Below are positions 1-64,000 of a stretch of DNA of 64,000 nucleotides, piece by piece (positions within the stretch are counted from its first letter, which is position 1; each line of letters opens with the position of its first letter). Position numbers and translations under genes: made by a program. The notes under the pieces were generated by a model. It saw only the letters and a list, made by a program, of their open reading frames with translations. It was not told the origin of the DNA and did no database searches. The stretch spans positions 26,459 to 90,458 of the forward strand of contig JAFCDX010000001.1 of NCBI GenBank assembly GCA_017609465.1. Direction: 5' to 3'. This stretch comes from Candidatus Woesearchaeota archaeon (GTDB taxonomy: Archaea; Nanobdellota; Nanobdellia; SCGC-AAA011-G17; JAFCDX01).

Positions 1-764
1 GCTTTACAGCTTAAATCAAGACATTCATATTCTCCATTTTCATTCTTTCCACAAGTTGTCTGCTCATTAACATAATCACAATTTTCTGCAACGTCTTCTG
101 GATTTCCTGCTGAATCAAACCAATAAACATCATCACTTCCAGGAAGACATCCTTTTTTATGTTGAGGAACAACATCACATATCAAGTTTTGGTCTGAACA
201 ATATCTGTTTTTAAAGAATCCAGTACCACTCAAGTCAGTTCCTGTTTTTAATTCACAATTTGCTCTTGTTGTATATGTGCAAGTATCAGAACTTGTTACA
301 CAACACCCTTTGTCAGAACTTCTTGCCAAAGTAACACATTCTGCCTCATCCTTAATGTTTTCCTTGAACACCATCTCCAAATCAGGATAATTGGAAGTTT
401 CCTTTTTACATCTTGTTTGAGTAACCAATGAAGCTTCATTACCAATTATACAACATCCAACCTGGCATTGAGGCAATTCTTCAGGTGAACCTTCTCCAAA
501 TGAGGTTTGCTCCTGTTCTGCGCATGTTGCCAAAGGCATATTCTCATAACATCTTCCATCTTCAAGACTGAAACAAGTTCCCGGCTTACAAAAAGATGTA
601 AATGCACAGTTAGTCGGAGCGCTCTTTCCTTCTGATGAACATTCAGAGCTGTCAACATACTGGCAAGTATTTCCATCAATAGTTCTCTCACAACATACAG
701 GCTCTGCATTAACAAAATTAATTAAAAATAATAATGCAATTCCAATTAATAATAATCTTTTCAT
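1..764 (-). CDS. Cys-rich secreted giant-protein paralog, N-terminal part only (gene runs off the left edge)
   Basis: ATG at 764 forms an ATGA overlap with the stop of 761..1525. My translation MKRLLLIGIALLFLINFVNAEPVCCERTIDGNTCQYV...QVGCCIIGNEAS...DKGCCVTSSDTCTYTTRANCE...VYWFDSAGN stays open to position 1. It is colinear with the N-terminus of the 1564..4878 protein. Track ORF 446..715 is a wrong-frame fragment. Confidence 0.75.
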   Translation of the reverse strand, partial: MKRLLLIGIALLFLINFVNAEPVCCERTIDGNTCQYVDSSECSSEGKSAPTNCAFTSFCKPGTCFSLEDGRCYENMPLATCAEQEQTSFGEGSPEELPQCQVGCCIIGNEASLVTQTRCKKETSNYPDLEMVFKENIKDEAECVTLARSSDKGCCVTSSDTCTYTTRANCELKTGTDLSGTGFFKNRYCSDQNLICDVVPQHKKGCLPGSDDVYWFDSAGNPEDVAENCDYVNEQTTCGKNENGEYECLDLSCK

Positions 765-1525
765 CCAGTTTCACCTTCTATTGCAAATTGAAAAATATAA
801 TCTGAGTTTCTTTCATTTAATACATATATTTTATCAGGATATTCCTTTTGATCAACAAATATTTCAACTTCTCCTCTGTTAGCAATCATATAAGGTACAC
901 TTAAAAAAACACCATTGTTTGCTTCTTCATTAACTATATCATAAGTTGTATCTAATAATTTTCCCAAAGGATGGTCAATCAATTCAGAGAAATCCTTTAA
1001 TTCTACTCTTTTATCCCCTCTTTTCAAAGCAACAGGATAACTTACTTCCACAAAAACACCATTTTCTCTTATATCAACACTAGATTCAAATTCAGCATCT
1101 TCAATATCAGGAAAGAAATTTAATAATTGTTCTGACATACTTTCAACATCAACACATGAAGGAACTTCTGAATTCAAGTAATCTTCAATTTCTTTTTCAA
1201 CTTCATTCTCAAAAACCATGTTATTCAAACATTCAGGAGCATTTGGAATATTATAACATAAATAATTTACCCTATAACCATTATGCATTCTATAATTTTC
1301 AGGATTTATAGTTCCACCCTGCTTCCCAATTAACTCAGAAACCTCTTCTAATTTCTCCTGAGTGCATGCTTTTGCCTCTCTTTCAATAACATCTATTTTA
1401 TTACCCAAGTAACTTTGAGGATCAATTCCTATCCCAGCCTGTCTTAAAGCGAATATAAGTATTACAACAATCACTATCACCAATCCAATTATCATAAAAG
1501 TAGTTACTTGTCCTCTTTTTTTCAT
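761..1525 (-). CDS. Class III (prepilin-like) signal peptide protein, cassette copy 2
   Basis: The N-terminus MKKRGQVTTFMIIGLVIVIVVILIF has basic residues, then G-Q, then a hydrophobic helix, as in archaeal type IV prepilin signals. It is a paralog of 4871..5644 and 44952..45686. Confidence 0.7.
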   Translation of the reverse strand: MKKRGQVTTFMIIGLVIVIVVILIFALRQAGIGIDPQSYLGNKIDVIEREAKACTQEKLEEVSELIGKQGGTINPENYRMHNGYRVNYLCYNIPNAPECLNNMVFENEVEKEIEDYLNSEVPSCVDVESMSEQLLNFFPDIEDAEFESSVDIRENGVFVEVSYPVALKRGDKRVELKDFSELIDHPLGKLLDTTYDIVNEEANNGVFLSVPYMIANRGEVEIFVDQKEYPDKIYVLNERNSDYIFQFAIEGETG

Positions 1526-1560
1526 ACATTATCTTAAGAAAGTTAATTTATAAAATTTTT
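1475..1560. repeat. 86-nt near-identical block (5' coding end plus upstream region), copy 1
   Basis: It differs from 5594..5679 at 3 of 86 positions by my manual alignment. Confidence 0.85.
1547..1554 (-). promoter_or_regulatory. TATA-like box TTTATAAA 22 nt upstream of the ATG at 1525
   Basis: An A/T box sits at fixed spacing. The same element is at 5666..5673. Confidence 0.45.
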
Positions 1561-1563
1561 GTT

Positions 1564-4500
1564 TTATACATGAACAACATGCAAAGGCATATCATTTCCA
1601 AAGGAATCTCTGCATTGGATGTAATAATTTGACAAGCCCCAATCAGCATAAAATTCATTGTCCACTTTGCTCATTTCTGTTCCTTCTGAGTCAAAACTGA
1701 AATCAGAATCAGAGTATTTGCAGGTAACCTCATTTAAATCCTTTATAATTATTTTTAATTTATTAAAAGAACTGTCATATAACACTTTCTCTAATACTGG
1801 CGCTGTATTATCAATGCTTCCATAAACGCTTATTGAACCTGTAGCTATATTTCCTGCAACATCAACACATCTCACATAATAAGTGTTAATCCCTTCATTA
1901 ACAATTAAATCAGGTTGTGAATGCAACGCACTATGAGAATTGAAAAACTCATCCTGCATACAGCCTTCTGTATCGCATATACTGCTGTAAGAGCATACTG
2001 CATTTCCTGTTTCTGCACCACCAGATGTTTTTGCTTCAAGAGTAATTTCATTTGTGAAACAATTCAATTTTCCTTCTGAATCTGTTCTGCATCTGTCTGA
2101 CAATACATTTACAGAATCCAAATTAAGAGGCTGTGTTTTTGTAATTGTATATTGAACAGGACTATTAACATTTCCTGAATTATCCTTGCATGAAACATAA
2201 AATATATTTGCTCCATCCTGAATTCCTGGAAGAACCCCTTCACATTTTTGCATTTCCAAGTTTGATGAAGGGGTAGCACAAACAAACCTGTTTGTCATTT
2301 GTTCATAAATTATATTTTCATTGCTCCATTTACAACCAGCATCAGCATTTCTTTCATCCACCAATTCATTTACATACAATCCTACATTAACCTCTTCATT
2401 AAAGCTTGCAACATACCAGTTGTTTTTTGGGTCAAATTTCTCTATTATCGGTGGCGTCAAGTCTGGTGCTTCATTTATTGTGAACTTTATTACATAATCT
2501 ACAATGCTTTCCATTCCACTTATTGCATTCTCGCATTTTACATGATATCTATGTGTTTTTCCATCTTCCAAATTATATAATGTTATATTATGTTTATAAC
2601 CTGATCTTCCATTACTAAAACTATTGGAATATACTGGATTTTGAACATCAAACTCATCTCCTTCTTCATAATAACATCTTGATAATAATGGATCACCATA
2701 TTCATTTACTGTTGCAATACCAAAACTAACTTTAGTGTATTCTTTTATTGTTCCTAATATTTCATAGCCTTGAACTCCATTGGATTTTATTCCGCATGTT
2801 CCTGAATAGCATTCAACATCCAATGCACCATTATCTGGTTTTATTAATGGAGGTATTTGGTCTTCTTCTGAAGCTGGAATACATACTGGTCCTTGTGAAG
2901 AATCTCTTATGTATTGGCAACCTGTTCCCAATGAATTACAAGTATATTCATTACACTCATAACCTTCAATTATTTCCCCATTCTTGTCAGGAAGTAATCC
3001 CCCTTCAGATATAGAAGTGTGGCACATTTCACAGTTTTCAGAGCCTGTTGGAGGTCTCCATTTTTGACATGAAGTTGAAACAGTTGTTATGTCATGTTCT
3101 GTTAAAATTTCTAAAATTATATTTACTACAATATAAATTGTTACTGCTATTGCTATTGCAGACAATACAACTCCAAAAGTACTCATCGCACCAAGTCCTG
3201 TTGGACCAAATGCTGTACTCATGCCTTCAATAAAACCAGGACCAAAATTAGGTATTAATGCACCCACAAAATTTTCAACAAAAACTACAGCAGGAGCATT
3301 AGCCGCAGTCCACCACGCAAGACTTTGTATTATCCCATAACCATATAAAGTTGTTAAAGTAACACCTAATGTTCCTAAAGCAAAAGTAAAATCAGCATCA
3401 TTGATTAATTGATCCATCCACTCTGGTTTTTCAAAATATTCTATATAACCCCCAACACCAGAATATTTAAAATCATCACAATTTCCTGTAAGACCCTCAT
3501 AAATATATCTAAGACATTTTTCACCATGGGTTTTTCCACAATTTCTTCTAAAACCCTTATATGAGAAATCACAAGCTACATTATAATCAGCACCACAATC
3601 TCCCATTGCTTTGCACAAAGAATTTGTGTTAATTAAAAACCCACTACTTAATGCTTCTTCGTTTTCAACTATTTCCCAATCTTCTCCAGGCTCTTTTTCC
3701 CAAGCAACTTGCGTAACTACTTCTGCTGCCATACATTCACCCACATCATCATCAGAATAACCAGGAGGATTTAATGGAATGCATCTGTCTGCAATCCAAC
3801 CACAATCTCCCAAGTCAGGATTTTCACATTCTTCTTTATTATAAAAATAACAATTATCATACCTATTATCTTTGCAATAACTAGTTCCCATAACGGTTCC
3901 TGTTTCAGGGTCTGTAACATCAGTATACATGCAAACTTGTTCCCTATAATCATCACAAGGATATGCAATCTCTTCCCCTAAAACACATTCGTGTCTATAG
4001 TGAATAGAACCAGGAAGATCTTTTCCAGGACCTGTAGCACTTTGATAAGAACACCATGATTCACCATGCAGTCTTTCACTTCTCATATCATCCATAAAAG
4101 GATTTTGCCAAATATCACTACAAGTTATATCTCTACAAACATATTCTTCTTCATCACCATTTCCATTTTGATCATTAATATCTGTAGCACACAATTCCCT
4201 GAACTCTTCACATTCTTGTGCCATCTCTTCCTGATTTCCGCATGAATCATACCAATATAAATTATCTTCATCAACTAATCCGCATGCCTTATAAGAATGT
4301 TTTTCACAATCAGAATCATCCAACTGAGAACAATATCTATTATTATTAAAATCTCCCTGTATATTATCACATTGTTCTCTTGTAGTATAAGTAAATGAAC
4401 CATCCCTAACACAACAACCTTTGTCTGCTTTAACGCATTCATAAGTGCAGGTATTTTTATTATTTATATTTGATTTAAAGTTATCAGAACCCATATCAGT

Positions 4501-4878
4501 ACATTGTGCTTCTGTAGATAAAACACAATTAGTGCCTAAAACACAACATCCTTGAGAACATTCTTGAACTTGTGAAAGAGGCCTGTCAAACCATTGTCCT
4601 CCTTCTCCTTCGCATGTTGCTTTAGGAACATTAGAAGAGCATTCATTATCAAGATAACAAGTTCCTAATTTACAAAAAGTGGTATCTGAACAAGACAAAA
4701 CATTTGGAGTAAAAACACTCGTAGAACAAGGATTGTTTGAAGTAGGAGCTTGGCAATATTCATCTCCCACCTGTTCACAACAGCCAACAGCACTTACAGG
4801 TTCTGCACTCAATAAATAAACAGTAAAACTAGTCAAAATTATCAATGTTATTTGGAATATTGCCTTAAATTTATTCAT
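1564..4878 (-). CDS. Giant (1104 aa) Cys-rich envelope protein with signal peptide, GCC repeats, central hydrophobic hairpin and four Ig-like repeats
   Basis: Signal peptide is ...LLSAEPVSA. Three GCC-x-C modules follow. Hydrophobic segments map to about 3085-3405. The motif [YF]Y[VI]xCxDxxGN recurs four times in the C-terminal half. The start overlaps the upstream stop by 8 nt. Confidence 0.85.
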   Translation of the reverse strand: MNKFKAIFQITLIILTSFTVYLLSAEPVSAVGCCEQVGDEYCQAPTSNNPCSTSVFTPNVLSCSDTTFCKLGTCYLDNECSSNVPKATCEGEGGQWFDRPLSQVQECSQGCCVLGTNCVLSTEAQCTDMGSDNFKSNINNKNTCTYECVKADKGCCVRDGSFTYTTREQCDNIQGDFNNNRYCSQLDDSDCEKHSYKACGLVDEDNLYWYDSCGNQEEMAQECEEFRELCATDINDQNGNGDEEEYVCRDITCSDIWQNPFMDDMRSERLHGESWCSYQSATGPGKDLPGSIHYRHECVLGEEIAYPCDDYREQVCMYTDVTDPETGTVMGTSYCKDNRYDNCYFYNKEECENPDLGDCGWIADRCIPLNPPGYSDDDVGECMAAEVVTQVAWEKEPGEDWEIVENEEALSSGFLINTNSLCKAMGDCGADYNVACDFSYKGFRRNCGKTHGEKCLRYIYEGLTGNCDDFKYSGVGGYIEYFEKPEWMDQLINDADFTFALGTLGVTLTTLYGYGIIQSLAWWTAANAPAVVFVENFVGALIPNFGPGFIEGMSTAFGPTGLGAMSTFGVVLSAIAIAVTIYIVVNIILEILTEHDITTVSTSCQKWRPPTGSENCEMCHTSISEGGLLPDKNGEIIEGYECNEYTCNSLGTGCQYIRDSSQGPVCIPASEEDQIPPLIKPDNGALDVECYSGTCGIKSNGVQGYEILGTIKEYTKVSFGIATVNEYGDPLLSRCYYEEGDEFDVQNPVYSNSFSNGRSGYKHNITLYNLEDGKTHRYHVKCENAISGMESIVDYVIKFTINEAPDLTPPIIEKFDPKNNWYVASFNEEVNVGLYVNELVDERNADAGCKWSNENIIYEQMTNRFVCATPSSNLEMQKCEGVLPGIQDGANIFYVSCKDNSGNVNSPVQYTITKTQPLNLDSVNVLSDRCRTDSEGKLNCFTNEITLEAKTSGGAETGNAVCSYSSICDTEGCMQDEFFNSHSALHSQPDLIVNEGINTYYVRCVDVAGNIATGSISVYGSIDNTAPVLEKVLYDSSFNKLKIIIKDLNEVTCKYSDSDFSFDSEGTEMSKVDNEFYADWGLSNYYIQCRDSFGNDMPLHVVHV

Positions 4879-5644
4879 GCTCTCTCACACCTTTTATTGC
4901 AAATTGAAATTCATAATTCGAATCTTTTTGTTTTACCTTGTATATTGTATCCGGATAAACCTTGTAAACATAAATAACATATTCGTTTCCATTAGTCAAT
5001 GTATAACCTACAGGGTCAAAAACACCCAAGTTAGATTCAGATTCCAAAATATCCTTAACAGCATCCTGTATCAAACCAAGGGGAATATCAAGTTTTGAAT
5101 CAAAATTCTCTACACTTAATCTTACACCTTTCCTTTCTAATGTCAAAGGATAAGTTACATTAAATAAAACATTTTCATCATTAATATTTATATCAAAATC
5201 AAATTCACCTACATTAATATCATATGCGTTATCATCTCTAAAGGAATTTACGTCAATGCATGACTGCAATCTTTCAAACAAGTATCCATAAAGTTCATCT
5301 TCCAGTTGTTTTTCAGTAAGCATATGATTCTCGCACATTTCAGATTCAGGAATTTGGAAACATAAATAAGAAATCTTGTTATCTTTGAATAATATATAAT
5401 CAACAGGATCAAAATTTCCTCCTTGTTTTCCCAATAATATTAAAGCAGGTCTTGTTTCCTCTTCAACGCATTGTTTTATATGCCTATCAATGGATTCAAT
5501 TTTATTATTAAGAATGTTTCTTGTAGCCTGCTCCCCCAATATAGATTCATAGATAGAATTCTTGAAAAAGAATAAAACTATGATAGCAATTATTATCACC
5601 AATCCAATTATCATAAAAGTAGTTACTTGCCCTCTTTTTTCCAT
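4871..5644 (-). CDS. Class III (prepilin-like) signal peptide protein, cassette copy 1
   Basis: The N-terminus is MEKRGQVTTFMIIGLVIIIAIIVLFFF. It shares GKQGG, YLC, PLG, YPDxIY and FQFAIxG motifs with 761..1525. Confidence 0.7.
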   Translation of the reverse strand: MEKRGQVTTFMIIGLVIIIAIIVLFFFKNSIYESILGEQATRNILNNKIESIDRHIKQCVEEETRPALILLGKQGGNFDPVDYILFKDNKISYLCFQIPESEMCENHMLTEKQLEDELYGYLFERLQSCIDVNSFRDDNAYDINVGEFDFDININDENVLFNVTYPLTLERKGVRLSVENFDSKLDIPLGLIQDAVKDILESESNLGVFDPVGYTLTNGNEYVIYVYKVYPDTIYKVKQKDSNYEFQFAIKGVREHE

Positions 5645-5679
5645 ATATTATCTTAAGAAAGTTAATTTATAAAATTTTT
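5594..5679. repeat. 86-nt near-identical block, copy 2
   Basis: Matches 1475..1560 (83/86 identical by eye). Confidence 0.85.
5666..5673 (-). promoter_or_regulatory. TATA-like box TTTATAAA 22 nt upstream of the ATG at 5644
   Basis: It lies inside the conserved 86-nt block, immediately after the PCNA stop. Confidence 0.45.
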
Positions 5680-6416
5680 TATTCATTGGAAACTCTTGGA
5701 GCTAATAAAAAAGATAAATTCATCTTGTCTTTTATTAAATATTCCACTTTTAATGGATAATCTTTGTCAAAAGACAATAAAACACTGTCAGTCAATCTAG
5801 AACCTTTCATCATTTTTTTCAAATACTCTATGGAATATTTTGACTGCGCTTCACCAGTATTTGTTATAACATTTACATCATTTCCTGGTTCTAATTCAAC
5901 ATTTGCCATGCTGAAATTCCCCTCTGTTGTAAGCATGAATTTATTGTCCTTTAAAGCAATATTAACAGAATCAGAAACAATTCCCATGTCCTCTATAGCT
6001 TCATTGAAAAGAATGTTGTTTACTTCAAGTCTTATGGGGAAATTCAAATCAGGAACCTTTTGCTCATTATCCTGTATGCTTATCAATGAAAGATTGAAGT
6101 TTCTTGTTGTTTCCCCTTTAATTGTTACTTTTAGTTTATTATCTTCTGTTTCCAAAATTAAAGTATCGCTTGGCTTTGCCCTTTTTAATATATTTTTTAA
6201 ATTTTCAAGATTTACTGCAATTTCATCATCATCAGATTCATATTCAGAAAAAACAGTGTTTAACAAATTAAAAACAACCATTGCTACATTCGCAGGATCC
6301 ATTGCAACTAGTTCTATCTTGTCCTTTTTTACCTTTAACTTAACTTCGCTAACTAATTCAGATATTATTGAAATAGGCTCTTTCAAATATCTTGGCTCGT
6401 TTAATACTAATTTCAT
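5679..6416 (-). CDS. pcn: DNA polymerase sliding clamp PCNA
   Basis: 245 aa with an archaeal PCNA-like sequence (MKLVLNEPRYLKEPISIISELVSE...VAMDPANVAMV...) and typical length. Confidence 0.9.
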   Translation of the reverse strand: MKLVLNEPRYLKEPISIISELVSEVKLKVKKDKIELVAMDPANVAMVVFNLLNTVFSEYESDDDEIAVNLENLKNILKRAKPSDTLILETEDNKLKVTIKGETTRNFNLSLISIQDNEQKVPDLNFPIRLEVNNILFNEAIEDMGIVSDSVNIALKDNKFMLTTEGNFSMANVELEPGNDVNVITNTGEAQSKYSIEYLKKMMKGSRLTDSVLLSFDKDYPLKVEYLIKDKMNLSFLLAPRVSNE

Positions 6417-6483
6417 TTTCCTCTAACTTAAGATTTCTAAAATAAACTAGTATAAATATATTGTGATGATTTAAAATATATTA

Positions 6484-6915
6484 TCATGAACCCCCAAGAT
6501 ATGAAGGTACCATAGGACTTATATAAGGCCATACATAAGGTGCTATAACAACTAATGTAGATATTATTATTGTATGGGTCCAATGCTCTGCCATTCCTCT
6601 CGCAGCTAAACCCCCACCCCTTATTGCAGAAGAAGTCGCATGCATTTTAATATTTAATATGATACCAATAGCAATCCTTACTGCCAAAGGACTTCCTATC
6701 AATGGAATCCCTGAATCAATCAAGCCAGTTATATTAAGAAAATATTCTGTGTTCATTGTAGCAAACAATGCGATTATCATTACACCCACTGCATGAAGAC
6801 CGTGTCCAAACCAATGGCTCCCCCTGAAATTCAAATCTCCATGTATAAGAATCAATTCATACAAACCTAATACCACCCCCATCACAAAAACTGGAATTAA
6901 TATCAATTCAGCCAT
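6484..6915 (-). CDS. Small polytopic membrane protein, function unknown
   Basis: 143 aa with about four hydrophobic helices and several His. A TATA-like box lies 20 nt upstream. Confidence 0.6.
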   Translation of the reverse strand: MAELILIPVFVMGVVLGLYELILIHGDLNFRGSHWFGHGLHAVGVMIIALFATMNTEYFLNITGLIDSGIPLIGSPLAVRIAIGIILNIKMHATSSAIRGGGLAARGMAEHWTHTIIISTLVVIAPYVWPYISPMVPSYLGGS

Positions 6916-6934
6916 ATATAAATTAAATAAATTT

Positions 6935-6944
6935 TATATTTAAA
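6935..6944 (-). promoter_or_regulatory. TATATTTAAA box 20 nt upstream of the ATG at 6915
   Basis: This recurrent motif keeps the same spacing at several genes. Confidence 0.5.
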
Positions 6945-6949
6945 TGTTT

Positions 6950-7258
6950 CTAATAATCTCTCCATCTGTAAGAGCATTTAGTACATTCAAAAAATCTTGT
7001 TTCAGGCTCATCAGAGCTTCTTGTTTGTTGTAACCAATAATATGCTTCCTTATTCCCACACTTGGGACATTCTTCCTTTGTCTTTGGAAGAGACATTTTT
7101 CTTTTTTGCTTTATTTCAATGTCTTTTTTTACTTTAGCCTCTTCCTTTATAACAGCCTCTCTATCTTTAGAAACATATCCACAAGAGCACACTAGCTTTG
7201 TGGTTCTAGGGCCCTGCTCAGGTACAAGTATACTTCCACAACGCGGACAAAATTGAAT
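6950..7258 (-). CDS. tfs: Transcription factor S (TFS / RpoM-like), extended upstream of the track ORF
   Basis: The C-terminal Zn ribbon is CPKCGNKEAYYWLQQTRSSDEPETRFFECTKCSYRW. An in-frame upstream segment encodes the N-terminal ribbon QFCPRCGSILVPEQGPRTTKLVCSCGY. There is no ATG/GTG/TTG in that segment. An ATT at 7258-7256 lies 7 nt after GAGGT. Confidence 0.8.
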   Translation of the reverse strand: MQFCPRCGSILVPEQGPRTTKLVCSCGYVSKDREAVIKEEAKVKKDIEIKQKRKMSLPKTKEECPKCGNKEAYYWLQQTRSSDEPETRFFECTKCSYRWRDY

Positions 7259-7263
7259 TTTTC

Positions 7264-7833
7264 TTACCTCACTATTAAGTTGAATAAATCAACTGCTAAT
7301 ATCTTTACCCATCCAAACCAAGGTAATCTTATATAAGCTTTTCCATATATTTTTTCTTCAGATATATTCAACTCATCCTGTCTAGAATCTCTGTTATTAT
7401 CCCCTTTTGTCTGATATGTGCCATCTTCATTTATTTCAACAACTCTATGAATAATAGGATAAGGCAAAGAACCCTTAAACACTATTATATCACCAACTTC
7501 AATATTCCCATAACCATGCAAGGCTACAATATCCCCTTTATTAAATCCATTTTCTAATGGAAAATTGTCAAATTCCTCTTTAGTTATATCATTATCCAAA
7601 TACCATTCTTTGTTTTCTTCCCACCATTCATCAAAATCCATAGAATTATGCTCCATACTTCCAGAAACAACAGCAACTATTGGGAAGTGTGTTGCAAATA
7701 ACAACCCCAACCCCGGGTATAATAAATATTTTACTATCAGAAATGCCAATATTAAATTAACCAAAAATGAAGCAAAACTGTCTTCATGCCAAATGAAATT
7801 CCATGTTCTTTTCAATGTTTTCTTAAAACTCAT
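7264..7833 (-). CDS. Signal peptidase I (archaeal/Sec11 type)
   Basis: Has an N-terminal TM helix and the motifs SGSMEH, GDIIVF, HRV and KGDNN. Confidence 0.85.
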   Translation of the reverse strand: MSFKKTLKRTWNFIWHEDSFASFLVNLILAFLIVKYLLYPGLGLLFATHFPIVAVVSGSMEHNSMDFDEWWEENKEWYLDNDITKEEFDNFPLENGFNKGDIVALHGYGNIEVGDIIVFKGSLPYPIIHRVVEINEDGTYQTKGDNNRDSRQDELNISEEKIYGKAYIRLPWFGWVKILAVDLFNLIVR

Positions 7834-8375
7834 TTTTGAAAATAGATATATTATGTATTAAAAGCTTTTTGTTTTACTATTTTGTATTTGATAAATCTTT
7901 ATTAATAGTTATATTAGTAATTATCCATGTATTTTGAATTCAAGAATTTGGAAAGAAAAAAAGAGATAATCTCGTTGAGAAATTTTTTTATTAAAGCAAA
8001 ATTTGAATTATCCAAGATATGATGAATGGGTTCAAAGAACAGAATCTGAATTAAATGAAGGATATAAAATGTAATGATGTCATTTAGTGAAGGTATACTT
8101 GTTGGAGATCTAATATACCAGCTACATAAGGAAATTTCAAATTTATTAGAACTCAAAAATATAAGGATTCATCCTTCTATAAGAAACAGATATTTTGCAT
8201 TTTTTATGCTAAAACAAATAGAGAAAGAAAATAGCGGAGAATACATAGGTATAATAGGGGTGTAAGAAGTGACCAAAATAATATGATAAATCTTTTATTA
8301 AAGTGGGTATACTTTAACAGAAAAATTACATTTATATGATATGATCATAATCTTGATTTCATATTCTTCAAGGAT

Positions 8376-10412
8376 TTAGAACAAAGGTCTTAAGCTTGCA
8401 TCTTTCATAACTTCTTTTATCTGTGATTTTTTCCATCCTTTCATTTTTAATGAATATTCAATGTCTTTCTTGGAAACCCCCTGATTTACTTTCATCTTAA
8501 CATAATTTTTTAATCTTTCCATACTTATCTCATGCTCGATGTCTTTTTCAGACCATCCTGTTTTTTGAAGTTCTGATTTTATGACTTTTAATGGAACTTT
8601 GTTTTTCAATGATTTTTCAATATATTTTTGCATCTTTTCAAAATTAACTGGCCTTATTTTAACTGATTTTGAAACTAATGGTTTTAATGCGCTTTCTTGA
8701 TTGGTTTCTGGCTTGCTTGTAGATGTTACACCTGCAATCGTTCCTTCATTGTCTTTGCTCTGCACATTTCCTGTCACACTTGGGGCCCTTGCATTTTTTC
8801 TTCTCACAAATATTACAATAATAATTATTGCAGTAATTACAAACACTATTCCTGCAACGGTTCCAACCCCCATTAATATCTTGCTCGTGCTAGAACCAAA
8901 TCCTAATCCTGAACCACCTTCAACACCAGTGTTCACTGCAGAAACACAAGGTTCTGAGCAACATAATGCAGAATCTGAACTTGATAAGACAGTCTCTTCA
9001 CAATCCATTGAAGTTCCACACAAATAACCTCCTTGAATAGCGCAGCTACAATCAGGATCTCCATTTAAACAATCTTGTTTACAGAAATCTCCTGCTTGAC
9101 ATGTCGCAGTCTGTTTTATTTCACAAGTTTGATTAGTTTCAGGGGTGTAAATTGGATTATCACATTCATTTGCATCAATACATACTCTTGTTTGAACTCC
9201 ATTTACACAATCTGTCCAATTACCACAATTCCATTTAGGGGTGCATCCAGATATAACTTGAACATTTAATTCATTACTGTCAACAGTTGCACCATAAGGA
9301 TCTTCTACACTAAACATTATAGTTTCATTTCCAGTCTCATTTGAATATAATTTCACATCCCCATCATCTTCTATTTCAACAATTACTGTTTCATTTCCAT
9401 GAACTTCATATATTAATTCATGATCATCAGGATCATCAAAATAATCATTTAAATCAAGAGTATAATTTACATTAAGCTCCACAGTTATATTCTCTATTAA
9501 GTCTGTTAATATAGGTGGGGAATTAAACATATCTAATAAAGAAGTGGAATTCATATAATTTTTATTAGTTCCGTCATCAGCACTAACTCTACACGTCCAA
9601 TCCCCTACAATCGTCTTACTTACTGTTTTTTCAACTGCATTACATATTTTTCCTGTGGACCAAGAATCTCCTGTACATGACATTGAACCTGTTCCTCCAC
9701 TTTCAAAATCAATACTATCATTTTTAGCCCAAAATTCATAACTTACAGTAACAGAACTGGATGTTTCTTCTGTGATTTTTGCAGAACAATTAAGTCCATC
9801 CTCTCTGAGAAAATCAGAAGAACCATTGCTATTTCTAAAATAAACATTTTCTATTATTGGTTTTTGTGTATCATCTGGAATTTCTAAAACTTCGAAAGTA
9901 GTATAACTTTCATCTATTACATCAGAACCATACCATAATTTCAATGTTAATTTGTAAGTATCTGCATTATCAAAAGTAGATAAATTAGAAAAAGTAGAGA
10001 TACTAACATCTACAGACCCATGAGCATCACCAATATCAAAAGCTTCGCCAGTTTGATCTTCCCATGCCCAATTTCCATCAGCATCATTATAATCCAAATC
10101 AAGGGTCGTTGATTTTCCAGCTTCTTCTACAAAGGTTTTTAATGTAATTGTATCTGATTGTTTTAATGAGGGGGTAGAATCTTCAATTAATATACTCACA
10201 TTAGACAAAGCAGGAATTGCATCATCTTTATTAAAAGATAAAGAAACAGTTCCTGTTAATTGTTGTGTTTCATCAATATTGTCTGGACTTAAAGTTCCAA
10301 CCACTACATTTCCAGTATAATCTGGGTTCATAAACAAGAATAGAAAAAATGCCATTAAAAAGAACACAATTACAAGAACTTTCACGTCTGAATTCTTTTT
10401 AATCTCACTCAC
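8376..10412 (-). CDS. Single-pass surface protein with large extracellular region, Cys-rich stalk, TM helix and cytoplasmic repeat tail
   Basis: N-terminal hydrophobic segment, then YTGNVV. Contains a cadherin/Ig-like segment and a Cys-rich block (CTPKWNCGNWTDC...). The TM helix is ILMGVGTVAGIVFVITAIIIIVIFVRRK. The start is uncertain: GTG 10412 sits inside GAGGTGA, and ATT 10403 or GTG 10385 are possible. Confidence 0.8.
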   Translation of the reverse strand: MSEIKKNSDVKVLVIVFFLMAFFLFLFMNPDYTGNVVVGTLSPDNIDETQQLTGTVSLSFNKDDAIPALSNVSILIEDSTPSLKQSDTITLKTFVEEAGKSTTLDLDYNDADGNWAWEDQTGEAFDIGDAHGSVDVSISTFSNLSTFDNADTYKLTLKLWYGSDVIDESYTTFEVLEIPDDTQKPIIENVYFRNSNGSSDFLREDGLNCSAKITEETSSSVTVSYEFWAKNDSIDFESGGTGSMSCTGDSWSTGKICNAVEKTVSKTIVGDWTCRVSADDGTNKNYMNSTSLLDMFNSPPILTDLIENITVELNVNYTLDLNDYFDDPDDHELIYEVHGNETVIVEIEDDGDVKLYSNETGNETIMFSVEDPYGATVDSNELNVQVISGCTPKWNCGNWTDCVNGVQTRVCIDANECDNPIYTPETNQTCEIKQTATCQAGDFCKQDCLNGDPDCSCAIQGGYLCGTSMDCEETVLSSSDSALCCSEPCVSAVNTGVEGGSGLGFGSSTSKILMGVGTVAGIVFVITAIIIIVIFVRRKNARAPSVTGNVQSKDNEGTIAGVTSTSKPETNQESALKPLVSKSVKIRPVNFEKMQKYIEKSLKNKVPLKVIKSELQKTGWSEKDIEHEISMERLKNYVKMKVNQGVSKKDIEYSLKMKGWKKSQIKEVMKDASLRPLF

Positions 10413-10455
10413 CTCTAAAATTTAGATTGTATTTTTATTTATAAATTTTAGTATT

Positions 10456-10722
10456 TTACAATTTTCCTGCTTCTTTCTTAAGATCAACTAATTTTTTATT
10501 AATAGAATTAATCGTATTTAATAATATTTTTTTGGGGTCTTTTTTTGATTCTATTACAAAGACAGGGTTTGAAACAACAGGATGCTCAAGGCTGTAACCA
10601 GCTACATTTACATTGGAATTCTCCCATAATTCTTTCCTTAACAAATTACATAAAGTATGGTCTTCCCCAACGATCTCGAATTTAAGCTTATTTTTGTCCT
10701 GTTGCAATACATTGATTTCCAT
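10456..10722 (-). CDS. rpoL: DNA-directed RNA polymerase subunit L
   Basis: 88 aa, with GEDHTLCNLLRKEL...AGYSLEHP typical of Rpb11/RpoL. Confidence 0.85.
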   Translation of the reverse strand: MEINVLQQDKNKLKFEIVGEDHTLCNLLRKELWENSNVNVAGYSLEHPVVSNPVFVIESKKDPKKILLNTINSINKKLVDLKKEAGKL

Positions 10723-10741
10723 AAATTTTCACCATATAATG

Positions 10742-11200
10742 CTATTTTAAATCTTTCGTTTTTTCTTTTAAGTCTTTTATCCTTATGTTTGGATTTCTGA
10801 AATCTATCTTTTGTTTATCTGAAAACAATTTTCTGTATTTATCTATTAAGGATATACCCAAATATTTTCCTATCTTCTTTGCCTGTACGAAAGTGGGTTT
10901 TTTTCTTCCTTCTTCAATATCCTGCATTTCCCTAACGCTTTCTCCAATTTCCCTTGCAAGATTTCCTGTAGATATTCCCTTTCTTTCTCTTACATTCTTA
11001 ATCAAATCATAATAATTTGGAATTATCATTTCATTATATTCTTCTTTTTCAAGCTTTGATATTTTTTCTTCAACTTTATCTGGTTTTACCTCTATTACAT
11101 TTTCTCCTTTACTACACTCTTCACACAAATTAGTTATAGTTCCATTTAAAATATATTTCTTTGTTTGTTTTTCCTTATTGCATGAATTACATATTTCCAT
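10742..11200 (-). CDS. mbf1: Multiprotein bridging factor 1 (Zn ribbon plus XRE-type HTH)
   Basis: N-terminal CxxC...CxxC, and a C-terminal HTH RERKGISTGNLAREIGESVREMQDIEEGRKKP. Confidence 0.85.
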   Translation of the reverse strand: MEICNSCNKEKQTKKYILNGTITNLCEECSKGENVIEVKPDKVEEKISKLEKEEYNEMIIPNYYDLIKNVRERKGISTGNLAREIGESVREMQDIEEGRKKPTFVQAKKIGKYLGISLIDKYRKLFSDKQKIDFRNPNIRIKDLKEKTKDLK

Positions 11201-11846
11201 TTTCTAGGATCTCAATAAGTTCTGCAACATCGACAAAACCTTCTTTCTTTATTTCATTGTTTATTATTATTGTTGGGGACTTGCTAACTTTATAATAATT
11301 TTTTATTAAATCTATGGTAGTTTCGTTATGTTCTCTATCAATTGAAAAAACCCTTATATTAATATCCTCTCTTTTAACAAAATTATCCAGAACATATCCC
11401 TGTCTTTCTGAATCCAAATCCCCTATATCATAAAAGAATAAGATTATTGTTTGGTTTGAATCACACTCTTTCTTAAAATCCAGAAAGTTAAAATATGTTC
11501 TTAATTCCAATAAAAAATATTTTGTTTTTAGAAACATATACTCATCTTTTTCAAAAAGTTTTTTTCTGTCATATTCTGAGAGTCTTTGCCCAACTTTGTA
11601 AAGATCAAGGGACATTGAAGATAATCTCTTATCTATCAAGTCGCAATCATAAGTGTTAAAGGATTCAAAAAACTCTTCATTTATTAAAATACTCAAAATG
11701 TCAAGGCTATTTTCATTAAGGTCTCCTGCAACATTGTCTGTCCTTAAATCATCCCATATCTTTCCCACATAAAAACCAAACAACAGGAGTCCAACTACTA
11801 TAATTAATGCAGTTATAAAAATGTCTTTCCTTACTTTTTTTACCAT
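11187..11846 (-). CDS. Membrane-anchored protein with thioredoxin-fold-like C-terminal region (no CxxC)
   Basis: Has an N-terminal TM helix. The fold assignment is a weak impression only. Confidence 0.55.
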   Translation of the reverse strand: MVKKVRKDIFITALIIVVGLLLFGFYVGKIWDDLRTDNVAGDLNENSLDILSILINEEFFESFNTYDCDLIDKRLSSMSLDLYKVGQRLSEYDRKKLFEKDEYMFLKTKYFLLELRTYFNFLDFKKECDSNQTIILFFYDIGDLDSERQGYVLDNFVKREDINIRVFSIDREHNETTIDLIKNYYKVSKSPTIIINNEIKKEGFVDVAELIEILENGNM

Positions 11847-13066
11847 TTTCTCTTAGCCCCTCCCATTTCCAAAATTAAGGCATGGAACCATTGAACGCTA
11901 GTTATAATTGGGTAAAAGAAAAGATATATAATAGTAACTATTGAATATATTCTTTTTTCATTATAATATTTGTGGGCCTTAAGATATACATAAAAACCAA
12001 ATACAAGACTAATAAATACAGGGATATAAATTCTAACATCTATTGATAATATAAATTCTCCAACATCAGGGATTTCCGGAATTGAAAATATGTCTGTGCC
12101 CAAAGTTATTAATTTATAACTCCAATCATATACAACATCAAAAAGCCTGTATATAAGCATTACAAAAGAGAAAAGAACCAGGAACATAGACAATACAGAA
12201 ACAGGAAATAAAAACAATCCCAATATCCCATAATTTTTGTTAAATAATAAACTTTTATGTTTTATCATACTTGTTATAAAACCCCTATACCATCTTACTC
12301 TTTGTTTCCAAAAATCAGAAAATTTCCTTGGTACATGAGTGTAATTTAAAGAGGATGGTTCCATAACAACATCGTACCCTTTTCTTATAATTCTTAATGC
12401 TATTTCAAAATCCTCTGTAAGGTTTTTCTCATCAAAACCTCCAAGCTTTTTAACAAGATTTGTTTTATAAGCGCTCAATACTCCGTTTGTTATGTTAAGA
12501 ACCCTTATCTTTGACATAAGTTTCCTTGTAAAGTTTGTTATTATATATTCAAATTTCTGCATTTTTTCAAGGGAACTTTTGGGTTCATCCACTAATATGC
12601 TACTTATAACAGAACCTACCTTTTTATCTGAAAAATGATCAACGAGTTTTTTAAATGAATCTCTTGAAACTCTGGAATCTGCGTCAACCCTCGCAAATAA
12701 ATCTGTATCTACATATTTTAAACCCGTATTCATAGATACAGCTGCATTCCCTCCCCTTTCTTTTCTTTGAACTAGTTTAACATTATCAAACTCCTTTACA
12801 ACTTCCGCTGTATTGTCCGAACTGCAATCATCAACTACAATGATTTTTAATTTATCCACGGGATAATCTAAACTTAAAATGGAATTTAATGTTTTCCCAA
12901 TATTTTTCTCTTCATTATACGCAGGAACAATTATTGAAACACTAGGATATTCTTCTAACTTTCTTGTTTTTTTCTCTTTCATATAAAAAACTATTATCCA
13001 AAATACCGATAAGTATAAAAATACAAATGAAATTATCCATACATAATATTCAAACATTTTTAACAC
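11840..13066 (-). CDS. Family 2 glycosyltransferase, processive-synthase type with flanking TM helices
   Basis: Motifs are SIIVPAYNEE, VVDDCSSDNT, DADS, TED and QRVRWYRG (QxxRW). TM helices lie at both ends. Confidence 0.85.
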   Translation of the reverse strand: MLKMFEYYVWIISFVFLYLSVFWIIVFYMKEKKTRKLEEYPSVSIIVPAYNEEKNIGKTLNSILSLDYPVDKLKIIVVDDCSSDNTAEVVKEFDNVKLVQRKERGGNAAVSMNTGLKYVDTDLFARVDADSRVSRDSFKKLVDHFSDKKVGSVISSILVDEPKSSLEKMQKFEYIITNFTRKLMSKIRVLNITNGVLSAYKTNLVKKLGGFDEKNLTEDFEIALRIIRKGYDVVMEPSSLNYTHVPRKFSDFWKQRVRWYRGFITSMIKHKSLLFNKNYGILGLFLFPVSVLSMFLVLFSFVMLIYRLFDVVYDWSYKLITLGTDIFSIPEIPDVGEFILSIDVRIYIPVFISLVFGFYVYLKAHKYYNEKRIYSIVTIIYLFFYPIITSVQWFHALILEMGGAKRKW

Positions 13067-14514
13067 ACTATCTTATAAACAAAATCATGCTTTTCAAAAC
13101 ATGAAAGATTATCATATTTTAATTCTTCAATCCCGTTAAATCTCTTAAACTTATCCGAGAAAAATATGTATTTTATGTTATTTTTCTTATATAATCTCAA
13201 TGCCATTTCCGAAGACTCAAGATTTATCATTGCATCAGATTCCAATAATCTTAACGCCGGTCTTGGAGCCAGAAAGAAATTAGTGTCATAAAAATTTTTC
13301 TTTCCACTGAAATAATTTATTGAATGTCCTTCATAAAGGCTTCCAAATATAACATCTTCTCCCTCGGAATCCTCTTTAATCCACTTTAAGGCATCTACTT
13401 CATTCTGTGTTATCGTATTTTCCAATTGCACTTGCGCAATATCCATAGAGGGATAAAAAGATAAAAGTATTATTGCAAAGAACAAGCCAGTAAAGAAATA
13501 TGATTTATATTTCTCCAACTTTGTTATTTTTAAATATTTTACAAAAATTGTTATCGCAAGAGATGCAAACACAGAAGTTAAAATCCCGATAAACATAAGG
13601 GAAGTGTAAAAATCAAGAACATTAAAACTAAGAAATATAGATATTATTAACAACAAGGAACTCATCATATATACAATATCTAATTTTACCTTTCTAAATC
13701 CGTAATAAATTCCTGGAATACCAAGTATTATTGTTATATAACCCAAACCCAGTATTAAACTAAATATATTCAACTGGTTAAAAGTATTAACATATAATGA
13801 TTCAGGGATATTTCTCCACAATATTTCAATTCCATATAACATAATTGCCTCATAAAAAATCATTAGATTTATTATTATTGCAATCAGAAAAGATATTAAC
13901 GCAAGTTTTATTTCGTTTTTTCTTATGTTCTTATCTTCAGTGTATTTAACCAACAGATAAAGTAGCAATGCTAATGAAAATATTATTGAAAAAGGATGAA
14001 GTATTGATAAAAATATGAATAACAATAAGAATTGTATTAAGAATCTTCTGTTTTTAATATTCATAAAACAATAAATCAAGTATAAAATAAGAGGGATAAC
14101 CAGATTATAAATTGATATTTTATTTATCGTTTCTCTGATTATTAATGGGATAAAACCCGATATAAAAGCAGCAAATAGGGCTGATTTTTCATCTTTTACC
14201 AAAAACTTTGAAAGGATATAAACCAATATAACCGTAAGAGACATTAATAATTGTGGAATTATTTTCAGGTAAAACGGTATGAAAGAAAAAATTATTAAAA
14301 AATAATGGAATATCCAATTAAACAACACAGGCCTCCCCCCATAGCTAAGCTCATCATAAGTCATAGGAAAAATATTCTCTTTGATATGCTCTATATTTTT
14401 CAAGTGAAAATATGAAGTATCATCTGAAAATGGTGCAACTGAGAAAGAAAAATATAATCTAAATAACAAAACTACAAAAAATAAGATCATCAAATAAATA
14501 TTATTCCTTTTCAT
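13060..14514 (-). CDS. Polytopic membrane protein, GT-C-like (ArnT/PMT-like) glycosyltransferase candidate
   Basis: 484 aa with about 11-13 hydrophobic helices followed by a soluble C-terminal domain. It overlaps the GT2 gene. Confidence 0.55.
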   Translation of the reverse strand: MKRNNIYLMILFFVVLLFRLYFSFSVAPFSDDTSYFHLKNIEHIKENIFPMTYDELSYGGRPVLFNWIFHYFLIIFSFIPFYLKIIPQLLMSLTVILVYILSKFLVKDEKSALFAAFISGFIPLIIRETINKISIYNLVIPLILYLIYCFMNIKNRRFLIQFLLLFIFLSILHPFSIIFSLALLLYLLVKYTEDKNIRKNEIKLALISFLIAIIINLMIFYEAIMLYGIEILWRNIPESLYVNTFNQLNIFSLILGLGYITIILGIPGIYYGFRKVKLDIVYMMSSLLLIISIFLSFNVLDFYTSLMFIGILTSVFASLAITIFVKYLKITKLEKYKSYFFTGLFFAIILLSFYPSMDIAQVQLENTITQNEVDALKWIKEDSEGEDVIFGSLYEGHSINYFSGKKNFYDTNFFLAPRPALRLLESDAMINLESSEMALRLYKKNNIKYIFFSDKFKRFNGIEELKYDNLSCFEKHDFVYKIVC

Positions 14515-14986
14515 TTTTTAATTTTAGATTGTCTTCAACAACATCAAAGTATTCAAAAAATTTAGGAGTCAATTTCAACAATCTTGTACGTCCGCTTTTC
14601 TCTGATGTTATAAAACCTTCTTCTTTTAGTATTTTAATATGATCGTATGCTTTATTACCCCTTATCTTTATCACTTCAGACTGCAAAACTGGATTTTTGT
14701 AAGCTACAATAGCAAGAGTTTCCTGAGTAGGCCTGTCTAATTCAGTATCAGATAATAAGTTATCGGTAAGATGTAGATATTCCTTTCTAACATTTAACTT
14801 CCATTTTCCTTCATGATTTAAAATATCCAATGAAGAACCTCTTGTTTCATAATCTTTTTTTAAATTTTCAAGGGTTTCTTTTATGAATTCCTCTGATTTT
14901 ATTCCTGTCATATTAGAGATATCGCTAACAGACAAAAACTTACCTGTTATAAATAATATAGCCTCTATTTTATTCTTGTCTTCCAT
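14501..14986 (-). CDS. scpB: Segregation and condensation protein B
   Basis: IEAILFITGKFLSVSDI...PTQETLAIVAYKNPVLQSEVIKIRG... is a ScpB winged-helix pattern. Confidence 0.8.
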   Translation of the reverse strand: MEDKNKIEAILFITGKFLSVSDISNMTGIKSEEFIKETLENLKKDYETRGSSLDILNHEGKWKLNVRKEYLHLTDNLLSDTELDRPTQETLAIVAYKNPVLQSEVIKIRGNKAYDHIKILKEEGFITSEKSGRTRLLKLTPKFFEYFDVVEDNLKLKNEKE

Positions 14987-15032
14987 AATCTAAGATAAAG
15001 AATTAAGTATAAAAATCTAACTATTAAATTAT

Positions 15033-15392
15033 TTATAAACAGGCTCCGTTTGAGCATCCATTCTCACATAATTCAAACCTATAATTCCATATAACATTAT
15101 TTCCTGTACCTTTATTATAATCACAGTAATATTCTTTTACATATTTGCTTGTTTTTCCTGTATCTTTGTTTGATTTTTCAAAGCATATATCTGTTTTATC
15201 ATCATAAGAGACTCCTTTAGAATCTACCCCATAAACAGTTCCCTTTGAAAAAATGTCAACACCCTCATCAGTATCTACACAAGTTGAAGTGCTTACTTGC
15301 TTTCCTGTAACGCTTCCAAAAAATCCAGAATACGCAAATACAGATAGAACTAATATGATTAATATTCCTATTAATATCTCTTTATTATCCAT
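15033..15392 (-). CDS. Small secreted Cys6 protein, tandem paralog 4
   Basis: Leader ends ...SGFFGSVTGK, then CVDTDEG...DICF...EYYC...CENGCSNGACL-stop. Confidence 0.75.
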   Translation of the reverse strand: MDNKEILIGILIILVLSVFAYSGFFGSVTGKQVSTSTCVDTDEGVDIFSKGTVYGVDSKGVSYDDKTDICFEKSNKDTGKTSKYVKEYYCDYNKGTGNNVIWNYRFELCENGCSNGACL

Positions 15393-15451
15393 TTTAAATT
15401 AATAGTTTAAGAACTTATAAAACTTTCTAAAGAAAATAAAAAATAAAAAAT

Positions 15452-15775
15452 TTATAAGCATGCTCCGTTTGAACAGCCCTCGTCGCAAAGTACCATTTCA
15501 GATTTCCATCCAGATTCTGTCATTTTATCACATCTATATTCTTTAAGGTAACTTGAATCCTCTACAGAACAATAATCTACCATTGGACCGAAATCTTGTC
15601 CATTGTTAGAAGTTCCACTTACGCTACCTTTTACATATACATTTCCACCGTCAGTATCTGTACACTGCCATGTGGTTGCCTTTCCTGTTGTTCCTGAAAA
15701 AACACCTGTTGAGAATAAGACTGCTACAACAAGCAATACTACAAGCCCTATAATAACCATATCTTTGTTATCCAT
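15452..15775 (-). CDS. Small secreted Cys6 protein, tandem paralog 3
   Basis: Leader ends ...TGVFSGTTGK, then CTDTDGG...DYC...EYRC...CDEGCSNGACL-stop. Confidence 0.75.
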   Translation of the reverse strand: MDNKDMVIIGLVVLLVVAVLFSTGVFSGTTGKATTWQCTDTDGGNVYVKGSVSGTSNNGQDFGPMVDYCSVEDSSYLKEYRCDKMTESGWKSEMVLCDEGCSNGACL

Positions 15776-15823
15776 ATTAATAATTTAAACTTACTTTTAT
15801 ATATAAACTTTTCTAAATAAGGT

Positions 15824-16168
15824 TTATAGACAAGCTCCTGCTCTGCAACCATTTTCACAAAATACTCTGTTTCTTTTGTAACCCGATGCAATATAAGGAT
15901 CGCAAGTGTATTCAATTACCCATTTTCCATTATCCTTGTAATCTAGGGAACAAAAATCTTCATCATTAAAAAATTCTCTTTTAGATGAACCATCCACTGT
16001 TATATATCCTTTAATTTTTGATTGTTCAGCAAGACTAGGATTTGAGTCAGAATCAAAACATCCATGAGATATTTGTTTTCCAGTAATATCACTAAAGAAA
16101 CCTGCATAAGATAACACACCAATTGCAAACACAAGAATTATTCCTATAAAAATATTTTTTGAATTCAT
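15824..16168 (-). CDS. Small secreted Cys6 protein, tandem paralog 2
   Basis: Leader ends ...AGFFSDITGK, then CFDSDSN...DFC...EYTC...CENGCRAGACL-stop. I prefer ATG 16168 (ATGA overlap with the upstream stop) over the TTG at 16174. Confidence 0.75.
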   Translation of the reverse strand: MNSKNIFIGIILVFAIGVLSYAGFFSDITGKQISHGCFDSDSNPSLAEQSKIKGYITVDGSSKREFFNDEDFCSLDYKDNGKWVIEYTCDPYIASGYKRNRVFCENGCRAGACL

Positions 16169-16512
16169 AAACAAGCACCATCCTTACATCCATTTTCACA
16201 GTAAACAAGTTCAGACTTCCAGTTTTCTGTTGTAGTTATATCACATTTGTATTCCTTCAAATAATCTGGTCTTGAGTTATCACAATAATCTATTTTTGGT
16301 TCTAAATCTCTCCTACAATTATCTGTAACAAAATTTACTCTTCCTTTAACATAAATATTTCCTTGATCTGTGTCTTCACAAGAAGCAGAACAAAAACCAC
16401 TTACTTTTCCAGTTACCCATACAAATGCACCTGAAGTATAAAACAATGAAAAGAATAATACTACAACAAGAACAATGAACAGCTTCCTGTTTACTCCATG
16501 AATATTAACCAT
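16165..16512 (-). CDS. Small secreted Cys6 protein, tandem paralog 1
   Basis: Leader ends ...SGAFVWVTGK, then CEDTDQG...DYC...EYKC...CENGCKDGACL-stop. Confidence 0.75.
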   Translation of the reverse strand: MVNIHGVNRKLFIVLVVVLFFSLFYTSGAFVWVTGKVSGFCSASCEDTDQGNIYVKGRVNFVTDNCRRDLEPKIDYCDNSRPDYLKEYKCDITTTENWKSELVYCENGCKDGACL

Positions 16513-16531
16513 ACAATATTAAATTAATTTT

Positions 16532-16541
16532 TATATTTAAA
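16532..16541 (-). promoter_or_regulatory. TATATTTAAA box 20 nt upstream of the ATG at 16512
   Basis: Same motif and spacing as at 6935, 17658 and 21192. Confidence 0.5.
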
Positions 16542-16546
16542 TATTT

Positions 16547-17638
16547 CTATCTTATTGGATATCTCAAAAGTGCTGCAATTCCACCCAAATCCTGCAATTG
16601 TTTCCCCTCTCTTGTTTCTGTAGAAATAATTCTTACTTCTGTTCTGAATTTGTCTGCTTCGTTTTCAAGATTTTCTATTTCTTTGTCATCCATTGAATCA
16701 GACAATAATAAAATGTCAACTGCACCCAATTCTAATGCTTTAATAGTTTCTTCTCTTCCATAAGTTATTTTAGCTTCTTCTTTTGCAAATGTTTCAAAAA
16801 ATTTCTGCATTATTTGTTTTTCAAGTGCAATTTCTTCTTCTGCTAAAAGCTCTTGTGATTTGTCAACCAATTCATTTAACCCAAATTCTCCTGTATAAGA
16901 TAAATCCTTTACACCAATTATTTTATTTTTTAATTGATTGTTAAGATAATTTCCGTCAATAAACATTTCTTTTGTTGGACCTGGACCCCCTATTATTATT
17001 CCCTTTAAATCAGGGTTATTCAGAAATTCCTTGTTTGCTGCCTCTCCTATTCTCTTGAAAAATTCATGTGTTGCTTCTTCTCTTAATCTTGCGTAACGTT
17101 GTTGTGATTGGCCTCCTTTTGTTGTTTTTCCTGGAACTCCTGAAGTCATGTGGAATAATTCCTCTATGTTTGTTCCTTTTAATAGTCCTATATTTCCTTC
17201 TCTTCTATCAAGAACTATCAAACCAAAAACTTCCTTTACTTCAATTAGTTCCTTTAAAGGTTCTAATAAAAATGTCTGGTCGCATCTGTAAATTCTCAGA
17301 TTTAAAGGTTCTGGAGGCTCAACACTAAATACTTTTATATCCACTTTGCTTTCTTTGTCAGAAATGTCTCCTGAGAATACTGCAAGGCCATTTTCAGGTG
17401 TTTTCTTAAAAGTTCTTAGATGTTGTATCATTTTTTCAATAGAATCAATTACTTTTGTTCTTGTATTCTTATCCTTAATGTTTTCTGCAGTTCCTTGTTC
17501 TTGTGCCAAATGCTGTATTATTTTGATAATATCATATCCAGGGGGAATATAAACAGAAACCAATTCAGTATGTCTTCCTTTTACTTTCTCCAATTCCATA
17601 ATGAATCTTCTTAATTTGTGTCTTTCTTTTATGTTCAT
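16547..17638 (-). CDS. prf1: Peptide chain release factor aRF1
   Basis: Has the GGQ motif (KGGQSQQRYARL) and YRCDQTF (YxCxxxF). The NIKS position reads NIKD. Length is 363 aa. Confidence 0.9.
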   Translation of the reverse strand: MNIKERHKLRRFIMELEKVKGRHTELVSVYIPPGYDIIKIIQHLAQEQGTAENIKDKNTRTKVIDSIEKMIQHLRTFKKTPENGLAVFSGDISDKESKVDIKVFSVEPPEPLNLRIYRCDQTFLLEPLKELIEVKEVFGLIVLDRREGNIGLLKGTNIEELFHMTSGVPGKTTKGGQSQQRYARLREEATHEFFKRIGEAANKEFLNNPDLKGIIIGGPGPTKEMFIDGNYLNNQLKNKIIGVKDLSYTGEFGLNELVDKSQELLAEEEIALEKQIMQKFFETFAKEEAKITYGREETIKALELGAVDILLLSDSMDDKEIENLENEADKFRTEVRIISTETREGKQLQDLGGIAALLRYPIR

Positions 17639-17657
17639 TTTATTAAGAAATTCAATG

Positions 17658-17667
17658 TATATTTAAA
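17658..17667 (-). promoter_or_regulatory. TATATTTAAA box 20 nt upstream of the ATG at 17638
   Basis: Recurrent motif at fixed spacing. Confidence 0.5.
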
Positions 17668-17672
17668 ATTAA

Positions 17673-18266
17673 TTATTGGGAGATTCCCTGAAAGAAATCC
17701 AAAAATCTATTCCATGTAGATGTACTTACACAATATTCTCCTTTGCAAATATTACTTTCACATTCAAAATCATTTTCACATTGTTCTTCCTCAGCTTTTT
17801 GGTCTAATACATCTCCGGAGACATCACAATATTTTCCTTCAAATCTTATCCCTATATTTATACAACTATTATCATAAAAACACCCATCACATATTTCCTT
17901 TAAATTACTATTATATTCTTCTTCTGTAACTATATCTTGTGTGCTCTCTTGAGTATTTGTGTTATCATCATCTCCATTACCACCATTACCCCCAGAACTT
18001 CTGCAAAATCCATCTTCACAAAAATATCCTGCTCCACAAGGAGGATCACATTCTTCTAATTCTTCTTCAACTTCATCGTTTTGAGACTCGCTTGTTGGTG
18101 TTGCTATTGATTCTGAACTACTTGGTGTTGAATTATCATATGAAGAATAACCGCTTTCCGAATTATCCGAGATATACTTATCTACCTTATCATCTACAGA
18201 ATCATCCCTACATCCCGATATAAAGAAAACAATTACTAAAATTAATATAACATATTTTATTTTCAT
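17673..18266 (-). CDS. Lipobox-bearing secreted protein with C-terminal Cys-rich module
   Basis: MKIKYVILILVIVFFISGC has a lipobox-like ISGC. The last ~75 aa align with the C-terminus of the 967-aa protein. ATG 18266 is preferred over TTG 18275. Confidence 0.7.
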   Translation of the reverse strand: MKIKYVILILVIVFFISGCRDDSVDDKVDKYISDNSESGYSSYDNSTPSSSESIATPTSESQNDEVEEELEECDPPCGAGYFCEDGFCRSSGGNGGNGDDDNTNTQESTQDIVTEEEYNSNLKEICDGCFYDNSCINIGIRFEGKYCDVSGDVLDQKAEEEQCENDFECESNICKGEYCVSTSTWNRFLDFFQGISQ

Positions 18267-18267
18267 T

Positions 18268-21171
18268 TTAACCAAAAATATTTCTAAACCATGCTAAAAA
18301 TTTTCTCCATGCACCTGAACTTACACATTCTCCATCAACACAAAGATTGCTTTGACATTCAAAATTATTTATACAATAAGAACCTTCTCCTTTTTGAGTA
18401 TACATCTCTCCACTTAAAGAACAATATCTTCTTCCTAATTTAGTACCAACATTTAAGCATTTTTTATTATAAACACATCCATTACATTCTCTTTTCATAT
18501 ATTCTATTTCTGTTATTGTTTCGGAGGTATCTCCCCCTTGGGTTATATTTGTTTTTTCTGTTGTAGTTTGAGTTATATTCTCTTCAGAAGCAGTTATATT
18601 CACTTCTTCTGTAGTTGTAATAATTACTTCTTGTAATTTTGGACATCCTTTAATATAAACATCTGCAGTTGCTGGATTTTGTAAAGAAGTTATTTTTAAA
18701 TCTCCATCATCTTTTGTATAAATTTGTGCAAAAGTACCATAGTCTGTTCTACCAACATAAGTATAAAAAGAATTGTCATTTAATTGTTCCATCCTTATAT
18801 TATCTCCTAATACTCTTGAATCTGAATTTTTAAATTCAATCTCATCATCTACAGAATCATACTTAAATTCTATTTGGAAACTTGTTAAATCAACTTCTGG
18901 AATAGTCCCTATTTGACCTTCAATAAATTGTAAATTACAATTATGATCAAATAATAATCTTTTATTATATTTACCCACATAAGTCGGTTTACTGAATCCA
19001 GATTCTTCATCATTAATATTATCAAATATAATTTTTTTATTAATGTCGTCAAAGGTTAATTTTAGATTATTATTTATATCATAAAAGGATGTTACAGCTC
19101 TATTAATATATTGTATATCACTATATACTTCTCCTGTATCAATAATCTTAAATGAAGTTTGGTTTTCATATTCATTTATTTCTGTAATTTCCACAAGATG
19201 TGAAATATCATCAAATGTCATAACAAATCTTGTTCCAGCCATATTTTTAAAAATTGTATCATTAGATCCAACTTCACCTGCATATAATTCATCTCCATTA
19301 TTTACTGCCATCAAATGTTTTCTGTCTTTACCATATGTTATTTTATCATTTTGATTCAAGAAACAAATAACTTCATTATCTAGTAAATCTCCCTCTTTAT
19401 TCTCCATTTTTAAATAAACTTTGTCTGATACTATATCTATATATATCTCTGATTTTGGTTCCTGGTTTACTTTATCAAATTTAATATAATATGAATTAAA
19501 TACTGGGTCTTTGACATAGAAACCTGGAGCTAACCACATATTGTCTCTAGGTGTATATGAAATAGTAATCATTTTTAATCCTGGACTTGTTATAGAAGGT
19601 TGTGTATTCCCCTCTTCTGTACCATAAATAAATGCTTCAGTACCATCAATCTCTTCATTGTTTACTCTTACTTTTCTTCCATCATTTATTTCTATCTTTT
19701 TAGCACCAATAGCAATTTCACATATATCATTATCAACAGTTACTGCTGAAACTACATCTGTAATTCCAATTACTGTTCCATCAGACATTGTTTTTATCTG
19801 TCCTTTATCAATTTGATAAGTTACATTATCATATTTAACAATACATTTAGTTTCTGCATCATCAACATCAAGTACAGTTATCCCTTTAAATGGATTATTC
19901 TGAACCAATGTAGCAATTATATCCCCTCCTAATAAAGTAATTCCCTGAACATCTCCATAATCTGAAGGAATATGAGCATCAATAATAGTATAAATATTTC
20001 TCAATATTTCCAATTTTGTATTTATTATGTCATCCCTATTTTTTACATCTATAGGAGAACCAGTTATTTTTAAAGTATAGTTCCATGCATAAGTATTAGA
20101 TGATAAATATAAATAATCATTTGAAGGATCTCCAAGTCTGTCTCCAGATGTGTCTCTATCAAATTTCCAAACCAATGTTTTTATATCAGAATCTGGAATG
20201 CCCCCAAAATCTATTGTCTGGCTATAATCATGTTCACCTATGTTTGTTCCTTCATCATCATTAAATGTTTGGTCTGCTAATAATTCTAATTCATTATCTG
20301 TTATTTGAGAATCTATCTCCGAAGCTTGTTCATTTAAATTCCATTCGTCCCCTGCTTTTTTAATTTGATAAACATCGTTTGATATCACCCCTCCGCAAGT
20401 TGGTTCTTTAGGAGGAACTTCTAGTTTTATTAATTCTTTTATACAAGCACCATCTTTACAACCAATTGGACATTTATAATTATGATCGAATCTCAAAGTA
20501 TTATTACTACAATAAAATTCTGCTATACTTGGTCCTTTTTCTTGAGGAACCTCATTATAAATACCATCATAACAAAAATCTTCTTTTTCTAAATATGTGC
20601 CTTCATAATTTTTTCCTTTAGTAACTCCTTTTTTATAATAATCTAACCCTCCATCAGAATCAACACATTCTATAAGTTCTTCACAATCTTCTGGACAACT
20701 TTTTGCACTTTCTGGACATGTACTTCCAACCATTGCAGTTGTAGTTCTTTGACAAACACCATCCCCACATTTGTCTTCACATGTAGAACCTGGATTAAGA
20801 ACTATTTGTGGACCTTCTTTACAAGCTCCATTCTCACAACCAAATTCACATATAATTTCTTCACCAGCACCTTGCCTTCCATCACAATAATATTCCAAAA
20901 CACTACCTTCAGAAGTACAAATATCCTCTTTAGTTACTTTTTGATATCTTGAAAAACTAAAATAACTAGATCTTTCATAATATGTAATTGTTCCAAATAT
21001 TTCGGGATTTTTTCCGCCATCAAAATCTCTACATAAATAACTACCAAAATAACTTGTTCTATCAGAATCATAAGCAATTTGTTTTCCAGTAAATATATCT
21101 AAAAAACCAGCATTAACAATAGAAATCATAAATAAAGATAGAATAAATATTATTAACACCTTCTTTTTCAT
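18268..21171 (-). CDS. Large (967 aa) secreted protein with TGK leader, two Cys6 domains and a shared C-terminal Cys-rich module
   Basis: Leader is ...NAGFLDIFTGK. The two domains end CEFGCENGACK and CPIGCKDGACI. The C-terminus is CNGCVYNKKC...NNFECQSNLCVDGECVSSGAWRKFLAWF. Confidence 0.85.
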   Translation of the reverse strand: MKKKVLIIFILSLFMISIVNAGFLDIFTGKQIAYDSDRTSYFGSYLCRDFDGGKNPEIFGTITYYERSSYFSFSRYQKVTKEDICTSEGSVLEYYCDGRQGAGEEIICEFGCENGACKEGPQIVLNPGSTCEDKCGDGVCQRTTTAMVGSTCPESAKSCPEDCEELIECVDSDGGLDYYKKGVTKGKNYEGTYLEKEDFCYDGIYNEVPQEKGPSIAEFYCSNNTLRFDHNYKCPIGCKDGACIKELIKLEVPPKEPTCGGVISNDVYQIKKAGDEWNLNEQASEIDSQITDNELELLADQTFNDDEGTNIGEHDYSQTIDFGGIPDSDIKTLVWKFDRDTSGDRLGDPSNDYLYLSSNTYAWNYTLKITGSPIDVKNRDDIINTKLEILRNIYTIIDAHIPSDYGDVQGITLLGGDIIATLVQNNPFKGITVLDVDDAETKCIVKYDNVTYQIDKGQIKTMSDGTVIGITDVVSAVTVDNDICEIAIGAKKIEINDGRKVRVNNEEIDGTEAFIYGTEEGNTQPSITSPGLKMITISYTPRDNMWLAPGFYVKDPVFNSYYIKFDKVNQEPKSEIYIDIVSDKVYLKMENKEGDLLDNEVICFLNQNDKITYGKDRKHLMAVNNGDELYAGEVGSNDTIFKNMAGTRFVMTFDDISHLVEITEINEYENQTSFKIIDTGEVYSDIQYINRAVTSFYDINNNLKLTFDDINKKIIFDNINDEESGFSKPTYVGKYNKRLLFDHNCNLQFIEGQIGTIPEVDLTSFQIEFKYDSVDDEIEFKNSDSRVLGDNIRMEQLNDNSFYTYVGRTDYGTFAQIYTKDDGDLKITSLQNPATADVYIKGCPKLQEVIITTTEEVNITASEENITQTTTEKTNITQGGDTSETITEIEYMKRECNGCVYNKKCLNVGTKLGRRYCSLSGEMYTQKGEGSYCINNFECQSNLCVDGECVSSGAWRKFLAWFRNIFG

Positions 21172-21191
21172 ATAATTTTTAAGGAATCTTT

Positions 21192-21201
21192 TATATTTAA
21201 A
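21192..21201 (-). promoter_or_regulatory. TATATTTAAA box 21 nt upstream of the ATG at 21171
   Basis: Recurrent motif at fixed spacing. Confidence 0.5.
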
Positions 21202-21206
21202 TATTA

Positions 21207-22022
21207 CTAAAATTTATAATTTACATTAAAACCTAATTTTTTTCCATCAAATATTAAATCAAAATCCAAATCTTTTTCTTTATTGAAATCAACTTCTTTC
21301 CCTAAGGCTCTTTGAAAATGATTTTTAATCTCTTTCCTGTCTAAATATAAATCAAATAATTCAGCACCAATTAGTATTCCATAGACAGTATCTTTAGAAA
21401 TATCATATTCTTCTGATATATTATTAACAAAATCTTCATAATCTAAATACTCATTATTTCCATTAAAAAAATGATTTCTTGCACCAATTGCTATCTGATA
21501 AGGCATATCAAATCTTGATAATAAAGCATAAGTTGATGTGAAAGGTTCTAATTTTTTTGGAATTTTATTTTGTTTCATTAAATAATTAAGAACTTCATAA
21601 TTTGTTCTTGTAGCTATTGAACTTCCAACATTCAAAAGAGCATCTTGATCATTTGATAATTTAACATCATCTTTATAACTAAAACTAGCAACTTTTTCAT
21701 TTGTTATTGTTGTATCTAATTTAATATTATCTAAACCATAGGCTTCTGCTATTGCCATATGACCCAATTCATGGATATAAGTTGTCATAAAATATCCCAA
21801 AGCAGAATTTAAGGCAATTTCAGGCAAACTTATCTCTGGACCATATTCTTTTTTTAAACTATTAAATCTATTTTCTAAACTAATATTTTGAACTTTTTCT
21901 GTTTTATGTTGATTTATATAATTAGAAATATCTGTTTTTGCTAAAGATGGACTTGCTAATGTAATTCCAGCTAAAGCTGTTGCTACACCTTTTTTTATCC
22001 TTCTTTTTAAGTTCTTTTTCAT
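21207..22022 (-). CDS. Putative secreted zinc metalloprotease (HExxH)
   Basis: Has a basic N-terminus plus hydrophobic signal (GVATALAGITLASPSLA) and a single HELGH motif. The family is not assignable by eye. Confidence 0.55.
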   Translation of the reverse strand: MKKNLKRRIKKGVATALAGITLASPSLAKTDISNYINQHKTEKVQNISLENRFNSLKKEYGPEISLPEIALNSALGYFMTTYIHELGHMAIAEAYGLDNIKLDTTITNEKVASFSYKDDVKLSNDQDALLNVGSSIATRTNYEVLNYLMKQNKIPKKLEPFTSTYALLSRFDMPYQIAIGARNHFFNGNNEYLDYEDFVNNISEEYDISKDTVYGILIGAELFDLYLDRKEIKNHFQRALGKEVDFNKEKDLDFDLIFDGKKLGFNVNYKF

Positions 22023-22066
22023 ATAGAATAAGTAAATTAACTCTTTATAAACCTTTCTATTTGTAA

Positions 22067-24448
22067 TTACGTATTGGTAGTTACAATATTAGTATTTAAA
22101 ATCACTTTAAATTCATTACCAAACCTAATTTCAGAAGCATTTGTAACTGCTTTCAAATCATCCAAAAATATACTCAATTTTTTATCAACAGTCAATTTAA
22201 CAGGCTCTTTAAGAGATTTATTATTCTCATTCTTGAATTTTCTTACCTTGGATATAACATCTATGAACTCATCTCCTAATTTTTCCAATTTATTTTTTGT
22301 TATTTTCATTTCTTTTGGCCATTCACTTATATGTATGCTTTTTTCTTTTTCTTTTTTGTCAAAATACAAATGATAGATTTCTTCTGTTATATGGGGCATT
22401 ATTGGTGCAAATAATTTTAATATTGTCAACAAAGAATGATACAAAGTATATTGTGCGCTTTTTCTTTTTTCTTTTCCTCTTTTGTCAGGATTATATAATC
22501 TATCCTTAACTATTTCTAAATAATTATCACAGAATGTATGCCAGAAAAATTCTTCACTTAATTTTCTTGCCATAGAAATATTATATTTAATATAATTTTC
22601 CTTTATGTTTTTAACAGTTTTTTCTAATTTCAATAAAGTATATTCATCAATAGGTTCTAATTTTGGTTTCTTTCTATCAAAATCTTCAAGATTCATGATA
22701 ACAAATTTTGAAGCATTCCACATTTTTGTCAGTAATTTCTGTCCTGCAATCAATTCTTTTTCATTAAATGGCAAATCACTTCCAAGATTAGCCCCTCCAA
22801 CCCAATATCTAAAAACATCAACACCATATTTATCAATCAAATCATCAGCACATATTGCATTTCCTTTGCTTTTGCTCATCCCATGCCCTTTTGAATCTAA
22901 TACAAAAGTATTTATTATGAGGTCTTTCCAAGGAATTCTTTTAAACAATAAATGACTTTTTAATATAGTATAAAATGCCCATGTTCTTATTATATCATGA
23001 GATTGAGGTCTTAAACTCATGGGTGCTAGTTTTTTGTATTGTTCTGGTTTTTCAAGCCATCTTAATGCAATTTCAGGGCTGTTTGAAGAAGTCATCCAGG
23101 TATCAAAAACATCTTCATCAGGAACTCCTTTTCCGCCACATTTGCATTTTTTCTTAACTTGTATCGGATCAATAGGCAATTCATTTTCCTCTGGAAGAAT
23201 TACTTCATGACATTTGTCACAATACCACACAGGAATTGGTATTCCAAAATATCTCTGCCTTGATATTGTCCAGTCCCATCCCAGGTTCTTAACCCAATCC
23301 TCATAACGAACCCTCATAAATTTAGGGTGCCAATCAACTTCTTTTCCTCTTTTTAATAATTCTTTCTTGTATTTTAATGTTTTAATAAGCCATTGGTCTG
23401 TAACAATATATTCAACAGGAGTATTACATCTCCAACAGCTTCCAACTGTTTGCTGCAATTCCTCTTGTTTTTCTAGTAATTCTTTTTCTTCTAAATCTTT
23501 TAGAATTTCCTCTCTTGCCTTTTCCAATTTCATTCCCTTGTATTTCCCGCCAAGTTCATTTAATTTTCCTTCTCTGTCAACAGATATTCTCAAGTCAAGA
23601 TTATATTTTTTCCATTTTTCAATATCAGCATTATCTCCAAATGTGCAAACCATCATAATACCTGTTCCAAACTCAGGATCAACAGTCTCATCCGCCATTA
23701 CTTTTACTTTATGATTAAATAAAGGGACTTCAATTTCCTTTCCAATTAATTTCTTGTATCTTTTATCTTCAGGGTGAACAAATATTCCTACACAACTAGA
23801 TAAGAATTCAGGTCTTGTTGTAGCAATTAATAAATCATTTCCGAATTTAATATAATTTAATTTTGTTGTTCTTGTTAAGTTTTCAACTTCTGCCTGTGCT
23901 AGTGCAGTTTCATGATACGGGCACCATATTGTAGGCTCTTTTGCTTTGTAACAATCTCCTTTTTTTACTAATTTTAAAAATGCTGTTTGTGCAACTCTTT
24001 GTGATTCAGGACTTATTGTCTGATATAATAAATCCCAATCATAACTATGTCCTAATTTCTTGAAAACATTTTCAGTATAAACTTTCTCAACTTTTTTTGA
24101 TTCTTCAAGACATAATTTTCTGAATTCTGCCCTGTTTGTTTTTGCCTTGTTTATTCCAAGTTTTTCTTCTACATATTTTTCTGTTGGCAATCCATTATCA
24201 TCATAACCAGGAGGAAAATAAACATTATAACCTAATAATCTCATTATTCTTGCTATTATTTCAAATTGGGTGTATGACAATGCATGTCCAACATGTAAAT
24301 GTCCTGCAGAAGCATAAGGTGGTGGAGTATCAATAGAATAAACGGGTTTTTTTGATTTTGGATTAAATTTGTATGTTTTGTTTTTATCCCAAAATTTCTG
24401 CCATTTCTTTTCTGATTCCTTGAAATCATATTGCTTTGGTAATTGCAT
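22067..24448 (-). CDS. valS: Valyl-tRNA synthetase
   Basis: A class Ia synthetase with PPPYASAGHLHVGH (HIGH region) and GMSKSKGN (KMSKS). It has an editing-domain-size insert and a ValRS-like N-terminus YDFKESEKKWQKFW. Confidence 0.8.
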   Translation of the reverse strand: MQLPKQYDFKESEKKWQKFWDKNKTYKFNPKSKKPVYSIDTPPPYASAGHLHVGHALSYTQFEIIARIMRLLGYNVYFPPGYDDNGLPTEKYVEEKLGINKAKTNRAEFRKLCLEESKKVEKVYTENVFKKLGHSYDWDLLYQTISPESQRVAQTAFLKLVKKGDCYKAKEPTIWCPYHETALAQAEVENLTRTTKLNYIKFGNDLLIATTRPEFLSSCVGIFVHPEDKRYKKLIGKEIEVPLFNHKVKVMADETVDPEFGTGIMMVCTFGDNADIEKWKKYNLDLRISVDREGKLNELGGKYKGMKLEKAREEILKDLEEKELLEKQEELQQTVGSCWRCNTPVEYIVTDQWLIKTLKYKKELLKRGKEVDWHPKFMRVRYEDWVKNLGWDWTISRQRYFGIPIPVWYCDKCHEVILPEENELPIDPIQVKKKCKCGGKGVPDEDVFDTWMTSSNSPEIALRWLEKPEQYKKLAPMSLRPQSHDIIRTWAFYTILKSHLLFKRIPWKDLIINTFVLDSKGHGMSKSKGNAICADDLIDKYGVDVFRYWVGGANLGSDLPFNEKELIAGQKLLTKMWNASKFVIMNLEDFDRKKPKLEPIDEYTLLKLEKTVKNIKENYIKYNISMARKLSEEFFWHTFCDNYLEIVKDRLYNPDKRGKEKRKSAQYTLYHSLLTILKLFAPIMPHITEEIYHLYFDKKEKEKSIHISEWPKEMKITKNKLEKLGDEFIDVISKVRKFKNENNKSLKEPVKLTVDKKLSIFLDDLKAVTNASEIRFGNEFKVILNTNIVTTNT

Positions 24449-24470
24449 ATTTTATATTTTTAATTAGAAA

Positions 24471-24480
24471 TATTTAAATA
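24471..24480. promoter_or_regulatory. Near-palindromic TATTTAAATA box in the 56-nt divergent spacer between valS and tRNA-Phe
   Basis: It lies 23 nt from the valS ATG (24448) and 25 nt from tRNA position 1 (24505). Confidence 0.45.
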
Positions 24481-24535
24481 TAGTGGTTTTAATCATGAGA
24501 ATATGGGACAGTAGCTCAACCTGGGAGAGCACCAG

Positions 24536-24549
24536 TTATATAAGGTGAA
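24536..24549 (+). other. tRNA intron 1 (14 nt, between positions 30/31)
   Basis: A 4-bp helix pairs 24530-24533 (CACC) with 24544-24547 (GGTG). Both cut sites lie 2 nt 3' of the helix strands. The 3' bulge is AA|A. Confidence 0.7.
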
Positions 24550-24556
24550 ACTGAAG

Positions 24557-24568
24557 TCTCAGGCAGTT
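24557..24568 (+). other. tRNA intron 2 (12 nt, canonical 37/38 position)
   Basis: The helix pairs 24551-24554 (CTGA) with 24563-24566 (GCAG): 3 bp plus one A.G. Both cut sites lie 2 nt 3' of the helix strands. Confidence 0.65.
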
Positions 24569-24577
24569 ATCTGGGTG

Positions 24578-24607
24578 AAAAATATAACAAAGGTATATTT
24601 TCCCGAA
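24578..24607 (+). other. tRNA intron 3 (30 nt, variable loop 46/47)
   Basis: The central helix pairs 24572-24575 (TGGG) with 24602-24605 (CCCG). The 5' bulge is TG|A. An 8-bp intron hairpin pairs 24579-24586 with 24594-24601. The 3' bulge is AA|T. Confidence 0.7.
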
Positions 24608-24644
24608 TTGTGGGTTCAAATCCCACCTGTCCCACTTTCAAAAA

Positions 24645-24655
24645 ATATTTAAATA
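24645..24655 (+). promoter_or_regulatory. ATATTTAAATA box 21 nt upstream of the ATG at 24676
   Basis: Recurrent motif at fixed spacing. Confidence 0.45.
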
Positions 24656-24675
24656 ACAAAAAGAAGTGATATTTA

Positions 24676-25173
24676 ATGAAAAACAAAAAAGGGGCAATGG
24701 AACTTTCTATGACCACAATTATTATAATAATTCTTGGAGTTACTCTACTAACCTTGGGGATTATGTGGATTAAAGGACTTGGAACCCAATTAATAGATAC
24801 AACAGACAGTGCATTTGGAATAAGCCAAGATGAAATTTCTAGATTAGGATTAAGAGATCAAAAAGTTTATGTTCCCCAGGTTAACAAAGAAATAAGCATA
24901 GGTGAAAATGAAAAATTCACTGTTTATGTACAAAATTTCTTAGGTGTCAGCGAAACATTTAGCATAAATATACAAGGAAATGCAAAGGATTGGTTTCAGA
25001 CAGTTCAACCAACAGAAGTGCCATCAGGAGAGACTTTTGGATTTCCGGTTGTTGTAAATGTTCCATCAACAGGCTCGGCAGCAGGTTCAATAGAAATAGT
25101 AACTATAAGAGTTCTGAAAAGCAATGGGGAGCTGTATGGGCAAGAAGCAATAACTATAGAAGTTACTGAATAA
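24676..25173 (+). CDS. Archaeal type IV pilin-like protein (class III signal peptide)
   Basis: MKNKKGAMELSMTTIIIIILGVTLLTLG has a KKG-A cleavage-type motif followed by a hydrophobic helix. The remainder looks like a beta-rich domain. Confidence 0.65.
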   Translation: MKNKKGAMELSMTTIIIIILGVTLLTLGIMWIKGLGTQLIDTTDSAFGISQDEISRLGLRDQKVYVPQVNKEISIGENEKFTVYVQNFLGVSETFSINIQGNAKDWFQTVQPTEVPSGETFGFPVVVNVPSTGSAAGSIEIVTIRVLKSNGELYGQEAITIEVTE

Positions 25174-25203
25174 ATTTATATAGTTCTTTTAATTTTTATT
25201 TAG

Positions 25204-26556
25204 ATGTTAAAAATATACAACACTCTAACACAAAAAGTAGAAACTTTCAAACCAATAAAAGATAAAGAAGTAAAAATTTACGTATGTGGCCCTACAATTT
25301 ATGATTATGGTCATTTAGGACATGCAAGAAGTGCTGTTGTTTTTGATATTTTTAGAAGATATTTATTATATAAAAAATACAAAGTAAAATTTGTCTTTAA
25401 TTATACTGATATAGATGATAAGATAATAAAAAAAGCAAACAAAGAAAATATTTCTTATAAAGAACTTAACAAAAAATTTGAAAAAATATATGATAAAGAC
25501 TATGAAAAATTAGGGATTCTAAAACCAACAATTAAGCCAAAACCAACACAAGAAATAGGTGCAATAATAGATTTCATTAAAAAAATAGAAAAAAATGGAT
25601 ATGCATACAAATTAGATGATGGAATTTACTTTGACATTTCCAAATTCAAGAGATATGGTGAATTATCCAAACAAAATATAAAAGATTTAAGAGCTGGTGC
25701 AAGAGTAAAAAAAGAAGACAAGAAAAAGAATCCAGAAGATTTTGTCTTATGGAAATTCAAGAAAGAAAACGAGCCATACTGGAAAAGCCCATGGGGAAAC
25801 GGAAGACCAGGATGGCATATAGAATGTTCTGCCATGTCTACAAAATATCTCGGAAATGAATTTGATGTTCATGGAGGAGGACAAGATTTGAAATTCCCAC
25901 ATCACGAGGATGAATTAGCACAAAACAGAGCAGCAATAGGAAAGCGAGTTGTAAAATACTGGATGCATAATGGTTTTGTAAATATAGATAATGAAAAAAT
26001 GTCAAAATCACTTGGAAATTACATTACATTAACTGATTTTCTCAATAAAAATGATCCAAAAGTTGTAAGATTCGCATTACTTAGCACACATTACAGAATG
26101 CCTATTAATTTTACAGATAAAGTTATGGAAAAATCAAAAAATTCTCTTGAAAGAATAAACAATTTCATAATAAAAATAAGGAAGGTTAATGGAAAAGACA
26201 AGATAAATACGAAAGAATTTGAGAAAGAATTTGAGAAAGCGATGAATGATGACTTAAATATATCAAAAGCATTGTCTATAATATATGAATTAATAAAGGA
26301 AGGAAATAATAAAGATTTATCAAAAGCATCTTCAAGGGAAGTCATTAATTTATTAAAAAGATTTGATTCTGTTCTTAATGTCATGAATTTCAAGAAAGAA
26401 AAGATTTCTAAAGAAATAAAGGATTTAATAAATAAGAGAGAGGAATACAGAAAGAAAAAAGATTTCAAAAAGGCAGATGAAATCAGAAAAAAACTAAAAG
26501 ACAAGGGAATAATTCTTGAAGACACTAAAGATGGAGTTATTTGGAAAAAGATATAA
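25204..26556 (+). CDS. cysS: Cysteinyl-tRNA synthetase
   Basis: Motifs are CGPTIYDYGHLGHARS (HIGH), WHIECSAM and KMSKSLGN. Confidence 0.95.
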   Translation: MLKIYNTLTQKVETFKPIKDKEVKIYVCGPTIYDYGHLGHARSAVVFDIFRRYLLYKKYKVKFVFNYTDIDDKIIKKANKENISYKELNKKFEKIYDKDYEKLGILKPTIKPKPTQEIGAIIDFIKKIEKNGYAYKLDDGIYFDISKFKRYGELSKQNIKDLRAGARVKKEDKKKNPEDFVLWKFKKENEPYWKSPWGNGRPGWHIECSAMSTKYLGNEFDVHGGGQDLKFPHHEDELAQNRAAIGKRVVKYWMHNGFVNIDNEKMSKSLGNYITLTDFLNKNDPKVVRFALLSTHYRMPINFTDKVMEKSKNSLERINNFIIKIRKVNGKDKINTKEFEKEFEKAMNDDLNISKALSIIYELIKEGNNKDLSKASSREVINLLKRFDSVLNVMNFKKEKISKEIKDLINKREEYRKKKDFKKADEIRKKLKDKGIILEDTKDGVIWKKI

Positions 26557-26578
26557 ATAATTAAATATTCCAATTCTT

Positions 26579-26968
26579 ATGGATAATTTTTTCATTTCAT
26601 TAAAACAATACATAATAGAGTTAAGAGAAATTTATAATATATTAAAGAAAAATAAAGATAATAATGATATTTTTGAAAATACTTTAAAGAAATTTGGAAA
26701 TAAAATAATAAACTTCAACAAAAATATAAATAATATTGAGAATAATCTTAAAAGAATAAAGACTTCTTTTCCCAAAATACATTTAAAAAAGATGATTGAA
26801 TTCACAAAATCCTTGCCTGTAGAACATGAAAGATTAACTGAGGCATTTGAAAAAGGAGATACTAAAAAAATAATGGAAACATTAATAGCTATTGATACAA
26901 CATTAGGTTCCTTGGAATATTCTCTAAAAACAATAAAGATTTCAGAACAAATGAGAAAGGCTGCTTAA
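26579..26968 (+). CDS. Hypothetical helical protein
   Basis: 129 aa with a clean ATG. It fills the gap after cysS. I recognise no motif. Confidence 0.5.
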   Translation: MDNFFISLKQYIIELREIYNILKKNKDNNDIFENTLKKFGNKIINFNKNINNIENNLKRIKTSFPKIHLKKMIEFTKSLPVEHERLTEAFEKGDTKKIMETLIAIDTTLGSLEYSLKTIKISEQMRKAA

Positions 26969-26990
26969 AAAATAAAAAAGAAAAAGAAAT

Positions 26991-27158
26991 TTATAAATCC
27001 TTTCTCTGGATTGTACTTCTTTTGTTTGCTTTAGCTCTTTCTGCTGCTTTTTTTAGTATTTCTTTTACCGCCTCATCAAGCCCTTCTGCCAAATCACCAG
27101 CAACATTCATGCCTTCTGCAAACTGTTTTAGTTTTGATCTTACTATTAAATCTACCAT
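26991..27158 (-). CDS. Small histone-fold-like protein (DUF1931-like), absent from the ORF track
   Basis: My translation is MVDLIVRSKLKQFAEGMNVAGDLAEGLDEAVKEILKKAAERAKANKRSTIQRKDL (55 aa). An SD-like GGGAGTGAT lies 4 nt upstream. The track ORF 27022..27210(+) is its antisense shadow. Confidence 0.7.
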   Translation of the reverse strand: MVDLIVRSKLKQFAEGMNVAGDLAEGLDEAVKEILKKAAERAKANKRSTIQRKDL

Positions 27159-27220
27159 TTTATCACTCCCTAAAAACTTAAAATTTTATAGAATTAAGGC
27201 TTCTTACTGATTTATAAAGA

Positions 27221-28729
27221 TTATGGTTGTATCTTCTCTATTAAATTAGTCACTTTTTTAGGTCCAATCATAATTATAAAAGGAGCTAATTTTGGCCCTT
27301 TCTCTTTATTTATTAATAATCTATACACTATTTTAAAGAATTCTTTTGATTCTGTATTTGTTTCTTTACTTATATTGTAAAATTCCTCAAATAATGAATT
27401 TTCATCATATTTTCCTGATTTTAATTTATTTGCAAGTAATTTTAGTACTTCTTTCTCTTTTTTATTGAATTTTGCAAGAGGTTTTTTTTGCAGAGTAAAT
27501 TTCATGTCTTCTGGAGCATATTTATTTAACCAGTTCTTAATCAATAGTGCTCTTTTTTCAATAATCTTATTTTTTGGCTTAAAATCAGGCAATTGAACCA
27601 ATGTTGTTAAATGTCTGAAACCTATTTTCTCGGGCAATTTTTCTGGAATTTTATCCACACATGACAATTCATAAATCCTTTTTTGTTTTTTGTCAAGCTT
27701 ATTCTCAAAATAATTTCTTTCTAATTTGTCAAATTCCTCATAATTTTTAATAACATCAAGATCAAAACTTATTGAAAATTCTTTATTTGGTTTTGTGCTT
27801 GCAAATAACCATCTAATTATTTCTGGTTCATAAATTTCCAAACAATCTCCTAAGGTTATAACATTTCCCAAAGAACTTGATATTTTTCCTCCAGCACCCT
27901 TAATTTTTACAAAATCATACATAACATATGATGGGGCTTCAAAATTGTAAACTTCCTTTACAATTTCTTTTCCAGTGGAATAGCTTCCCCCAATTGTAGA
28001 GTGATCTTTTCCTCCAGGCTCAAAATCAACTTTTTCATAATCCCACCTCATAGGCCAGTCAACTCTCCATAACAAACTTGCACGTCCATCTTTTGAAAAA
28101 TCAAATTCCTTTAATTTTCCTTTTTTATCTTTATATGATAATTTGGAATCTCCTAAATATTTTAAATCAGTAAATTCATCAGTTCCAGAATCAGGATCAA
28201 ACAAAGTGACAGGAAGCCAATTTTCTTTTAATGGCTCTTTTCTGTATTTGTTTAAAATAGATTTTATTTTATCAACATTTTCAATAGCTTTTTTTATTCC
28301 TTCTTTGTATTTTAAACCTCTATACATATCTGCCTGATAAATAAATTTTGGTTTAATCCCAAGTTTCTTTATGTCTTCTTCAACTTCTTTTTCAAAATGC
28401 TTTGCATAACTTTTAGAAGTTCCGTAAGGGTCTGGAATATCAACAATTGGTTTTCTCAAATTCTTTTTTAGCATTTCTTGTTTTGGAAGGCCTTTTGGAA
28501 CTTTTCTGAAAACATCATAATCATCCCATGAATAAATGAATCTTACTTCTTTTCCTTTTTTTTGTAATGCTCTAGAAACTAAATCAACTGTAATTATCTC
28601 CCTAAAGTTTCCTATATGCACAATACCAGAGGGGGTTATTCCTGCTGCACAGACATATTTCTTTTTGTTTCTCTTTTCCCTTATGATTCTTTCAGCAGCA
28701 CCATCTGCCCAATGAAAAGCTTCTTTCAT
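27221..28729 (-). CDS. lysK: Lysyl-tRNA synthetase, class I
   Basis: ITPSGIVHIGNFRE (HIGH variant), a KISSS-type KMSKS variant (GGKISSSLGN) and a length of 502 aa. Confidence 0.9.
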   Translation of the reverse strand: MKEAFHWADGAAERIIREKRNKKKYVCAAGITPSGIVHIGNFREIITVDLVSRALQKKGKEVRFIYSWDDYDVFRKVPKGLPKQEMLKKNLRKPIVDIPDPYGTSKSYAKHFEKEVEEDIKKLGIKPKFIYQADMYRGLKYKEGIKKAIENVDKIKSILNKYRKEPLKENWLPVTLFDPDSGTDEFTDLKYLGDSKLSYKDKKGKLKEFDFSKDGRASLLWRVDWPMRWDYEKVDFEPGGKDHSTIGGSYSTGKEIVKEVYNFEAPSYVMYDFVKIKGAGGKISSSLGNVITLGDCLEIYEPEIIRWLFASTKPNKEFSISFDLDVIKNYEEFDKLERNYFENKLDKKQKRIYELSCVDKIPEKLPEKIGFRHLTTLVQLPDFKPKNKIIEKRALLIKNWLNKYAPEDMKFTLQKKPLAKFNKKEKEVLKLLANKLKSGKYDENSLFEEFYNISKETNTESKEFFKIVYRLLINKEKGPKLAPFIIMIGPKKVTNLIEKIQP

Positions 28730-28763
28730 AACAATAAAATAGATAATTTATATATAAAGTTTC

Positions 28764-29027
28764 TTAATATCTTATTTCGAAGTTTTCAAATTCTTCATTC
28801 TCTATATTATTAACAATAACATCATAAACACTTGCCCCAGAAGGACCTTTCCTGCATAATTCAATTAATTTTTTAATATTCTCTTCAGAACCTTTTGCAA
28901 CAACTTCAACATCACCATTGTTCAAATTTTTAACATAACCTTTTAAATCTAAAGAACTTGCATTATCATAAACAAATTTCCTAAAAAACACTCCTTGAAC
29001 TTTTCCCTTAATTATTATCTTTTTCAT
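28764..29027 (-). CDS. acyP: Acylphosphatase
   Basis: GKVQGVFFRKF...GYVKNLNNGDVEVV signature, 87 aa. Confidence 0.85.
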   Translation of the reverse strand: MKKIIIKGKVQGVFFRKFVYDNASSLDLKGYVKNLNNGDVEVVAKGSEENIKKLIELCRKGPSGASVYDVIVNNIENEEFENFEIRY

Positions 29028-29997
29028 ATTTTGGATAAACTCCTGCTTTCATTAATATTGTTTTTTCCTTTATTACAGTCCCTTTTTCATTATTCAAAAT
29101 CTCTTCTGAATTCATTAAGCATTTTCCAAAACCAATTAATTCATTTTTCAATGTGAAAAAGGCAACAGTTTCATTTTTATTTATATCAGATTCTAATTTG
29201 GATATGCCTGGAAGGTTTAAATTTGCACCATGACATAATGAATCAACAGTAGAATCCAAAACCCAGATTTTTGGAAGATGAGAAACTCCAAATTCAACTG
29301 GCTTTATTATATTCATTAACTTTTTAGAATTTCCTTCCTTATGTTCTTCATAAGCGTCTTTTAAATCAACTAATGAATACATTTCATTTTCATTAAAGGG
29401 ACCTGCTTTTGTTCTTATCAATTGTGCCATGTTAGCGCCTGTTTTTAATTTCAACCCAATATCATGAATAAATTTTCTTATATAAGTTCCAGACTGGCAT
29501 CCAATTTTGAATAAAACATCTTGTCCTTTTATTTCCAACACATCAATATAATAAATTTCTCTTTCCCTTAATCTCCTTTTTACAGAGCTTTTTTTAGGAG
29601 GCATTTGTTTTATCTTTCCTACAGAGTTCATGAAAATTTCTTTTACTTTTTTTTCAGGAACTTCCTTGTGCAAATGCATCAAAGCAACATATTCTTTTCC
29701 TGCAAGCAACAATGTTCTTAATATTCTGGTTGCTTCATTTAATGCTATAGGCAATACTCCTGTAACAGCAGGATCTAATGTCCCCCCATGACCAGTCTTG
29801 CTTACATTCAATATTTTCTTAGCATAATCAGATACTTGGTGGGATGTGGGTCCTTTGTTTTTATTAACACATATCACTCCTTTTTCCAAAAATTCAACAA
29901 TAGTTCTTTCTTCTGGTTTTTTTCCAAAATTCTTATCTGTATCTGCTTCTAATTTTGTAAGAATTTTCCTATCTTCTTTTTCAAATGGCAATTTCAT
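29008..29997 (-). CDS. cbf5: tRNA/rRNA pseudouridine synthase Cbf5 (TruB family with PUA domain)
   Basis: GHGGTLDPAVTGVLPIAL catalytic motif and a C-terminal PUA-like region. Confidence 0.9.
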   Translation of the reverse strand: MKLPFEKEDRKILTKLEADTDKNFGKKPEERTIVEFLEKGVICVNKNKGPTSHQVSDYAKKILNVSKTGHGGTLDPAVTGVLPIALNEATRILRTLLLAGKEYVALMHLHKEVPEKKVKEIFMNSVGKIKQMPPKKSSVKRRLREREIYYIDVLEIKGQDVLFKIGCQSGTYIRKFIHDIGLKLKTGANMAQLIRTKAGPFNENEMYSLVDLKDAYEEHKEGNSKKLMNIIKPVEFGVSHLPKIWVLDSTVDSLCHGANLNLPGISKLESDINKNETVAFFTLKNELIGFGKCLMNSEEILNNEKGTVIKEKTILMKAGVYPKYEKDNN

Positions 29998-30003
29998 AAG
30001 AAT

Positions 30004-30555
30004 TTATTTCTTCAAGGATTTATGAGGTTTTTGTTTTTGAGTAATTATTTTTTGAGATCTTAATTTCTCCTCCTCCTCTTTTGTAAGCTCTTTTTTCTTT
30101 TTACCTTCGCCTTTTGTATCGTGACCAGATTCTTTTTCAAGAACTTCTTCTCCAACTTTTCCTTCTTTTAATAACTTATTTTCCTGTTCCTGCTCTTTTT
30201 CTTTTTGTGTTTTTTCAGCTTCTTCTTTTTTATCTTCTTTGGGTTTTTTCTTTTTCTCTTTAGCTTCTTTTTCTTCCTTGGTTTCCTGGAAGTTTTTATC
30301 AACCAATTCAACCTGGGCATAATCGTCTATTTTTCTTGTTTTTACTTTTACTCTTGGAAGAGGATTTTTCATTCCCCTTGACCATACTAATTCATTCAAG
30401 TGAGGTCCTATCTTTACATCTTTTACTTTCATATGTTTAGAAACAAATTCTCTTATGGCAGTAACTGCTTTTTTTGTTTTTTTGTAAGTTGGAACTTTTA
30501 TAAATTCTCTTCTTAACGGTATTACATACTCCCTTTCTAAATTCTTGTCTGCCAT
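30004..30555 (-). CDS. rpl31e: Ribosomal protein L31e with ~95-aa K/E-rich C-terminal extension
   Basis: REYVIPLRREFIKVPTYKKTKKAVTAIREFVSKHMK...PHLNELVWSRGMKNP is followed by a low-complexity KE tail. Confidence 0.85.
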   Translation of the reverse strand: MADKNLEREYVIPLRREFIKVPTYKKTKKAVTAIREFVSKHMKVKDVKIGPHLNELVWSRGMKNPLPRVKVKTRKIDDYAQVELVDKNFQETKEEKEAKEKKKKPKEDKKEEAEKTQKEKEQEQENKLLKEGKVGEEVLEKESGHDTKGEGKKKKELTKEEEEKLRSQKIITQKQKPHKSLKK

Positions 30556-30557
30556 TC

Positions 30558-30731
30558 TTAAACTTTAGTCTTGTCTCTTCTCCAATGTCTTTTAACAGAA
30601 GTATAACGGCCAGGGTGAACTCTTCTTCCAGATCTTAATATCCTTGGAACTACCCAAAAAGGAGCCCATCTTGATTGTCTTCCTTTTTTTGCTAATCTTA
30701 ATTTTTTCCCAAGTTTAATGAATCTACTCAT
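30558..30731 (-). CDS. rpl39e: Ribosomal protein L39e, absent from the ORF track
   Basis: My translation is MSRFIKLGKKLRLAKKGRQSRWAPFWVVPRILRSGRRVHPGRYTSVKRHWRRDKTKV (57 aa). ATGA overlap with the S19e stop. Confidence 0.85.
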   Translation of the reverse strand: MSRFIKLGKKLRLAKKGRQSRWAPFWVVPRILRSGRRVHPGRYTSVKRHWRRDKTKV

Positions 30732-31141
30732 TTTGATAATTTATTAAGGAATTTTTTTCCTTTCCCGGTTATAATACGTCCTTTGTGACCTTTTATATCT
30801 TTTTTCTCTATCAACCCTGCTTTTTCCAGCTGCTGGAGTATTTTTCTTATTATATTTGTAGAGCCTGTGTAGGTTCTTTCTTTTTTATGTCCTCTTTGTT
30901 TTCTACCTCCATATTTTTTGCTTAATTTTGATACACCAAGAGGCCCTTTTGCTAAATATATTTTTCTTAATATTGAAGCTGCCCTTATATTCCACCAATT
31001 TTTCTGAACAGGAGGTCTCTCCTTATGAGTCCCTGTTTTAACAAATTTAGACCACAATGGAGCTTTTACTTCTTCCAATTTCTCCAATTCTTGAGCTGTT
31101 TTCTCAATAATCTCATTTGGATTTTTATCATAGATTGTCAT
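30728..31141 (-). CDS. rps19e: Ribosomal protein S19e
   Basis: WSKFVKTGTHKERPPVQKNWWNIRAASILRKIY...GGRKQRG pattern. Confidence 0.9.
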   Translation of the reverse strand: MTIYDKNPNEIIEKTAQELEKLEEVKAPLWSKFVKTGTHKERPPVQKNWWNIRAASILRKIYLAKGPLGVSKLSKKYGGRKQRGHKKERTYTGSTNIIRKILQQLEKAGLIEKKDIKGHKGRIITGKGKKFLNKLSK

Positions 31142-31159
31142 AAGAATTTCATTTATGAT

Positions 31160-31169
31160 TATATTTAAA
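31160..31169 (-). promoter_or_regulatory. TATATTTAAA box 19 nt upstream of the ATG at 31141
   Basis: Recurrent motif at fixed spacing. Confidence 0.5.
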
Positions 31170-31180
31170 AATCTTACTGT

Positions 31181-31882
31181 TTAGAAACCGTTTTTTCCCT
31201 TGTCATAAAATCCTTTGGATTCCAATAAATTATTCAAATTAGATAATTTTTGGTAAAATAAACCCAAATTGTGGTATACCTTTCTTTTTTCATCTTCTTT
31301 CATCAACCAATCATATCTCAGTTCTAAATCTTTAATTATATCTTTTTTATCTTGGTCTTCATTTTTATCAAGTTCCATATCTCTATATAAAAAAGATATT
31401 TCTTCAGCAATTTCTTTTGAAAATCCATTTAGATTAAGATAAAACAAATAACTATCGAATTCTCCTTTTATCAAATCTATCTCATCCTTTCCTCCATTTA
31501 ATCCTTCAAATGTACCTTCATTTATTCTTTTTATTAACATATCATAAATAACAGAATATTCATTTGAAGCCATCAAAAATCTGTCTTTATCATTTATTAA
31601 TAACCATACAAGTGAAGATGGAATATCTTCATGATTAAGTTCAAACAAATAACCCCCTTCCTTATATAAATCTTTCATCGCTTCACTGTAATAATAAGGG
31701 TATTTATCAAAATTAGAATATTTATTTGCAGTTTTTTTCAATTGGGATATCTCTTCATTGAATTCCCTTTCTCCAGATTCTGCAATATCTTTGTTATAAC
31801 CTTCCCCATCCTCATATATAAGATTAGATCTAACTATGTTTTCCAAATTTTCTATTTCCGGTTTTGATTGATTTTCTTTCAT
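31181..31882 (-). CDS. Hypothetical cytoplasmic protein
   Basis: 233 aa with no recognisable motif. It lies immediately downstream of 31910..32662. Confidence 0.5.
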   Translation of the reverse strand: MKENQSKPEIENLENIVRSNLIYEDGEGYNKDIAESGEREFNEEISQLKKTANKYSNFDKYPYYYSEAMKDLYKEGGYLFELNHEDIPSSLVWLLINDKDRFLMASNEYSVIYDMLIKRINEGTFEGLNGGKDEIDLIKGEFDSYLFYLNLNGFSKEIAEEISFLYRDMELDKNEDQDKKDIIKDLELRYDWLMKEDEKRKVYHNLGLFYQKLSNLNNLLESKGFYDKGKNGF

Positions 31883-31909
31883 TTTAATAAAAAAGAAGAA
31901 AAGAAAGAT

Positions 31910-32662
31910 TTACTGAGCTGAATTTGTATTTTGTTCTTGTTTCCCTGTTTCATTACCTGCAGGAGTTTCTTCTTCATCTTCAGATTCTTCTTCAGTTTCA
32001 GTTTCTTCTTCTACTTCGTCTTCAGATTCATCCTCAGCTTCTTCATTTCCTTTCCTTTCCTTTTTGAATTTTTCTCCTATTTCAGACTCTCTTTCTCTAT
32101 TTTGGAATCTTTCCATAGATTTGCTGGACTTCTGTAAAGCGTTTTCAATTCCTTGTGTTGGAACTCCTTTTTCTTCTAATTTTGCTTTAACTCTTGCCAA
32201 AACAGATATGTGTTTTTGAAGTCTTTCTTCTATGATTTTTGCTGTTTCTTCATCTTCTTTAGCAATTTCCTCATTTTCTTCTGCAACTTCAGAAACTAAT
32301 TCTGCATGCTTTTCCTGAGCTCTTGAGAGTGCTTCCAATTTTCTTTCTTTTGCCATCTCATTAACTTCTTTTAACCTTTCTTCAGCAAACTTAAGTTTAA
32401 GTTGTGCTTTTTCTGCTTTACCTATAGTTAAAAGCAACTGTATTCTTTCCTGAGCTCTTTCAAGACCCCATAATATCCTGTTATCTGGAGTAACACCAGC
32501 TTCAGCTTCTTCAGGTTCTGTTTCTTCTTGTGTTTCATTGGTTGTATCTACTATCTCTTCTATATCAGAGTCTGATAAATCGGTCTTATTGGCTTCTTGT
32601 GCTAGTGCAAGGGGTGAAACCAAAAACACCAAACTAACCAAAATTGCTATTAGCTTTTTCAT
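31910..32662 (-). CDS. Secreted acidic helical protein (DUF5667-like impression)
   Basis: I start it at ATG 32662 (MKKLIAILVSLVFLVSPLALAQ), 7 nt after GGAGGT at 32669-32674. It contains PDNRILWGLERAQERIQLLLT...AEERLKE and an E-rich tail. Confidence 0.6.
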   Translation of the reverse strand: MKKLIAILVSLVFLVSPLALAQEANKTDLSDSDIEEIVDTTNETQEETEPEEAEAGVTPDNRILWGLERAQERIQLLLTIGKAEKAQLKLKFAEERLKEVNEMAKERKLEALSRAQEKHAELVSEVAEENEEIAKEDEETAKIIEERLQKHISVLARVKAKLEEKGVPTQGIENALQKSSKSMERFQNRERESEIGEKFKKERKGNEEAEDESEDEVEEETETEEESEDEEETPAGNETGKQEQNTNSAQ

Positions 32663-32666
32663 TTTT

Positions 32667-33155
32667 TTACCTCCATCTCTTTTGGTTCTCATTTGTATGA
32701 GTATTATTTTGTAGTTTTTGATATACATCTGCTGTTAAATCATATAGGCTTTTTAAAGGATTTTTGATATCTTCTTTTTCTAAATTAACTTCCGTATATT
32801 CATTTCCGTTTTGATACCCTCTGATCATAGGATATCCTTTTCTTAGCACATCAAAACCTTTATCTGTTACCATTAAATTATATTTATCCTTTATTTTTAT
32901 TCTATCAATATCAAAACTCCCAATAAGATTGTCCAATTTTTCAACAAGTTTTTTTTCTGGTGCTGTTACTGTATTCTCTTTTCTATTGAGTTTATAATTT
33001 ATTTTATCTAGTTTTGATAAATAATCAGCTATCTCCATAATAGATTTATTTGTTAATTCAAATACAGGGAGATATCCTCCATTTTCTACTCTCTCAACAG
33101 TCAGCATATCGGCCAACCTTGTTTCTTTCTTTATTTTTCCAATTTCTTGTTTCAT
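32667..33155 (-). CDS. Hypothetical protein
   Basis: 162 aa. GGAGG (33163-33167) lies 7 nt upstream of the ATG. Confidence 0.55.
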   Translation of the reverse strand: MKQEIGKIKKETRLADMLTVERVENGGYLPVFELTNKSIMEIADYLSKLDKINYKLNRKENTVTAPEKKLVEKLDNLIGSFDIDRIKIKDKYNLMVTDKGFDVLRKGYPMIRGYQNGNEYTEVNLEKEDIKNPLKSLYDLTADVYQKLQNNTHTNENQKRWR

Positions 33156-33225
33156 TTTTTTTCCTCCAAAAGAGTTAATATATATGTAATGAGGCCATTT
33201 ATAAATAAACTTGTTTTTTTCGAAA

Positions 33226-33239
33226 AATAAAGCTTTATT
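33226..33239. promoter_or_regulatory. Perfect 14-nt palindrome AATAAAGCTTTATT
   Basis: Lies in the 167-nt divergent spacer upstream of the membrane wHTH gene. It has the same AAGCTT core as 33266..33281. Confidence 0.35.
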
Positions 33240-33265
33240 ACGCTTTTTTAAACTTTATAATCCCC

Positions 33266-33281
33266 AAAATAAGCTTATTTT
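33266..33281. promoter_or_regulatory. Perfect 16-nt palindrome AAAATAAGCTTATTTT
   Basis: Its centre lies 41 nt from the centre of the first palindrome and about 45 nt upstream of the ATG at 33323. Confidence 0.35.
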
Positions 33282-33322
33282 TAAAGAAAAAGTTTTTAAA
33301 CATAAAATAACCTATAAAACCA

Positions 33323-33946
33323 ATGAAAAACATATTTTATTTTTTAGTTCTAGTATTTTTAATAATTCCTTTTGCAAGTAGTGCTACTATACAAGGGAAT
33401 GTATTTGATATTGGTTTAGATACTGTTGAGAATGCAATTGTAGAGATAAATACTGTTCCCATGCAAAGAGTTGTTGCAATAAATGGGAGATATTCATTCT
33501 CAAGTGTTCCTCCAGGGGATTATACAATAACAGCAATATCCCCTAATAGAGAAATAACTACAAAAGAAAATATAACTATATTAAGAGAAGATGGAACCTA
33601 TAATATTGACTTATTCCTCATACCTGAATTAGAGCAGGGAAAAGAGGATAACAACCTAATATATTATGTTTTTGTAGTTTTAGTATTTATTGTATTTTCA
33701 TTGATAATTTTTCTTAAAAAATATAAAAAAAGAAACAAAAAAGAAACAGAGCAAAGGATTGATGAGGATTTAGATAAAGTTTTAAACATAATAAAAAAAG
33801 AGGGGAATAGAACAACTCAAAAACATATAAGGGAACAATTAGGATTATCAGAAGCAAAAGTAAGCCTTATGGTAACCGAACTTGAAGATAAAGGAATTGT
33901 TAAAAGAATTAAAAAGGGCCGTTCTAATATTGTTATACTAAAATAG
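33323..33946 (+). CDS. Membrane-tethered winged-helix regulator with extracellular carboxypeptidase-regulatory-like domain
   Basis: Signal peptide, then IQGNVFD...GRYSFSSVPPGDYTITA (CarboxypepD_reg-like), then the TM helix YYVFVVLVFIVFSLIIFL, then a C-terminal wHTH (QKHIREQLGLSEAKVSLMVTELEDKGIVKR). Confidence 0.7.
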   Translation: MKNIFYFLVLVFLIIPFASSATIQGNVFDIGLDTVENAIVEINTVPMQRVVAINGRYSFSSVPPGDYTITAISPNREITTKENITILREDGTYNIDLFLIPELEQGKEDNNLIYYVFVVLVFIVFSLIIFLKKYKKRNKKETEQRIDEDLDKVLNIIKKEGNRTTQKHIREQLGLSEAKVSLMVTELEDKGIVKRIKKGRSNIVILK

Positions 33947-33947
33947 A

Positions 33948-34208
33948 TTATTCCAAAGATAGAATTAAATGTCTTTTTTCCCAAATTTTTAAAACTTCTT
34001 CTACAGTTAACTCAGGAGAATCTTCGGAAACAGACAAAGCCAAATCTTCTTTTCTAAAATTTTGAGGAACGACATATAAACGACAACCATAACCATTTTC
34101 ATTAAATCTAACATATCTTATTTCTGCCTTTCCTTTCTCTTGGTCTCCCTGAGTCAATTTACATGCAAGTCTGTATGCTTTAGATGAGTCTTCCATTTTC
34201 CTTTTCAA
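33948..34208 (-). CDS. Hypothetical small protein
   Basis: 86 aa from TTG 34208, or 82 aa from ATG 34197. A TATATTTAAA box lies at 34226-34235. Confidence 0.45.
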   Translation of the reverse strand: MKRKMEDSSKAYRLACKLTQGDQEKGKAEIRYVRFNENGYGCRLYVVPQNFRKEDLALSVSEDSPELTVEEVLKIWEKRHLILSLE

Positions 34209-34295
34209 AATTATATTAAAGAAATTATATTTAAAGTTATTTTTTCAAAAATAATACAAAAAGTATATATATTAGTTAAAATTACTTTATAATTT

Positions 34296-34691
34296 ATGAG
34301 CAAAAAAAAGGGGACTAGATGCGAGAGAGAACTTTTCCATATGTTATATGATAAAAATTTCTTTCCTGTAAGAGCCGCAGGATCTGGATCAACGCCAATT
34401 CCAAATCCTGATATAATTGCTGGAAAAGATGGGAGAGTATTGGCCATCGAATGCAAATCCCTAAAAAGAGATAACAAATTCTTTATGGAAAAAGAAATAA
34501 TTGATTTAAAGCTATTTTCCAAGAAATTTGGTGCAGAACCATGGTTAGCAATAAAATTTAATAATAAAGGATGGTTTTTTATTAATCCAAAATATCTATC
34601 AAAAACAAAAAGCGGAAATTTCTATATGAATATTAAATTAGCTAAAGAAAAAGGTATAGATTTTAAGGAATTTATAAAGAGAAAACTTTAA
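34296..34691 (+). CDS. hjc: Holliday junction resolvase Hjc
   Basis: KGTRCERELFHML...RAAGSGS...PDIIAGKDGRVLAIECKS carries the E, D and ExK catalytic pattern. Confidence 0.9.
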   Translation: MSKKKGTRCERELFHMLYDKNFFPVRAAGSGSTPIPNPDIIAGKDGRVLAIECKSLKRDNKFFMEKEIIDLKLFSKKFGAEPWLAIKFNNKGWFFINPKYLSKTKSGNFYMNIKLAKEKGIDFKEFIKRKL

Positions 34692-34714
34692 ATTTTCTTA
34701 AATTTTTATCTAAT

Positions 34715-35092
34715 ATGGCAAAATTCAGAAATATAGTAAAATATACTGGCCTGGATAAACTAACCCTTCTTGAAAAGATTAAACTAAAAAATATAGCAGA
34801 ATCAAAATATTCCAAGATAAGCAGATTATTCCAAGATAAACCTGCAGATGTGTCTATAAATGTAAAAATATATGATAAAGAGAAAAAAAGAAAATATTCC
34901 CTACATGGAAAAGTGGAAGCAGCAACAAGAATATTTTCTGCAAGCGCTTCTGACTGGGATATAAAGAAAACTACTCATGAGGTGATGGACAAACTGGAAA
35001 GCGAGGTAAAAAAACAGTTTAAACCACAAACCAAAGAATGGAGAAGAAAAGGCGGTTTTAAGAATTTTATAGCAGAAAAATTTTCTAAATGA
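34715..35092 (+). CDS. Small basic protein, possible HPF/RaiA (S30AE)-like fold
   Basis: Coding looks solid because its stop is coupled to the next ATG. The function rests on the pattern VSINVKIY...LHGKVEAATRIFSASASDWDIKKTTHEVMDKLESEVKKQFK and is weak. Confidence 0.4.
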   Translation: MAKFRNIVKYTGLDKLTLLEKIKLKNIAESKYSKISRLFQDKPADVSINVKIYDKEKKRKYSLHGKVEAATRIFSASASDWDIKKTTHEVMDKLESEVKKQFKPQTKEWRRKGGFKNFIAEKFSK

Positions 35093-36504
35093 AACGCATT
35101 ATTCATATAATAGTATTCTTATTATTTTTAAATATAGCTACAAGTATAGAGATAAAAGAGATAATGTATAATCCAGAAGGCTCTGATGATAATTATGAAT
35201 GGTTTGAGATTTATAATAATGAAGATTGCATAAACATAACTAATCTTAAGTTTTATGAAAATGATATTAATCATAAAATTAATTCTGTAGAAAATGAAAC
35301 GTTATGTAAGGGAGAGTATGCAATAATAGTGGATGATATTTCTTCATTTAAAGAGAGACATAATTATACTGGAAAATTATATGAAAGTAGTTTTTCATTA
35401 AAGAACTCTGGAGAAAATATATCATTAAAAAATACCACCGATTTTCTTTTTTCTGTATACTATAATGATGTGGCCAATGAAGGGAATTCTATATGCGACA
35501 TAGGTAATAAATGGGAAGAATGCAAACCAACACCTGGAAATGTAAATGAAATATTTAAACAAGATATTAATTGCTTAAGAATAAATGAATTTCTTCCAAA
35601 TCCTTATGGTGATGACAATGAGGAAATGCCTGAAGGAGAATGGATTGAAATAAAAAACGAGTGTAGTGAAGAATATGATTTAAAAGGTTTTAAATTAAAG
35701 GATTATTATGGTAAAGATTATGATTTGACAATTTCTGATACAAACACAATAGATGGGACAATTATTGATGATTATCTTGTTATATATATGAACGGAAGGT
35801 CTGGATTTTTAAACAACGAAAATTTTGAAGAAATAAGCTTTTATGATTTGGATGGGAATCTTATTGACAAAGTATCATATAGCGGTTCTTATGAGTCCTT
35901 ATCATGGAATAAAGTAGACAACAAATGGGCTTTGAGAAAGCCAACACCTTCCAAGAAAAATATAGAAAGTGAAATGGATTTTGATTCAAAACTAAATATA
36001 GAAAATGTTTATTTGGGCAATGATAATAAAGCTAAATTTGGAGACACTTTAAGAGTTCGTGTGAATATAATAAAAGGTAACACTTCAAGATATGCAGTTT
36101 ATTTATACTTAGAGAAAGATGGTATAAAATATAGCAAAAGAACTTCCATTAATATTTTTGAAAGATATGAAGAATTTACTTTTACTCTCCCTTTGCAAAT
36201 AAATCCAGATTGCAATGAAAAATACGAAGATGGAAATTATTATGTTGTTCTCGAAGGCCTTGGAGAAAAAACAAGCGAAGAAATTTTAATAGATGGTTAT
36301 ATTGATGATTTTTGTCAAAAGGTCAATAAAGAAAAAATAATTAAAGAAGAATGTATTTCTCAAAAAGAGAATAATTTTGATGACATTACTGGAAAAGTTA
36401 TTTATGAATCATCAGATATTAAATCCGAAGAGATAGGTTTATATATGTTTTCTTTTTTACTCTTAATATTACTTTTAAGTTTACTTATTAAAAAATGGCA
36501 ATAG
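35089..36504 (+). CDS. Surface protein with two lamin-tail (LTD) domains and a C-terminal TM anchor
   Basis: IKEIMYNPEGSDDNYEWFEIYN and INEFLPNPYGDDNEEMPEGEWIEIKN are LTD signatures. C-terminal anchor is LYMFSFLLLILLLSLLIKKWQ. Confidence 0.8.
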   Translation: MKRIIHIIVFLLFLNIATSIEIKEIMYNPEGSDDNYEWFEIYNNEDCINITNLKFYENDINHKINSVENETLCKGEYAIIVDDISSFKERHNYTGKLYESSFSLKNSGENISLKNTTDFLFSVYYNDVANEGNSICDIGNKWEECKPTPGNVNEIFKQDINCLRINEFLPNPYGDDNEEMPEGEWIEIKNECSEEYDLKGFKLKDYYGKDYDLTISDTNTIDGTIIDDYLVIYMNGRSGFLNNENFEEISFYDLDGNLIDKVSYSGSYESLSWNKVDNKWALRKPTPSKKNIESEMDFDSKLNIENVYLGNDNKAKFGDTLRVRVNIIKGNTSRYAVYLYLEKDGIKYSKRTSINIFERYEEFTFTLPLQINPDCNEKYEDGNYYVVLEGLGEKTSEEILIDGYIDDFCQKVNKEKIIKEECISQKENNFDDITGKVIYESSDIKSEEIGLYMFSFLLLILLLSLLIKKWQ

Positions 36505-36890
36505 AAGTTAAGGTAATAATAGAAATAGCGGGTTTTCCTGAAGAGCATGTCAAAAAGACAATGGACATGGTTATGGATAGATTGAAAAATGAAAAAGGTA
36601 TAAAAATAAATAACAAAAAGGTTGAAGAAGTAAAAAAAGTAAAGGAAGTTTGGAGCACATATGCTGATATGGAATTGGAAATAGAAAATATGGAAACATT
36701 AAACAATTTCTGTTTTAATTACATGCCTTCCTCTATAGAGATAATTAATCCTGATAAACTAAACATAGAATCGCAGGAGATATCCAATCTCATGAATGAT
36801 CTACTTGCAAGATTACATAATTTTTCAATGTTCTTGAAAAACCTACAGGCAGAAAATATAAACTTGAAAAAAGAATTGGGAAAAAATTAA
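36495..36890 (+). CDS. Hypothetical protein
   Basis: 131 aa. It overlaps the LTD gene end by 10 nt. No motif recognised. Confidence 0.5.
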   Translation: MAIEVKVIIEIAGFPEEHVKKTMDMVMDRLKNEKGIKINNKKVEEVKKVKEVWSTYADMELEIENMETLNNFCFNYMPSSIEIINPDKLNIESQEISNLMNDLLARLHNFSMFLKNLQAENINLKKELGKN

Positions 36891-38101
36891 TGTTTTTTCT
36901 TTCTTGTTGGTTTTGCTTTCTTTAACTTAAATATTATTATAACCGTTATTATTAAAACAAAAAGTATTGCGATTAGAGATAATATTGTCCCAAGAGTTGC
37001 TTCTTTTTCCTCTACTATCTCAGTATCTGATTTTATGGGTACAAAACCCTCTTCAGAAGTTTCTGTTTCTTCAACGGTTTCAGATGATGTTTGTTCATTT
37101 GCAGAATAATATAAAACAACAGGGAGCTGTAATTTTGCTTTTTCATCAGATTCTACAACAATGTCTCCTTCAAAATCAGCATGAAGATTCTGGTTTTCAT
37201 TTATTATAACAAATACTTCCTTTTCTTCTCCAGGGCCTAATGAAGTTATTTCATTAGGGTCTATATTAACATAATCATATATGCTTGAACTTACAGCCAA
37301 TTTAATATTTGTCAATCTGTAATTCCAATTATTCTTTAATTTTATTATTCCTCTTTCTACTTCTCCTTCATTTATTGTCTCTGAAAGTTCATTATTTATT
37401 CCTACAAAGCTCAATGCTCCAGAGGGAGGAAGAGGTGTTTCCTGAATATCAGGTTTTCCTTCTGCAAATACTCTTATGGTATAACTTAGTCTTCCTTCAT
37501 CGTATAAGATATTCAAAGTATTTTCTCCTGCCTTTTTGACAGTAACTCTTATGTTTTTATTTTCTCCAGGATTTAATTCAAAATTATTCTGGGATATATC
37601 AAAATAATCTATACCATATTTTAATTCTAGTTTTAATTTTTCTGAGCCTGTATTCTTTAAGTTAAGATAAAATTGATTATCTTTATCAAAGTCTATATGT
37701 ACTCCCGCAGGATCAACTGACAATAATTTTCCTGCTTTTGATTTCATCGTAAAATCTTCATTCCACACAAAATGCTCTAAAATTCCGTCTTTAATATAAT
37801 AAATGTTGTCAACTCTTAATGTATATTTATTTCCAGTATAGGAATCAGGAATTGTCATATACGCAACATATTTTCCGCCTGTAAGTTTAACAACATAAAA
37901 AGGAGAGGATATCCCCCTTCCGTATTCATTCATTATGTGCAGATTAACATTAGAAAATTCTCCTGTCAAAGGATATTTTGTATAAACATAAGCAACCAAG
38001 GTTTCTCCAACGCTAAATTCATTCTTATTTAATTCCAAAGTTTGTGAAAAAGCTAAGGGAATTAATAAAATTAACATAAAAGTAATATATTTCCACCTCA
38101 T
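36887..38101 (-). CDS. Secreted beta-rich surface protein with C-terminal TM anchor
   Basis: Signal is MRWKYITFMLILLIPLAFSQ. C-terminal anchor is TLGTILSLIAILFVLIITVIIIFKLKKAK. Confidence 0.7.
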   Translation of the reverse strand: MRWKYITFMLILLIPLAFSQTLELNKNEFSVGETLVAYVYTKYPLTGEFSNVNLHIMNEYGRGISSPFYVVKLTGGKYVAYMTIPDSYTGNKYTLRVDNIYYIKDGILEHFVWNEDFTMKSKAGKLLSVDPAGVHIDFDKDNQFYLNLKNTGSEKLKLELKYGIDYFDISQNNFELNPGENKNIRVTVKKAGENTLNILYDEGRLSYTIRVFAEGKPDIQETPLPPSGALSFVGINNELSETINEGEVERGIIKLKNNWNYRLTNIKLAVSSSIYDYVNIDPNEITSLGPGEEKEVFVIINENQNLHADFEGDIVVESDEKAKLQLPVVLYYSANEQTSSETVEETETSEEGFVPIKSDTEIVEEKEATLGTILSLIAILFVLIITVIIIFKLKKAKPTRKKKH

Positions 38102-39915
38102 TTTTTTAACAGTTTTTTAGCCTCCTTTAATGATTTTTCAAGCTCTTGTTCTACTTTATTTGTAGTTTTTGAAGTTTTTGAAGTTTTTGGTTTTTGATAT
38201 GTTTGTCTTTCTGTCTGTTGGAAAGGTCTTTGTACTTGTTGTGGTTGTCTTGAAGCAACATACTTTTCAAAAGATTTTTTTTCTTTCTTTTTAAATATTT
38301 TACTGAAAAATAACTTTGCATCATTCTTGAAATCATTGAAGGTTTTTCCTTTTTTTGGATATTTTGTGTAATATAAGAAACCCAAACTACCTCCAACTAA
38401 CAATACTAATATAAGAATCCATAACCATAATAAACTGCTTTCGCAATCAGGATCTGTTTCACAATCATCATCATCACAATCTATCAAATCATCACCATCA
38501 TCGTCAATATCATTGTAGCATATTTCAAAATCAGATGCCCCTTCCATTGGAACGCATATGCAATCCTGTATATCACACTCTTCATCAAATCCACATTGAG
38601 AATTATAAGCACATTCTACATTTGCTCTTTCATCACAAGGCTTCAATTCACATGTACATGACAAAGGATCACATTCCTCATCATCCAAACAATCAGTATC
38701 GGATTCACACATATCTCCATCGGCTATAGAACAAGTTGAACATTCAAAACTATCCAAACAATCATCATCATTACAATCTATTAAATCATCACCATCGTCA
38801 TCTATTTCATTGTTGCATATTTCAGTTTCTTTTTCAGTAACTTCAACTTGGTTTTGATTTAATTCTCCATGTAATGCTATCAAAGCAATAGAGGTTTCCA
38901 AAATATTATCATTCCATGATTCTCCTCTTTTTTTCATGTTAATCCATTCTGTAGTATTTTGATATAATCCAGTATCTCCATTTTGTATCAATGAATAAGC
39001 AACTAAAGAGGTTTTGTATATGCTACTTGTAAAGCTTCCAGATAAATCCTGGTGTCTACTTAACCAATTTCCATAAGGTTCATTATTTGTTATCAAATAT
39101 AATAAGGCAACATTTAGAGGGTCATCATCCAGATTTTGTACTAAATAAGGCAATGTATGTATTTTATCTTCTTCTCCAATCTCCTTTAAGAACCATGAAG
39201 CATATAATGTAGATTCTAAATCACATGCGCCCCCTTCTGTTTTAGGAAGGCATGCATTATTTAATTCTATTGTAGCTAATTCAGAACTTACTCCTTGTAT
39301 CAAAAAGGTTTCATCATAATTTGCATGAGAGACTCTATAAAGTAAAGAAATATCTGTAACACCACCAACATCTGCGCAATCAACATCAAAAATTATAGAT
39401 TTTTGATTTCCAATGGGACCACATAATCCATCTACTTGTGTTAAATCATCAACATTAACATTTTTTTCAGAACCATCATCGCAAAAGACTTTACAATTTC
39501 CTGATTGTGATGAAACAATCTGCAATATCCAATTTCCCTGGACTGCTGCAGTTTCTTCTGTTTTTTCCATCCAATCAACTATTGAAGAGACATCTTTTCC
39601 TGTTTTTCTTAATGTTATCCCTGCCAAAGCAGTATCTATAGTATTACAATCTAATTTTGGCCAACAATTCTTTAAACTTCCTCTTGAAATTAATTCTCCT
39701 AATCCATCTGAAACATCATAATCCTTGTTGTTTAATGCAAGTATTGCAAAAGAAAGTTCTCTTACACTTGAAAGTTCCCAATCTTTTGTTTTTGTTGCAT
39801 TCTCCAGCCAACCATAACTATTTCCAAAAGTTGTCCCAGAATCTGTTTCATCCTGAGATAATGCTAAAGGCATTACTAAAATTGTCAATAAAATTAGGAT
39901 ATACCTTATTTTCAT
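38098..39915 (-). CDS. Surface protein with alpha-helical repeat N-domain, two Asp/Cys-rich modules, TM helix and basic tail
   Basis: Has a signal peptide, the modules CNNEIDDDGDDLIDCNDDDC and CYNDIDDDGDDLIDCDDDDC, and the TM helix LLWLWILILVLLVGGSLGFLYY. Any prenyltransferase-like toroid in the N-domain is only an impression. Confidence 0.75.
   Translation of the reverse strand: MKIRYILILLTILVMPLALSQDETDSGTTFGNSYGWLENATKTKDWELSSVRELSFAILALNNKDYDVSDGLGELISRGSLKNCWPKLDCNTIDTALAGITLRKTGKDVSSIVDWMEKTEETAAVQGNWILQIVSSQSGNCKVFCDDGSEKNVNVDDLTQVDGLCGPIGNQKSIIFDVDCADVGGVTDISLLYRVSHANYDETFLIQGVSSELATIELNNACLPKTEGGACDLESTLYASWFLKEIGEEDKIHTLPYLVQNLDDDPLNVALLYLITNNEPYGNWLSRHQDLSGSFTSSIYKTSLVAYSLIQNGDTGLYQNTTEWINMKKRGESWNDNILETSIALIALHGELNQNQVEVTEKETEICNNEIDDDGDDLIDCNDDDCLDSFECSTCSIADGDMCESDTDCLDDEECDPLSCTCELKPCDERANVECAYNSQCGFDEECDIQDCICVPMEGASDFEICYNDIDDDGDDLIDCDDDDCETDPDCESSLLWLWILILVLLVGGSLGFLYYTKYPKKGKTFNDFKNDAKLFFSKIFKKKEKKSFEKYVASRQPQQVQRPFQQTERQTYQKPKTSKTSKTTNKVEQELEKSLKEAKKLLKK
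38461..38526. repeat. Intragenic 66-bp direct repeat, copy 1 (encodes an Asp/Cys module)
   Basis: About 88% identical to 38758..38823 by manual alignment. Confidence 0.75.
38758..38823. repeat. Intragenic 66-bp direct repeat, copy 2
   Basis: Matches 38461..38526. Confidence 0.75.
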
Positions 39916-39979
39916 TACATCAACCTCTTTAAGGTTAAAAAAGAGTAATTTATTTAAAAAGGTTTCTATTGTTTATTTC

Positions 39980-40594
39980 ATGAATATTAAGAAGCTTGAA
40001 GACTTGGGCATTAAAAAAATAAAAATATTTGACAAAGGAAAGAGAGGAATTATTTATACTGGGGATTACAAAAATAAAAAGGTTGCAATAAAAATAAGAA
40101 ATCCAAAAAGCGAAGCAAAAAATAAAATTCAAAATGAAGCTAAGTTTTTAAAAATCTTAAACAAATATGAAATAGGTCCGGAATTATTATTGTCTGATAA
40201 AGATTATATTGTGTATAAGTTTGTAAACGGAAATTTTATTATTGACTTTATCAAAAAATTTTCTAAATCCAAAATTAAGGATGTAATTTATGATATCTTG
40301 GAACAATGTTATATTATGGATAAGCTAAAGATTAACAAACTTGAGATGCATCATCCTTTAAAGCATATCTTAATAGATAAAAAACCAGTATTGATTGATT
40401 TTGAGCGTGCTTATTATACTGAAAAACCTAAAAATGTAAGCCAATTCTGTCAGTTCTTGATTAATTCTAAAAATCTTCTTGAAAAGAAAAATCTGGATTT
40501 GAATGAAAATCTTATAGATGTTGTTAGAAATTATAAGTCAAAAACCTCAAAATTTGCCTTTTTAAGCCTTAAAAATAGCATTTTTCTTAATTAG
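39980..40594 (+). CDS. Small atypical protein-kinase-fold protein (RIO/Bud32-like)
   Basis: Has a glycine-rich loop GKRGIIY and a VAIK lysine. The catalytic region is degenerate (HHPLKHILID, IDFE). Confidence 0.45.
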   Translation: MNIKKLEDLGIKKIKIFDKGKRGIIYTGDYKNKKVAIKIRNPKSEAKNKIQNEAKFLKILNKYEIGPELLLSDKDYIVYKFVNGNFIIDFIKKFSKSKIKDVIYDILEQCYIMDKLKINKLEMHHPLKHILIDKKPVLIDFERAYYTEKPKNVSQFCQFLINSKNLLEKKNLDLNENLIDVVRNYKSKTSKFAFLSLKNSIFLN

Positions 40595-40596
40595 TA

Positions 40597-40608
40597 ATAT
40601 TTAAATAT
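40597..40608 (+). promoter_or_regulatory. ATATTTAAATAT box 20 nt upstream of the ATG at 40628
   Basis: Recurrent motif at fixed spacing. Confidence 0.45.
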
Positions 40609-40627
40609 TGATATTTTATACTACTAT

Positions 40628-41500
40628 ATGGTGTCTAAAATGACAAATAAACATCCTGCTAACAAAACAAAAGATATACTAGATTATATAATTAGTAATA
40701 ATGTGTTGGAATTTATAAAAGAAAATGATCAGATATTATCTAAAATATATGATTTTATAGTGAATAAAGAATCTAAACATATTCTAATGGAGCTTTATAA
40801 TGAAGGAGATGCAGATTCCAATACTGTCTTTGAGAAATTACTTAAATATGATTCTTACAGTGCAAATCACGGATTAGATGTTGAAAATAAATGTTTAAGT
40901 ATATCTAGATATTTAACGAACTATGAATTTGATGAAAATTTGCCTGATGCTGCCAGATTACATGATTTAGGCAAAATATTAATACCAAACGAACTTAAAT
41001 TTAAAGAAGAATATACTGGAACAAAATTACAATTACATGAGAAGATATCAATTCAATATGGGCATACACTACTTGGAGAATCAATAGGTATTTTATGTGG
41101 ATTACATCCTGCAATAATACATGCCTCAGCATGTCATCATGATAAACATCCAGAATTTTCATATCCTCATAAAAGTATTGAAAAAGTATTGGAAATACCC
41201 TTAATACTAAATAAGGATGAATATAATAAAAAATATAATAATGGAGACATAAAAAGAAGTACGGAAATTGTTACATTGAGTAATGATATAATCAGCATAG
41301 CCGATACTGTTTGTTCTATGAGGGATAAGAAAAGAAAATCATATGATAAAGAATATACTAATAAAGAAATATATAATGAAATTTTAAATAGATGTTCCAA
41401 CAAAGTTTATGATAAAAATGTTGTTAAAGCGTTCCTAAAATCAGAAGGTCTTGATTTGAATCAAATCCATAATAAATTTGAGGAATATAAAATAAAATGA
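40628..41500 (+). CDS. HD-domain phosphohydrolase, HD-GYP-like with degenerate GYP
   Basis: Motifs are ARLHDLGKILIP, HTLLGESI and CHHDKHPEFSYPH. Confidence 0.6.
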   Translation: MVSKMTNKHPANKTKDILDYIISNNVLEFIKENDQILSKIYDFIVNKESKHILMELYNEGDADSNTVFEKLLKYDSYSANHGLDVENKCLSISRYLTNYEFDENLPDAARLHDLGKILIPNELKFKEEYTGTKLQLHEKISIQYGHTLLGESIGILCGLHPAIIHASACHHDKHPEFSYPHKSIEKVLEIPLILNKDEYNKKYNNGDIKRSTEIVTLSNDIISIADTVCSMRDKKRKSYDKEYTNKEIYNEILNRCSNKVYDKNVVKAFLKSEGLDLNQIHNKFEEYKIK

Positions 41501-42816
41501 AATGGAAAAAATTGGGCTTAATTGGTCTTGGATTAGCAATGAGTATAATTCCCTTGGAATATAAAACTAATTTCTTGAGAAATGAATCTAAAAGTATAGA
41601 AAGAATATATTATAATCAAGTTAAGAAAGAAAGTCTGAAGGGGGATTTTAATCATTTCATTGAAATAATTACTGATTATGCAAATGCATATAATGATTTT
41701 CATGGGAAAAATACAACAATATCAAAAGAAGAATATTCAAAAATAAAAAAGAAAATGATTTATTGGGAAATTGAGAAAATTCCGGAAATAAATTTATGGG
41801 TGCCCCCATTAGAATCAATTGAGGCTTTTGAAGAAAAAGAATTCATAGAACAATTTACAAAAAATAAAATAGATATCATAGGGGAAAATTACGAAACTGA
41901 ACATATATTTCTTGATTATAATGAAACCGGGACAAATTTAGTAACTCTAGAAAATCTTCCATTAAATAATCCATTGAGTTATTATATTATGGATCAAATT
42001 TTAGTTTATAACAATGATTTAGTAAACTTATTAGAAGAAAATAGATTTAGTTTAGAAGATTTAGAGAATATATCTATAAAAGACATGAAAAAAATAGCCA
42101 AATCAGTTCATGATGATATTAATAAAGAAAAATTAAAAAGAAGAGAACAGAAAAATTTCAATTTCCAATGGGATTATTTTAAAGATGATTATGTTGATGA
42201 AATAAATGATTTCCAATTAAAAGGAAAAAATATAAATTTGGAAAATTTAATTGAGAATATGGAGAATATATTTGGAAAAAAACTTCATGATCCCAAATAT
42301 ATAAAAGATTATTTTGATGCAGAAGAAAAAGTTGTTATTATATCCAAATCAAAAGTAGATGATAATAAGATTTGTATAACAACAGGAAATATAACCGAAA
42401 AATATAATGAGATTTATAATGATGAAGAAAGGCATTTAAAATACCAGGTTAGATTATTTGAACAGGACAAAAGAACATATGATGAAATAATTAATAATGA
42501 AGATGCTTTAGGTTTTTGGTATATTGACACTGCTTATTTAAATATAAACAAAGTAAAAGAATATAGTGAAATAGTTAAAAATTTACATTTTGGCCCTGAA
42601 AAAGAAATTTTTAATAAAATCAAAGAAAGATTAGAAAAGCAATGTAAAAAGAATAATACTTCTTTCGAAGAAGAGTTTATTAAAATGATTAAAGAAACAA
42701 CTATAAAAAAACATGAACCTTTACATTTCTTTCTTGATGATGAGAAATTGATTGATGAAATAGAATTAAAAAATACTCCTAAAAAATATAGAGAATGGGT
42801 TTTATATGTTGATTAA
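41497..42816 (+). CDS. Hypothetical N-terminally anchored protein
   Basis: 439 aa. ATGA overlap with the HD gene. N-terminal helix is KKLGLIGLGLAMSIIPL. Confidence 0.6.
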   Translation: MKWKKLGLIGLGLAMSIIPLEYKTNFLRNESKSIERIYYNQVKKESLKGDFNHFIEIITDYANAYNDFHGKNTTISKEEYSKIKKKMIYWEIEKIPEINLWVPPLESIEAFEEKEFIEQFTKNKIDIIGENYETEHIFLDYNETGTNLVTLENLPLNNPLSYYIMDQILVYNNDLVNLLEENRFSLEDLENISIKDMKKIAKSVHDDINKEKLKRREQKNFNFQWDYFKDDYVDEINDFQLKGKNINLENLIENMENIFGKKLHDPKYIKDYFDAEEKVVIISKSKVDDNKICITTGNITEKYNEIYNDEERHLKYQVRLFEQDKRTYDEIINNEDALGFWYIDTAYLNINKVKEYSEIVKNLHFGPEKEIFNKIKERLEKQCKKNNTSFEEEFIKMIKETTIKKHEPLHFFLDDEKLIDEIELKNTPKKYREWVLYVD

Positions 42817-42817
42817 A

Positions 42818-44962
42818 TTATTTGTTACAGAACCCATTTGTTTGCCTTTTATAAAAATTATATACCCCTTTTTCTTTTACAAAATATATTGAACATCTAT
42901 CCAATCTTTCAGAAGAGAATATACCTACAACATAATCAACAAGCCCTTCTCCCTCTTCTTTTTCTTTTAAGAAAGATATAGCAATATAATAATTGTCTAG
43001 CCCTTCAACTTCTTCTTTTAAAGTACTTGCATGAGCATCTCCAATATCATCTCTTTCATAATAACCCGCTCTCTCGAATATTTTATCTAATCTTTCATAG
43101 TTTGATTCTCCAATAGGACCTCCTAATTCTTTTTCAATCTTATTTAATAATTCATTAAATTTTGGTCTTGGGATTATTTCTTCTTCTTTCTTTTCAGTTA
43201 ATGAGAAAGAGCCAACCCTTTGCAAATTAACACAGGGATTTTTATTTTTAGAATTAATTATCTTTCTCATAGCATCTTTAACTGCCTCTATAGAAGAATC
43301 CTGTCTTAGTAAAAAGAAGAAACTTCTAGAATCTCTTACATTACGCCCATCAGGAAGTTTTATTTTACCTTCATATTCTTTTAGTATATCTTCAGTATTT
43401 ATGATGAATCTATTACTAGGATAATTTATTTCTATATAAGAAGTATCTTTATATAAATCCACTTTATAATTTATTCCATCAACATTTATTTCATTGAATT
43501 CTACTCCAGAATATATGACTATTTCACATCCTTCCAAATCAGAAGCATCCAACTCTGTTGCACCCCTTCTGCAATTTCCATTGTTGTTTGTTTGTTTTCC
43601 TGTAAGATAACTAAAATATCCTGTATAAGATTCAAATATTACTCCTGATTGGATTTCTTCAAAACCACCAATATCAACATCACAAACCCATACATCCTTA
43701 CCATCATCTATAACCATATTTTCTGAAGTTCCAGTAACTAAAGCAATTTCTGAACATCCCTTTCCACTTCCTTTTGCTTCTATAAAAATATTATCTTCTG
43801 TAACTCTTTTCACAGAATCACAATTCTTTAAAACAAAACTCCCACCGTCATTAACCAATGCATTTTTTCCTCCTTTCACATTCAAATAACCATTTTCAAC
43901 ATTAACAGTGTCAATATGCCCCTTTCCAAAACTGCTTATCTCTATATCCAGAGATTTTTCTTTTGGAATATCAATATCCCATGCATTACCCTCATAAATA
44001 CTTATATCAGATTGTTGAAGACTAAATTCAAATTCATCTTCATTAGCTAACAAATAATTTCTTTCAGGAAGATTTTCTCTTTTATGTGTTATGAAAACAT
44101 AATTATTTCCATTGTTAGTCATTTTATATTTTAAGTTTGTATCTTCTACAGAACTTCCCTTAAACACTTTCATTCCATCTTCTGTAAAAACAACATTGCC
44201 TCCGGATATCTTATAATTTTTAGGAATCTCATTTCCTTCTTCATCAAATACAGGAAAACTAAAATCTATTCCTTCTTCTTTTTCTGATTGAATATTAATT
44301 TCATAATATTCATTTCCTTCTTCATCAGTTTTTAGAATATAATTCAAATCGGTGCCTTCCTGGACCTTGTATCTTCTGTCTCCAAAGAACATTTCGGTTT
44401 CTTCTGTAACTGTAAAATTAGCACTAACAAGATTTCCTTTTTTATCAAGGTTGAAATTTGAAGTTTCTGGGTCTATATTCATATATGAATTCTTTCCAAT
44501 TGTCAAAGAGCAATCCTCTTTACATGAAAATTCACCATCTTCATTTGCTTCTACGTTTTCAAGATTAACTTCCTTATCCCCTTCTTCTGTTTTATATATT
44601 ATTTTGGCGTTTGTAACAACACCATCATCATCTATTTCAGCCTCATAATCTTTTATGTTTGATTCTTCAGCATAATCCATAATCTTTTCAGATGTCTCTA
44701 ATATTTTTTTGTATTCTTGATTCAATTGAGAAGCTAATTCAGAAGCCAATAATGAAGAAGGATTCTGTATAATGTTTCCCACAGACAAAAATTGAGATAA
44801 ATCATCGGATTGAGAAATTTGTGAATATAATAATGATTCTGGATCCAAGGACAAACCTTCAGGAGTAAGAGTATGCAAATTAGGCTCTTGTGCAGAAGAA
44901 ATTATAATAACTAAAATCAATACACTTAATAATAATATTTTTTTATTCATTTTATCCACCAT
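42818..44962 (-). CDS. Large secreted protein, partner of cassette copy 3
   Basis: Signal is MNKKILLLSVLILVIIISSAQE. The ATG at 44950, 1 nt after the upstream stop, is likelier than 44962. The protein is acidic and beta-rich. Confidence 0.75.
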   Translation of the reverse strand: MVDKMNKKILLLSVLILVIIISSAQEPNLHTLTPEGLSLDPESLLYSQISQSDDLSQFLSVGNIIQNPSSLLASELASQLNQEYKKILETSEKIMDYAEESNIKDYEAEIDDDGVVTNAKIIYKTEEGDKEVNLENVEANEDGEFSCKEDCSLTIGKNSYMNIDPETSNFNLDKKGNLVSANFTVTEETEMFFGDRRYKVQEGTDLNYILKTDEEGNEYYEINIQSEKEEGIDFSFPVFDEEGNEIPKNYKISGGNVVFTEDGMKVFKGSSVEDTNLKYKMTNNGNNYVFITHKRENLPERNYLLANEDEFEFSLQQSDISIYEGNAWDIDIPKEKSLDIEISSFGKGHIDTVNVENGYLNVKGGKNALVNDGGSFVLKNCDSVKRVTEDNIFIEAKGSGKGCSEIALVTGTSENMVIDDGKDVWVCDVDIGGFEEIQSGVIFESYTGYFSYLTGKQTNNNGNCRRGATELDASDLEGCEIVIYSGVEFNEINVDGINYKVDLYKDTSYIEINYPSNRFIINTEDILKEYEGKIKLPDGRNVRDSRSFFFLLRQDSSIEAVKDAMRKIINSKNKNPCVNLQRVGSFSLTEKKEEEIIPRPKFNELLNKIEKELGGPIGESNYERLDKIFERAGYYERDDIGDAHASTLKEEVEGLDNYYIAISFLKEKEEGEGLVDYVVGIFSSERLDRCSIYFVKEKGVYNFYKRQTNGFCNK

Positions 44963-45686
44963 AATTTACAGCATAACCATAAATTAAATTCTCATCAGCA
45001 TTATCTTTTATTAAAAATATCTGTGTTTCATTCTCTATATATCTTTCAACCAAAGTGTCTTTTCCCAATGCTATTTCTGCAATACATGTTATGCATAATC
45101 TCGGATAATATCTTATTTGATTTTCTATGATTTTATTAACAACACCTCTTATTTCCCCCAAACGAATATTATATTCCAGATTGAATTGCTCTATAGTTCC
45201 TGAAATGTCTCCTTTTTCCAATCTAATAGACCAATCCACAGTAACAATTACATTATCTTCTTTTATATCTACTCTTGAGAAAACATCTGAAAATTCTGTA
45301 TTTTCATATCCGCTACATGCCAAAGGAAGATTTTCATTAATGTATTTTGAAAATTCATCATTCATTTTTGGTATTTCAGGCAATAAGTTTTCTTTGTTTT
45401 TTATTAAATAGGGAATATTTCTTCCTGCAAAAGAAACCCCTTCCTCATCAAGAACTCCCCCTTGATATGACATATAATAAATGCTATCTTCAACAAAATC
45501 GTAAACACATAATTTTATATCTTCTTTAACAGATTCCAATTGTTCAGGTACTGAAGAGACTTCTGATATCTTTAATTCCTGTTCTACTCCAGTAATAGAA
45601 CTCCTAATATAAAATAATAATATAATAGCAATTAAAAGAACAAGTCCTATTATAATGTATATAGTAATTTGTCCTCTTTTTCTCAT
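44952..45686 (-). CDS. Class III (prepilin-like) signal peptide protein, cassette copy 3
   Basis: MRKRGQITIYIIIGLVLLIAIILLFYI has the same N-terminal pattern and length class as 761..1525 and 4871..5644. Confidence 0.7.
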   Translation of the reverse strand: MRKRGQITIYIIIGLVLLIAIILLFYIRSSITGVEQELKISEVSSVPEQLESVKEDIKLCVYDFVEDSIYYMSYQGGVLDEEGVSFAGRNIPYLIKNKENLLPEIPKMNDEFSKYINENLPLACSGYENTEFSDVFSRVDIKEDNVIVTVDWSIRLEKGDISGTIEQFNLEYNIRLGEIRGVVNKIIENQIRYYPRLCITCIAEIALGKDTLVERYIENETQIFLIKDNADENLIYGYAVNYGG

Positions 45687-45688
45687 AT

Positions 45689-46915
45689 TTATTTCTTATT
45701 CTTAGATTTTTTTAAAGGTTTCTTTTTAATAGATGTTTTTCTTAATGCGTAATTAACAGGATTTTTTATCATTTTGCATAAATTGTCGGAATCACAAATC
45801 CCATATGACTTGTAATAGGATTCATTTTCACAGTTTGCAGGTAATACTTTATTAGACTGTTTTTTGTGCCATTCTATCTGTGTTCTTATATAACCCTCTT
45901 TCAATGGCTGGTAATTTTTTGAATTCCATTTTTGGATAAGATTTTCAATTTCTTCAAAATCCCAGTTAACACTCCTCAAGAAATTAATCAATAAGAATAA
46001 TGATCTTTTCCTTCCATCAGAAGGAATTCCTTTTAGTATTTTTGAAATGCATGGGGGGAAATTCTCTTCAGGCACCTTGCCGGTATATCTTTCATAAGAA
46101 CCAACATCTTTCTTTTCTTTCTTGACTTCAATAAGGCTTTGATTTTTTATTCCCCAATCATAAGATTGTATCAACAGATTTCTGGCAGAACCTTTTTCAA
46201 CATTTTTTGTATCTAAAAATCTTAAATTAACTTTAACGTTTTCTGGTTTTGCATCTTCTATTTTAAAACTTTCAACATCTTTTATAGGTATGCTTATCAA
46301 TCCTGATTTTTCATTTAAGGAATATGGAGAACGAAACATATGTCTTGAAGATATTAAAACAGAATCAATATCAACTAATGAGAATGGATCCTCTTTGTTT
46401 AATTTCTCAATTAAAAAAGGTTTTATCATATCTTTAAGATAATTTGCAACATTTCTCACTAAATCAGGAAATAATAGGTTAATATTTTCTCCTTTTAATT
46501 TATCTGGAAATGCCTCATAAGGGATTCCTATATGAAATCCTTTATTTCCAGAAAATTTTATTGAATAATCCTTGACATCATGAAATTTTAATGCATCTAT
46601 GATTAATTTTGCTGTTATTTTTGAATAATTCAAATCATCTGAATCTATATCCAATATAAGATCCCATCCTTTTCTCAATTCATCTAAATCCTTTTTTGAC
46701 ATCCCTGATTTTAGATTCAATGGATCGTGCCATCTTTCTTCAGAAACATGAAATGATGTCATCCCCTGCCTTATAAAAGAATCAATGTCACTTTGATAAT
46801 TCACGCTTTCAGGCCTCTTTCCTCTTATATCTCTAACCCATATTTGAACTTCCCTATCTTTGGAAATTCTCAAAAGTTCTTTCTTTATGTCCTCTCTAGA
46901 ATAATAATCCCTCAT
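45689..46915 (-). CDS. priS: DNA primase, fused PriS catalytic domain plus PriL-CTD-like Cys4 domain
   Basis: AEP motifs are LILDIDSDD, SGNKGFHIGIPY and SRHMFRSPYSLNEKSG. The C-terminal part has FPPCISKIL plus three further Cys (ANC, GIC, NLC). Confidence 0.75.
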   Translation of the reverse strand: MRDYYSREDIKKELLRISKDREVQIWVRDIRGKRPESVNYQSDIDSFIRQGMTSFHVSEERWHDPLNLKSGMSKKDLDELRKGWDLILDIDSDDLNYSKITAKLIIDALKFHDVKDYSIKFSGNKGFHIGIPYEAFPDKLKGENINLLFPDLVRNVANYLKDMIKPFLIEKLNKEDPFSLVDIDSVLISSRHMFRSPYSLNEKSGLISIPIKDVESFKIEDAKPENVKVNLRFLDTKNVEKGSARNLLIQSYDWGIKNQSLIEVKKEKKDVGSYERYTGKVPEENFPPCISKILKGIPSDGRKRSLFLLINFLRSVNWDFEEIENLIQKWNSKNYQPLKEGYIRTQIEWHKKQSNKVLPANCENESYYKSYGICDSDNLCKMIKNPVNYALRKTSIKKKPLKKSKNKK

Positions 46916-46967
46916 TTTATGATAGAAGATTAGATTATTTATATTTGTTTATATTTTACAGATATTA

Positions 46968-47366
46968 TTACTGTAATGAGTGTAATTGATTATGGAGTTG
47001 GAAATGGGTCTTTTCATCTTCTTCTAAAATATTTGTCAATTCCTGTATCTGCTCTTTGATTATTGTTATAGTATCCTGCACTGATTTTTGAACAACGATA
47101 TTGGATCCCACATTCACAAGCAAATTATTATCTTTTAAGGTTCCTTTACCATAAACCCCCAGACCCAGTGTAAACATCATTTCAGAATCTTTTTTGGATT
47201 TCTTAAAATTTTCTAAATTAGAAACGAGATCATTTAGTTGTTGGATTTGTTGGTTTATTGCATTAATTCTCTGATGATATTGCTGAATTTGTTGATTCAG
47301 TAATTGCATCTGAAACTGCTTTTGTTGTTCATTATTATTTTTTTGGTTTTGTTGTTTTTTTGTCAT
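46968..47366 (-). CDS. pfdA: Prefoldin alpha subunit with Q-rich N-terminus
   Basis: Coiled coils flank a double beta-hairpin region (FTLGLGVYGKGTLKDNNLLVNVGSNIVVQKS). Confidence 0.7.
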   Translation of the reverse strand: MTKKQQNQKNNNEQQKQFQMQLLNQQIQQYHQRINAINQQIQQLNDLVSNLENFKKSKKDSEMMFTLGLGVYGKGTLKDNNLLVNVGSNIVVQKSVQDTITIIKEQIQELTNILEEDEKTHFQLHNQLHSLQ

Positions 47367-47727
47367 TTTTTCTTGTGGACTTTTTAGAAGTTTTTTTCTG
47401 TGTTGATTTTTCTTCCTTTTTATTCACACCTGATTTTTTTGTTTTTCTTTTTTTGACAGGTTTTTCTAATTTTTTCTTTTCTTTTTTCTTTTTATCTTTC
47501 ACTTCCAGCTTTTCTTTTTTCATTGCTGATTTTACTTCAGAAGTGGTTGCTCCTTTTTTTATCTTTAAAACTATATCTAAAGGCTCCAAATGTTTTGGGT
47601 TGCATGCTCTTCTTTTAACATTTCCATCTATGATTAAGAAATTATTTTTCTTATCAACTATTACACATGTTTTTCCTGCTTCTCTTCCGGATATTTTCAT
47701 GCAAACTCTTCCTATATCAAATAACAT
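47335..47727 (-). CDS. rpl14e: Ribosomal protein L14e with K-rich C-terminal extension
   Basis: KOW-like MLFDIGRVCMKISGREAGKTCVIVD, followed by a lysine-rich tail. Confidence 0.85.
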   Translation of the reverse strand: MLFDIGRVCMKISGREAGKTCVIVDKKNNFLIIDGNVKRRACNPKHLEPLDIVLKIKKGATTSEVKSAMKKEKLEVKDKKKKEKKKLEKPVKKRKTKKSGVNKKEEKSTQKKTSKKSTRKNDKKTTKPKK

Positions 47728-47728
47728 T

Positions 47729-47992
47729 TTAACTCCTTATCCTTTTCTTTAATTCTTTTTTAGTACATTCGGGACATAAAACACCACCAAATTTTCTTGT
47801 TGGCCTTTTCTTTGTTTTTGCAGTAGTTCTCATTTTATAAGGTCTTTCTCTTATAGTCCCCCCTAAGTGCTTTCCACAATTTCCGCATTTTTGTTTAGAA
47901 TGTTTCCTTTTCTTAAAGACCATTTTTACTTTTTTTGGTCCTTTAATGAATACTCTTCTTAACTTCCTTGATATTATGTGTTTTTGTGTCAT
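47729..47992 (-). CDS. rpl34e: Ribosomal protein L34e
   Basis: KCGNCGKHLGG...GGVLCPEC Zn-ribbon pattern, 87 aa. Confidence 0.85.
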   Translation of the reverse strand: MTQKHIISRKLRRVFIKGPKKVKMVFKKRKHSKQKCGNCGKHLGGTIRERPYKMRTTAKTKKRPTRKFGGVLCPECTKKELKKRIRS

Positions 47993-48036
47993 TTTAGATA
48001 AATTTGATGAGATAAGATTTAAAAATCTTTTGATAT

Positions 48037-48840
48037 CTAATGAACTTTCATTAACTTCCTCAATAATGTATTAAATATAATTGCGGATATTAAATAAATC
48101 CAGAACCACCTTAATCCAAATATCTCAAGTTCTCTATTGTTTATTTTTATTTCTTTTATATCTGAATCTGAAACTCTTTTTGAGGGTTCTTCATACTCAT
48201 TCTCCGAGGTTATCAATAATTCTTTTGTATATTCCTCTCCTTCATACTCATAAGTAAGGACATATCCCCCTGCTTTTCCTTTCAGAGTCCAGTTGGCTTC
48301 ATAAATATCTTTGTCAGATATAAGACCTTCTTTTTTATAATGTTTAACTTCTTGAATCCTATTTGACAATAATTCGATATTCTCTGGAACTATCAACTCA
48401 ATTTCTTTGTCTACTGCTTCTTGGAAATAAACTGACGTAGAAAATTCCTCATTAGGCATTATAGGATAAAAACTCAAATGAGAATAAAACCATGCAAATA
48501 TTATCAATATAGGAATCATTGTTATGAACATGGGTTTCATTGTTTGCTTGAATTGCATCATACTTTTTTCCATAGACTTTTTCTGTAATTCTGAAACTTT
48601 TTCAGTATCATGCTTGAATTCTTTCATTTGATTTCTTATTTCTTTCATTTCCTGTTTTATAGATTTCAGGACTTCCTGATCTGTCATTTTTTTATAAATT
48701 AATGTAGAAATCAAAGTTATTATGAAAGTTATAATTAAAATACTTAAAAAAGGATCTAAACTTAGTAAAGGCTTGAATATAGGATTTAATATTGGATTAA
48801 ATATACTTGCGAAAAAATCTATTAAAAAATTTGATGCCAT
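48037..48840 (-). CDS. DUF106/EMC3-type (Oxa1 superfamily) membrane protein with a ~110-aa insertion
   Basis: Sits in the conserved position after secY. It has TM1, a coiled coil (KSIKQEMKEIRNQMKEFK) and TM2, then an extra soluble segment before the last TM. Confidence 0.7.
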   Translation of the reverse strand: MASNFLIDFFASIFNPILNPIFKPLLSLDPFLSILIITFIITLISTLIYKKMTDQEVLKSIKQEMKEIRNQMKEFKHDTEKVSELQKKSMEKSMMQFKQTMKPMFITMIPILIIFAWFYSHLSFYPIMPNEEFSTSVYFQEAVDKEIELIVPENIELLSNRIQEVKHYKKEGLISDKDIYEANWTLKGKAGGYVLTYEYEGEEYTKELLITSENEYEEPSKRVSDSDIKEIKINNRELEIFGLRWFWIYLISAIIFNTLLRKLMKVH

Positions 48841-48841
48841 T

Positions 48842-50248
48842 TTAACTTGATATCATTTTTCTTAATGCAGGATACATGTCCATCATATGCTGCTTTGCAA
48901 TTTCCTCATACAATCTGTAAATTATCATAACAGCCAATAATATACCTGTTCCTCTTCCCAGCGCCCCAGATAGATCTGCTGAAGCTGCAAGTATGCCTAT
49001 AGCAATACCTCCCATTACTGTTAAAGGCATAATGTATCTTTTTAATAAAGTCTCCAATACTCTCGGGTCTCTCCTAAAACCAGGAACTTGTAATCCTGAA
49101 TTCATTATCTGTTTTGCGACGGATGATGCATCTTGTCCTGAAGTTTGCATCCAAAATATAGCAAATATTACAGAACCAACAATCAAAAATAATGCATAAA
49201 CAATTCCATGTGAAATGTCTGATAGTGATAAAGCTCCTTTAACCAAATTACCTAATAAATTTGGAGCAGACAAATAAGCAACAACACCTGAAGTTGGTGT
49301 GCTTCCTGTAAAAGTACCCAAAAATGGATATCCTAGATTCTCTAAAAATTTAGCTAATAATTGTATATTTGCCATTAAAGCAGCTATTAATATAACAGGG
49401 ATGTTACTTGTATATAAAAAGTTTAAAGGCCATCTCATACCATGACCTCTTATTCTTCCAAAGCTCAAAGGTATTTCAATTTTAATAGCTTGGAAATATG
49501 TTGCAAGGAAAAATACAACAACTGTGGCAATTATTGCTGATGCTGCTATCAATGCTCCCTGTGGGTCTCCTGCTGTTAATGAAAGCAAGAATACCCATAC
49601 TTGACCTACAGGTGATTGTCCTGATCCAAATGCCCATGTTCCTGCTGTTGTCAATGGAGAAAATGCTCTCACAAACAATCCTGCTGAAACATTTGCAGCA
49701 ATGAATAAACTAATACCAGAACCAAAACCCCATTTTTGTATAACTTCATCCATATAAAGAACTATTAGACCCCCCAATATTAATTGGCCTATCAAAACCC
49801 ATTGCATTAAAATATATGTTGACTGATCTAAGGTTTCCAAAGGAGCCAAACCTCCCATCACAACATATATAATACCTTCAAAAACTATGAAAAATATTGA
49901 TAATAACTTTTGAACTCCTTGGAATCTCATTCTTCCATCTTTTGTTAAAGTGTCAAATTTCCATATTCCAGAACCATTTAATAATTGCAACACAATAGAC
50001 GCTGTAACAATAGGTCCAATACCCAGAGACATTATGGAACCAAAACTAGCCCCAAGAATAATAGATAATTGATCAAAGGCCCCTAATGAATTTTGACCTA
50101 AACCATAAAGAGGTATTGTTGATAAAATAAAAAATGAGACTAATATTATTAATGTCCATTTTAATTTTTCCTTGAAACCAAGTTTTTTTTGTAGAGGTCC
50201 AGTTATCTCAGGCAATGCGCTTAATAATTTATTCACAATATCACTCAT
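48842..50248 (-). CDS. secY: Preprotein translocase subunit SecY
   Basis: 468 aa with 10 TM helices. It sits after L15. Confidence 0.95.
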   Translation of the reverse strand: MSDIVNKLLSALPEITGPLQKKLGFKEKLKWTLIILVSFFILSTIPLYGLGQNSLGAFDQLSIILGASFGSIMSLGIGPIVTASIVLQLLNGSGIWKFDTLTKDGRMRFQGVQKLLSIFFIVFEGIIYVVMGGLAPLETLDQSTYILMQWVLIGQLILGGLIVLYMDEVIQKWGFGSGISLFIAANVSAGLFVRAFSPLTTAGTWAFGSGQSPVGQVWVFLLSLTAGDPQGALIAASAIIATVVVFFLATYFQAIKIEIPLSFGRIRGHGMRWPLNFLYTSNIPVILIAALMANIQLLAKFLENLGYPFLGTFTGSTPTSGVVAYLSAPNLLGNLVKGALSLSDISHGIVYALFLIVGSVIFAIFWMQTSGQDASSVAKQIMNSGLQVPGFRRDPRVLETLLKRYIMPLTVMGGIAIGILAASADLSGALGRGTGILLAVMIIYRLYEEIAKQHMMDMYPALRKMISS

Positions 50249-50666
50249 TTAATACTTCCCCTCCACCAGCCTCTATTTTTTCTTTTGCCTTTTCTGAGCA
50301 TGGACCCATTATCTTAAATTTATGTTCAACTTTTCCCATGCTTAATAACTTTGAATATCCCTTTTTCTTTACATCAAAAACATAATGATCTTTTTCTTTT
50401 GTGGTTAGTTTATCTATATTATTTTCAAGATCTGCGATATTTAATGTTATTATCTTGTTTTTCCTGCTATGAAAACCTTTTTTTCCAAAATATTTATTTC
50501 CTGCATACTTCAAGATCTTTGATTTCTTTTGGTCAGCTCTTTTTCCTGAACCGGCCATTCCCCTTCCACCTCTATTACCTGCTCCACGATGTTTTTTCAT
50601 AGAGCCGTATCCGTGAGTTGTATGTGCTCTTTGCCTTGTATTTTTCTTTCTTTTATTGACTGTCAT
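50241..50666 (-). CDS. rpl15: Ribosomal protein uL15
   Basis: RAHTTHGYGSMKKHRGAGNRGGRGMAGSGKR, and operon position. Confidence 0.9.
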   Translation of the reverse strand: MTVNKRKKNTRQRAHTTHGYGSMKKHRGAGNRGGRGMAGSGKRADQKKSKILKYAGNKYFGKKGFHSRKNKIITLNIADLENNIDKLTTKEKDHYVFDVKKKGYSKLLSMGKVEHKFKIMGPCSEKAKEKIEAGGGEVLNE

Positions 50667-50667
50667 T

Positions 50668-51138
50668 TTAAATCATTCTTTTTATTAAATCATTTATTTT
50701 TTCCTTTCTATAACCTAAAACTCCCCCTAAACTAAAAGGTTTTTTAATTCCTCCCTTTTCAAATCCTTTTACAGGTGGCTTTAATCTAAAATAAGGTTTT
50801 AATCCAGGAATATCTTTTATATTCTTTTTAAGATTAATAAAATCCTCTGCAAAAGTGTTGATATCTGTTTTTAATTTTTCTTTCAAATATTCCTCTGTTA
50901 AGAGTTTTTTACCTGGAAGTTTACCTCTGTTTTTTAATAATTCAACAAAAGTCTCTTTGTCTAATTCTCCCCAAGTTACATAATCCTTAACAATTTTAAG
51001 CATTCCAACAGCTGCATTGTTTTTTGATGATATTATTGAACAAGAATTCTTTTTATGCAAATTAAGCATCTTCAAAGTATCCTTTACCTTTTTCTTCACT
51101 CTTAGAGTTCCCCTGATTTGAACTATTGCTATTCTCAT
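50668..51138 (-). CDS. rpl30: Ribosomal protein uL30
   Basis: IAIVQIRGTLRVKKKVKDTLKMLNL, and operon position. Confidence 0.9.
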   Translation of the reverse strand: MRIAIVQIRGTLRVKKKVKDTLKMLNLHKKNSCSIISSKNNAAVGMLKIVKDYVTWGELDKETFVELLKNRGKLPGKKLLTEEYLKEKLKTDINTFAEDFINLKKNIKDIPGLKPYFRLKPPVKGFEKGGIKKPFSLGGVLGYRKEKINDLIKRMI

Positions 51139-51980
51139 TTTCTTTTAAACCTTGACAAGTTATTCAATGCATCAAAGCACGCCTTTACAACATTTATTTT
51201 TGTTTTTGTTTGTCCGTAAGTTTTTGAATATACATCAGTTATCCCAAGCACATCTAAAATCTTTTTTACTTCACTTTCAGTCAAGATACCTGTTCCTTTT
51301 GGGGCAGGATATAATTCTACTTTTACAGAAGAGGATTTCCCTGAAGTTTTGTAAGGTATTGAATGCTCTTCTCCACACCCACAATCCCAGCTTCCACAAC
51401 CTCTTGGTATTTTTATAATATTCAATTTAGCATTTCTTATTGCTTTTTCTCTTGCAGGAACAGTCTCTTTTGCTTTCGCAAACCCTATTCCAACATAACC
51501 ATTTTTATTACCCACAACAGCAAAGGTTGCAAATTTTATCCTGTTGCCTTCTTTTGTTTTTTTCTGGGTCTGTCTCCAAATATTTCTTTTCCCTCCTCCA
51601 AATTTACCCTTTGCCTGTCCAATATTCAATAATACAACTTCTAGATTTGGTAATAATTTATCAACTATTTGGGGTTCCATGATTCTGTCTGGAGATTTTA
51701 ATATTTGGTCTATGTCTGTTATTTCTCCGGAGTTTACCTTTTTTCCTAATACTGTCTTTGGGATCCATTCCAATTCAACACCTTTTATACCACTTTCACT
51801 CTCTTTTTCTTCCTCTTTATTTTCTTTCTCTACATCTTCTTCATATACTTCTTCTTTAACTTCTCCAGCACTCTTTATTTGTTTCTCCTCTATTTCAAGA
51901 GATTCTTGCTGAGCTTCTTCCTTCGCTTCATCCTCTCCCGGATGCTTTTCCACTTTCCTACTTCTTCTTATTTCTGGCAT
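51135..51980 (-). CDS. rps5: Ribosomal protein uS5 with ~65-aa acidic N-terminal extension
   Basis: The core is FATFAVVGNKNGYVGIGFAKAKETVPAREKAI. The N-terminus is E/K-rich. Confidence 0.9.
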   Translation of the reverse strand: MPEIRRSRKVEKHPGEDEAKEEAQQESLEIEEKQIKSAGEVKEEVYEEDVEKENKEEEKESESGIKGVELEWIPKTVLGKKVNSGEITDIDQILKSPDRIMEPQIVDKLLPNLEVVLLNIGQAKGKFGGGKRNIWRQTQKKTKEGNRIKFATFAVVGNKNGYVGIGFAKAKETVPAREKAIRNAKLNIIKIPRGCGSWDCGCGEEHSIPYKTSGKSSSVKVELYPAPKGTGILTESEVKKILDVLGITDVYSKTYGQTKTKINVVKACFDALNNLSRFKRK

Positions 51981-51981
51981 T

Positions 51982-52479
51982 TTACTCCTTAATTATTTTA
52001 TTTTTTATTTCCTGAAAATTTTCAGGTAAATATTTTTTATTATATAATTTTATATTTTCTCCTTGCAACATTTGCTTGTTTGGAATTACTTTTTCTGAAT
52101 GAGGTACATCAACACCCGCATCCAAGACCCCTTTTAATGCTGAATATAATCTATTGCTTTTTCTTTGTAAGCCTAAGTCAAGTATTGCTTCTTTTATGTT
52201 TTTTGATTTTGCTTTTTTCCCAGCCAACAAACCAGTTAAATAGCTTGAAGGAATATTTCCTCTGTTGTTTTTATATCCTAATTTCACAAGCTCCTTGCTG
52301 TTAGCCCCGATTATTACATAATCCCCTTTAGGGTTAAAGCTTACGAATTGCACAGTAATGCCTGTGTTGGATTTTCTTATTACCAATCTTGTCTTTCTTG
52401 ACGAAAGTAATTTAAGCCTGTTCTTATACGAAGTTTTTCCCTTTCTCTTATATTTTACTGTATAATTTTTATTTGTCAT
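51982..52479 (-). CDS. rpl18: Ribosomal protein uL18
   Basis: RLVIRKSNTGITVQFV...YLTGLLAGKKA, and operon position. Confidence 0.9.
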   Translation of the reverse strand: MTNKNYTVKYKRKGKTSYKNRLKLLSSRKTRLVIRKSNTGITVQFVSFNPKGDYVIIGANSKELVKLGYKNNRGNIPSSYLTGLLAGKKAKSKNIKEAILDLGLQRKSNRLYSALKGVLDAGVDVPHSEKVIPNKQMLQGENIKLYNKKYLPENFQEIKNKIIKE

Positions 52480-52930
52480 ATTTCTCCTCTAATAAATTAT
52501 TATCTTTAATGAAAATGTCAAGATGTCTCTTACTTCTGAAGAATCCTCCTTTTGCTTTTCTTCTTAACATATTGTAATTTGATGTTGATAATTGCCCCTC
52601 ATCCTTTAATTTTCTAAGCATTTTTCTTTGCAATCTTATTTTTGAAACCCAAATATCCTTTCTAGGCAATCTTGAAGTTGCCTTTCCCTTTCTTGAACCT
52701 TTTCCTTTTCTCCTGTCCTTTCTCTTTTGTTCAAGTATTTTTCTGGCATTGTATCTCGAATGTCCTTTCTTCTGCTTTTTTGATACTGCTTTTTCCCCTA
52801 TAAGCCTTCTTACATCCCCTTTTGTTATAGCTTCCTTTATGTCTGCCTGTCTGGAAGAATCAAATTTTATTCTTTTCTTTCCAGCACCAAGAATTTTTGA
52901 TGCCAACCTTTTTTGTAATTTTAGTTTCAT
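52469..52930 (-). CDS. rpl19e: Ribosomal protein L19e
   Basis: MKLKLQKRLASKILGAGKKRIKFD...KKGHSR. Confidence 0.9.
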   Translation of the reverse strand: MKLKLQKRLASKILGAGKKRIKFDSSRQADIKEAITKGDVRRLIGEKAVSKKQKKGHSRYNARKILEQKRKDRRKGKGSRKGKATSRLPRKDIWVSKIRLQRKMLRKLKDEGQLSTSNYNMLRRKAKGGFFRSKRHLDIFIKDNNLLEEKYDK

Positions 52931-52931
52931 C

Positions 52932-53498
52932 TTACTTAGGGGCTTTCTTTTTCATGTCCTCCTTTATCTTTTCTGCAAATTCTTGTGCTTTTTTTTGCTT
53001 TTCTTCTTTTTCTGATTTTTTCTTTTCCTTTGACTTTTCCTCAAGAGATTTCTTTTTCTCTTTTCTTTTCTCTGATTTTTTCTTTTTCTCCTCTTTTTTG
53101 AATTGAATTAATTTATTTTTTTCTTCAATGAATTTATCGACATCTTTGATATTATCAACAATAAAACCTTTTTCCTTGATTTTTGTTAAAATATCTAATT
53201 TTTTCCTTAATCCCAAATTTTTTCCTATCGTTATTGAATTCTTACTCTTGTCTATTTTTTCCAATTCGTTTGCATTTAAAATAACAACAGGTATAAGATC
53301 ATTCTTGCCTTTTCCTCTTAATTTTTTTGGACTTCCATAACCAATGGCAGGTTTTTTCTGATGACCTTTCTTGTTCAGTCTTAACTTATTGTGTATCCCT
53401 CTTGGCTTTCTCCAAGACTTAAACTGCTTCTTCCTATTAGAATCCCCTCTAATAAAATTGGGTTTTTTCTTGTCATTATTTATTTTATTTTCTTTCAT
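52932..53498 (-). CDS. rpl32e: Ribosomal protein L32e with K/E-rich C-terminal extension
   Basis: WRKPRGIHNKLRLNKKGHQKKPAIGYGSP, followed by a KE tail. Confidence 0.9.
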   Translation of the reverse strand: MKENKINNDKKKPNFIRGDSNRKKQFKSWRKPRGIHNKLRLNKKGHQKKPAIGYGSPKKLRGKGKNDLIPVVILNANELEKIDKSKNSITIGKNLGLRKKLDILTKIKEKGFIVDNIKDVDKFIEEKNKLIQFKKEEKKKKSEKRKEKKKSLEEKSKEKKKSEKEEKQKKAQEFAEKIKEDMKKKAPK

Positions 53499-54064
53499 TT
53501 TATCAAAGTTGGCTTCTTAGTCATCCATATCCCATCTTGGAATATACGCTTGTCCCTATTTTTTATTTTTGTTGAACGCTCTATATTTGCTGCAGTCTGT
53601 CCAACACTCTCCTTATTTATTCCAGTAATCTTGATTATATCCCCATTAATTTCAACTTTAACATCAGGATACAAATCTGCCTTTCTTGGTATTTTTTCCC
53701 CTAGAAAATTCTTTACAACCAAGGTATTATTTTCATTACTTACAGACATAGGGAAGTGACCTGAACATATCTTCAACTCTGCTTCATAATTATGGACAAC
53801 CCCCTCAATCATATTATTTATATGAGAAGCGATTGTCTTTAAAATAGATTTATCTTTTTTTGTATGTTTTTTCGAAGAAACATAAATTACAACAGAATTG
53901 TCCTTTTTTTCCAATTTAACTCTTGGATTAAGGAAATTTCTTTGCATCTCCCCATTAGGCCCGGATATTTTTAAATTATAATTATCTATTTCGCAGCTTA
54001 CTCCCTCAGGCAATTCCAATACTATTTCCCTTATTTTTAATCTTTCCTTCATTTTTAATAACAA
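53495..54064 (-). CDS. rpl6: Ribosomal protein uL6
   Basis: Two-domain L6 pattern and operon position. The start may be the M at 54052. Confidence 0.9.
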   Translation of the reverse strand: MLLKMKERLKIREIVLELPEGVSCEIDNYNLKISGPNGEMQRNFLNPRVKLEKKDNSVVIYVSSKKHTKKDKSILKTIASHINNMIEGVVHNYEAELKICSGHFPMSVSNENNTLVVKNFLGEKIPRKADLYPDVKVEINGDIIKITGINKESVGQTAANIERSTKIKNRDKRIFQDGIWMTKKPTLIK

Positions 54065-54447
54065 TATGCAATTAATCTTCCCCCTATACCCTTTTCTATT
54101 GCCTCCTTATGAGTCATTAATCCTTGTGAGGTTGAAACAATTATTAATCCTACATTTTTGGAAGGCAAAAATCTCTTTTCAAATTTTTCATAATCATTGA
54201 GTTTTACAGAAAATCTTGGTTTTATAACTCCACATTTGTTAATATTGCCCAAGAGATTAATTTCAATATGACCTTTCTTATTTTCCTTTACTATATTAAA
54301 TTCCCCTATATAATTATTATCGTGAAGTATTTTCAATATATTATTGGCAATATTGCTTATTGGTTTAACTATGCATTTGCTTTTTCCTACTTTCTCACAA
54401 TTATTTATTGTGGATATTATATTTGATAAAGGGTCATTCAATGTCAT
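54055..54447 (-). CDS. rps8: Ribosomal protein uS8
   Basis: DPLSNIISTINNCEKVGK...GGRLIAYCY. Confidence 0.9.
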   Translation of the reverse strand: MTLNDPLSNIISTINNCEKVGKSKCIVKPISNIANNILKILHDNNYIGEFNIVKENKKGHIEINLLGNINKCGVIKPRFSVKLNDYEKFEKRFLPSKNVGLIIVSTSQGLMTHKEAIEKGIGGRLIAYCY

Positions 54448-54448
54448 T

Positions 54449-54679
54449 TTAATTGTATTTTTTAAATCCTAATGACAATGCTGTTTCTCTGAAACATTGT
54501 CTGCACAGATTCAATCCGTACTTTCTTATGTGCCCTCCTATTCTTCCGCATCTTGAGCATCTTCTTGCTGCTTTTCCGAATTTTCTCTCTTTTGGTGCGT
54601 TATGTTTTTTATATTTCTCCATTTTAGCCGGTTTTTTCTCTAATTGATTGAATATTTTGTCATAAGATTTATATGTCAT
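54449..54679 (-). CDS. rps14: Ribosomal protein uS14 (Zn type)
   Basis: [25 protein letters not shown]. Confidence 0.9.
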
Positions 54680-55182
54680 TTTATGTTAACTCCAAATTCT
54701 TTCTCAACAAAAGATATTGCTTCTTCTTTTGTTATTTTTATTTTTTTAGGAAGATTTTTTCTGTTTAAGCTTCTTCTTTTTATTCTGAATCCAGGCCTAG
54801 CCAATGTTACTGCAACATCCATTCCATACATTCCAATTTCTGGATTATATTCGACGCCTGGGATATCAATATACTCCTGTATTCCAAAGGAAAAGTTTCC
54901 GTGCTGATCAAAATTTTTCTTTTTTAATAAATCTTCTTTTGATTTCAACAACCTTGACAATAATTCATGAGCTTTTTTCTTTCTCAAAGTAACCATTGCA
55001 GCAATTTTAAGATTAGGTCTTAAACCCCATGTTGGAATTCTCTTCTTAGTGGAAGTTTCAACTGGTTTTGAGCCTGTTATATAATTCAATAACTTAACTG
55101 CTTTATCCAGATTATTTCCTGGCTCTCCAACACCCATGTTAAGAGTTACTTTCTCAACTTTTATATTTCTCATATTATTCAT
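54676..55182 (-). CDS. rpl5: Ribosomal protein uL5
   Basis: [15 protein letters not shown]...[13 protein letters not shown]. Confidence 0.9.
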
Positions 55183-55876
55183 TTTTCATTGAAACTCCTA
55201 TTGATTTTTCATCAGGAACAGGAAATGTGTATTTCTTCAAAGTTTCATAATTCCTGTTTCCTAATTTGAATGTTACTTTTGGTTTGTTGTTTCTAGAACC
55301 TTTCTTTATCTCAACAACCTTACCTATATTTCCTTTATAATTTCCTTTTGTAATGTAAATGTTTGCTCCTTTCTCCATCTTTATGTGTTTTTTAATCTTG
55401 TTTTCATTTAAATCAATAATAACTGAATCTCCTAATTTATAATCATCTTTTGAAATTATAATATTTCTTCCATCATTAAGATTAATCTGCAATTTTCCTC
55501 CTTTTATGTATGTTTTTCCTATAATTTTCCCTAGTTTTTCATTATTGTTATTAATTTTATTGATTATGAAATTTCCTGTATTATCATACACCAAAATATA
55601 ATTCTCTTTTAAAGAAGGAATTTCTATTATGTCCATTATACCCACAGGGAATCTGTAGTCTTTTCTTGGTTTTTTATTAATAAGTATCTTTCCTTCATTC
55701 AATATACTCTTAACTTCTTTTGTTGTTTTAGCATATTTTAAAAAATATTTTATTAAAATATTAAGATTTATTGATTCATCCAAGGCGTGGGGTCCTGGCA
55801 TAGTTCTTGTTATCCATTTTGTTTTTTTCCTTCCAATCTTCCAATTTCCTGGCGAGGATATTCTTTTAAGATGCAT
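55175..55876 (-). CDS. rps4e: Ribosomal protein S4e
   Basis: MHLKRISSPGNWKIGRKKTKWITRTMPGPH. Confidence 0.9.
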   Translation of the reverse strand: MHLKRISSPGNWKIGRKKTKWITRTMPGPHALDESINLNILIKYFLKYAKTTKEVKSILNEGKILINKKPRKDYRFPVGIMDIIEIPSLKENYILVYDNTGNFIINKINNNNEKLGKIIGKTYIKGGKLQINLNDGRNIIISKDDYKLGDSVIIDLNENKIKKHIKMEKGANIYITKGNYKGNIGKVVEIKKGSRNNKPKVTFKLGNRNYETLKKYTFPVPDEKSIGVSMKNE

Positions 55877-56258
55877 TTTTATTACCTTCTAATTTTATTT
55901 TTCTTTTTTTGTCTGACAAATCAAATACTGTTATCATAAGATTTGAAATCTTTATTGGGTAACTGGATTTTGTTCCATCTTTTCTTATTTGATTTATATT
56001 TTCTATTTTTGCCCTACTCCTTATTAAATCTATATTTTCAACTTTTCCTGATTTTCCTTTAAACTGACCCTTCAATACTTTAACAGTATCTCCTTTTCTC
56101 AATCTAAATGACCTTTTTGAATATTTTTTTCTAAGTTCAGGGGACAAATGACATCCCAAAAACTTACCCAAGATGTTTAATGGAGCATTCTTTCTATATT
56201 TTCTCTGCTTTCTTGGTTGCTTACTTCTATTCCATTTCTTTGAAAATATTTTCTTCAT
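55866..56258 (-). CDS. rpl24: Ribosomal protein uL24
   Basis: KOW motif RKGDTVKVLKGQFKGKSGKV. Confidence 0.9.
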   Translation of the reverse strand: MKKIFSKKWNRSKQPRKQRKYRKNAPLNILGKFLGCHLSPELRKKYSKRSFRLRKGDTVKVLKGQFKGKSGKVENIDLIRSRAKIENINQIRKDGTKSSYPIKISNLMITVFDLSDKKRKIKLEGNKNAS

Positions 56259-56259
56259 T

Positions 56260-56661
56260 TTATACTATTATTTTTGCTAATTTTGAGACTCCTGCCCATC
56301 TTTCAGCAGCTTCCTTGGCTATTGCTCCTTTCAATAATGTCCCTTTTGGATTTCCTTTTGTATCCTTTAGCACAACTGCGGCATTATCTTCAAATTTTAT
56401 CCTTGTACCGTCAGGTCTCCTATATTCCTTTTTTTGTCTTACTATTATAGCATTAACAACCTGTTTTTTCATTGCAGGAGTCCCTTTGACAACAGATGCT
56501 GTTATCAAATCCCCAACACCGCAATCGGGGCTTTTTCCCTTTTTTGTTTTTCTTCCCTTAACAGATATTATTCTCAATATACGTGCGCCTGAATTATCAC
56601 ATGTTTCTATTCTTGAATCTTTCTGGAACGCTTTTGTTACCTTTGCTTTTATTGCTTTCAT
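56260..56661 (-). CDS. rpl14: Ribosomal protein uL14
   Basis: CDNSGARILRIISVKG...GDLITASVVKG. Confidence 0.9.
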   Translation of the reverse strand: MKAIKAKVTKAFQKDSRIETCDNSGARILRIISVKGRKTKKGKSPDCGVGDLITASVVKGTPAMKKQVVNAIIVRQKKEYRRPDGTRIKFEDNAAVVLKDTKGNPKGTLLKGAIAKEAAERWAGVSKLAKIIV

Positions 56662-56963
56662 TTTAACACTTCCACTATAACATTATGTTTTGTTTTTGAA
56701 ATTGGTTTTGATCCAATAACTCTAACCTTGTCTCCTATGCTAACTTCCATACAACCAGGTTTATGAACATGAAGTGCGCTTTTTCTTTTTTCATACCTTT
56801 CATATTTTGGAAGATAATAATTCCTTGTCCATTCTATTTTTACAGTTCCTTTTGAGGAAAGTTTTGTGACTGTTCCTGTAAATACACGTCCCCTAGTTTT
56901 CAAACTACCATGAAAAGGGCAATTCTTATCATCACATTTTTCCATTTCCTTTTTATTTTTCAT
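56658..56963 (-). CDS. rps17: Ribosomal protein uS17
   Basis: CPFHGSLKTRGRVFTGTV...GDKVRVIGSKPISKTK. Confidence 0.9.
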   Translation of the reverse strand: MKNKKEMEKCDDKNCPFHGSLKTRGRVFTGTVTKLSSKGTVKIEWTRNYYLPKYERYEKRKSALHVHKPGCMEVSIGDKVRVIGSKPISKTKHNVIVEVLK

Positions 56964-57208
56964 TTTAATCTTTCCTCTGGTCTTTTTGCAATCCTTTTTC
57001 CTTTGATTTTCTTGTTTTCATTTATAAGCATGATTTCAATCTGGTTTTTTAATATCTTTTTTTCTTTGCCTTTTACTTCAAGTGTTATTGTATTTTTAGT
57101 TTCGTCTATCACTTTTCCTTCAATACCAATAAGGGTTATATTTTTTGAATCTGTTATTTTTATCTCTTTTCCTATGAGTTCTATTTTTTCCTCGTCCCTT
57201 AACTTCAT
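56960..57208 (-). CDS. rnp1: RNase P protein component 1 (Rpp29/Pop4)
   Basis: LIGKEIKITDSKNITLIGIEGKVIDETKNTITLE, in the conserved slot between SUI1 and S17. Confidence 0.8.
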   Translation of the reverse strand: MKLRDEEKIELIGKEIKITDSKNITLIGIEGKVIDETKNTITLEVKGKEKKILKNQIEIMLINENKKIKGKRIAKRPEERLK

Positions 57209-57510
57209 TTTGTTTCTATGGTGTCTTCCTGGAATCCAAGTTTCATGAGTTCTTCTTTGACCTTTTCAACGTGATTTCCTTGCAACTCTATAACGCCATC
57301 TTTGTGCGTTCCTCCACATGCAAGTTTTTGCTTTAGTTTTTTAGTAAGCTCTTTTATATCAACGTCTTTGGTCAACCCCTGAATAACAGTCATTTTTTTT
57401 CCAAATCTTCTTTCCACGGTTTTAATAAGGATTTTCTGTTTTCCTTTTGCCAACTCACCACACATGCAGATTTCTTTGGGTAAACCACACTTTTCGCAAA
57501 TTTCACTCAC
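57205..57510 (-). CDS. sui1: Translation initiation factor SUI1 (aIF1)
   Basis: N-terminal CxxC..CxC, then RRFGKKMTVIQGL...LKQKLACGGT. Confidence 0.9.
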   Translation of the reverse strand: MSEICEKCGLPKEICMCGELAKGKQKILIKTVERRFGKKMTVIQGLTKDVDIKELTKKLKQKLACGGTHKDGVIELQGNHVEKVKEELMKLGFQEDTIETK

Positions 57511-57713
57511 TTATTCTTTACCTCCTTGTCTTTTTGTTTTGAATATGTAATTATTCTTGCCATTGTTTTTCTTATAGCTCTTATTCTTCCTGGATTTTCA
57601 GGAGGGGTCCCTGATGCTCTTTGAGCATTAAGCTTCATTATATCCCTTCTTAATTCATTTAACTTTGAATCAAGCTGTCTTTTGTCTAGTTTTTTTAGTT
57701 CTGCTTTTTTCAT
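57507..57713 (-). CDS. rpl29: Ribosomal protein uL29
   Basis: LNELRRDIMKLNAQRASG...IRAIRKTMARI. Confidence 0.9.
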   Translation of the reverse strand: MKKAELKKLDKRQLDSKLNELRRDIMKLNAQRASGTPPENPGRIRAIRKTMARIITYSKQKDKEVKNK

Positions 57714-58380
57714 TTTTATCTTCCTTAATTTCTTTTGGCTCCTCTTTTAACTCCTCTAATGAAATTTTCTTTATCTCTACCTTATCAGGTAATTGGGTAT
57801 CTGGATGCAATATTGAAACTTTAATGCCTATTGAACCAGATCTTAAATTTGCAACCGAATATGCTTTCAATACTTTATTCTGTGCAATGTCTCCTGATTT
57901 TTTTAGATAACCCGCTGAGAATCTCCATGTTTTTGCTCTTGTACTTGGAACTCCTCTTCCAGAAATAACTATCTCTGCCCCTAATGCCCCTGCCTTTATT
58001 ATTTCTTCCAATATCCTATAACCTATTGACTTGAATCTCTTTGGTCCAAATCTTTCAAACAATAAAACTATTCTTTTTGCTATAGATTGTGCATTCAATG
58101 ACGGATTTTCAATTTCACTCACTTCAATTTGTGGATTCTCCATATTAAATTTTTCTTTTAATAATTTAGTTAGATTTTGAATATTAGAACCTCTTGAACC
58201 AACAACCAAACCTGGTTTTGAAGTATATATTATTATTTTCTCTCCCATGGGTGTTCTTTGTATATCAGTATGGCTATACGAGGCTCTGTTTAAAAAAGAA
58301 TATATGAATTCCTTTATCTGATTCTCTTTCACGTTTTGCTTAATTATTTGTTTTTCTATCATTTTTATTTTCAGGTTCAC
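57670..58380 (-). CDS. rps3: Ribosomal protein uS3 with short K/E tail
   Basis: KH domain (PGLVVGSRGSNIQNL). The true start is probably the internal ATG at 58362. Confidence 0.9.
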   Translation of the reverse strand: MNLKIKMIEKQIIKQNVKENQIKEFIYSFLNRASYSHTDIQRTPMGEKIIIYTSKPGLVVGSRGSNIQNLTKLLKEKFNMENPQIEVSEIENPSLNAQSIAKRIVLLFERFGPKRFKSIGYRILEEIIKAGALGAEIVISGRGVPSTRAKTWRFSAGYLKKSGDIAQNKVLKAYSVANLRSGSIGIKVSILHPDTQLPDKVEIKKISLEELKEEPKEIKEDKNEKSRTKKTRQKTA

Positions 58381-58768
58381 TTACTTCAATTTCAATATGA
58401 GTTCTTTTCATAAGCCTCCTTCTTTTTCTTCCAAAATGAAATTGTTGTGCTCCTTTGTTTGCTATTATTTTTGTTATTATGAGGTTTTTTGAATCCATGC
58501 CTTTATTCTCTGCGTTTGCCTGAACTCCTTTTAATAAACTAAGTATTTCCTGTGTTGCTTTTTCAGGATATCTTCCCGATGCAATTCCTGGCTTGTGTCC
58601 TGTATCTCTGTTATATCTTTTGAATGGAATAGCTGTTTTTTTATCCAAGACAGACTGAAGTATATTTTGTGCTTTCAAAAGATTCTTGTTTCTAACAAAA
58701 TTGCAAATCTCAACACTTTGTTTTATTGAAATTCTCAGGTCCTTTGATATTAATTTAGCTGATTCCAT
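58340..58768 (-). CDS. rpl22: Ribosomal protein uL22
   Basis: RISIKQSVEICNFVRNK...AIPFKRYN. Confidence 0.9.
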   Translation of the reverse strand: MESAKLISKDLRISIKQSVEICNFVRNKNLLKAQNILQSVLDKKTAIPFKRYNRDTGHKPGIASGRYPEKATQEILSLLKGVQANAENKGMDSKNLIITKIIANKGAQQFHFGRKRRRLMKRTHIEIEVSEPENKNDRKTNN

Positions 58769-58769
58769 T

Positions 58770-59165
58770 TTATTTCACTGATGCGGCCGCACTAGATTTT
58801 GTAGCTCCAATACCTGGGGATGAATGTACAACCTTTTTACGTGTTTGTGAAAATTCCCCTAACCTATGTCCAATCATCTCTTCAATTATAGTAACTGTCT
58901 CAAAAGATTTACCATTATAAATTCCAAATGTCAATCCAACCATGGAAGGAAGAACTATCATACTACGACAATGTGTCTTTAATGGTTTTTTTATTCCTTT
59001 TTCCTTATATTTATTTATTTTATTAATTAATTTTTTTTGATTTTCTGTTAATCCTCTTGTGAGTGTTCTTCTCTGTCTTGCAGGAAGCAATTTAGCAAGA
59101 TCCTGAATACTCATATTTTGCAATTCACTTATGCTTTTTCCTCTATATTTGAATTCTTTTGCCAT
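58770..59165 (-). CDS. rps19: Ribosomal protein uS19
   Basis: GLTFGIYNGKSFETVTIIEEMIGHRLGEFSQTR. Confidence 0.9.
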   Translation of the reverse strand: MAKEFKYRGKSISELQNMSIQDLAKLLPARQRRTLTRGLTENQKKLINKINKYKEKGIKKPLKTHCRSMIVLPSMVGLTFGIYNGKSFETVTIIEEMIGHRLGEFSQTRKKVVHSSPGIGATKSSAAASVK

Positions 59166-59166
59166 T

Positions 59167-59892
59167 TTATTTCTTCTTTTTACCTGTTCTTTTTGCTTTT
59201 ATTTGTCCTACGTTTGCACCTGGAGCCGCACCCCATTTAGGAACACTAGGTCTTCCCTTATGCCTTCCTCTTCCAGAACCAAAAGGATGGTCATACGAAC
59301 TCATTGCCACAGGTGATGTTCTAGGATATAATTTATTTCTTGCTTTCATAGCATGATATCTTTTTCCTGCTTTTACAAAAGGCTTGTCTTCTCTTCCTCC
59401 CCCCGCAACAACACCAATAGTTGCTCTGCATGAAGGATGCAATGAAATTGATTTCTTTGAGGGTAATTTTAAGGTTATGCTATCATCTGTCTTGTTTGTT
59501 ATTCTTGCAAAAGTTCCAGAGGATCTCAACAATTTTCCACCATCTCCAGGATTTTTTTCAAGACAAAATACCTGAATACCTTCAGGGATATTTTTTAAAG
59601 GAAGTATATTTCCTGTTTTTATTTTAGCCTCATTTCCTGAATTTATTATCATCCCTTCATATATTCCTTCTGGAGCAACATGGAGACAAGTTTCTCCATT
59701 ATTATATTTTATTTTCATTAAAGGTGCGGAATGTCCTCTTGAATTTATTAATTCAACAACTTTTCCGGATAATTTTCCTTCTTTATTAGTATCAATTAAA
59801 TTGTACTTTATTTTTCCAGCATACCTGTGGCTAGGAGAAGTATATCTCTTTGTTCCACTTCCACGCCTTTGTTGTATGATTCTTTTTCCCAT
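59167..59892 (-). CDS. rpl2: Ribosomal protein uL2
   Basis: GGGREDKPFVKAGKRYH...YDHPFGSGRG. Confidence 0.95.
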   Translation of the reverse strand: MGKRIIQQRRGSGTKRYTSPSHRYAGKIKYNLIDTNKEGKLSGKVVELINSRGHSAPLMKIKYNNGETCLHVAPEGIYEGMIINSGNEAKIKTGNILPLKNIPEGIQVFCLEKNPGDGGKLLRSSGTFARITNKTDDSITLKLPSKKSISLHPSCRATIGVVAGGGREDKPFVKAGKRYHAMKARNKLYPRTSPVAMSSYDHPFGSGRGRHKGRPSVPKWGAAPGANVGQIKAKRTGKKKK

Positions 59893-59893
59893 T

Positions 59894-60151
59894 TTACATC
59901 AATCCCAATTGTGTTATTATATCCATTGCTGGATTTTCAGGAGATAATTTTACATATGCTCTCTTTTTCCCTTTTGGTGTTATTAAAGTATTAACGCTAT
60001 CCACCTTAACCTTGAACATTTCTTCAACAGCCTTTTTTATCTCTGGTTTTTTTGCTTTTAAATCCACAACGAACAATATTTTATTCTCTGACTCAACCAG
60101 TCTTACTGCCTTTTCGGTCACTAAAGGATATTTAAGTATTTGTCTTTGCAT
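59894..60151 (-). CDS. rpl23: Ribosomal protein uL23
   Basis: [15 protein letters not shown]...[12 protein letters not shown]. Confidence 0.9.
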
Positions 60152-60965
60152 TTTCTGTTTTCTCCTTCTTTATATTTAAAAATAATTTGTTCTTATCAAG
60201 ATTCTCTATTGCTCCTTCTGTATATATAGTCAATCTTGAATGGTCTATTCCAGGTGAGATTAATTCTGTATTAATATTTTTCATTTCCACAACATCAAAA
60301 CCAGGAACATTTTTTATGGACTTCATCAAATCACATTTTTTTGAAACAACTATCAAAGGTCCTTTTTTTATCTTGTATTTTCTACCCCTCATCTTTCCTT
60401 TTCCGGACCTTATTTTCTTCTTTTTTGTTCTATCCAATTCTTTTTTTAATTTCAAATTATCAAGAACTTTTTCAAAATCCTTTACCTTTTTTATATCTTC
60501 AAATTTATTTTCTAAAACTATTGGAAGATTATATTCTCTTGCAACTATATTTTTGTCTAAAGTTGATGCCAAAGCACTTCTTGTTGCTTTTCTTTTTTCT
60601 TTGATATTTATTTTTTGATCCCAAATCTTTTCTGCTTTTGGAGGATGAGCTCTTCTTCCGCCAACCATTCCTGGAGCAAAAGCACCCACCCACATAAATT
60701 GGGTTCCTCTTCTCCACATTGTTTTTCTTGGAACTCTTGATATTCCTCTGTTATAAGCCCCTTTGTAATTGTGCCTTCTTCTTGATAATTTTGATGATTG
60801 TCTTTTTCCTGCTTCAGGATTAGCACCATATTTTTGCCTTCTTAGACTCCTTATTGCCAATATGGTTCTTTTTATAAGGTCAAGCCTGTATTCCTCAGAG
60901 AATTGTTTGGGCAAATCAATGCTTTTCAATTTCTTCCCTTCCAAACTTAATACGTCTGCTTTCAT
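60132..60965 (-). CDS. rpl4: Ribosomal protein uL4
   Basis: [17 protein letters not shown]...GGRRAHPPK. Confidence 0.9.
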
Positions 60966-61906
60966 TTTCTAATTGAATTTATTTCATAATTCTCCTTAAC
61001 CTTTGGCTGTCTTATTGAATGTGAAAACTTAATTAATCTTTTTTTAGGGCCTATAACAGATCCTTTTATTAACAAATAATCATTTTTTACATTTCCATAT
61101 TTATGTATGTCTTTCATATTTTTTATATTTTCAGGATTAACAGCTAATAATAATTTATTATATTCTGTTCTTGTGTGAAAACCCATTTGACCGTGCTGTG
61201 GGACCCTCCAATCTGTTTTTCTTGGAGTAAACGATCCTAAATTCCCTGTAGAACGTCTCTTTTTTTCTGATTTATGGCTTTTTAAAGAAATCCCGAATCT
61301 TTTAACAGGTCCTTGGAATCCTTTCCCTTTTGTAATTCCGTGAACATCAACAAAGCATATATTATTAAAAACATCTGTTAGCTTCAATTGTTTTCCAAGC
61401 ATTTCCTTAGCGAATTTTTCTTTTTCTTCCTTGCTTCCTGACAATCCAATTTCAACAATTTCAGGTTTTTTCTTTCCAATGCCAGTAAGTTTTGGATTTG
61501 TATGAGCCAATAAACGAATATCATCATATTCTTTTATTTCTTTATGATTAATTTTTTTAGGAACCTTTAATTTTCTTTTTAATTCTTTGTCAACTTTGTC
61601 AGAAACATGTTCAGAAATCAACCTTAAACCATAATAAGTTTTTTTATAATAACGGATTGAAAAGACATTTAACGGGGGACACTCAAGAATTGTGGCTGGA
61701 ATTGAAATTTGAGAACCTTTTGTTGGAGAATTAGGTGTGTTGTTTTGAGCAAGAACTTGGACCATACCCACCTTGTAGCCAGCAAACATTAAGGGTTTAA
61801 AATCATTGATATTGAGCCAAGACCTAACTCTAGCAATAGCTCTCTTGGCTCTCTTTCTAGGCCAAAACTGCAAACTTCCTGATCTTGATTTATGCTTTCT
61901 TGCCAT
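60962..61906 (-). CDS. rpl3: Ribosomal protein uL3
   Basis: KSRSGSLQFWPRKRAKR...FAGYKVGM. It is the first gene of the cluster. Confidence 0.95.
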   Translation of the reverse strand: MARKHKSRSGSLQFWPRKRAKRAIARVRSWLNINDFKPLMFAGYKVGMVQVLAQNNTPNSPTKGSQISIPATILECPPLNVFSIRYYKKTYYGLRLISEHVSDKVDKELKRKLKVPKKINHKEIKEYDDIRLLAHTNPKLTGIGKKKPEIVEIGLSGSKEEKEKFAKEMLGKQLKLTDVFNNICFVDVHGITKGKGFQGPVKRFGISLKSHKSEKKRRSTGNLGSFTPRKTDWRVPQHGQMGFHTRTEYNKLLLAVNPENIKNMKDIHKYGNVKNDYLLIKGSVIGPKKRLIKFSHSIRQPKVKENYEINSIRK

Positions 61907-61928
61907 TTTATTTTGCCTTTACAGGCGG

Positions 61929-61936
61929 TTTATAAA
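61929..61936 (-). promoter_or_regulatory. TTTATAAA box 23 nt upstream of the rpl3 ATG
   Basis: The only strong A/T box in the spacer at promoter-like distance from the first gene of the r-protein cluster. Confidence 0.45.
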
Positions 61937-62007
61937 TCTTTCTAGAATCAGCGACTGTTTACAGTAGGGTAAAATCTTAAATAATATGTTATTTATAAAG
62001 ATTTCTA

Positions 62008-62490
62008 ATGTTATTGAGTAAAAAATTTTTTGAAAAAAAGGCAAGAATTACAGCAAAAGAGCTAATTGGAAAGATAATTGAGTATAATGGAATTAAAGGA
62101 ATAATAACAGAAACAGAAGCTTATGAAAACGATGAAGCAAGCCATGCTTTTAAAAAAACAAAAAGGTCTGAACTAATGTACGATACTTATGGAAATATTT
62201 ATGTTTATATGATATACGGGTTTTATCATTGTTTAAATATTACTTGTGACAAAAATGGTCCTGGGGCAGTATTGATAAGAAAAATAAAACCCTTGAATGA
62301 TATTGATGAAAATGAATTGGATGGTCCTGGGAAATTATGCAGAGCTCTTAATATAACAAAAGAAATTAACGGGACTAAGATAAATGATAAAGTAAAAATA
62401 TATGATTCTAATTATAAATTCAAGATTAACAAAGGTTCAAGAATAGGCATTAGAAAAGCAAATAATTTACAATGGAGATTTTTTATTTAA
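62008..62490 (+). CDS. mpg: DNA-3-methyladenine glycosylase (Mpg/AAG family)
   Basis: TETEAYENDEASHAF...GNIYVYMIYGFYHCLNI...GPGKLCRALNI. Confidence 0.85.
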   Translation: MLLSKKFFEKKARITAKELIGKIIEYNGIKGIITETEAYENDEASHAFKKTKRSELMYDTYGNIYVYMIYGFYHCLNITCDKNGPGAVLIRKIKPLNDIDENELDGPGKLCRALNITKEINGTKINDKVKIYDSNYKFKINKGSRIGIRKANNLQWRFFI

Positions 62491-63298
62491 AACTCTTGCT
62501 CAAACTTTCTGTCCAAAAACTGGGCAATCCAGATTTTATGAAACCCTTAAATTCTTCTGAATAAATATAACTCAAACCTTGTCCATGTTTCTTGTGATAA
62601 TTCTCAAAATCATCTTTTATTTTTGTATAGGTGTTTGATATTATTTTTCTTTCAGTTTCATGCTGAAACAAATCAAACTTCTTGAATATTACAAAGCTAC
62701 TTTGTCTTATGAAATTCAAATCAATGTTCGAAGAGTTCTGCAAAACTGCCAATATTGAAATCCCCTTGTGCCTTCTTATATTTAATAAATTGGAAAAAAG
62801 AACATTGAACTTGCTCATGCTTCTTCTTGCACTTAATGATATTCCTGCTTCATCCAAAATCAATAGAGAATTATTTTTTATTTTATCTATATCTTCAATT
62901 TCAACATGTTCTATCCATTTTGGCAATTCATTCCTGGAAAATCCAACTGCATATATTTTTTTATTCTTAAATGATTTTAAATTCTCTGCCAATAACATTG
63001 CAAAACTGCTTTTTCCAGTTCCTGCACCCCCAACAATAAGCCCAATTTTGGATTTGTCTAATAAATTCATAAAATTACTAAAATCCCCTTCTGAATTTAA
63101 TATTTCAATCTCATTTTCTTTTACAGAACCGGGTCTTTTTTTGTATTCCTTTTTTTCTTTTATTTTATTCTTTGATTTTTTAACAGAATTATAGGAAAAT
63201 TTTGCTGTTTTTGATATGCCTTTTACAATAAATTTTGCGATATTAAATCCTAATTTCAGGCTTTTTGATAATAATGATTTTTTCTTTTTTCTTGGCAT
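62483..63298 (-). CDS. Orphan P-loop NTPase with basic N-terminal region
   Basis: Walker A is GGAGTGKSS and Walker B-like is LLILDEAG. The family is not assignable by eye. Confidence 0.6.
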   Translation of the reverse strand: MPRKKKKSLLSKSLKLGFNIAKFIVKGISKTAKFSYNSVKKSKNKIKEKKEYKKRPGSVKENEIEILNSEGDFSNFMNLLDKSKIGLIVGGAGTGKSSFAMLLAENLKSFKNKKIYAVGFSRNELPKWIEHVEIEDIDKIKNNSLLILDEAGISLSARRSMSKFNVLFSNLLNIRRHKGISILAVLQNSSNIDLNFIRQSSFVIFKKFDLFQHETERKIISNTYTKIKDDFENYHKKHGQGLSYIYSEEFKGFIKSGLPSFWTESLSKSFK

Positions 63299-63325
63299 AA
63301 AAATTAAAGGACAAATAATTTTAAA

Positions 63326-63541
63326 TTACTTTCCATCAGGAATTATATTATATTCATATAAGCCAGGACATAAAAAAGTATCTTTGTAAACTTGATCAGA
63401 AAGTCCGTCGTTCATACATATATTCTCAACTATTTTCGCTAAAGCTTCCTCTCCATCTTTATCTAAGACTTCCTTTAATATTTCACAGTTCTCATATAGA
63501 ACACATAATTTTGGGAATTTTCCTTTCATAATAAAATACAA
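63326..63541 (-). CDS. Hypothetical small Cys-containing protein
   Basis: 71 aa, same strand and tight spacing with the P-loop gene. No motif recognised. Confidence 0.4.
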   Translation of the reverse strand: MYFIMKGKFPKLCVLYENCEILKEVLDKDGEEALAKIVENICMNDGLSDQVYKDTFLCPGLYEYNIIPDGK

Positions 63542-63579
63542 ATAAAAAAACTTATAAATTTATATCTTATTAAAAACAT

Positions 63580-63849
63580 ATGAAAAAACAGTTATTAATA
63601 ATAATATTATTAGTATTTATGGCTGCGTGTAGTTCGCCAGACCCAAATTCATGTGAAACAAGCCAGGATTGTATAGACAAGGCTTCTAATGGATTGTTAA
63701 AGCCATTGCAAGAAGATGGAAATTGGGTATGTGAAGAAAACACATGCAAATGGAACGTAACCATTAATAAAGATATTACAGGAAAAATAACAGACGATGA
63801 TAATGTAATTAATATAGTTGCCGGAGAAGGAGAAACCAAAGGTTTTTAA
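63580..63849 (+). CDS. Small lipobox-bearing secreted protein
   Basis: MKKQLLIIILLVFMAACSSPD has a lipobox-like MAAC. Four further Cys are present. Confidence 0.55.
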   Translation: MKKQLLIIILLVFMAACSSPDPNSCETSQDCIDKASNGLLKPLQEDGNWVCEENTCKWNVTINKDITGKITDDDNVINIVAGEGETKGF

Positions 63850-64000
63850 TTATTTATTGTAAATCTTTTTTCTGAGCACATAACAATCATTAAATTATTT
63901 TCTCTATCATACATTGAAAAAGACTTGAAATCCTGTTCTGAAGGTATACAAAACAATCTTGGATGGCTGTGCAAGGATACAATGCTGTCATAACACGGTT

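What the first reader, a model, noticed from the sequence alone, without database searches (positions are those of the whole stretch)
15033..16512. Tandem array of four small secreted Cys6 paralogs ending in C-x-x-G-C-x-x-G-A-C-L-stop
Four consecutive 107-119-aa genes share one plan. Each has an N-terminal hydrophobic leader, then C-x-D-[TS]-D-x-[GN], then D-x-C, then E-Y-x-C, and finally C-[ED]-x-G-C-x-x-G-A-C-L as the last residues. That gives six conserved Cys, with the same final four residues GACL in all four. Paralogs 1 and 2 are coupled by an ATGA overlap. The same domain occurs twice at the N-terminus of the 967-aa protein (about 20440-21035, ending CEFGCENGACK and CPIGCKDGACI). There are therefore six copies in five neighbouring genes, interrupted only by aRF1 and a lipoprotein gene. 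Local expansion of a small disulfide-rich domain is typical of surface recognition or toxin/effector-like families. I cannot name the domain.
Basis: seen in the sequence. Interest (0 to 1): 0.62.

Follow-up and report, generated by a model that had tools for sequence, protein, structure and literature searches.

The report
Tandem small exported Cys6-domain genes
Four neighbouring genes of a small-genome (DPANN-type) archaeon each encode a leader peptide plus one copy of a very widespread extracellular six-cysteine domain that neither Pfam nor NCBIfam models; elsewhere this domain is strung as 4-25 beads in large surface proteins, so the array is real, but its job at the cell surface is inferred, not shown.

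Summary
There are four minus-strand genes (115, 114, 107 and 119 aa). Each has a hydrophobic leader, an x-T-G-K motif and a 70-82 aa domain with six invariant Cys that ends GACL-stop. Genes 1 and 2 overlap by ATGA. The 967-aa neighbour carries two more copies, and an HMM finds exactly six copies in the window.

The domain has no Pfam, NCBIfam or PDB-sequence match, yet it is a large family. An exhaustive profile search found 4956 cluster representatives (1477 at E<=1e-10). Most fetched members are secreted or lipoprotein-type proteins with 4-8 tandem copies (up to 25) joined by ~7-aa linkers. Named members come from many DPANN archaeal phyla, and one sits on a bacterial contig.

Across 1374 distinct copies the six Cys are at least 99.3% conserved, and three Asp and one Glu are 92-98% conserved. 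AlphaFold2 gives a confident all-beta model (pLDDT 94.7) with no Foldseek match in the PDB.

The four small genes are an old tandem-duplicated subfamily. Two related genomes keep it with different gene content, and ortholog comparisons point to purifying rather than diversifying selection. My best reading is exported, disulfide-locked and probably Ca2+-stabilised surface modules. A toxin or effector role is not supported. This is a new domain family, not a new mechanism.

The parts
16165..16512 (-). Paralog 1 (W1), 115 aa. Leader and motif (MVNIHGVNRK-LFIVLVVVLFFSLFYTSGAFVWV-TGK) at nt 16512-16381. Cys6 domain at nt 16380-16168. It has 8 Cys in total and ends GACL-stop.
   Evidence: (E 4e-30); ortholog in L001 69% identical and in L010 64-66% identical
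15824..16168 (-). Paralog 2 (W2), 114 aa from the ATG at 16168. Its start overlaps the stop of W1 (ATGA, 16165-16168). Cys6 domain at nt 16060-15827. This is the most divergent copy (C-F-D-S-D-S-N in place of C-x-D-x-D-G-G).
   Evidence: (E 4e-32); ortholog in L001 52% identical with the same 4-nt overlap
15452..15775 (-). Paralog 3 (W3), 107 aa. Cys6 domain at nt 15664-15455. This is the most conserved member: 85% identical in L001 and 79% in L010.
   Evidence: (E 7e-32); the structure model was built on this copy
15033..15392 (-). Paralog 4 (W4), 119 aa. Cys6 domain at nt 15281-15036, with longer loops. It is absent from L001. A 45%-identical counterpart is in L010.
   Evidence: (E 5e-31)
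16532..16549 (-). Archaeal BRE/TATA-like box TAGAAATATTTAAATATA, about 19 nt upstream of the W1 ATG. It starts on the aRF1 stop codon. This is the promoter of the W1-W2 pair.
   Evidence: conserved in L001 and L010; motif 9 times in the window against 1.4 expected, so a generic promoter of this genome
15798..15815 (-). BRE/TATA-like box TAGAAAAGTTTATATATA upstream of W3.
15414..15429 (-). BRE/TATA-like box TAGAAAGTTTTATAAG upstream of W4. A T-rich tract follows the W3 stop.
20818..21042 (-). Cys6 domain copy B1 in the 967-aa surface protein (aa 44-118). It follows the signal peptide and the FLDIFTGK motif.
   Evidence: (domain E 1.5e-21)
20440..20676 (-). Cys6 domain copy B2 in the 967-aa surface protein (aa 166-244).
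   Evidence: (domain E 2e-21)
18268..21171 (-). 967-aa exported protein. In order: signal peptide, x-T-G-K motif, two Cys6 domains, about 600 aa of unknown region, a Thr/Glu-rich linker with NIT sequons, and a C-terminal Cys-rich module ending in an amphipathic helix (nt 18510-18271). It is context for the array, not part of it.

Best explanation
The four genes encode small exported proteins of the cell envelope or surface of a DPANN-type archaeon. Each consists of an N-terminal Sec-type hydrophobic leader and a conserved [aliphatic]-T-G-K junction. I read that junction as the signal-peptidase site (-3 aliphatic, -1 Gly), or alternatively as the point where an uncleaved signal anchor leaves the membrane. 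After it comes one acidic (pI 4.1-4.8) 70-82 aa all-beta domain.

I infer that the domain is locked by three disulfides formed by six invariant Cys. I also infer that it is stabilised by a divalent cation, most likely Ca2+, held by four nearly invariant acidic residues: the D-x-D of C-x-D-x-D-G-G, the D of D-x-C and the E of E-Y-x-C.

The same domain is the repeating bead of hundreds of large DPANN surface proteins. There, 4-25 copies with ~7-aa linkers carry or accompany Kazal, PEGA, TSP3, S-layer-C, peptidase-like and glycosidase-like parts. The domain therefore most likely works as a rigid, protease-resistant extracellular scaffold or adhesion unit with variable loops. The four single-bead proteins are minimal free or membrane-tethered versions of it.

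The array arose by old tandem duplication and is transcribed from three generic promoters: W1 and W2 translationally coupled, W3 alone and W4 alone.

Shown: gene structure, domain homology and family size, Cys and acidic-residue conservation, the confident all-beta model, the extracellular architecture of relatives, and the purifying-selection trend.

Inferred: disulfide bonding, metal binding, leader cleavage, and the scaffold or adhesion role.
For: Gene and domain anatomy.

Family size: 4956 representatives at E<=1e-3 and 1477 at E<=1e-10 among 1.84 billion.

Repeat architecture: 4-8 copies is typical, up to 25, with a median linker of 7 aa.

Conservation over 1374 distinct copies: six Cys 99.3-99.9%, D 92% (plus E 8%), D 97%, D 98%, E 97%, and three Gly 92-97%.

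Structure: AF2 pLDDT 94.7, pTM 0.80, all-beta.

Extracellular context: signal peptides or lipoboxes at the N-termini of relatives. Co-occurring Kazal, PEGA, TSP_3, S_layer_C, Kre9_KNH and MopE-motif domains reach Pfam's thresholds; Peptidase_M10 and GH43/BNR_2 hits are below threshold. SecY is in the window.

Selection: ortholog dN/dS 0.07-0.33.

Subfamily origin: W1-W4 and their orthologs are mutual nearest neighbours. Arrays also exist in L001 and L010.

Transcription: promoter boxes conserved in three genomes.

Charge: the mature domains are acidic.
Against: No experimental or expression data exist, and no public run holding the locus could be listed.

The tools do not return model coordinates, so I could not verify clustering of the four acidic residues or the disulfide map. 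The only hint is that Cys4 and Cys6 are lost together in 6 copies.

The motif D-x-D-G-G is not the canonical DxDxDG calcium loop.

The n-regions of W3 and W4 (MDNKD, MDNKE) are not net positive, and the hydrophobic stretches are 16-23 aa, which is long for cleaved signal peptides.

The W3 leader is more conserved than its domain (2-3 changes in 37 residues against 14-20 in 70; Fisher p 0.05 and 0.014). That pattern fits a retained, functional membrane helix better than a discarded signal peptide.

Single-domain relatives elsewhere share no conserved gene neighbourhood that would point to a function.
Confidence: 0.6

Rival explanations
1. Ca2+-dependent lectin-like binding modules. The domain binds glycans or S-layer components of the host cell or of the archaeon's own envelope through the invariant acidic site. 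The four paralogs would differ in ligand specificity through their variable loops.
For: Four invariant acidic residues sit on a rigid scaffold with highly variable, length-variable loops. One relative (P0058) has weak, below-threshold GH43 and BNR_2 hits, and another (P0008) a below-threshold Peptidase_M10 hit; L003's large protein looks like a peptidase on reading. Glycosyltransferase genes (PMT_2, GT2) lie downstream of the array in the window and in L001.
Against: There is no sequence or fold similarity to any known lectin or CBM. The conserved residues are equally well explained by a purely structural metal site. Tandem arrays of 6-25 copies with 7-aa linkers look more like a stalk than like multivalent binding, although the two are not exclusive.
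Confidence: 0.15
2. Secreted toxins, antimicrobial peptides or effector-like small cysteine-rich proteins acting on host or competitor cells.
For: The proteins are small (mature size about 8-9 kDa), exported, disulfide-rich and tandemly duplicated.
Against: Orthologs trend towards purifying rather than diversifying selection, and W3 is as conserved as aRF1. The domain is mainly a structural repeat of large proteins. No immunity, transporter or processing gene is adjacent; the neighbours are aRF1, ScpB and glycosyltransferases. The domain has no Foldseek match to knottins or other toxin folds and no hits in phage or viral collections.
Confidence: 0.1
3. Pilin-like or otherwise membrane-anchored subunits. 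The N-terminal hydrophobic helix is retained and mediates membrane anchoring or assembly, as in type IV pilins, which have a conserved N-terminal helix, a variable beta head with disulfides and tandem paralogs.
For: The hydrophobic stretch is 16-23 aa and lies right at the N-terminus behind a 4-10 aa n-region. The leader of W3 (and of W1 in the L010 comparison) is more conserved than the domain. In some relatives the x-T-G-K motif follows an obvious uncleaved anchor, for example P0207 and P0236.
Against: There is no [KR]-[GA] class III cleavage motif before the hydrophobic stretch (read directly from the sequences). The same T-G-K motif follows ordinary Sec signal peptides in the 967-aa protein and many relatives. 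No prepilin peptidase or assembly ATPase was seen among the window ORFs scanned (the scan was partial). Leaders of W2 and W4 are not conserved.
Confidence: 0.1
4. Protease inhibitors analogous to Kazal domains.
For: Many relatives carry a genuine N-terminal Kazal domain and are named 'Kazal-type serine protease inhibitor family protein' by NCBI. Small disulfide-rich domains are typical inhibitors.
Against: The Kazal hit is a separate 40-aa domain that precedes the repeats. Profile-profile comparison of the Cys6 domain with those Kazal domains gives probability 0.3%. No Kazal hit appears for any of 46 Cys6 copies.
Confidence: 0.04

Closest known systems
Calcium-binding EGF-like (cbEGF) repeats of eukaryotic extracellular proteins (fibrillin, Notch). 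This is a functional analogy from general knowledge, not a homology claim.
   Same: Both are small extracellular modules with six Cys (three disulfides in cbEGF). Both have a conserved acidic motif at the N-terminal end of the module and occur as long tandem arrays with short linkers. The C-terminal C-x-x-G-C-x-x-G-x-C hairpin is reminiscent of EGF-like hairpins.
   Different: The domain here is 65-80 aa rather than about 45 aa, and has five main strands plus a hairpin. It has no EGF or EGF_CA Pfam hit above noise and no Foldseek match. The acidic motif is C-x-D-x-D-G-G plus a distant D and E. Disulfides and Ca2+ binding are not shown here.
Kazal-domain lipoproteins of Micrarchaeota ('Kazal-type serine protease inhibitor family protein' in NCBI annotation)
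   Same: These proteins are true members of the same Cys6-repeat family: 6-9 Cys6 copies follow the Kazal domain.
   Different: The name refers only to their N-terminal 40-aa Kazal domain, and the Cys6 repeats themselves are unannotated. The window proteins have no Kazal domain.
Generic prokaryotic surface-repeat modules (PKD, Big, CARDB, PEGA)
   Same: All are beads-on-a-string beta modules of exported proteins that carry enzymatic or adhesive parts. PEGA co-occurs in the same proteins.
   Different: Those are Ig-like or beta-sandwich folds without conserved disulfides. None of their Pfam models hits the Cys6 domain.
Thrombospondin type 3 / MopE-type Cys- and Asp-rich metal-binding motifs
   Same: All are Asp-rich, Cys-containing extracellular motifs. 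TSP_3 and the MopE motif occur in some of the same proteins.
   Different: In those proteins they hit separate regions, not the Cys6 repeats. None of the 46 Cys6 copies matches them.

Membership tests
Uncurated 'C-x-D-x-D-G-G ... G-A-C' Cys6 beta-domain family (defined here) | Full-length match to the family profile: six Cys plus D, D, G, G, D, E and G at fixed columns | tested here: met
   All six window copies score E 1e-21 to 1e-32. The columns are conserved at 92-99.9% in 1374 copies.
Uncurated 'C-x-D-x-D-G-G ... G-A-C' Cys6 beta-domain family (defined here) | Exported or extracellular location (signal peptide, lipobox or anchor upstream) | tested here: inconclusive
   Hydrophobic leaders are present in all five window proteins and in relatives. 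No signal-peptide predictor or experiment was available, so cleavage against anchoring is unresolved.
Kazal-type inhibitor domain (PF00050/PF07648) | Match to the Pfam models, or profile similarity to Kazal domains | tested here: not met
   No Kazal hit for the window proteins or for 46 domain copies. hhalign probability is 0.3%. Kazal hits in relatives lie at aa ~3-70, before the repeats.
Kazal-type inhibitor domain (PF00050/PF07648) | Alpha+beta fold with a central helix (general knowledge) | tested here: not met
   The AF2 model is all-beta with no helix.
Archaeal type IV pilin-like proteins (class III signal peptide) | [KR]-[GA] cleavage motif immediately before the hydrophobic N-terminal helix | tested here: not met
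   The n-regions read MDNKE/, MDNKD/, MNSKN/ and ...VNRK/, with no G or A at -1.
Archaeal type IV pilin-like proteins (class III signal peptide) | Prepilin peptidase and assembly ATPase/platform genes in the genome | tested here: inconclusive
   None were found among about 25 window ORFs scanned against Pfam. The rest of the genome was not available.
Inhibitor cystine knot / knottin toxins | 25-40 aa knotted three-disulfide fold | tested here: not met
   The domain is 65-80 aa. Foldseek against the PDB gives a best E of 2.3 and TM <= 0.33, with no knottin among the hits. Weak local knottin-like hits belong to the unrelated C-terminal module of the 967-aa protein.
DxDxDG-type calcium-binding loops / cbEGF | Canonical D-x-[DN]-x-[DN]-G loop or D-x-[DN]-E-C consensus; measured Ca2+ binding | not testable with these tools
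   The motif here is C-x-D-[ST]-D-G-G, which is not the canonical pattern. No coordinates or binding assay were available, so metal binding is an inference from four invariant acidic residues.
Any solved structure (PDB) | Sequence or fold match | tested here: not met

The most novel reading that the evidence does not exclude
The Cys6 domain is a genuinely new fold and the main building block of the DPANN cell surface. Three elements travel with it: the post-leader motif (F-S-D-F-W-x-K-I-T-G-K in full form), the Cys6 repeats, and the C-terminal Cys-knot plus amphipathic-helix module. Together they could define a lineage-specific system for exporting, anchoring and displaying the proteins that mediate attachment of these episymbiotic archaea to their hosts. 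The four conserved single-bead proteins would then be membrane-tethered docking or adaptor units of that system.
Probability: 0.15. Interest if true: 0.7.

Novelty: new variant of a known kind. Interest (0 to 1): 0.45.

Why it matters
DPANN archaea have tiny genomes and depend on contact with other cells, yet most of their surface proteins are annotated 'hypothetical'. This finding puts a name-ready, very large domain family behind many of them. The family has about 5000 cluster representatives, near-perfect Cys and acidic-residue conservation, and a confident model with no PDB match.

A curated profile would annotate thousands of proteins. The 70-aa single-domain versions in this window are convenient minimal constructs for solving the structure and for testing disulfide bonding, metal binding and ligand binding.

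It does not by itself reveal a new mechanism.

Tried and rejected
- Pfam and NCBIfam scans of the window proteins, of 46 diverse domain copies and of large relatives found no family covering the domain.
- PDB sequence searches with two profiles found nothing.
- Foldseek against the PDB and BFVD found nothing significant.
- A word-indexed homolog search with a single paralog or with the diverse alignment returned only a handful of small proteins. The exhaustive profile search and a search with a consensus-like multi-repeat protein were needed to reach the family.
With the subfamily alignment it gave only two distant Woesearchaeota loci.
- I rejected a Kazal relationship and a relationship between the Cys6 domain and the C-terminal module (hhalign 5.9%).
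- dN/dS among paralogs is uninformative because synonymous sites are saturated (pS 0.58-0.70). Ortholog values are usable only as a trend.
- No public sequencing run holding the locus could be listed, so there is no expression evidence.
- The sigma-70 promoter and intrinsic-terminator scan is irrelevant for an archaeon and was at chance level.
- There were no matches in phage records or IMG/VR.
- Five literature searches (DPANN or Woesearchaeota with cysteine-rich, Kazal, disulfide, secreted; Bilamarchaeum) found no description of the domain.
- The C-terminal tail of the single-domain relative P0159 matched no PEF-CTERM or sortase-signal model.
- Gene neighbourhoods of single-domain relatives showed no shared context.
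Full report
**Observation.** The window is AT-rich (about 30% G+C) and archaeal. It encodes aRF1, a class I LysRS, Cbf5, a fused PriS-PriL primase, SecY and a ribosomal-protein cluster.

Four minus-strand ORFs lie between aRF1 (16547-17638) and ScpB (14501-14986). They are W1 at 16512-16165 (115 aa), W2 at 16168-15824 (114 aa from its ATG), W3 at 15775-15452 (107 aa) and W4 at 15392-15033 (119 aa).

Each starts with a short n-region, followed by 16-23 hydrophobic residues. Next comes a junction G-[FVA]-F-x-x-x-T-G-K, and 4-8 residues later a 70-82 aa domain. The domain pattern is C-x-D-[ST]-D ... K-G ... D-x-C ... E-Y-x-C ... C-[ED]-x-G-C-x-x-G-A-C-L-stop.

W1 and W2 overlap by ATGA (16165-16168), and locus L001 has the same 4-nt overlap. 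The 967-aa protein (21171-18268) carries the domain at aa 44-118 and 166-244. A profile of the six copies finds exactly these six in the six-frame translation of the window, at E 1e-21 to 1e-32, and the next hit has E about 1.

**Transcription.** A box TAGAAA-nn-TTTA[AT]ATA ends 19-24 nt upstream of the ATG of W1, W3 and W4. It is conserved at the orthologous positions in two other genomes. The motif occurs 9 times in the window against 1.4 expected, including upstream of the 967-aa and 271-aa genes. It is therefore the organism's generic BRE/TATA promoter.

From the known spacing of archaeal TATA boxes, the transcripts should be leaderless or nearly so. The array is thus three transcription units: the W1-W2 coupled pair, W3 alone and W4 alone.

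**What the domain is.** Pfam-A, NCBIfam and PDB sequences give nothing for the window proteins or for 46 diverse copies.

An exhaustive profile search of 1.84 billion cluster representatives gives 4956 proteins at E<=1e-3, 1477 at E<=1e-10 and 109 at E<=1e-30. The top hits are large proteins with many matched stretches, up to 22.

In the 251 relatives fetched, 4-8 copies per protein is typical and 25 is the maximum. The median linker is 7 aa, the repeats cover a median 58% of the protein, and 55 proteins end exactly at the end of a copy.

Over 1374 distinct copies the six Cys are each 99.3-99.9% conserved. The two Asp of C-x-D-x-D are 92% (plus 8% Glu) and 97% conserved. The Asp of D-x-C is 98% conserved, the Glu of E-Y-Y-C 97%, and three Gly 92-97%. 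Everything else, including loop lengths, varies. The only recurrent joint loss of cysteines is Cys4 with Cys6 (6 copies), a weak hint that these two pair.

AlphaFold2 on the W3 domain with a 46-sequence alignment gives pLDDT 94.7 and pTM 0.80. The model is an all-beta domain of five main strands plus a C-terminal hairpin. Foldseek finds no match in the PDB (best E 2.3, TM <= 0.33) or in BFVD.

**Who has it and with what.** Named relatives come from Micrarchaeota/Bilamarchaeaceae, Diapherotrites, Aenigmarchaeota, Altiarchaeota, Pacearchaeota and Nanoarchaeota. The nearest species-representative genome loci are labelled Candidatus Woesearchaeota. One member lies on a contig with GreA, which marks it as bacterial. 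No phage or viral-contig match was found.

N-termini are signal peptides or lipoboxes. Parts that accompany the repeats and reach Pfam's or NCBIfam's thresholds are:
- a genuine N-terminal Kazal domain, which explains the NCBI name 'Kazal-type serine protease inhibitor family protein' although it lies before the repeats;
- PEGA, TSP_3, S_layer_C and Kre9_KNH;
- MopE-type motifs and the eight-cysteine cluster.

Weaker, below-threshold hits are Peptidase_M10, GH43 and BNR_2. Profile-profile comparison excludes homology of the Cys6 domain to those Kazal domains (0.3%). The domain is therefore a common extracellular module of DPANN surface proteins that Pfam and NCBIfam do not model.

**History of the array.** W1-W4 and their orthologs are each other's best BLAST hits among about 1380 copies. 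The two copies of the 967-aa protein are closer to generic family members. So the four small genes form one tandem-duplicated subfamily, and the 'six copies' are not one expansion.

Gene content differs between genomes:
- L001 (GCA_975850245.1) has aRF1, W1, W2, an unrelated 106-aa gene, W3 and ScpB. It has no W4, and it lacks the 271-aa/967-aa/200-aa block.
- L010 has W1-like, W3-like and W4-like genes next to rpS7/S12.

The duplications therefore predate these lineages, and W1 and W3 are the constant members.

Ortholog dN/dS (Nei-Gojobori) is 0.13-0.19 for W1, 0.33 for W2, 0.07-0.26 for W3 and 0.32 for W4. The neighbours give 0.07 (aRF1), 0.03 (ScpB) and 0.28 (ValRS). dS is near saturation, so these values show only a trend. 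W3 is 85% identical between the window and L001, more than aRF1 at 81%. Nothing suggests diversifying selection, and paralog comparisons are saturated.

**Leader and junction.** Within the window the x-T-G-K motif occurs only in the five Cys6 proteins. In relatives a longer form...V-S-A-(S)-G-F-S-D-F-W-x-K-I-T-G-[KNRH]-[AV], follows an ordinary signal peptide. In a few (P0207, P0236) T-G-[KR] follows an obvious uncleaved anchor.

[I/V/T]-T-G followed by K fits the -3/-1 rule for signal peptidase I (general knowledge). Cleavage there would leave mature proteins of about 75-88 aa.

Against simple cleavage, the hydrophobic stretches are long, the n-regions of W3 and W4 are not basic, and the W3 leader is better conserved than its domain (Fisher p 0.05 and 0.014). 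Whether the leader is removed or retained as a membrane anchor remains open.

**Mechanism.** I commit to the following.
- *Step 1, strongly suggested by the sequence:* the proteins are exported through Sec.
- *Step 2, inferred from near-invariant Cys and extracellular context:* the domain folds into a compact beta module cross-linked by three disulfides.
- *Step 3, inferred from four invariant acidic residues and not verifiable without coordinates:* a divalent cation, probably Ca2+, is bound by the D/D/D/E set.
- *Step 4, inferred from architecture:* the module acts as a rigid extracellular scaffold or contact unit with variable loops. The single-bead proteins are free or membrane-tethered minimal versions.

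Rivals are a Ca2+-dependent lectin function (compatible, 0.15), a toxin or effector (0.10), pilin-like or anchored assembly subunits (0.10) and a protease inhibitor (0.04).

**Comparison with the known.** In working principle the closest analogue is the cbEGF repeat: six Cys, an N-terminal acidic calcium site and rigid tandem arrays. Membership is excluded by size, by the predicted strand pattern and by the absence of any EGF hit. It is not a Kazal domain, not a knottin, not a class III signal (pilin-type) protein and not any Pfam or NCBIfam family.

**Verdict.** The feature is real and correctly described. It is an unannotated but very large extracellular domain family of DPANN archaea, with a probably new small fold. 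In this window it appears in an unusual form, as four separately encoded single-domain genes.

It is a new domain family within a familiar kind of system (disulfide-rich surface repeats), not a new mechanism. The toxin/effector idea is not supported. Interest is moderate at 0.45.

Noticed in passing
window 16381-16512, 16061-16168, 15665-15775, 15282-15392, 21081-21171 (all minus strand); relatives P0079, P0102, P0184, P0195, P0222, P0225, P0036, P0043: A conserved motif lies between the hydrophobic leader and the first domain. In the window it reads G-[FVA]-F-x-x-x-T-G-K. In many relatives it is the longer F-S-D-F-W-x-K-I-T-G-[KNRH]-[AV]. It is present in 32-36 of the 251 fetched family proteins and, within the window, only in the five Cys6 proteins. 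It could be the signal-peptidase site or a lineage-specific sorting or anchoring signal. I found no name for it.
   Followed up: partly
window 18271-18510 (967-aa protein) and 17676-17915 (200-aa lipoprotein), minus strand: The two proteins share an ~80-aa C-terminal module (41% identity, E 6e-22). Its pattern is C-x-G-C ... G-Y-R ... Y-C ... C-x-N-N-F-E-C-x-S-N-x-C-x4-C, followed by an amphipathic helix W-x-K-F-L-x-W-F-x-x-x-F-G-stop. It sits at the extreme C-terminus of 28 of the 251 Cys6-family proteins and co-occurs with the N-terminal motif more often than chance (14 against about 4 expected, p 1e-6; shared ancestry is not excluded). AF2 gives pLDDT 87.7. Pfam has no match, and Foldseek gives only weak local knottin-like hits (E > 0.3). 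It is a candidate membrane-associating anchor.
   Followed up: partly
window 15665-15775 (W3 leader) compared with 15455-15664 (W3 domain): The 37-aa leader of W3 is 92-95% identical between genomes while the domain is 71-80% identical. dN is 0.02-0.04 for the leader against 0.13-0.22 for the domain. This is unusual for a signal peptide that is simply cleaved off. W1 shows the same pattern in the L010 comparison (82% against 56%) but hardly in L001 (70% against 68%); W2 and W4 show the opposite.
   Followed up: partly
window 17673-22022 compared with L001 5731-5732: The three-gene block is absent from the related genome L001, where ValRS directly abuts aRF1. The block comprises a 271-aa exported protein with an HELGH motif, the 967-aa surface protein and the 200-aa lipoprotein. 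It is therefore a variable surface-protein island.
   Followed up: no
window 761-1525, 1564-4878, 38098-39915 (minus strand): Three further exported, very Cys-rich proteins are present: 254 aa with 25 Cys, 1104 aa with 66 Cys and a 'CCE' start to the mature part, and 605 aa with 28 Cys. None has a Pfam match and none contains the Cys6 domain. The organism invests heavily in disulfide-rich surface proteins.
   Followed up: no
window about 20680-20815 (967-aa protein, aa 119-165) and about 17990-18070 (lipoprotein): A short Cys-rich linker motif lies between the two Cys6 copies (C-E-D-K-C-G-D-G-V-C-Q ... C-P-E-S-A-K-S-C-P-E-D-C). A similar C-D-P-P-C-G-A-G-Y-F-C-E-D-G-F-C occurs in the lipoprotein. 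It looks like a separate mini-module.
   Followed up: no
L001 7616-7936: An unrelated 106-aa ORF with no Cys6 domain sits inside the array of the related genome, between the W2 and W3 orthologs. The window has only a 48-nt spacer at that position.
   Followed up: no
window 45689-46915 (minus) and 35089-36504 (plus): A single 408-aa protein hits both the small and the large primase subunit models, so it is a fused PriS-PriL. A 471-aa protein has two lamin-tail (LTD) domains.
   Followed up: no
P0159 (locus L004 1226-1588): A single-domain relative from a Nanoarchaeota MAG has a signal peptide and one Cys6 domain. Its C-terminal tail, E-I-P-E-F followed by a hydrophobic stretch and R-K-R, looks like a sorting or tail-anchor signal. 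No NCBIfam model matched it (best hit LPXTG_anchor at E 0.38, below cutoff).
   Followed up: partly

Follow-up and report, generated by a model that had tools for sequence, protein, structure and literature searches.

A putative tRNA-Phe(GAA) gene with BHB-type introns at 30/31, 37/38 and 46/47 in a DPANN-type archaeal contig

Among the Thermoproteales, tRNAs can carry up to three BHB introns, and tri-intronic examples include the pre-tRNA-Glu(UUC) of Pyrobaculum calidifontis and the pre-tRNA-Pro(UGG) of P. islandicum (PMC4390854, PMC4033280, PMC3218864). Here we analyse a tRNA-Phe locus in a 64-kb stretch of archaeal DNA, the whole of which we refer to as the window, and find that it resembles these genes in several respects: it is a single colinear gene, it combines one canonical intron with non-canonical ones, it has relaxed motifs and its three introns equal the described maximum. 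The original prediction for this locus had held tri-intronic tRNAs to be known but rare. The three-intron layout is indeed rare and already known; what is unusual is that all three introns cluster in a 17-nt stretch, positions 30-47, of the mature tRNA and that the two exons between them measure just 7 and 9 nt. The lineage differs from the Thermoproteales as well, being a low-G+C DPANN archaeon of Nanoarchaeota type and not a hyperthermophilic crenarchaeon, and its splicing enzyme likely differs too, as DPANN EndAs are alpha4, (alpha-beta)2 or epsilon2 enzymes with L3 or L2 loops whereas the crenarchaeal enzyme is (alpha-beta)2 with an L1 loop (PMC5829648).

Other described systems share single features with the window gene. 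In ARMAN-2 (Micrarchaeota) hBH and BHL introns, such as that at 59/60 of pre-tRNA-Cys(GCA), are cut by an epsilon2 EndA (PMC3239211, PMC5829648, PMC12397907). Like ARMAN-2, the window lineage belongs to the DPANN archaea and has predicted relaxed bulge-helix-loop motifs outside the anticodon loop, and two of its relatives, L009 and L008, have introns at 59/60; phylum and tRNA are different, however, and the window gene has three introns. The pre-tRNA-Glu(UUC) of Methanopyrus kandleri contains a canonical intron and an HBh' intron in the D loop, and experiments point to a removal that can be ordered and unequal in efficiency, with the canonical intron leaving first (PMC5829648). The window gene likewise pairs a canonical 37/38 intron with a non-canonical one of HBh' type, but it has three introns and not two, and its structure would argue for the canonical intron leaving last. 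Multi-intron tRNA genes are also found in algal nuclear or nucleomorph genomes (Cyanidioschyzon merolae and a second alga; PMC4090602, PMC3728597), where up to three short ectopic introns per gene need BHB-like motifs; those genes are, however, eukaryotic, processed by another endonuclease complex and of unrelated origin. The relaxed motifs HBh', hBH and BHL and the enzymes that cut them have been well studied (PMC5829648, PMC12397907). The DPANN survey of Kaneta et al. (2018), which included one Pacearchaeota and one Woesearchaeota genome, recognised a 'multiple introns' class and alpha4 EndAs with an L3 loop, and took incomplete tRNA sets to point to undetected disrupted genes; a detailed description of multi-intron tRNAs in the window's clade was not found in our literature search.

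The window has a G+C content of ~30% and encodes a class I LysRS, PCNA, Hjc, Cbf5, eRF1, a fused PriS-PriL primase and archaeal ribosomal proteins, and the homologues of its ValRS, where named, come from Nanoarchaeota, Pacearchaeota or Woesearchaeota. It is archaeal, of DPANN type and from the Nanoarchaeota / Pacearchaeota-Woesearchaeota group. The tRNA-Phe locus spans 130 nt (24505-24634, plus strand), with coordinates and letters as originally given, and the acceptor, D and T arms that had been described as perfect are all aligned by the Rfam model RF00005, which reaches 43.2 bits where the gathering score is 29. The same alignment bypasses the anticodon arm by means of a 39-nt local gap and a 31-nt insertion, there being no contiguous anticodon arm in the locus. 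Removal of the three introns listed in Table 1 gives a 74-mer, identical letter for letter to the one predicted, that folds into a perfect cloverleaf (-29.8 kcal/mol) with every stem intact (acceptor 7 bp, D 4 bp, anticodon 5 bp, T 5 bp) and with an anticodon loop of 7 nt that contains U33, GAA and a purine at 37. Its predicted exon junctions read CCAG/ACUGAAG/AUCUGGGUG/UUGUGGG, and intron positions follow the standard tRNA numbering, the D loop having one additional base (17a). The spliced product carries G20, G34-A35-A36 and A73, which we take to be the Phe identity elements, as well as a 15-48 tertiary pair. ARAGORN, one of the programs proposed for a check, calls tRNA-Phe(gaa) on the spliced 74-mer and finds 0 genes in the 64-kb window.

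We regard 24505-24634, with high confidence, as a putative expressed tRNA-Phe(GAA) gene with three BHB-type introns; the gene itself, its junctions, the helix geometry, the orthology and the synteny are all observed in silico. The four exons are colinear within the 130 nt, in neither a split nor a permuted arrangement. Group I and group II introns are catalytic RNAs that have a conserved core and a length of about 200 nt or more; the introns here are 12-30 nt long and Rfam returns no intron matches. Within the 64-kb window no tRNA besides the Phe locus was found by Rfam at E <= 1, and a search of G+C islands and T-loop motifs did not find hidden tRNAs. Two G+C-rich intergenic stretches of the window resemble small minus-strand genes.

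Table 1. Parts of the tRNA-Phe locus in the window and introns in the tRNA-Phe genes of relatives (slashes within cut sequences mark the cut)
Feature	Window coordinates	Strand	Intron site	Central helix and cuts	Basis
Promoter element (putative function), BRE-like AGAAAT + TATA box TTTAAATA	24466..24480	+			sequence reading
Exon 1, 31 nt, tRNA positions 1-30: acceptor 5' strand, D arm, A26, CCAG	24505..24535	+			Rfam, profile alignment
Intron 1, 14 nt, bulge-helix-loop type	24536..24549	+	30/31	CACC 24530-24533 / GGTG 24544-24547, 4/4 pairs; cuts AG/T, AA/A	enumeration, profile alignment
Exon 2, 7 nt, A31 + C32-U33-G34-A35-A36-G37, GAA anticodon	24550..24556	+			fold, profile alignment
Intron 2, 12 nt, canonical	24557..24568	+	37/38	CTGA 24551-24554 / GCAG 24563-24566, 3/4 pairs + A.G	enumeration, profile alignment
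Exon 3, 9 nt, A38, UCUGG (39-43), GUG (44-46)	24569..24577	+			fold, profile alignment
Intron 3, 30 nt, HBh' type	24578..24607	+	46/47	TGGG 24572-24575 / CCCG 24602-24605, 4/4 pairs (one G.U); cuts TG/A, AA/T	fold, profile alignment, helix test
Exon 4, 27 nt, U47, U48, T arm, acceptor 3' strand, discriminator A73	24608..24634	+			Rfam, fold, profile alignment
Intron, L024/L022/L023			18/19	AGCC/GGCT	
Intron, L024/L022			46/47	TGGA/GCCA	
Intron, L024/L022			53/54	CGTG/CATG	
Intron, L006			53/54	TCAG/CTGA	
Intron, L009/L013			59/60	TTCA/TGAC	
Intron, L008			59/60	TTCA/TGAC	

The junctions can be placed by homology alone. An intron-aware alignment against a profile built from seven intron-free tRNA-Phe genes, with a flat cost for long gaps and no use of structural information, places them at 30/31, 37/38 and 46/47, that is with introns at 32-45, 53-64 and 74-103 of the locus (cuts 31/32 and 45/46, 52/53 and 64/65, 73/74 and 103/104), and the predicted tri-intronic structure is recovered from these seven orthologues. 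A MAFFT alignment to intron-free orthologues placed the 56 extra bases in one gap and misaligned the anticodon arm, and the intron-aware alignment was used instead. Once spliced, the anticodon arm and variable loop, CCAGACTGAAGATCTGGGTGTT, are identical in 22/22 nt to those of L015, L014/L004 and L009, where L004, L014 and L015 are intron-free tRNA-Phe genes (...GAGCACCAGACTGAAGATCTGGGTGTT...) found by scans with a 5' exon pattern. These scans of genome and metagenome contigs recovered relatives, none of them with the same introns, and among all loci found there is no relative that shares introns 1 and 2. Compared with 12 relatives, the spliced 74-mer is identical at 58-67 of its 74 bases. The A15-U48 pair of the original prediction, whose U48 lies just 3' of intron 3, fits a covariation that is kept in the whole set, the Levitt pair 15-48 being A-U or G-C in 13/13 genes.

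In the canonical archaeal motif a 4-bp helix lies between two 3-nt bulges and cleavage takes place after the second bulge base. Each of the three junctions has the 4-bp helix that had been claimed for it, and the two cuts lie 2 nt 3' of the helix strands. The helix of intron 1 consists of C25-A26-C27-C28 / GGUG; there is no inner helix, which leaves the 5' cut in a loop of 10 nt, and the outer helix, as read off the sequence, amounts to at most 2 bp. At intron 2 the helix is C32-U33-G34(-A35) / (G)CAG and the 5' cut is again in a loop without an inner helix, here of 8 nt; its 3' bulge (TT/A, or UU/A38) is closed by the anticodon stem once the stem is able to form. A perfect hairpin, CTGA/TCAG (24551-54 / 24559-62), competes with the intron 2 helix, and with it the cut would be misplaced. 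Intron 3 shows the HBh' architecture in textbook form: its central helix, which uses the U41-G44 strand, is followed by a 3-nt 5' bulge and then by a perfect 8-bp inner helix, AAAATATA (24579-24586) / TATATTTT (24594-24601). Introns 1 and 2 had been called relaxed for lack of an outer helix. Relaxed they are, but the helix that is absent there is the inner one, h', which makes them bulge-helix-loop introns; it is from intron 3, with its 8-bp h', that the outer helix is absent. One closed bulge, as in the HBh', hBH and BHL motifs, is clearly present in intron 3, would be present in intron 2 only after the anticodon stem has formed, and in intron 1 would involve the possible 2 bp.

In order to gauge the chance occurrence of such helices we enumerated the products of up to three deletions in the 78 nt from A26 to the T stem, demanding a 5-bp anticodon stem and a 7-nt loop with U33 and R37. 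In the full enumeration, a canonical anticodon arm is never reached by one or two deletions. With three deletions there are 257 cloverleaf-compatible solutions, and helices at all junctions (at least 3/4 pairs, cuts 2 nt 3') are restricted to the Phe solution and two one-base variants of its intron 3. The helix geometry had been put forward as an independent argument for the introns, and in this respect the original prediction is not convincing: when the 78-nt middle is subjected to dinucleotide shuffling (n=2000), 44% of the shuffles yield at least one helix-compatible solution with up to three introns and a canonical anticodon arm, 8.3% are as good as the observed locus (at most 1 unpaired helix position) and 2.4% yield a solution with GAA. 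The helix argument alone is weak, and it is homology that makes the case for three introns. The helix test becomes meaningful because the junctions are fixed independently by homology, and at the junctions so fixed 11/12 helix positions pair (P = 1.9e-4 with all window positions as the null, 7e-5 with the locus null). The mature 22-mer can be derived from the locus in exactly one way with no more than three deletions, and it is obtained from 0/5000 shuffles.

The locus sits in a conserved neighbourhood, ValRS - tRNA-Phe - pilin-like - CysRS, that is found in the window and in L020/L021, where the tRNA gene is intron-free; L027 has ValRS - tRNA-Phe - pilin-like, again with an intron-free tRNA, and these three intron-free orthologues share both flanking genes with the window tRNA-Phe. 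Further tRNA-Phe loci were reached via homologues of the downstream pilin-like gene. The intron-free gene of L015 lies directly upstream of the pilin-like gene, the only neighbour, and a downstream one, that it has in common with the window, and in L025 another gene separates the intron-free tRNA-Phe from the pilin-like gene. In L016-L019, reached via ValRS homologues, an adjacent tRNA-Phe was not found. The putative promoter element of the window gene begins ~39 nt 5' of the tRNA 5' end, with the TATA box at 24473-24480, and an AGAAA(T/C)-TTTAAA/TTTATA box is found at an equal distance upstream of tRNA-Phe in L020, L024, L023, L025 and L027.

Interrupted tRNA-Phe genes occur among the relatives as well. 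In L023 the D loop is interrupted by a single intron, L024 has three introns (18/19, 46/47 and 53/54) in a gene that Rfam misses altogether, and L022 contains a partial copy of the L024 gene with its 5' end cut off. Including the introns of L006, L009/L013 and L008, there are seven introns in relatives (nine occurrences in six loci, at five sites: 18/19, 46/47, 53/54 twice, 59/60), all with cuts 2 nt 3' of a 4-bp helix (Table 1). Their junctions were fixed by intron-free homologues, those of L008 once shifted by one base, as its sequence allows, and most of these introns end in AA. The 3-nt-bulge cut geometry proposed for the window locus appears consistent with these homology-defined junctions. 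The 46/47 introns of the window and of L024/L022 have position and architecture in common, and the similarity between the window and L024 introns (P about 0.008 overall, 0.046 for the core) weakly suggests that the two are homologous. By parsimony and the identities of neighbouring genes, the 46/47 introns would have been gained either twice at one site or once, with two losses.

Cleavage by EndA, ligation and addition of CCA form the established tRNA-splicing pathway, and for this locus we infer transcription, EndA cleavage, ligation and the order of splicing along the following lines. Transcription would start from the TATA box; EndA would recognise each intron by its 4-bp helix, cutting 2 nt 3' of both strands; an RNA ligase would join the four exons into the 74-nt tRNA; and CCA, which is not encoded in exon 4, would be added afterwards. 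An EndA (tRNA_int_endo) gene was not found among the 30 window ORFs scanned against Pfam. Three of the helices appear when the precursor is folded to minimum free energy, namely the central ones of introns 1 and 3 and the inner one of intron 3. Their ensemble probabilities are ~0.28 for the intron 1 helix and, in intron 3, ~0.7 for the central and 0.6-0.9 for the inner helix, and the probability of the intron 2 helix in the primary transcript is ~0. In this fold intron 2 also has 7 bp of complementarity to the D loop, which by a rough estimate is at about chance level. Introns 1 and 3 have mutually compatible central helices, each of which occupies, and would sequester, one strand of the anticodon stem. 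With introns 1 and 3 removed, a structure with both the anticodon stem and the intron 2 helix lies 1.2 kcal/mol above the minimum, and the assembled anticodon stem would serve as the outer helix of intron 2. The folding model suggests that introns 1 and 3 are likely removed first and intron 2 last, because the outer helix on which intron 2 depends would be the assembled anticodon stem.

An expressed gene must be weighed against a decaying tRNA-Phe pseudogene, in which three insertions broke the anticodon arm and an intact second gene elsewhere does the work. Such a pseudogene would be in keeping with the failure of ARAGORN to find any gene and of Rfam to align the anticodon arm, with helix-compatible three-intron solutions arising often by chance (the 44% of shuffles given above) and with a view limited to 64 kb of the genome. 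Against decay, however, none of the 74 exon bases is damaged and splicing yields perfect stems throughout; excision at the insertions restores the 22-mer found in relatives; each of the three junctions defined by homology has its helix (P about 2e-4); and the orthologous tRNA-Phe position is occupied, with its promoter box kept. The three introns of L024 show in addition that interrupted tRNA-Phe recurs in the clade, and small DPANN genomes normally have one gene per tRNA, which counts against an intact copy elsewhere. We consider the pseudogene improbable.

Processing could also differ from that proposed, either to a tRNA-Leu(aag) with one 37-nt intron or through other junctions. ARAGORN with the -i option does give tRNA-Leu(aag), i(43,37), on the precursor, and there are the 257 cloverleaf-compatible three-deletion solutions to choose from. 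The Leu model, however, breaks the perfect D arm, of which 2 pairs are left, relies on an anticodon stem made of A and T alone and on an improvised long variable arm, and lacks helices at the junctions; the call was rejected as spurious on account of the broken D arm. Among the alternatives only the Phe solution combines helices at all junctions with the orthologues' sequence, and uniquely derived, which leaves different processing very improbable in our judgement. Finally, the contig comes from a metagenome assembly and the locus might be an assembly or chimera artefact, but L001, a contig from an independent assembly with 99.8% identity over 14.4 kb (30 substitutions), carries the identical 130-nt locus, and related loci from other samples carry introns of the same style. 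We take an artefact to be excluded for all practical purposes because of this independent contig. The interpretation as an expressed tRNA-Phe(GAA) gene with three introns is the one that we retain in what follows.

Where the introns of this gene came from is less certain. The original prediction had pointed to two near-duplicate segments, 24533-24550 (CAGTTATATAAGGTGAAA) and 24564-24580 (CAGTTATCTGGGTGAAA), as a hint of intron origin. The similarity does exist (15 matches, 2 mismatches, 1 gap), but as a clue to origin it is weak, its score being reached by 17/1000 shuffles (P about 0.017, with flanking exon bases included) and intron 1 alone giving P = 0.15 against the rest of the gene. Similarity to their own gene was not found for the other two window introns or for six introns in relatives (L024, L009, L006 and L008; P 0.55-0.99). 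The splice sites lie at non-equivalent places in the two copies, which speaks against a functional constraint common to both and slightly in favour of a common origin of the copies. An origin by duplication is suggestive only, a hint that these segments may offer. More broadly, orthologous and mostly syntenic tRNA-Phe genes have 0, 1 or 3 introns at 18/19, 30/31, 37/38, 46/47, 53/54 and 59/60, and it is tempting to join a hot spot of tRNA-Phe intron turnover, an obligatorily ordered splicing and a local duplication as the source of intron 1 into a single account, although we think it rather doubtful that all of it holds together. In that joint account the sites 46/47 and 53/54 would each have been struck in separate lineages, and the duplicated segment would be the carrier of the 3' anticodon-stem strand, with the central helix arising automatically.

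The expressed tRNA-Phe(GAA) gene that we propose would be an essential tRNA that is invisible to routine annotation, ARAGORN being blank and Rfam blind to the anticodon, and such genes would explain some of the 'missing tRNAs' of DPANN genomes, as anticipated in PMC5829648, with consequences for estimates of completeness and for inferences on codon usage. The gene implies that the splicing endonuclease of the lineage accepts very short, relaxed motifs, and the locus offers a compact natural substrate, with three sites and two micro-exons in 130 nt, for questions of specificity and cleavage order. With orthologues that differ in intron number at one syntenic locus, these tRNA-Phe genes amount to a small natural experiment in the gain and loss of archaeal tRNA introns.

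The tRNA-Phe gene of L024, a contig from a related archaeon, carries three introns, as does that of the window, but at a different set of sites, with insertions of 22 nt at 18/19, 29 nt at 46/47 and 22 nt at 53/54 (mature tRNA numbering), each forming an inner helix together with a 4-bp central helix. Rfam gave no detection whatever of this gene at the gathering threshold. Related loci hold a partial copy (L022) and a gene interrupted at a single site (L023), the latter inverted in orientation with respect to the pilin-like gene. A free-standing LAGLIDADG_3 ORF ends 38 nt upstream of the L024 tRNA-Phe, in the place occupied by ValRS in the window and in L020 and L027, two related loci with an intron-free tRNA-Phe. 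The eRF1 genes of relatives L019 and L027 give intein/LAGLIDADG Pfam matches; the window eRF1 (16547-17638) is without an intein.

Coordinates of features in the window and in related loci (L handles)
Locus	Feature	Coordinates	Strand	Remarks
Window	ValRS	22067-24448	-	
Window	DNA primase	45689-46915	-	single 408-aa ORF; Pfam PF01896 (small subunit), PF04104 (large subunit)
Window	four tandem paralogous small ORFs	15033-16512	-	107-119 aa
L006	tRNA-Phe	1418-1515		single non-canonical T-arm intron, 53/54
L008	tRNA-Phe	305-418		single non-canonical T-arm intron, 59/60
L009 (= L013)	tRNA-Phe	4090-4205		single non-canonical T-arm intron, 59/60
L019	eRF1	7128-8624		intein/LAGLIDADG Pfam matches
L020	syntenic ValRS	7425-9803		
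L022	tRNA-Phe	1-137		partial copy, L024-type, three-intron
L023	tRNA-Phe	1192-1287	-	sole intron, 18/19
L024	LAGLIDADG_3 homing-endonuclease-like ORF	225-1142	+	305 aa; 35.9 bits, above cutoff
L024	tRNA-Phe	1181-1327	+	three introns
L027	eRF1	1-399		intein/LAGLIDADG Pfam matches; gene runs past locus end
L027	syntenic ValRS	402-2789		

The one-intron tRNA-Phe genes of L006 and L009 derive from Woesearchaeota-labelled MAGs. The bin label of L008 is Saccharibacteria, a bacterium, and this contig is therefore probably mis-binned; its 59/60 intron is clearly homologous to that of L009.

In the minimum-free-energy fold of the window precursor UCUCAGG of intron 2 (24557-24563) forms 7 bp with CCUGGGA of the D loop (24520-24526), a pairing that could compete with the splicing-competent fold and that, by a rough estimate, lies near chance level.

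Elsewhere in the window, the primase ORF matches both subunit families and is therefore a fused PriS-PriL, and the tandem paralogues have similar N-terminal membrane segments and share a '...TGK' motif. The window ValRS is only 51-53% identical to its syntenic counterparts in L020 and L027, in contrast to the adjoining pilin-like protein (70% identical to that of L020), yet reaches 73% with ValRS from another gene neighbourhood (P0002; L016-L019, loci without an adjacent tRNA-Phe). Taken together, these identities suggest either that the ValRS gene was replaced in place or that evolutionary rates have been very uneven.
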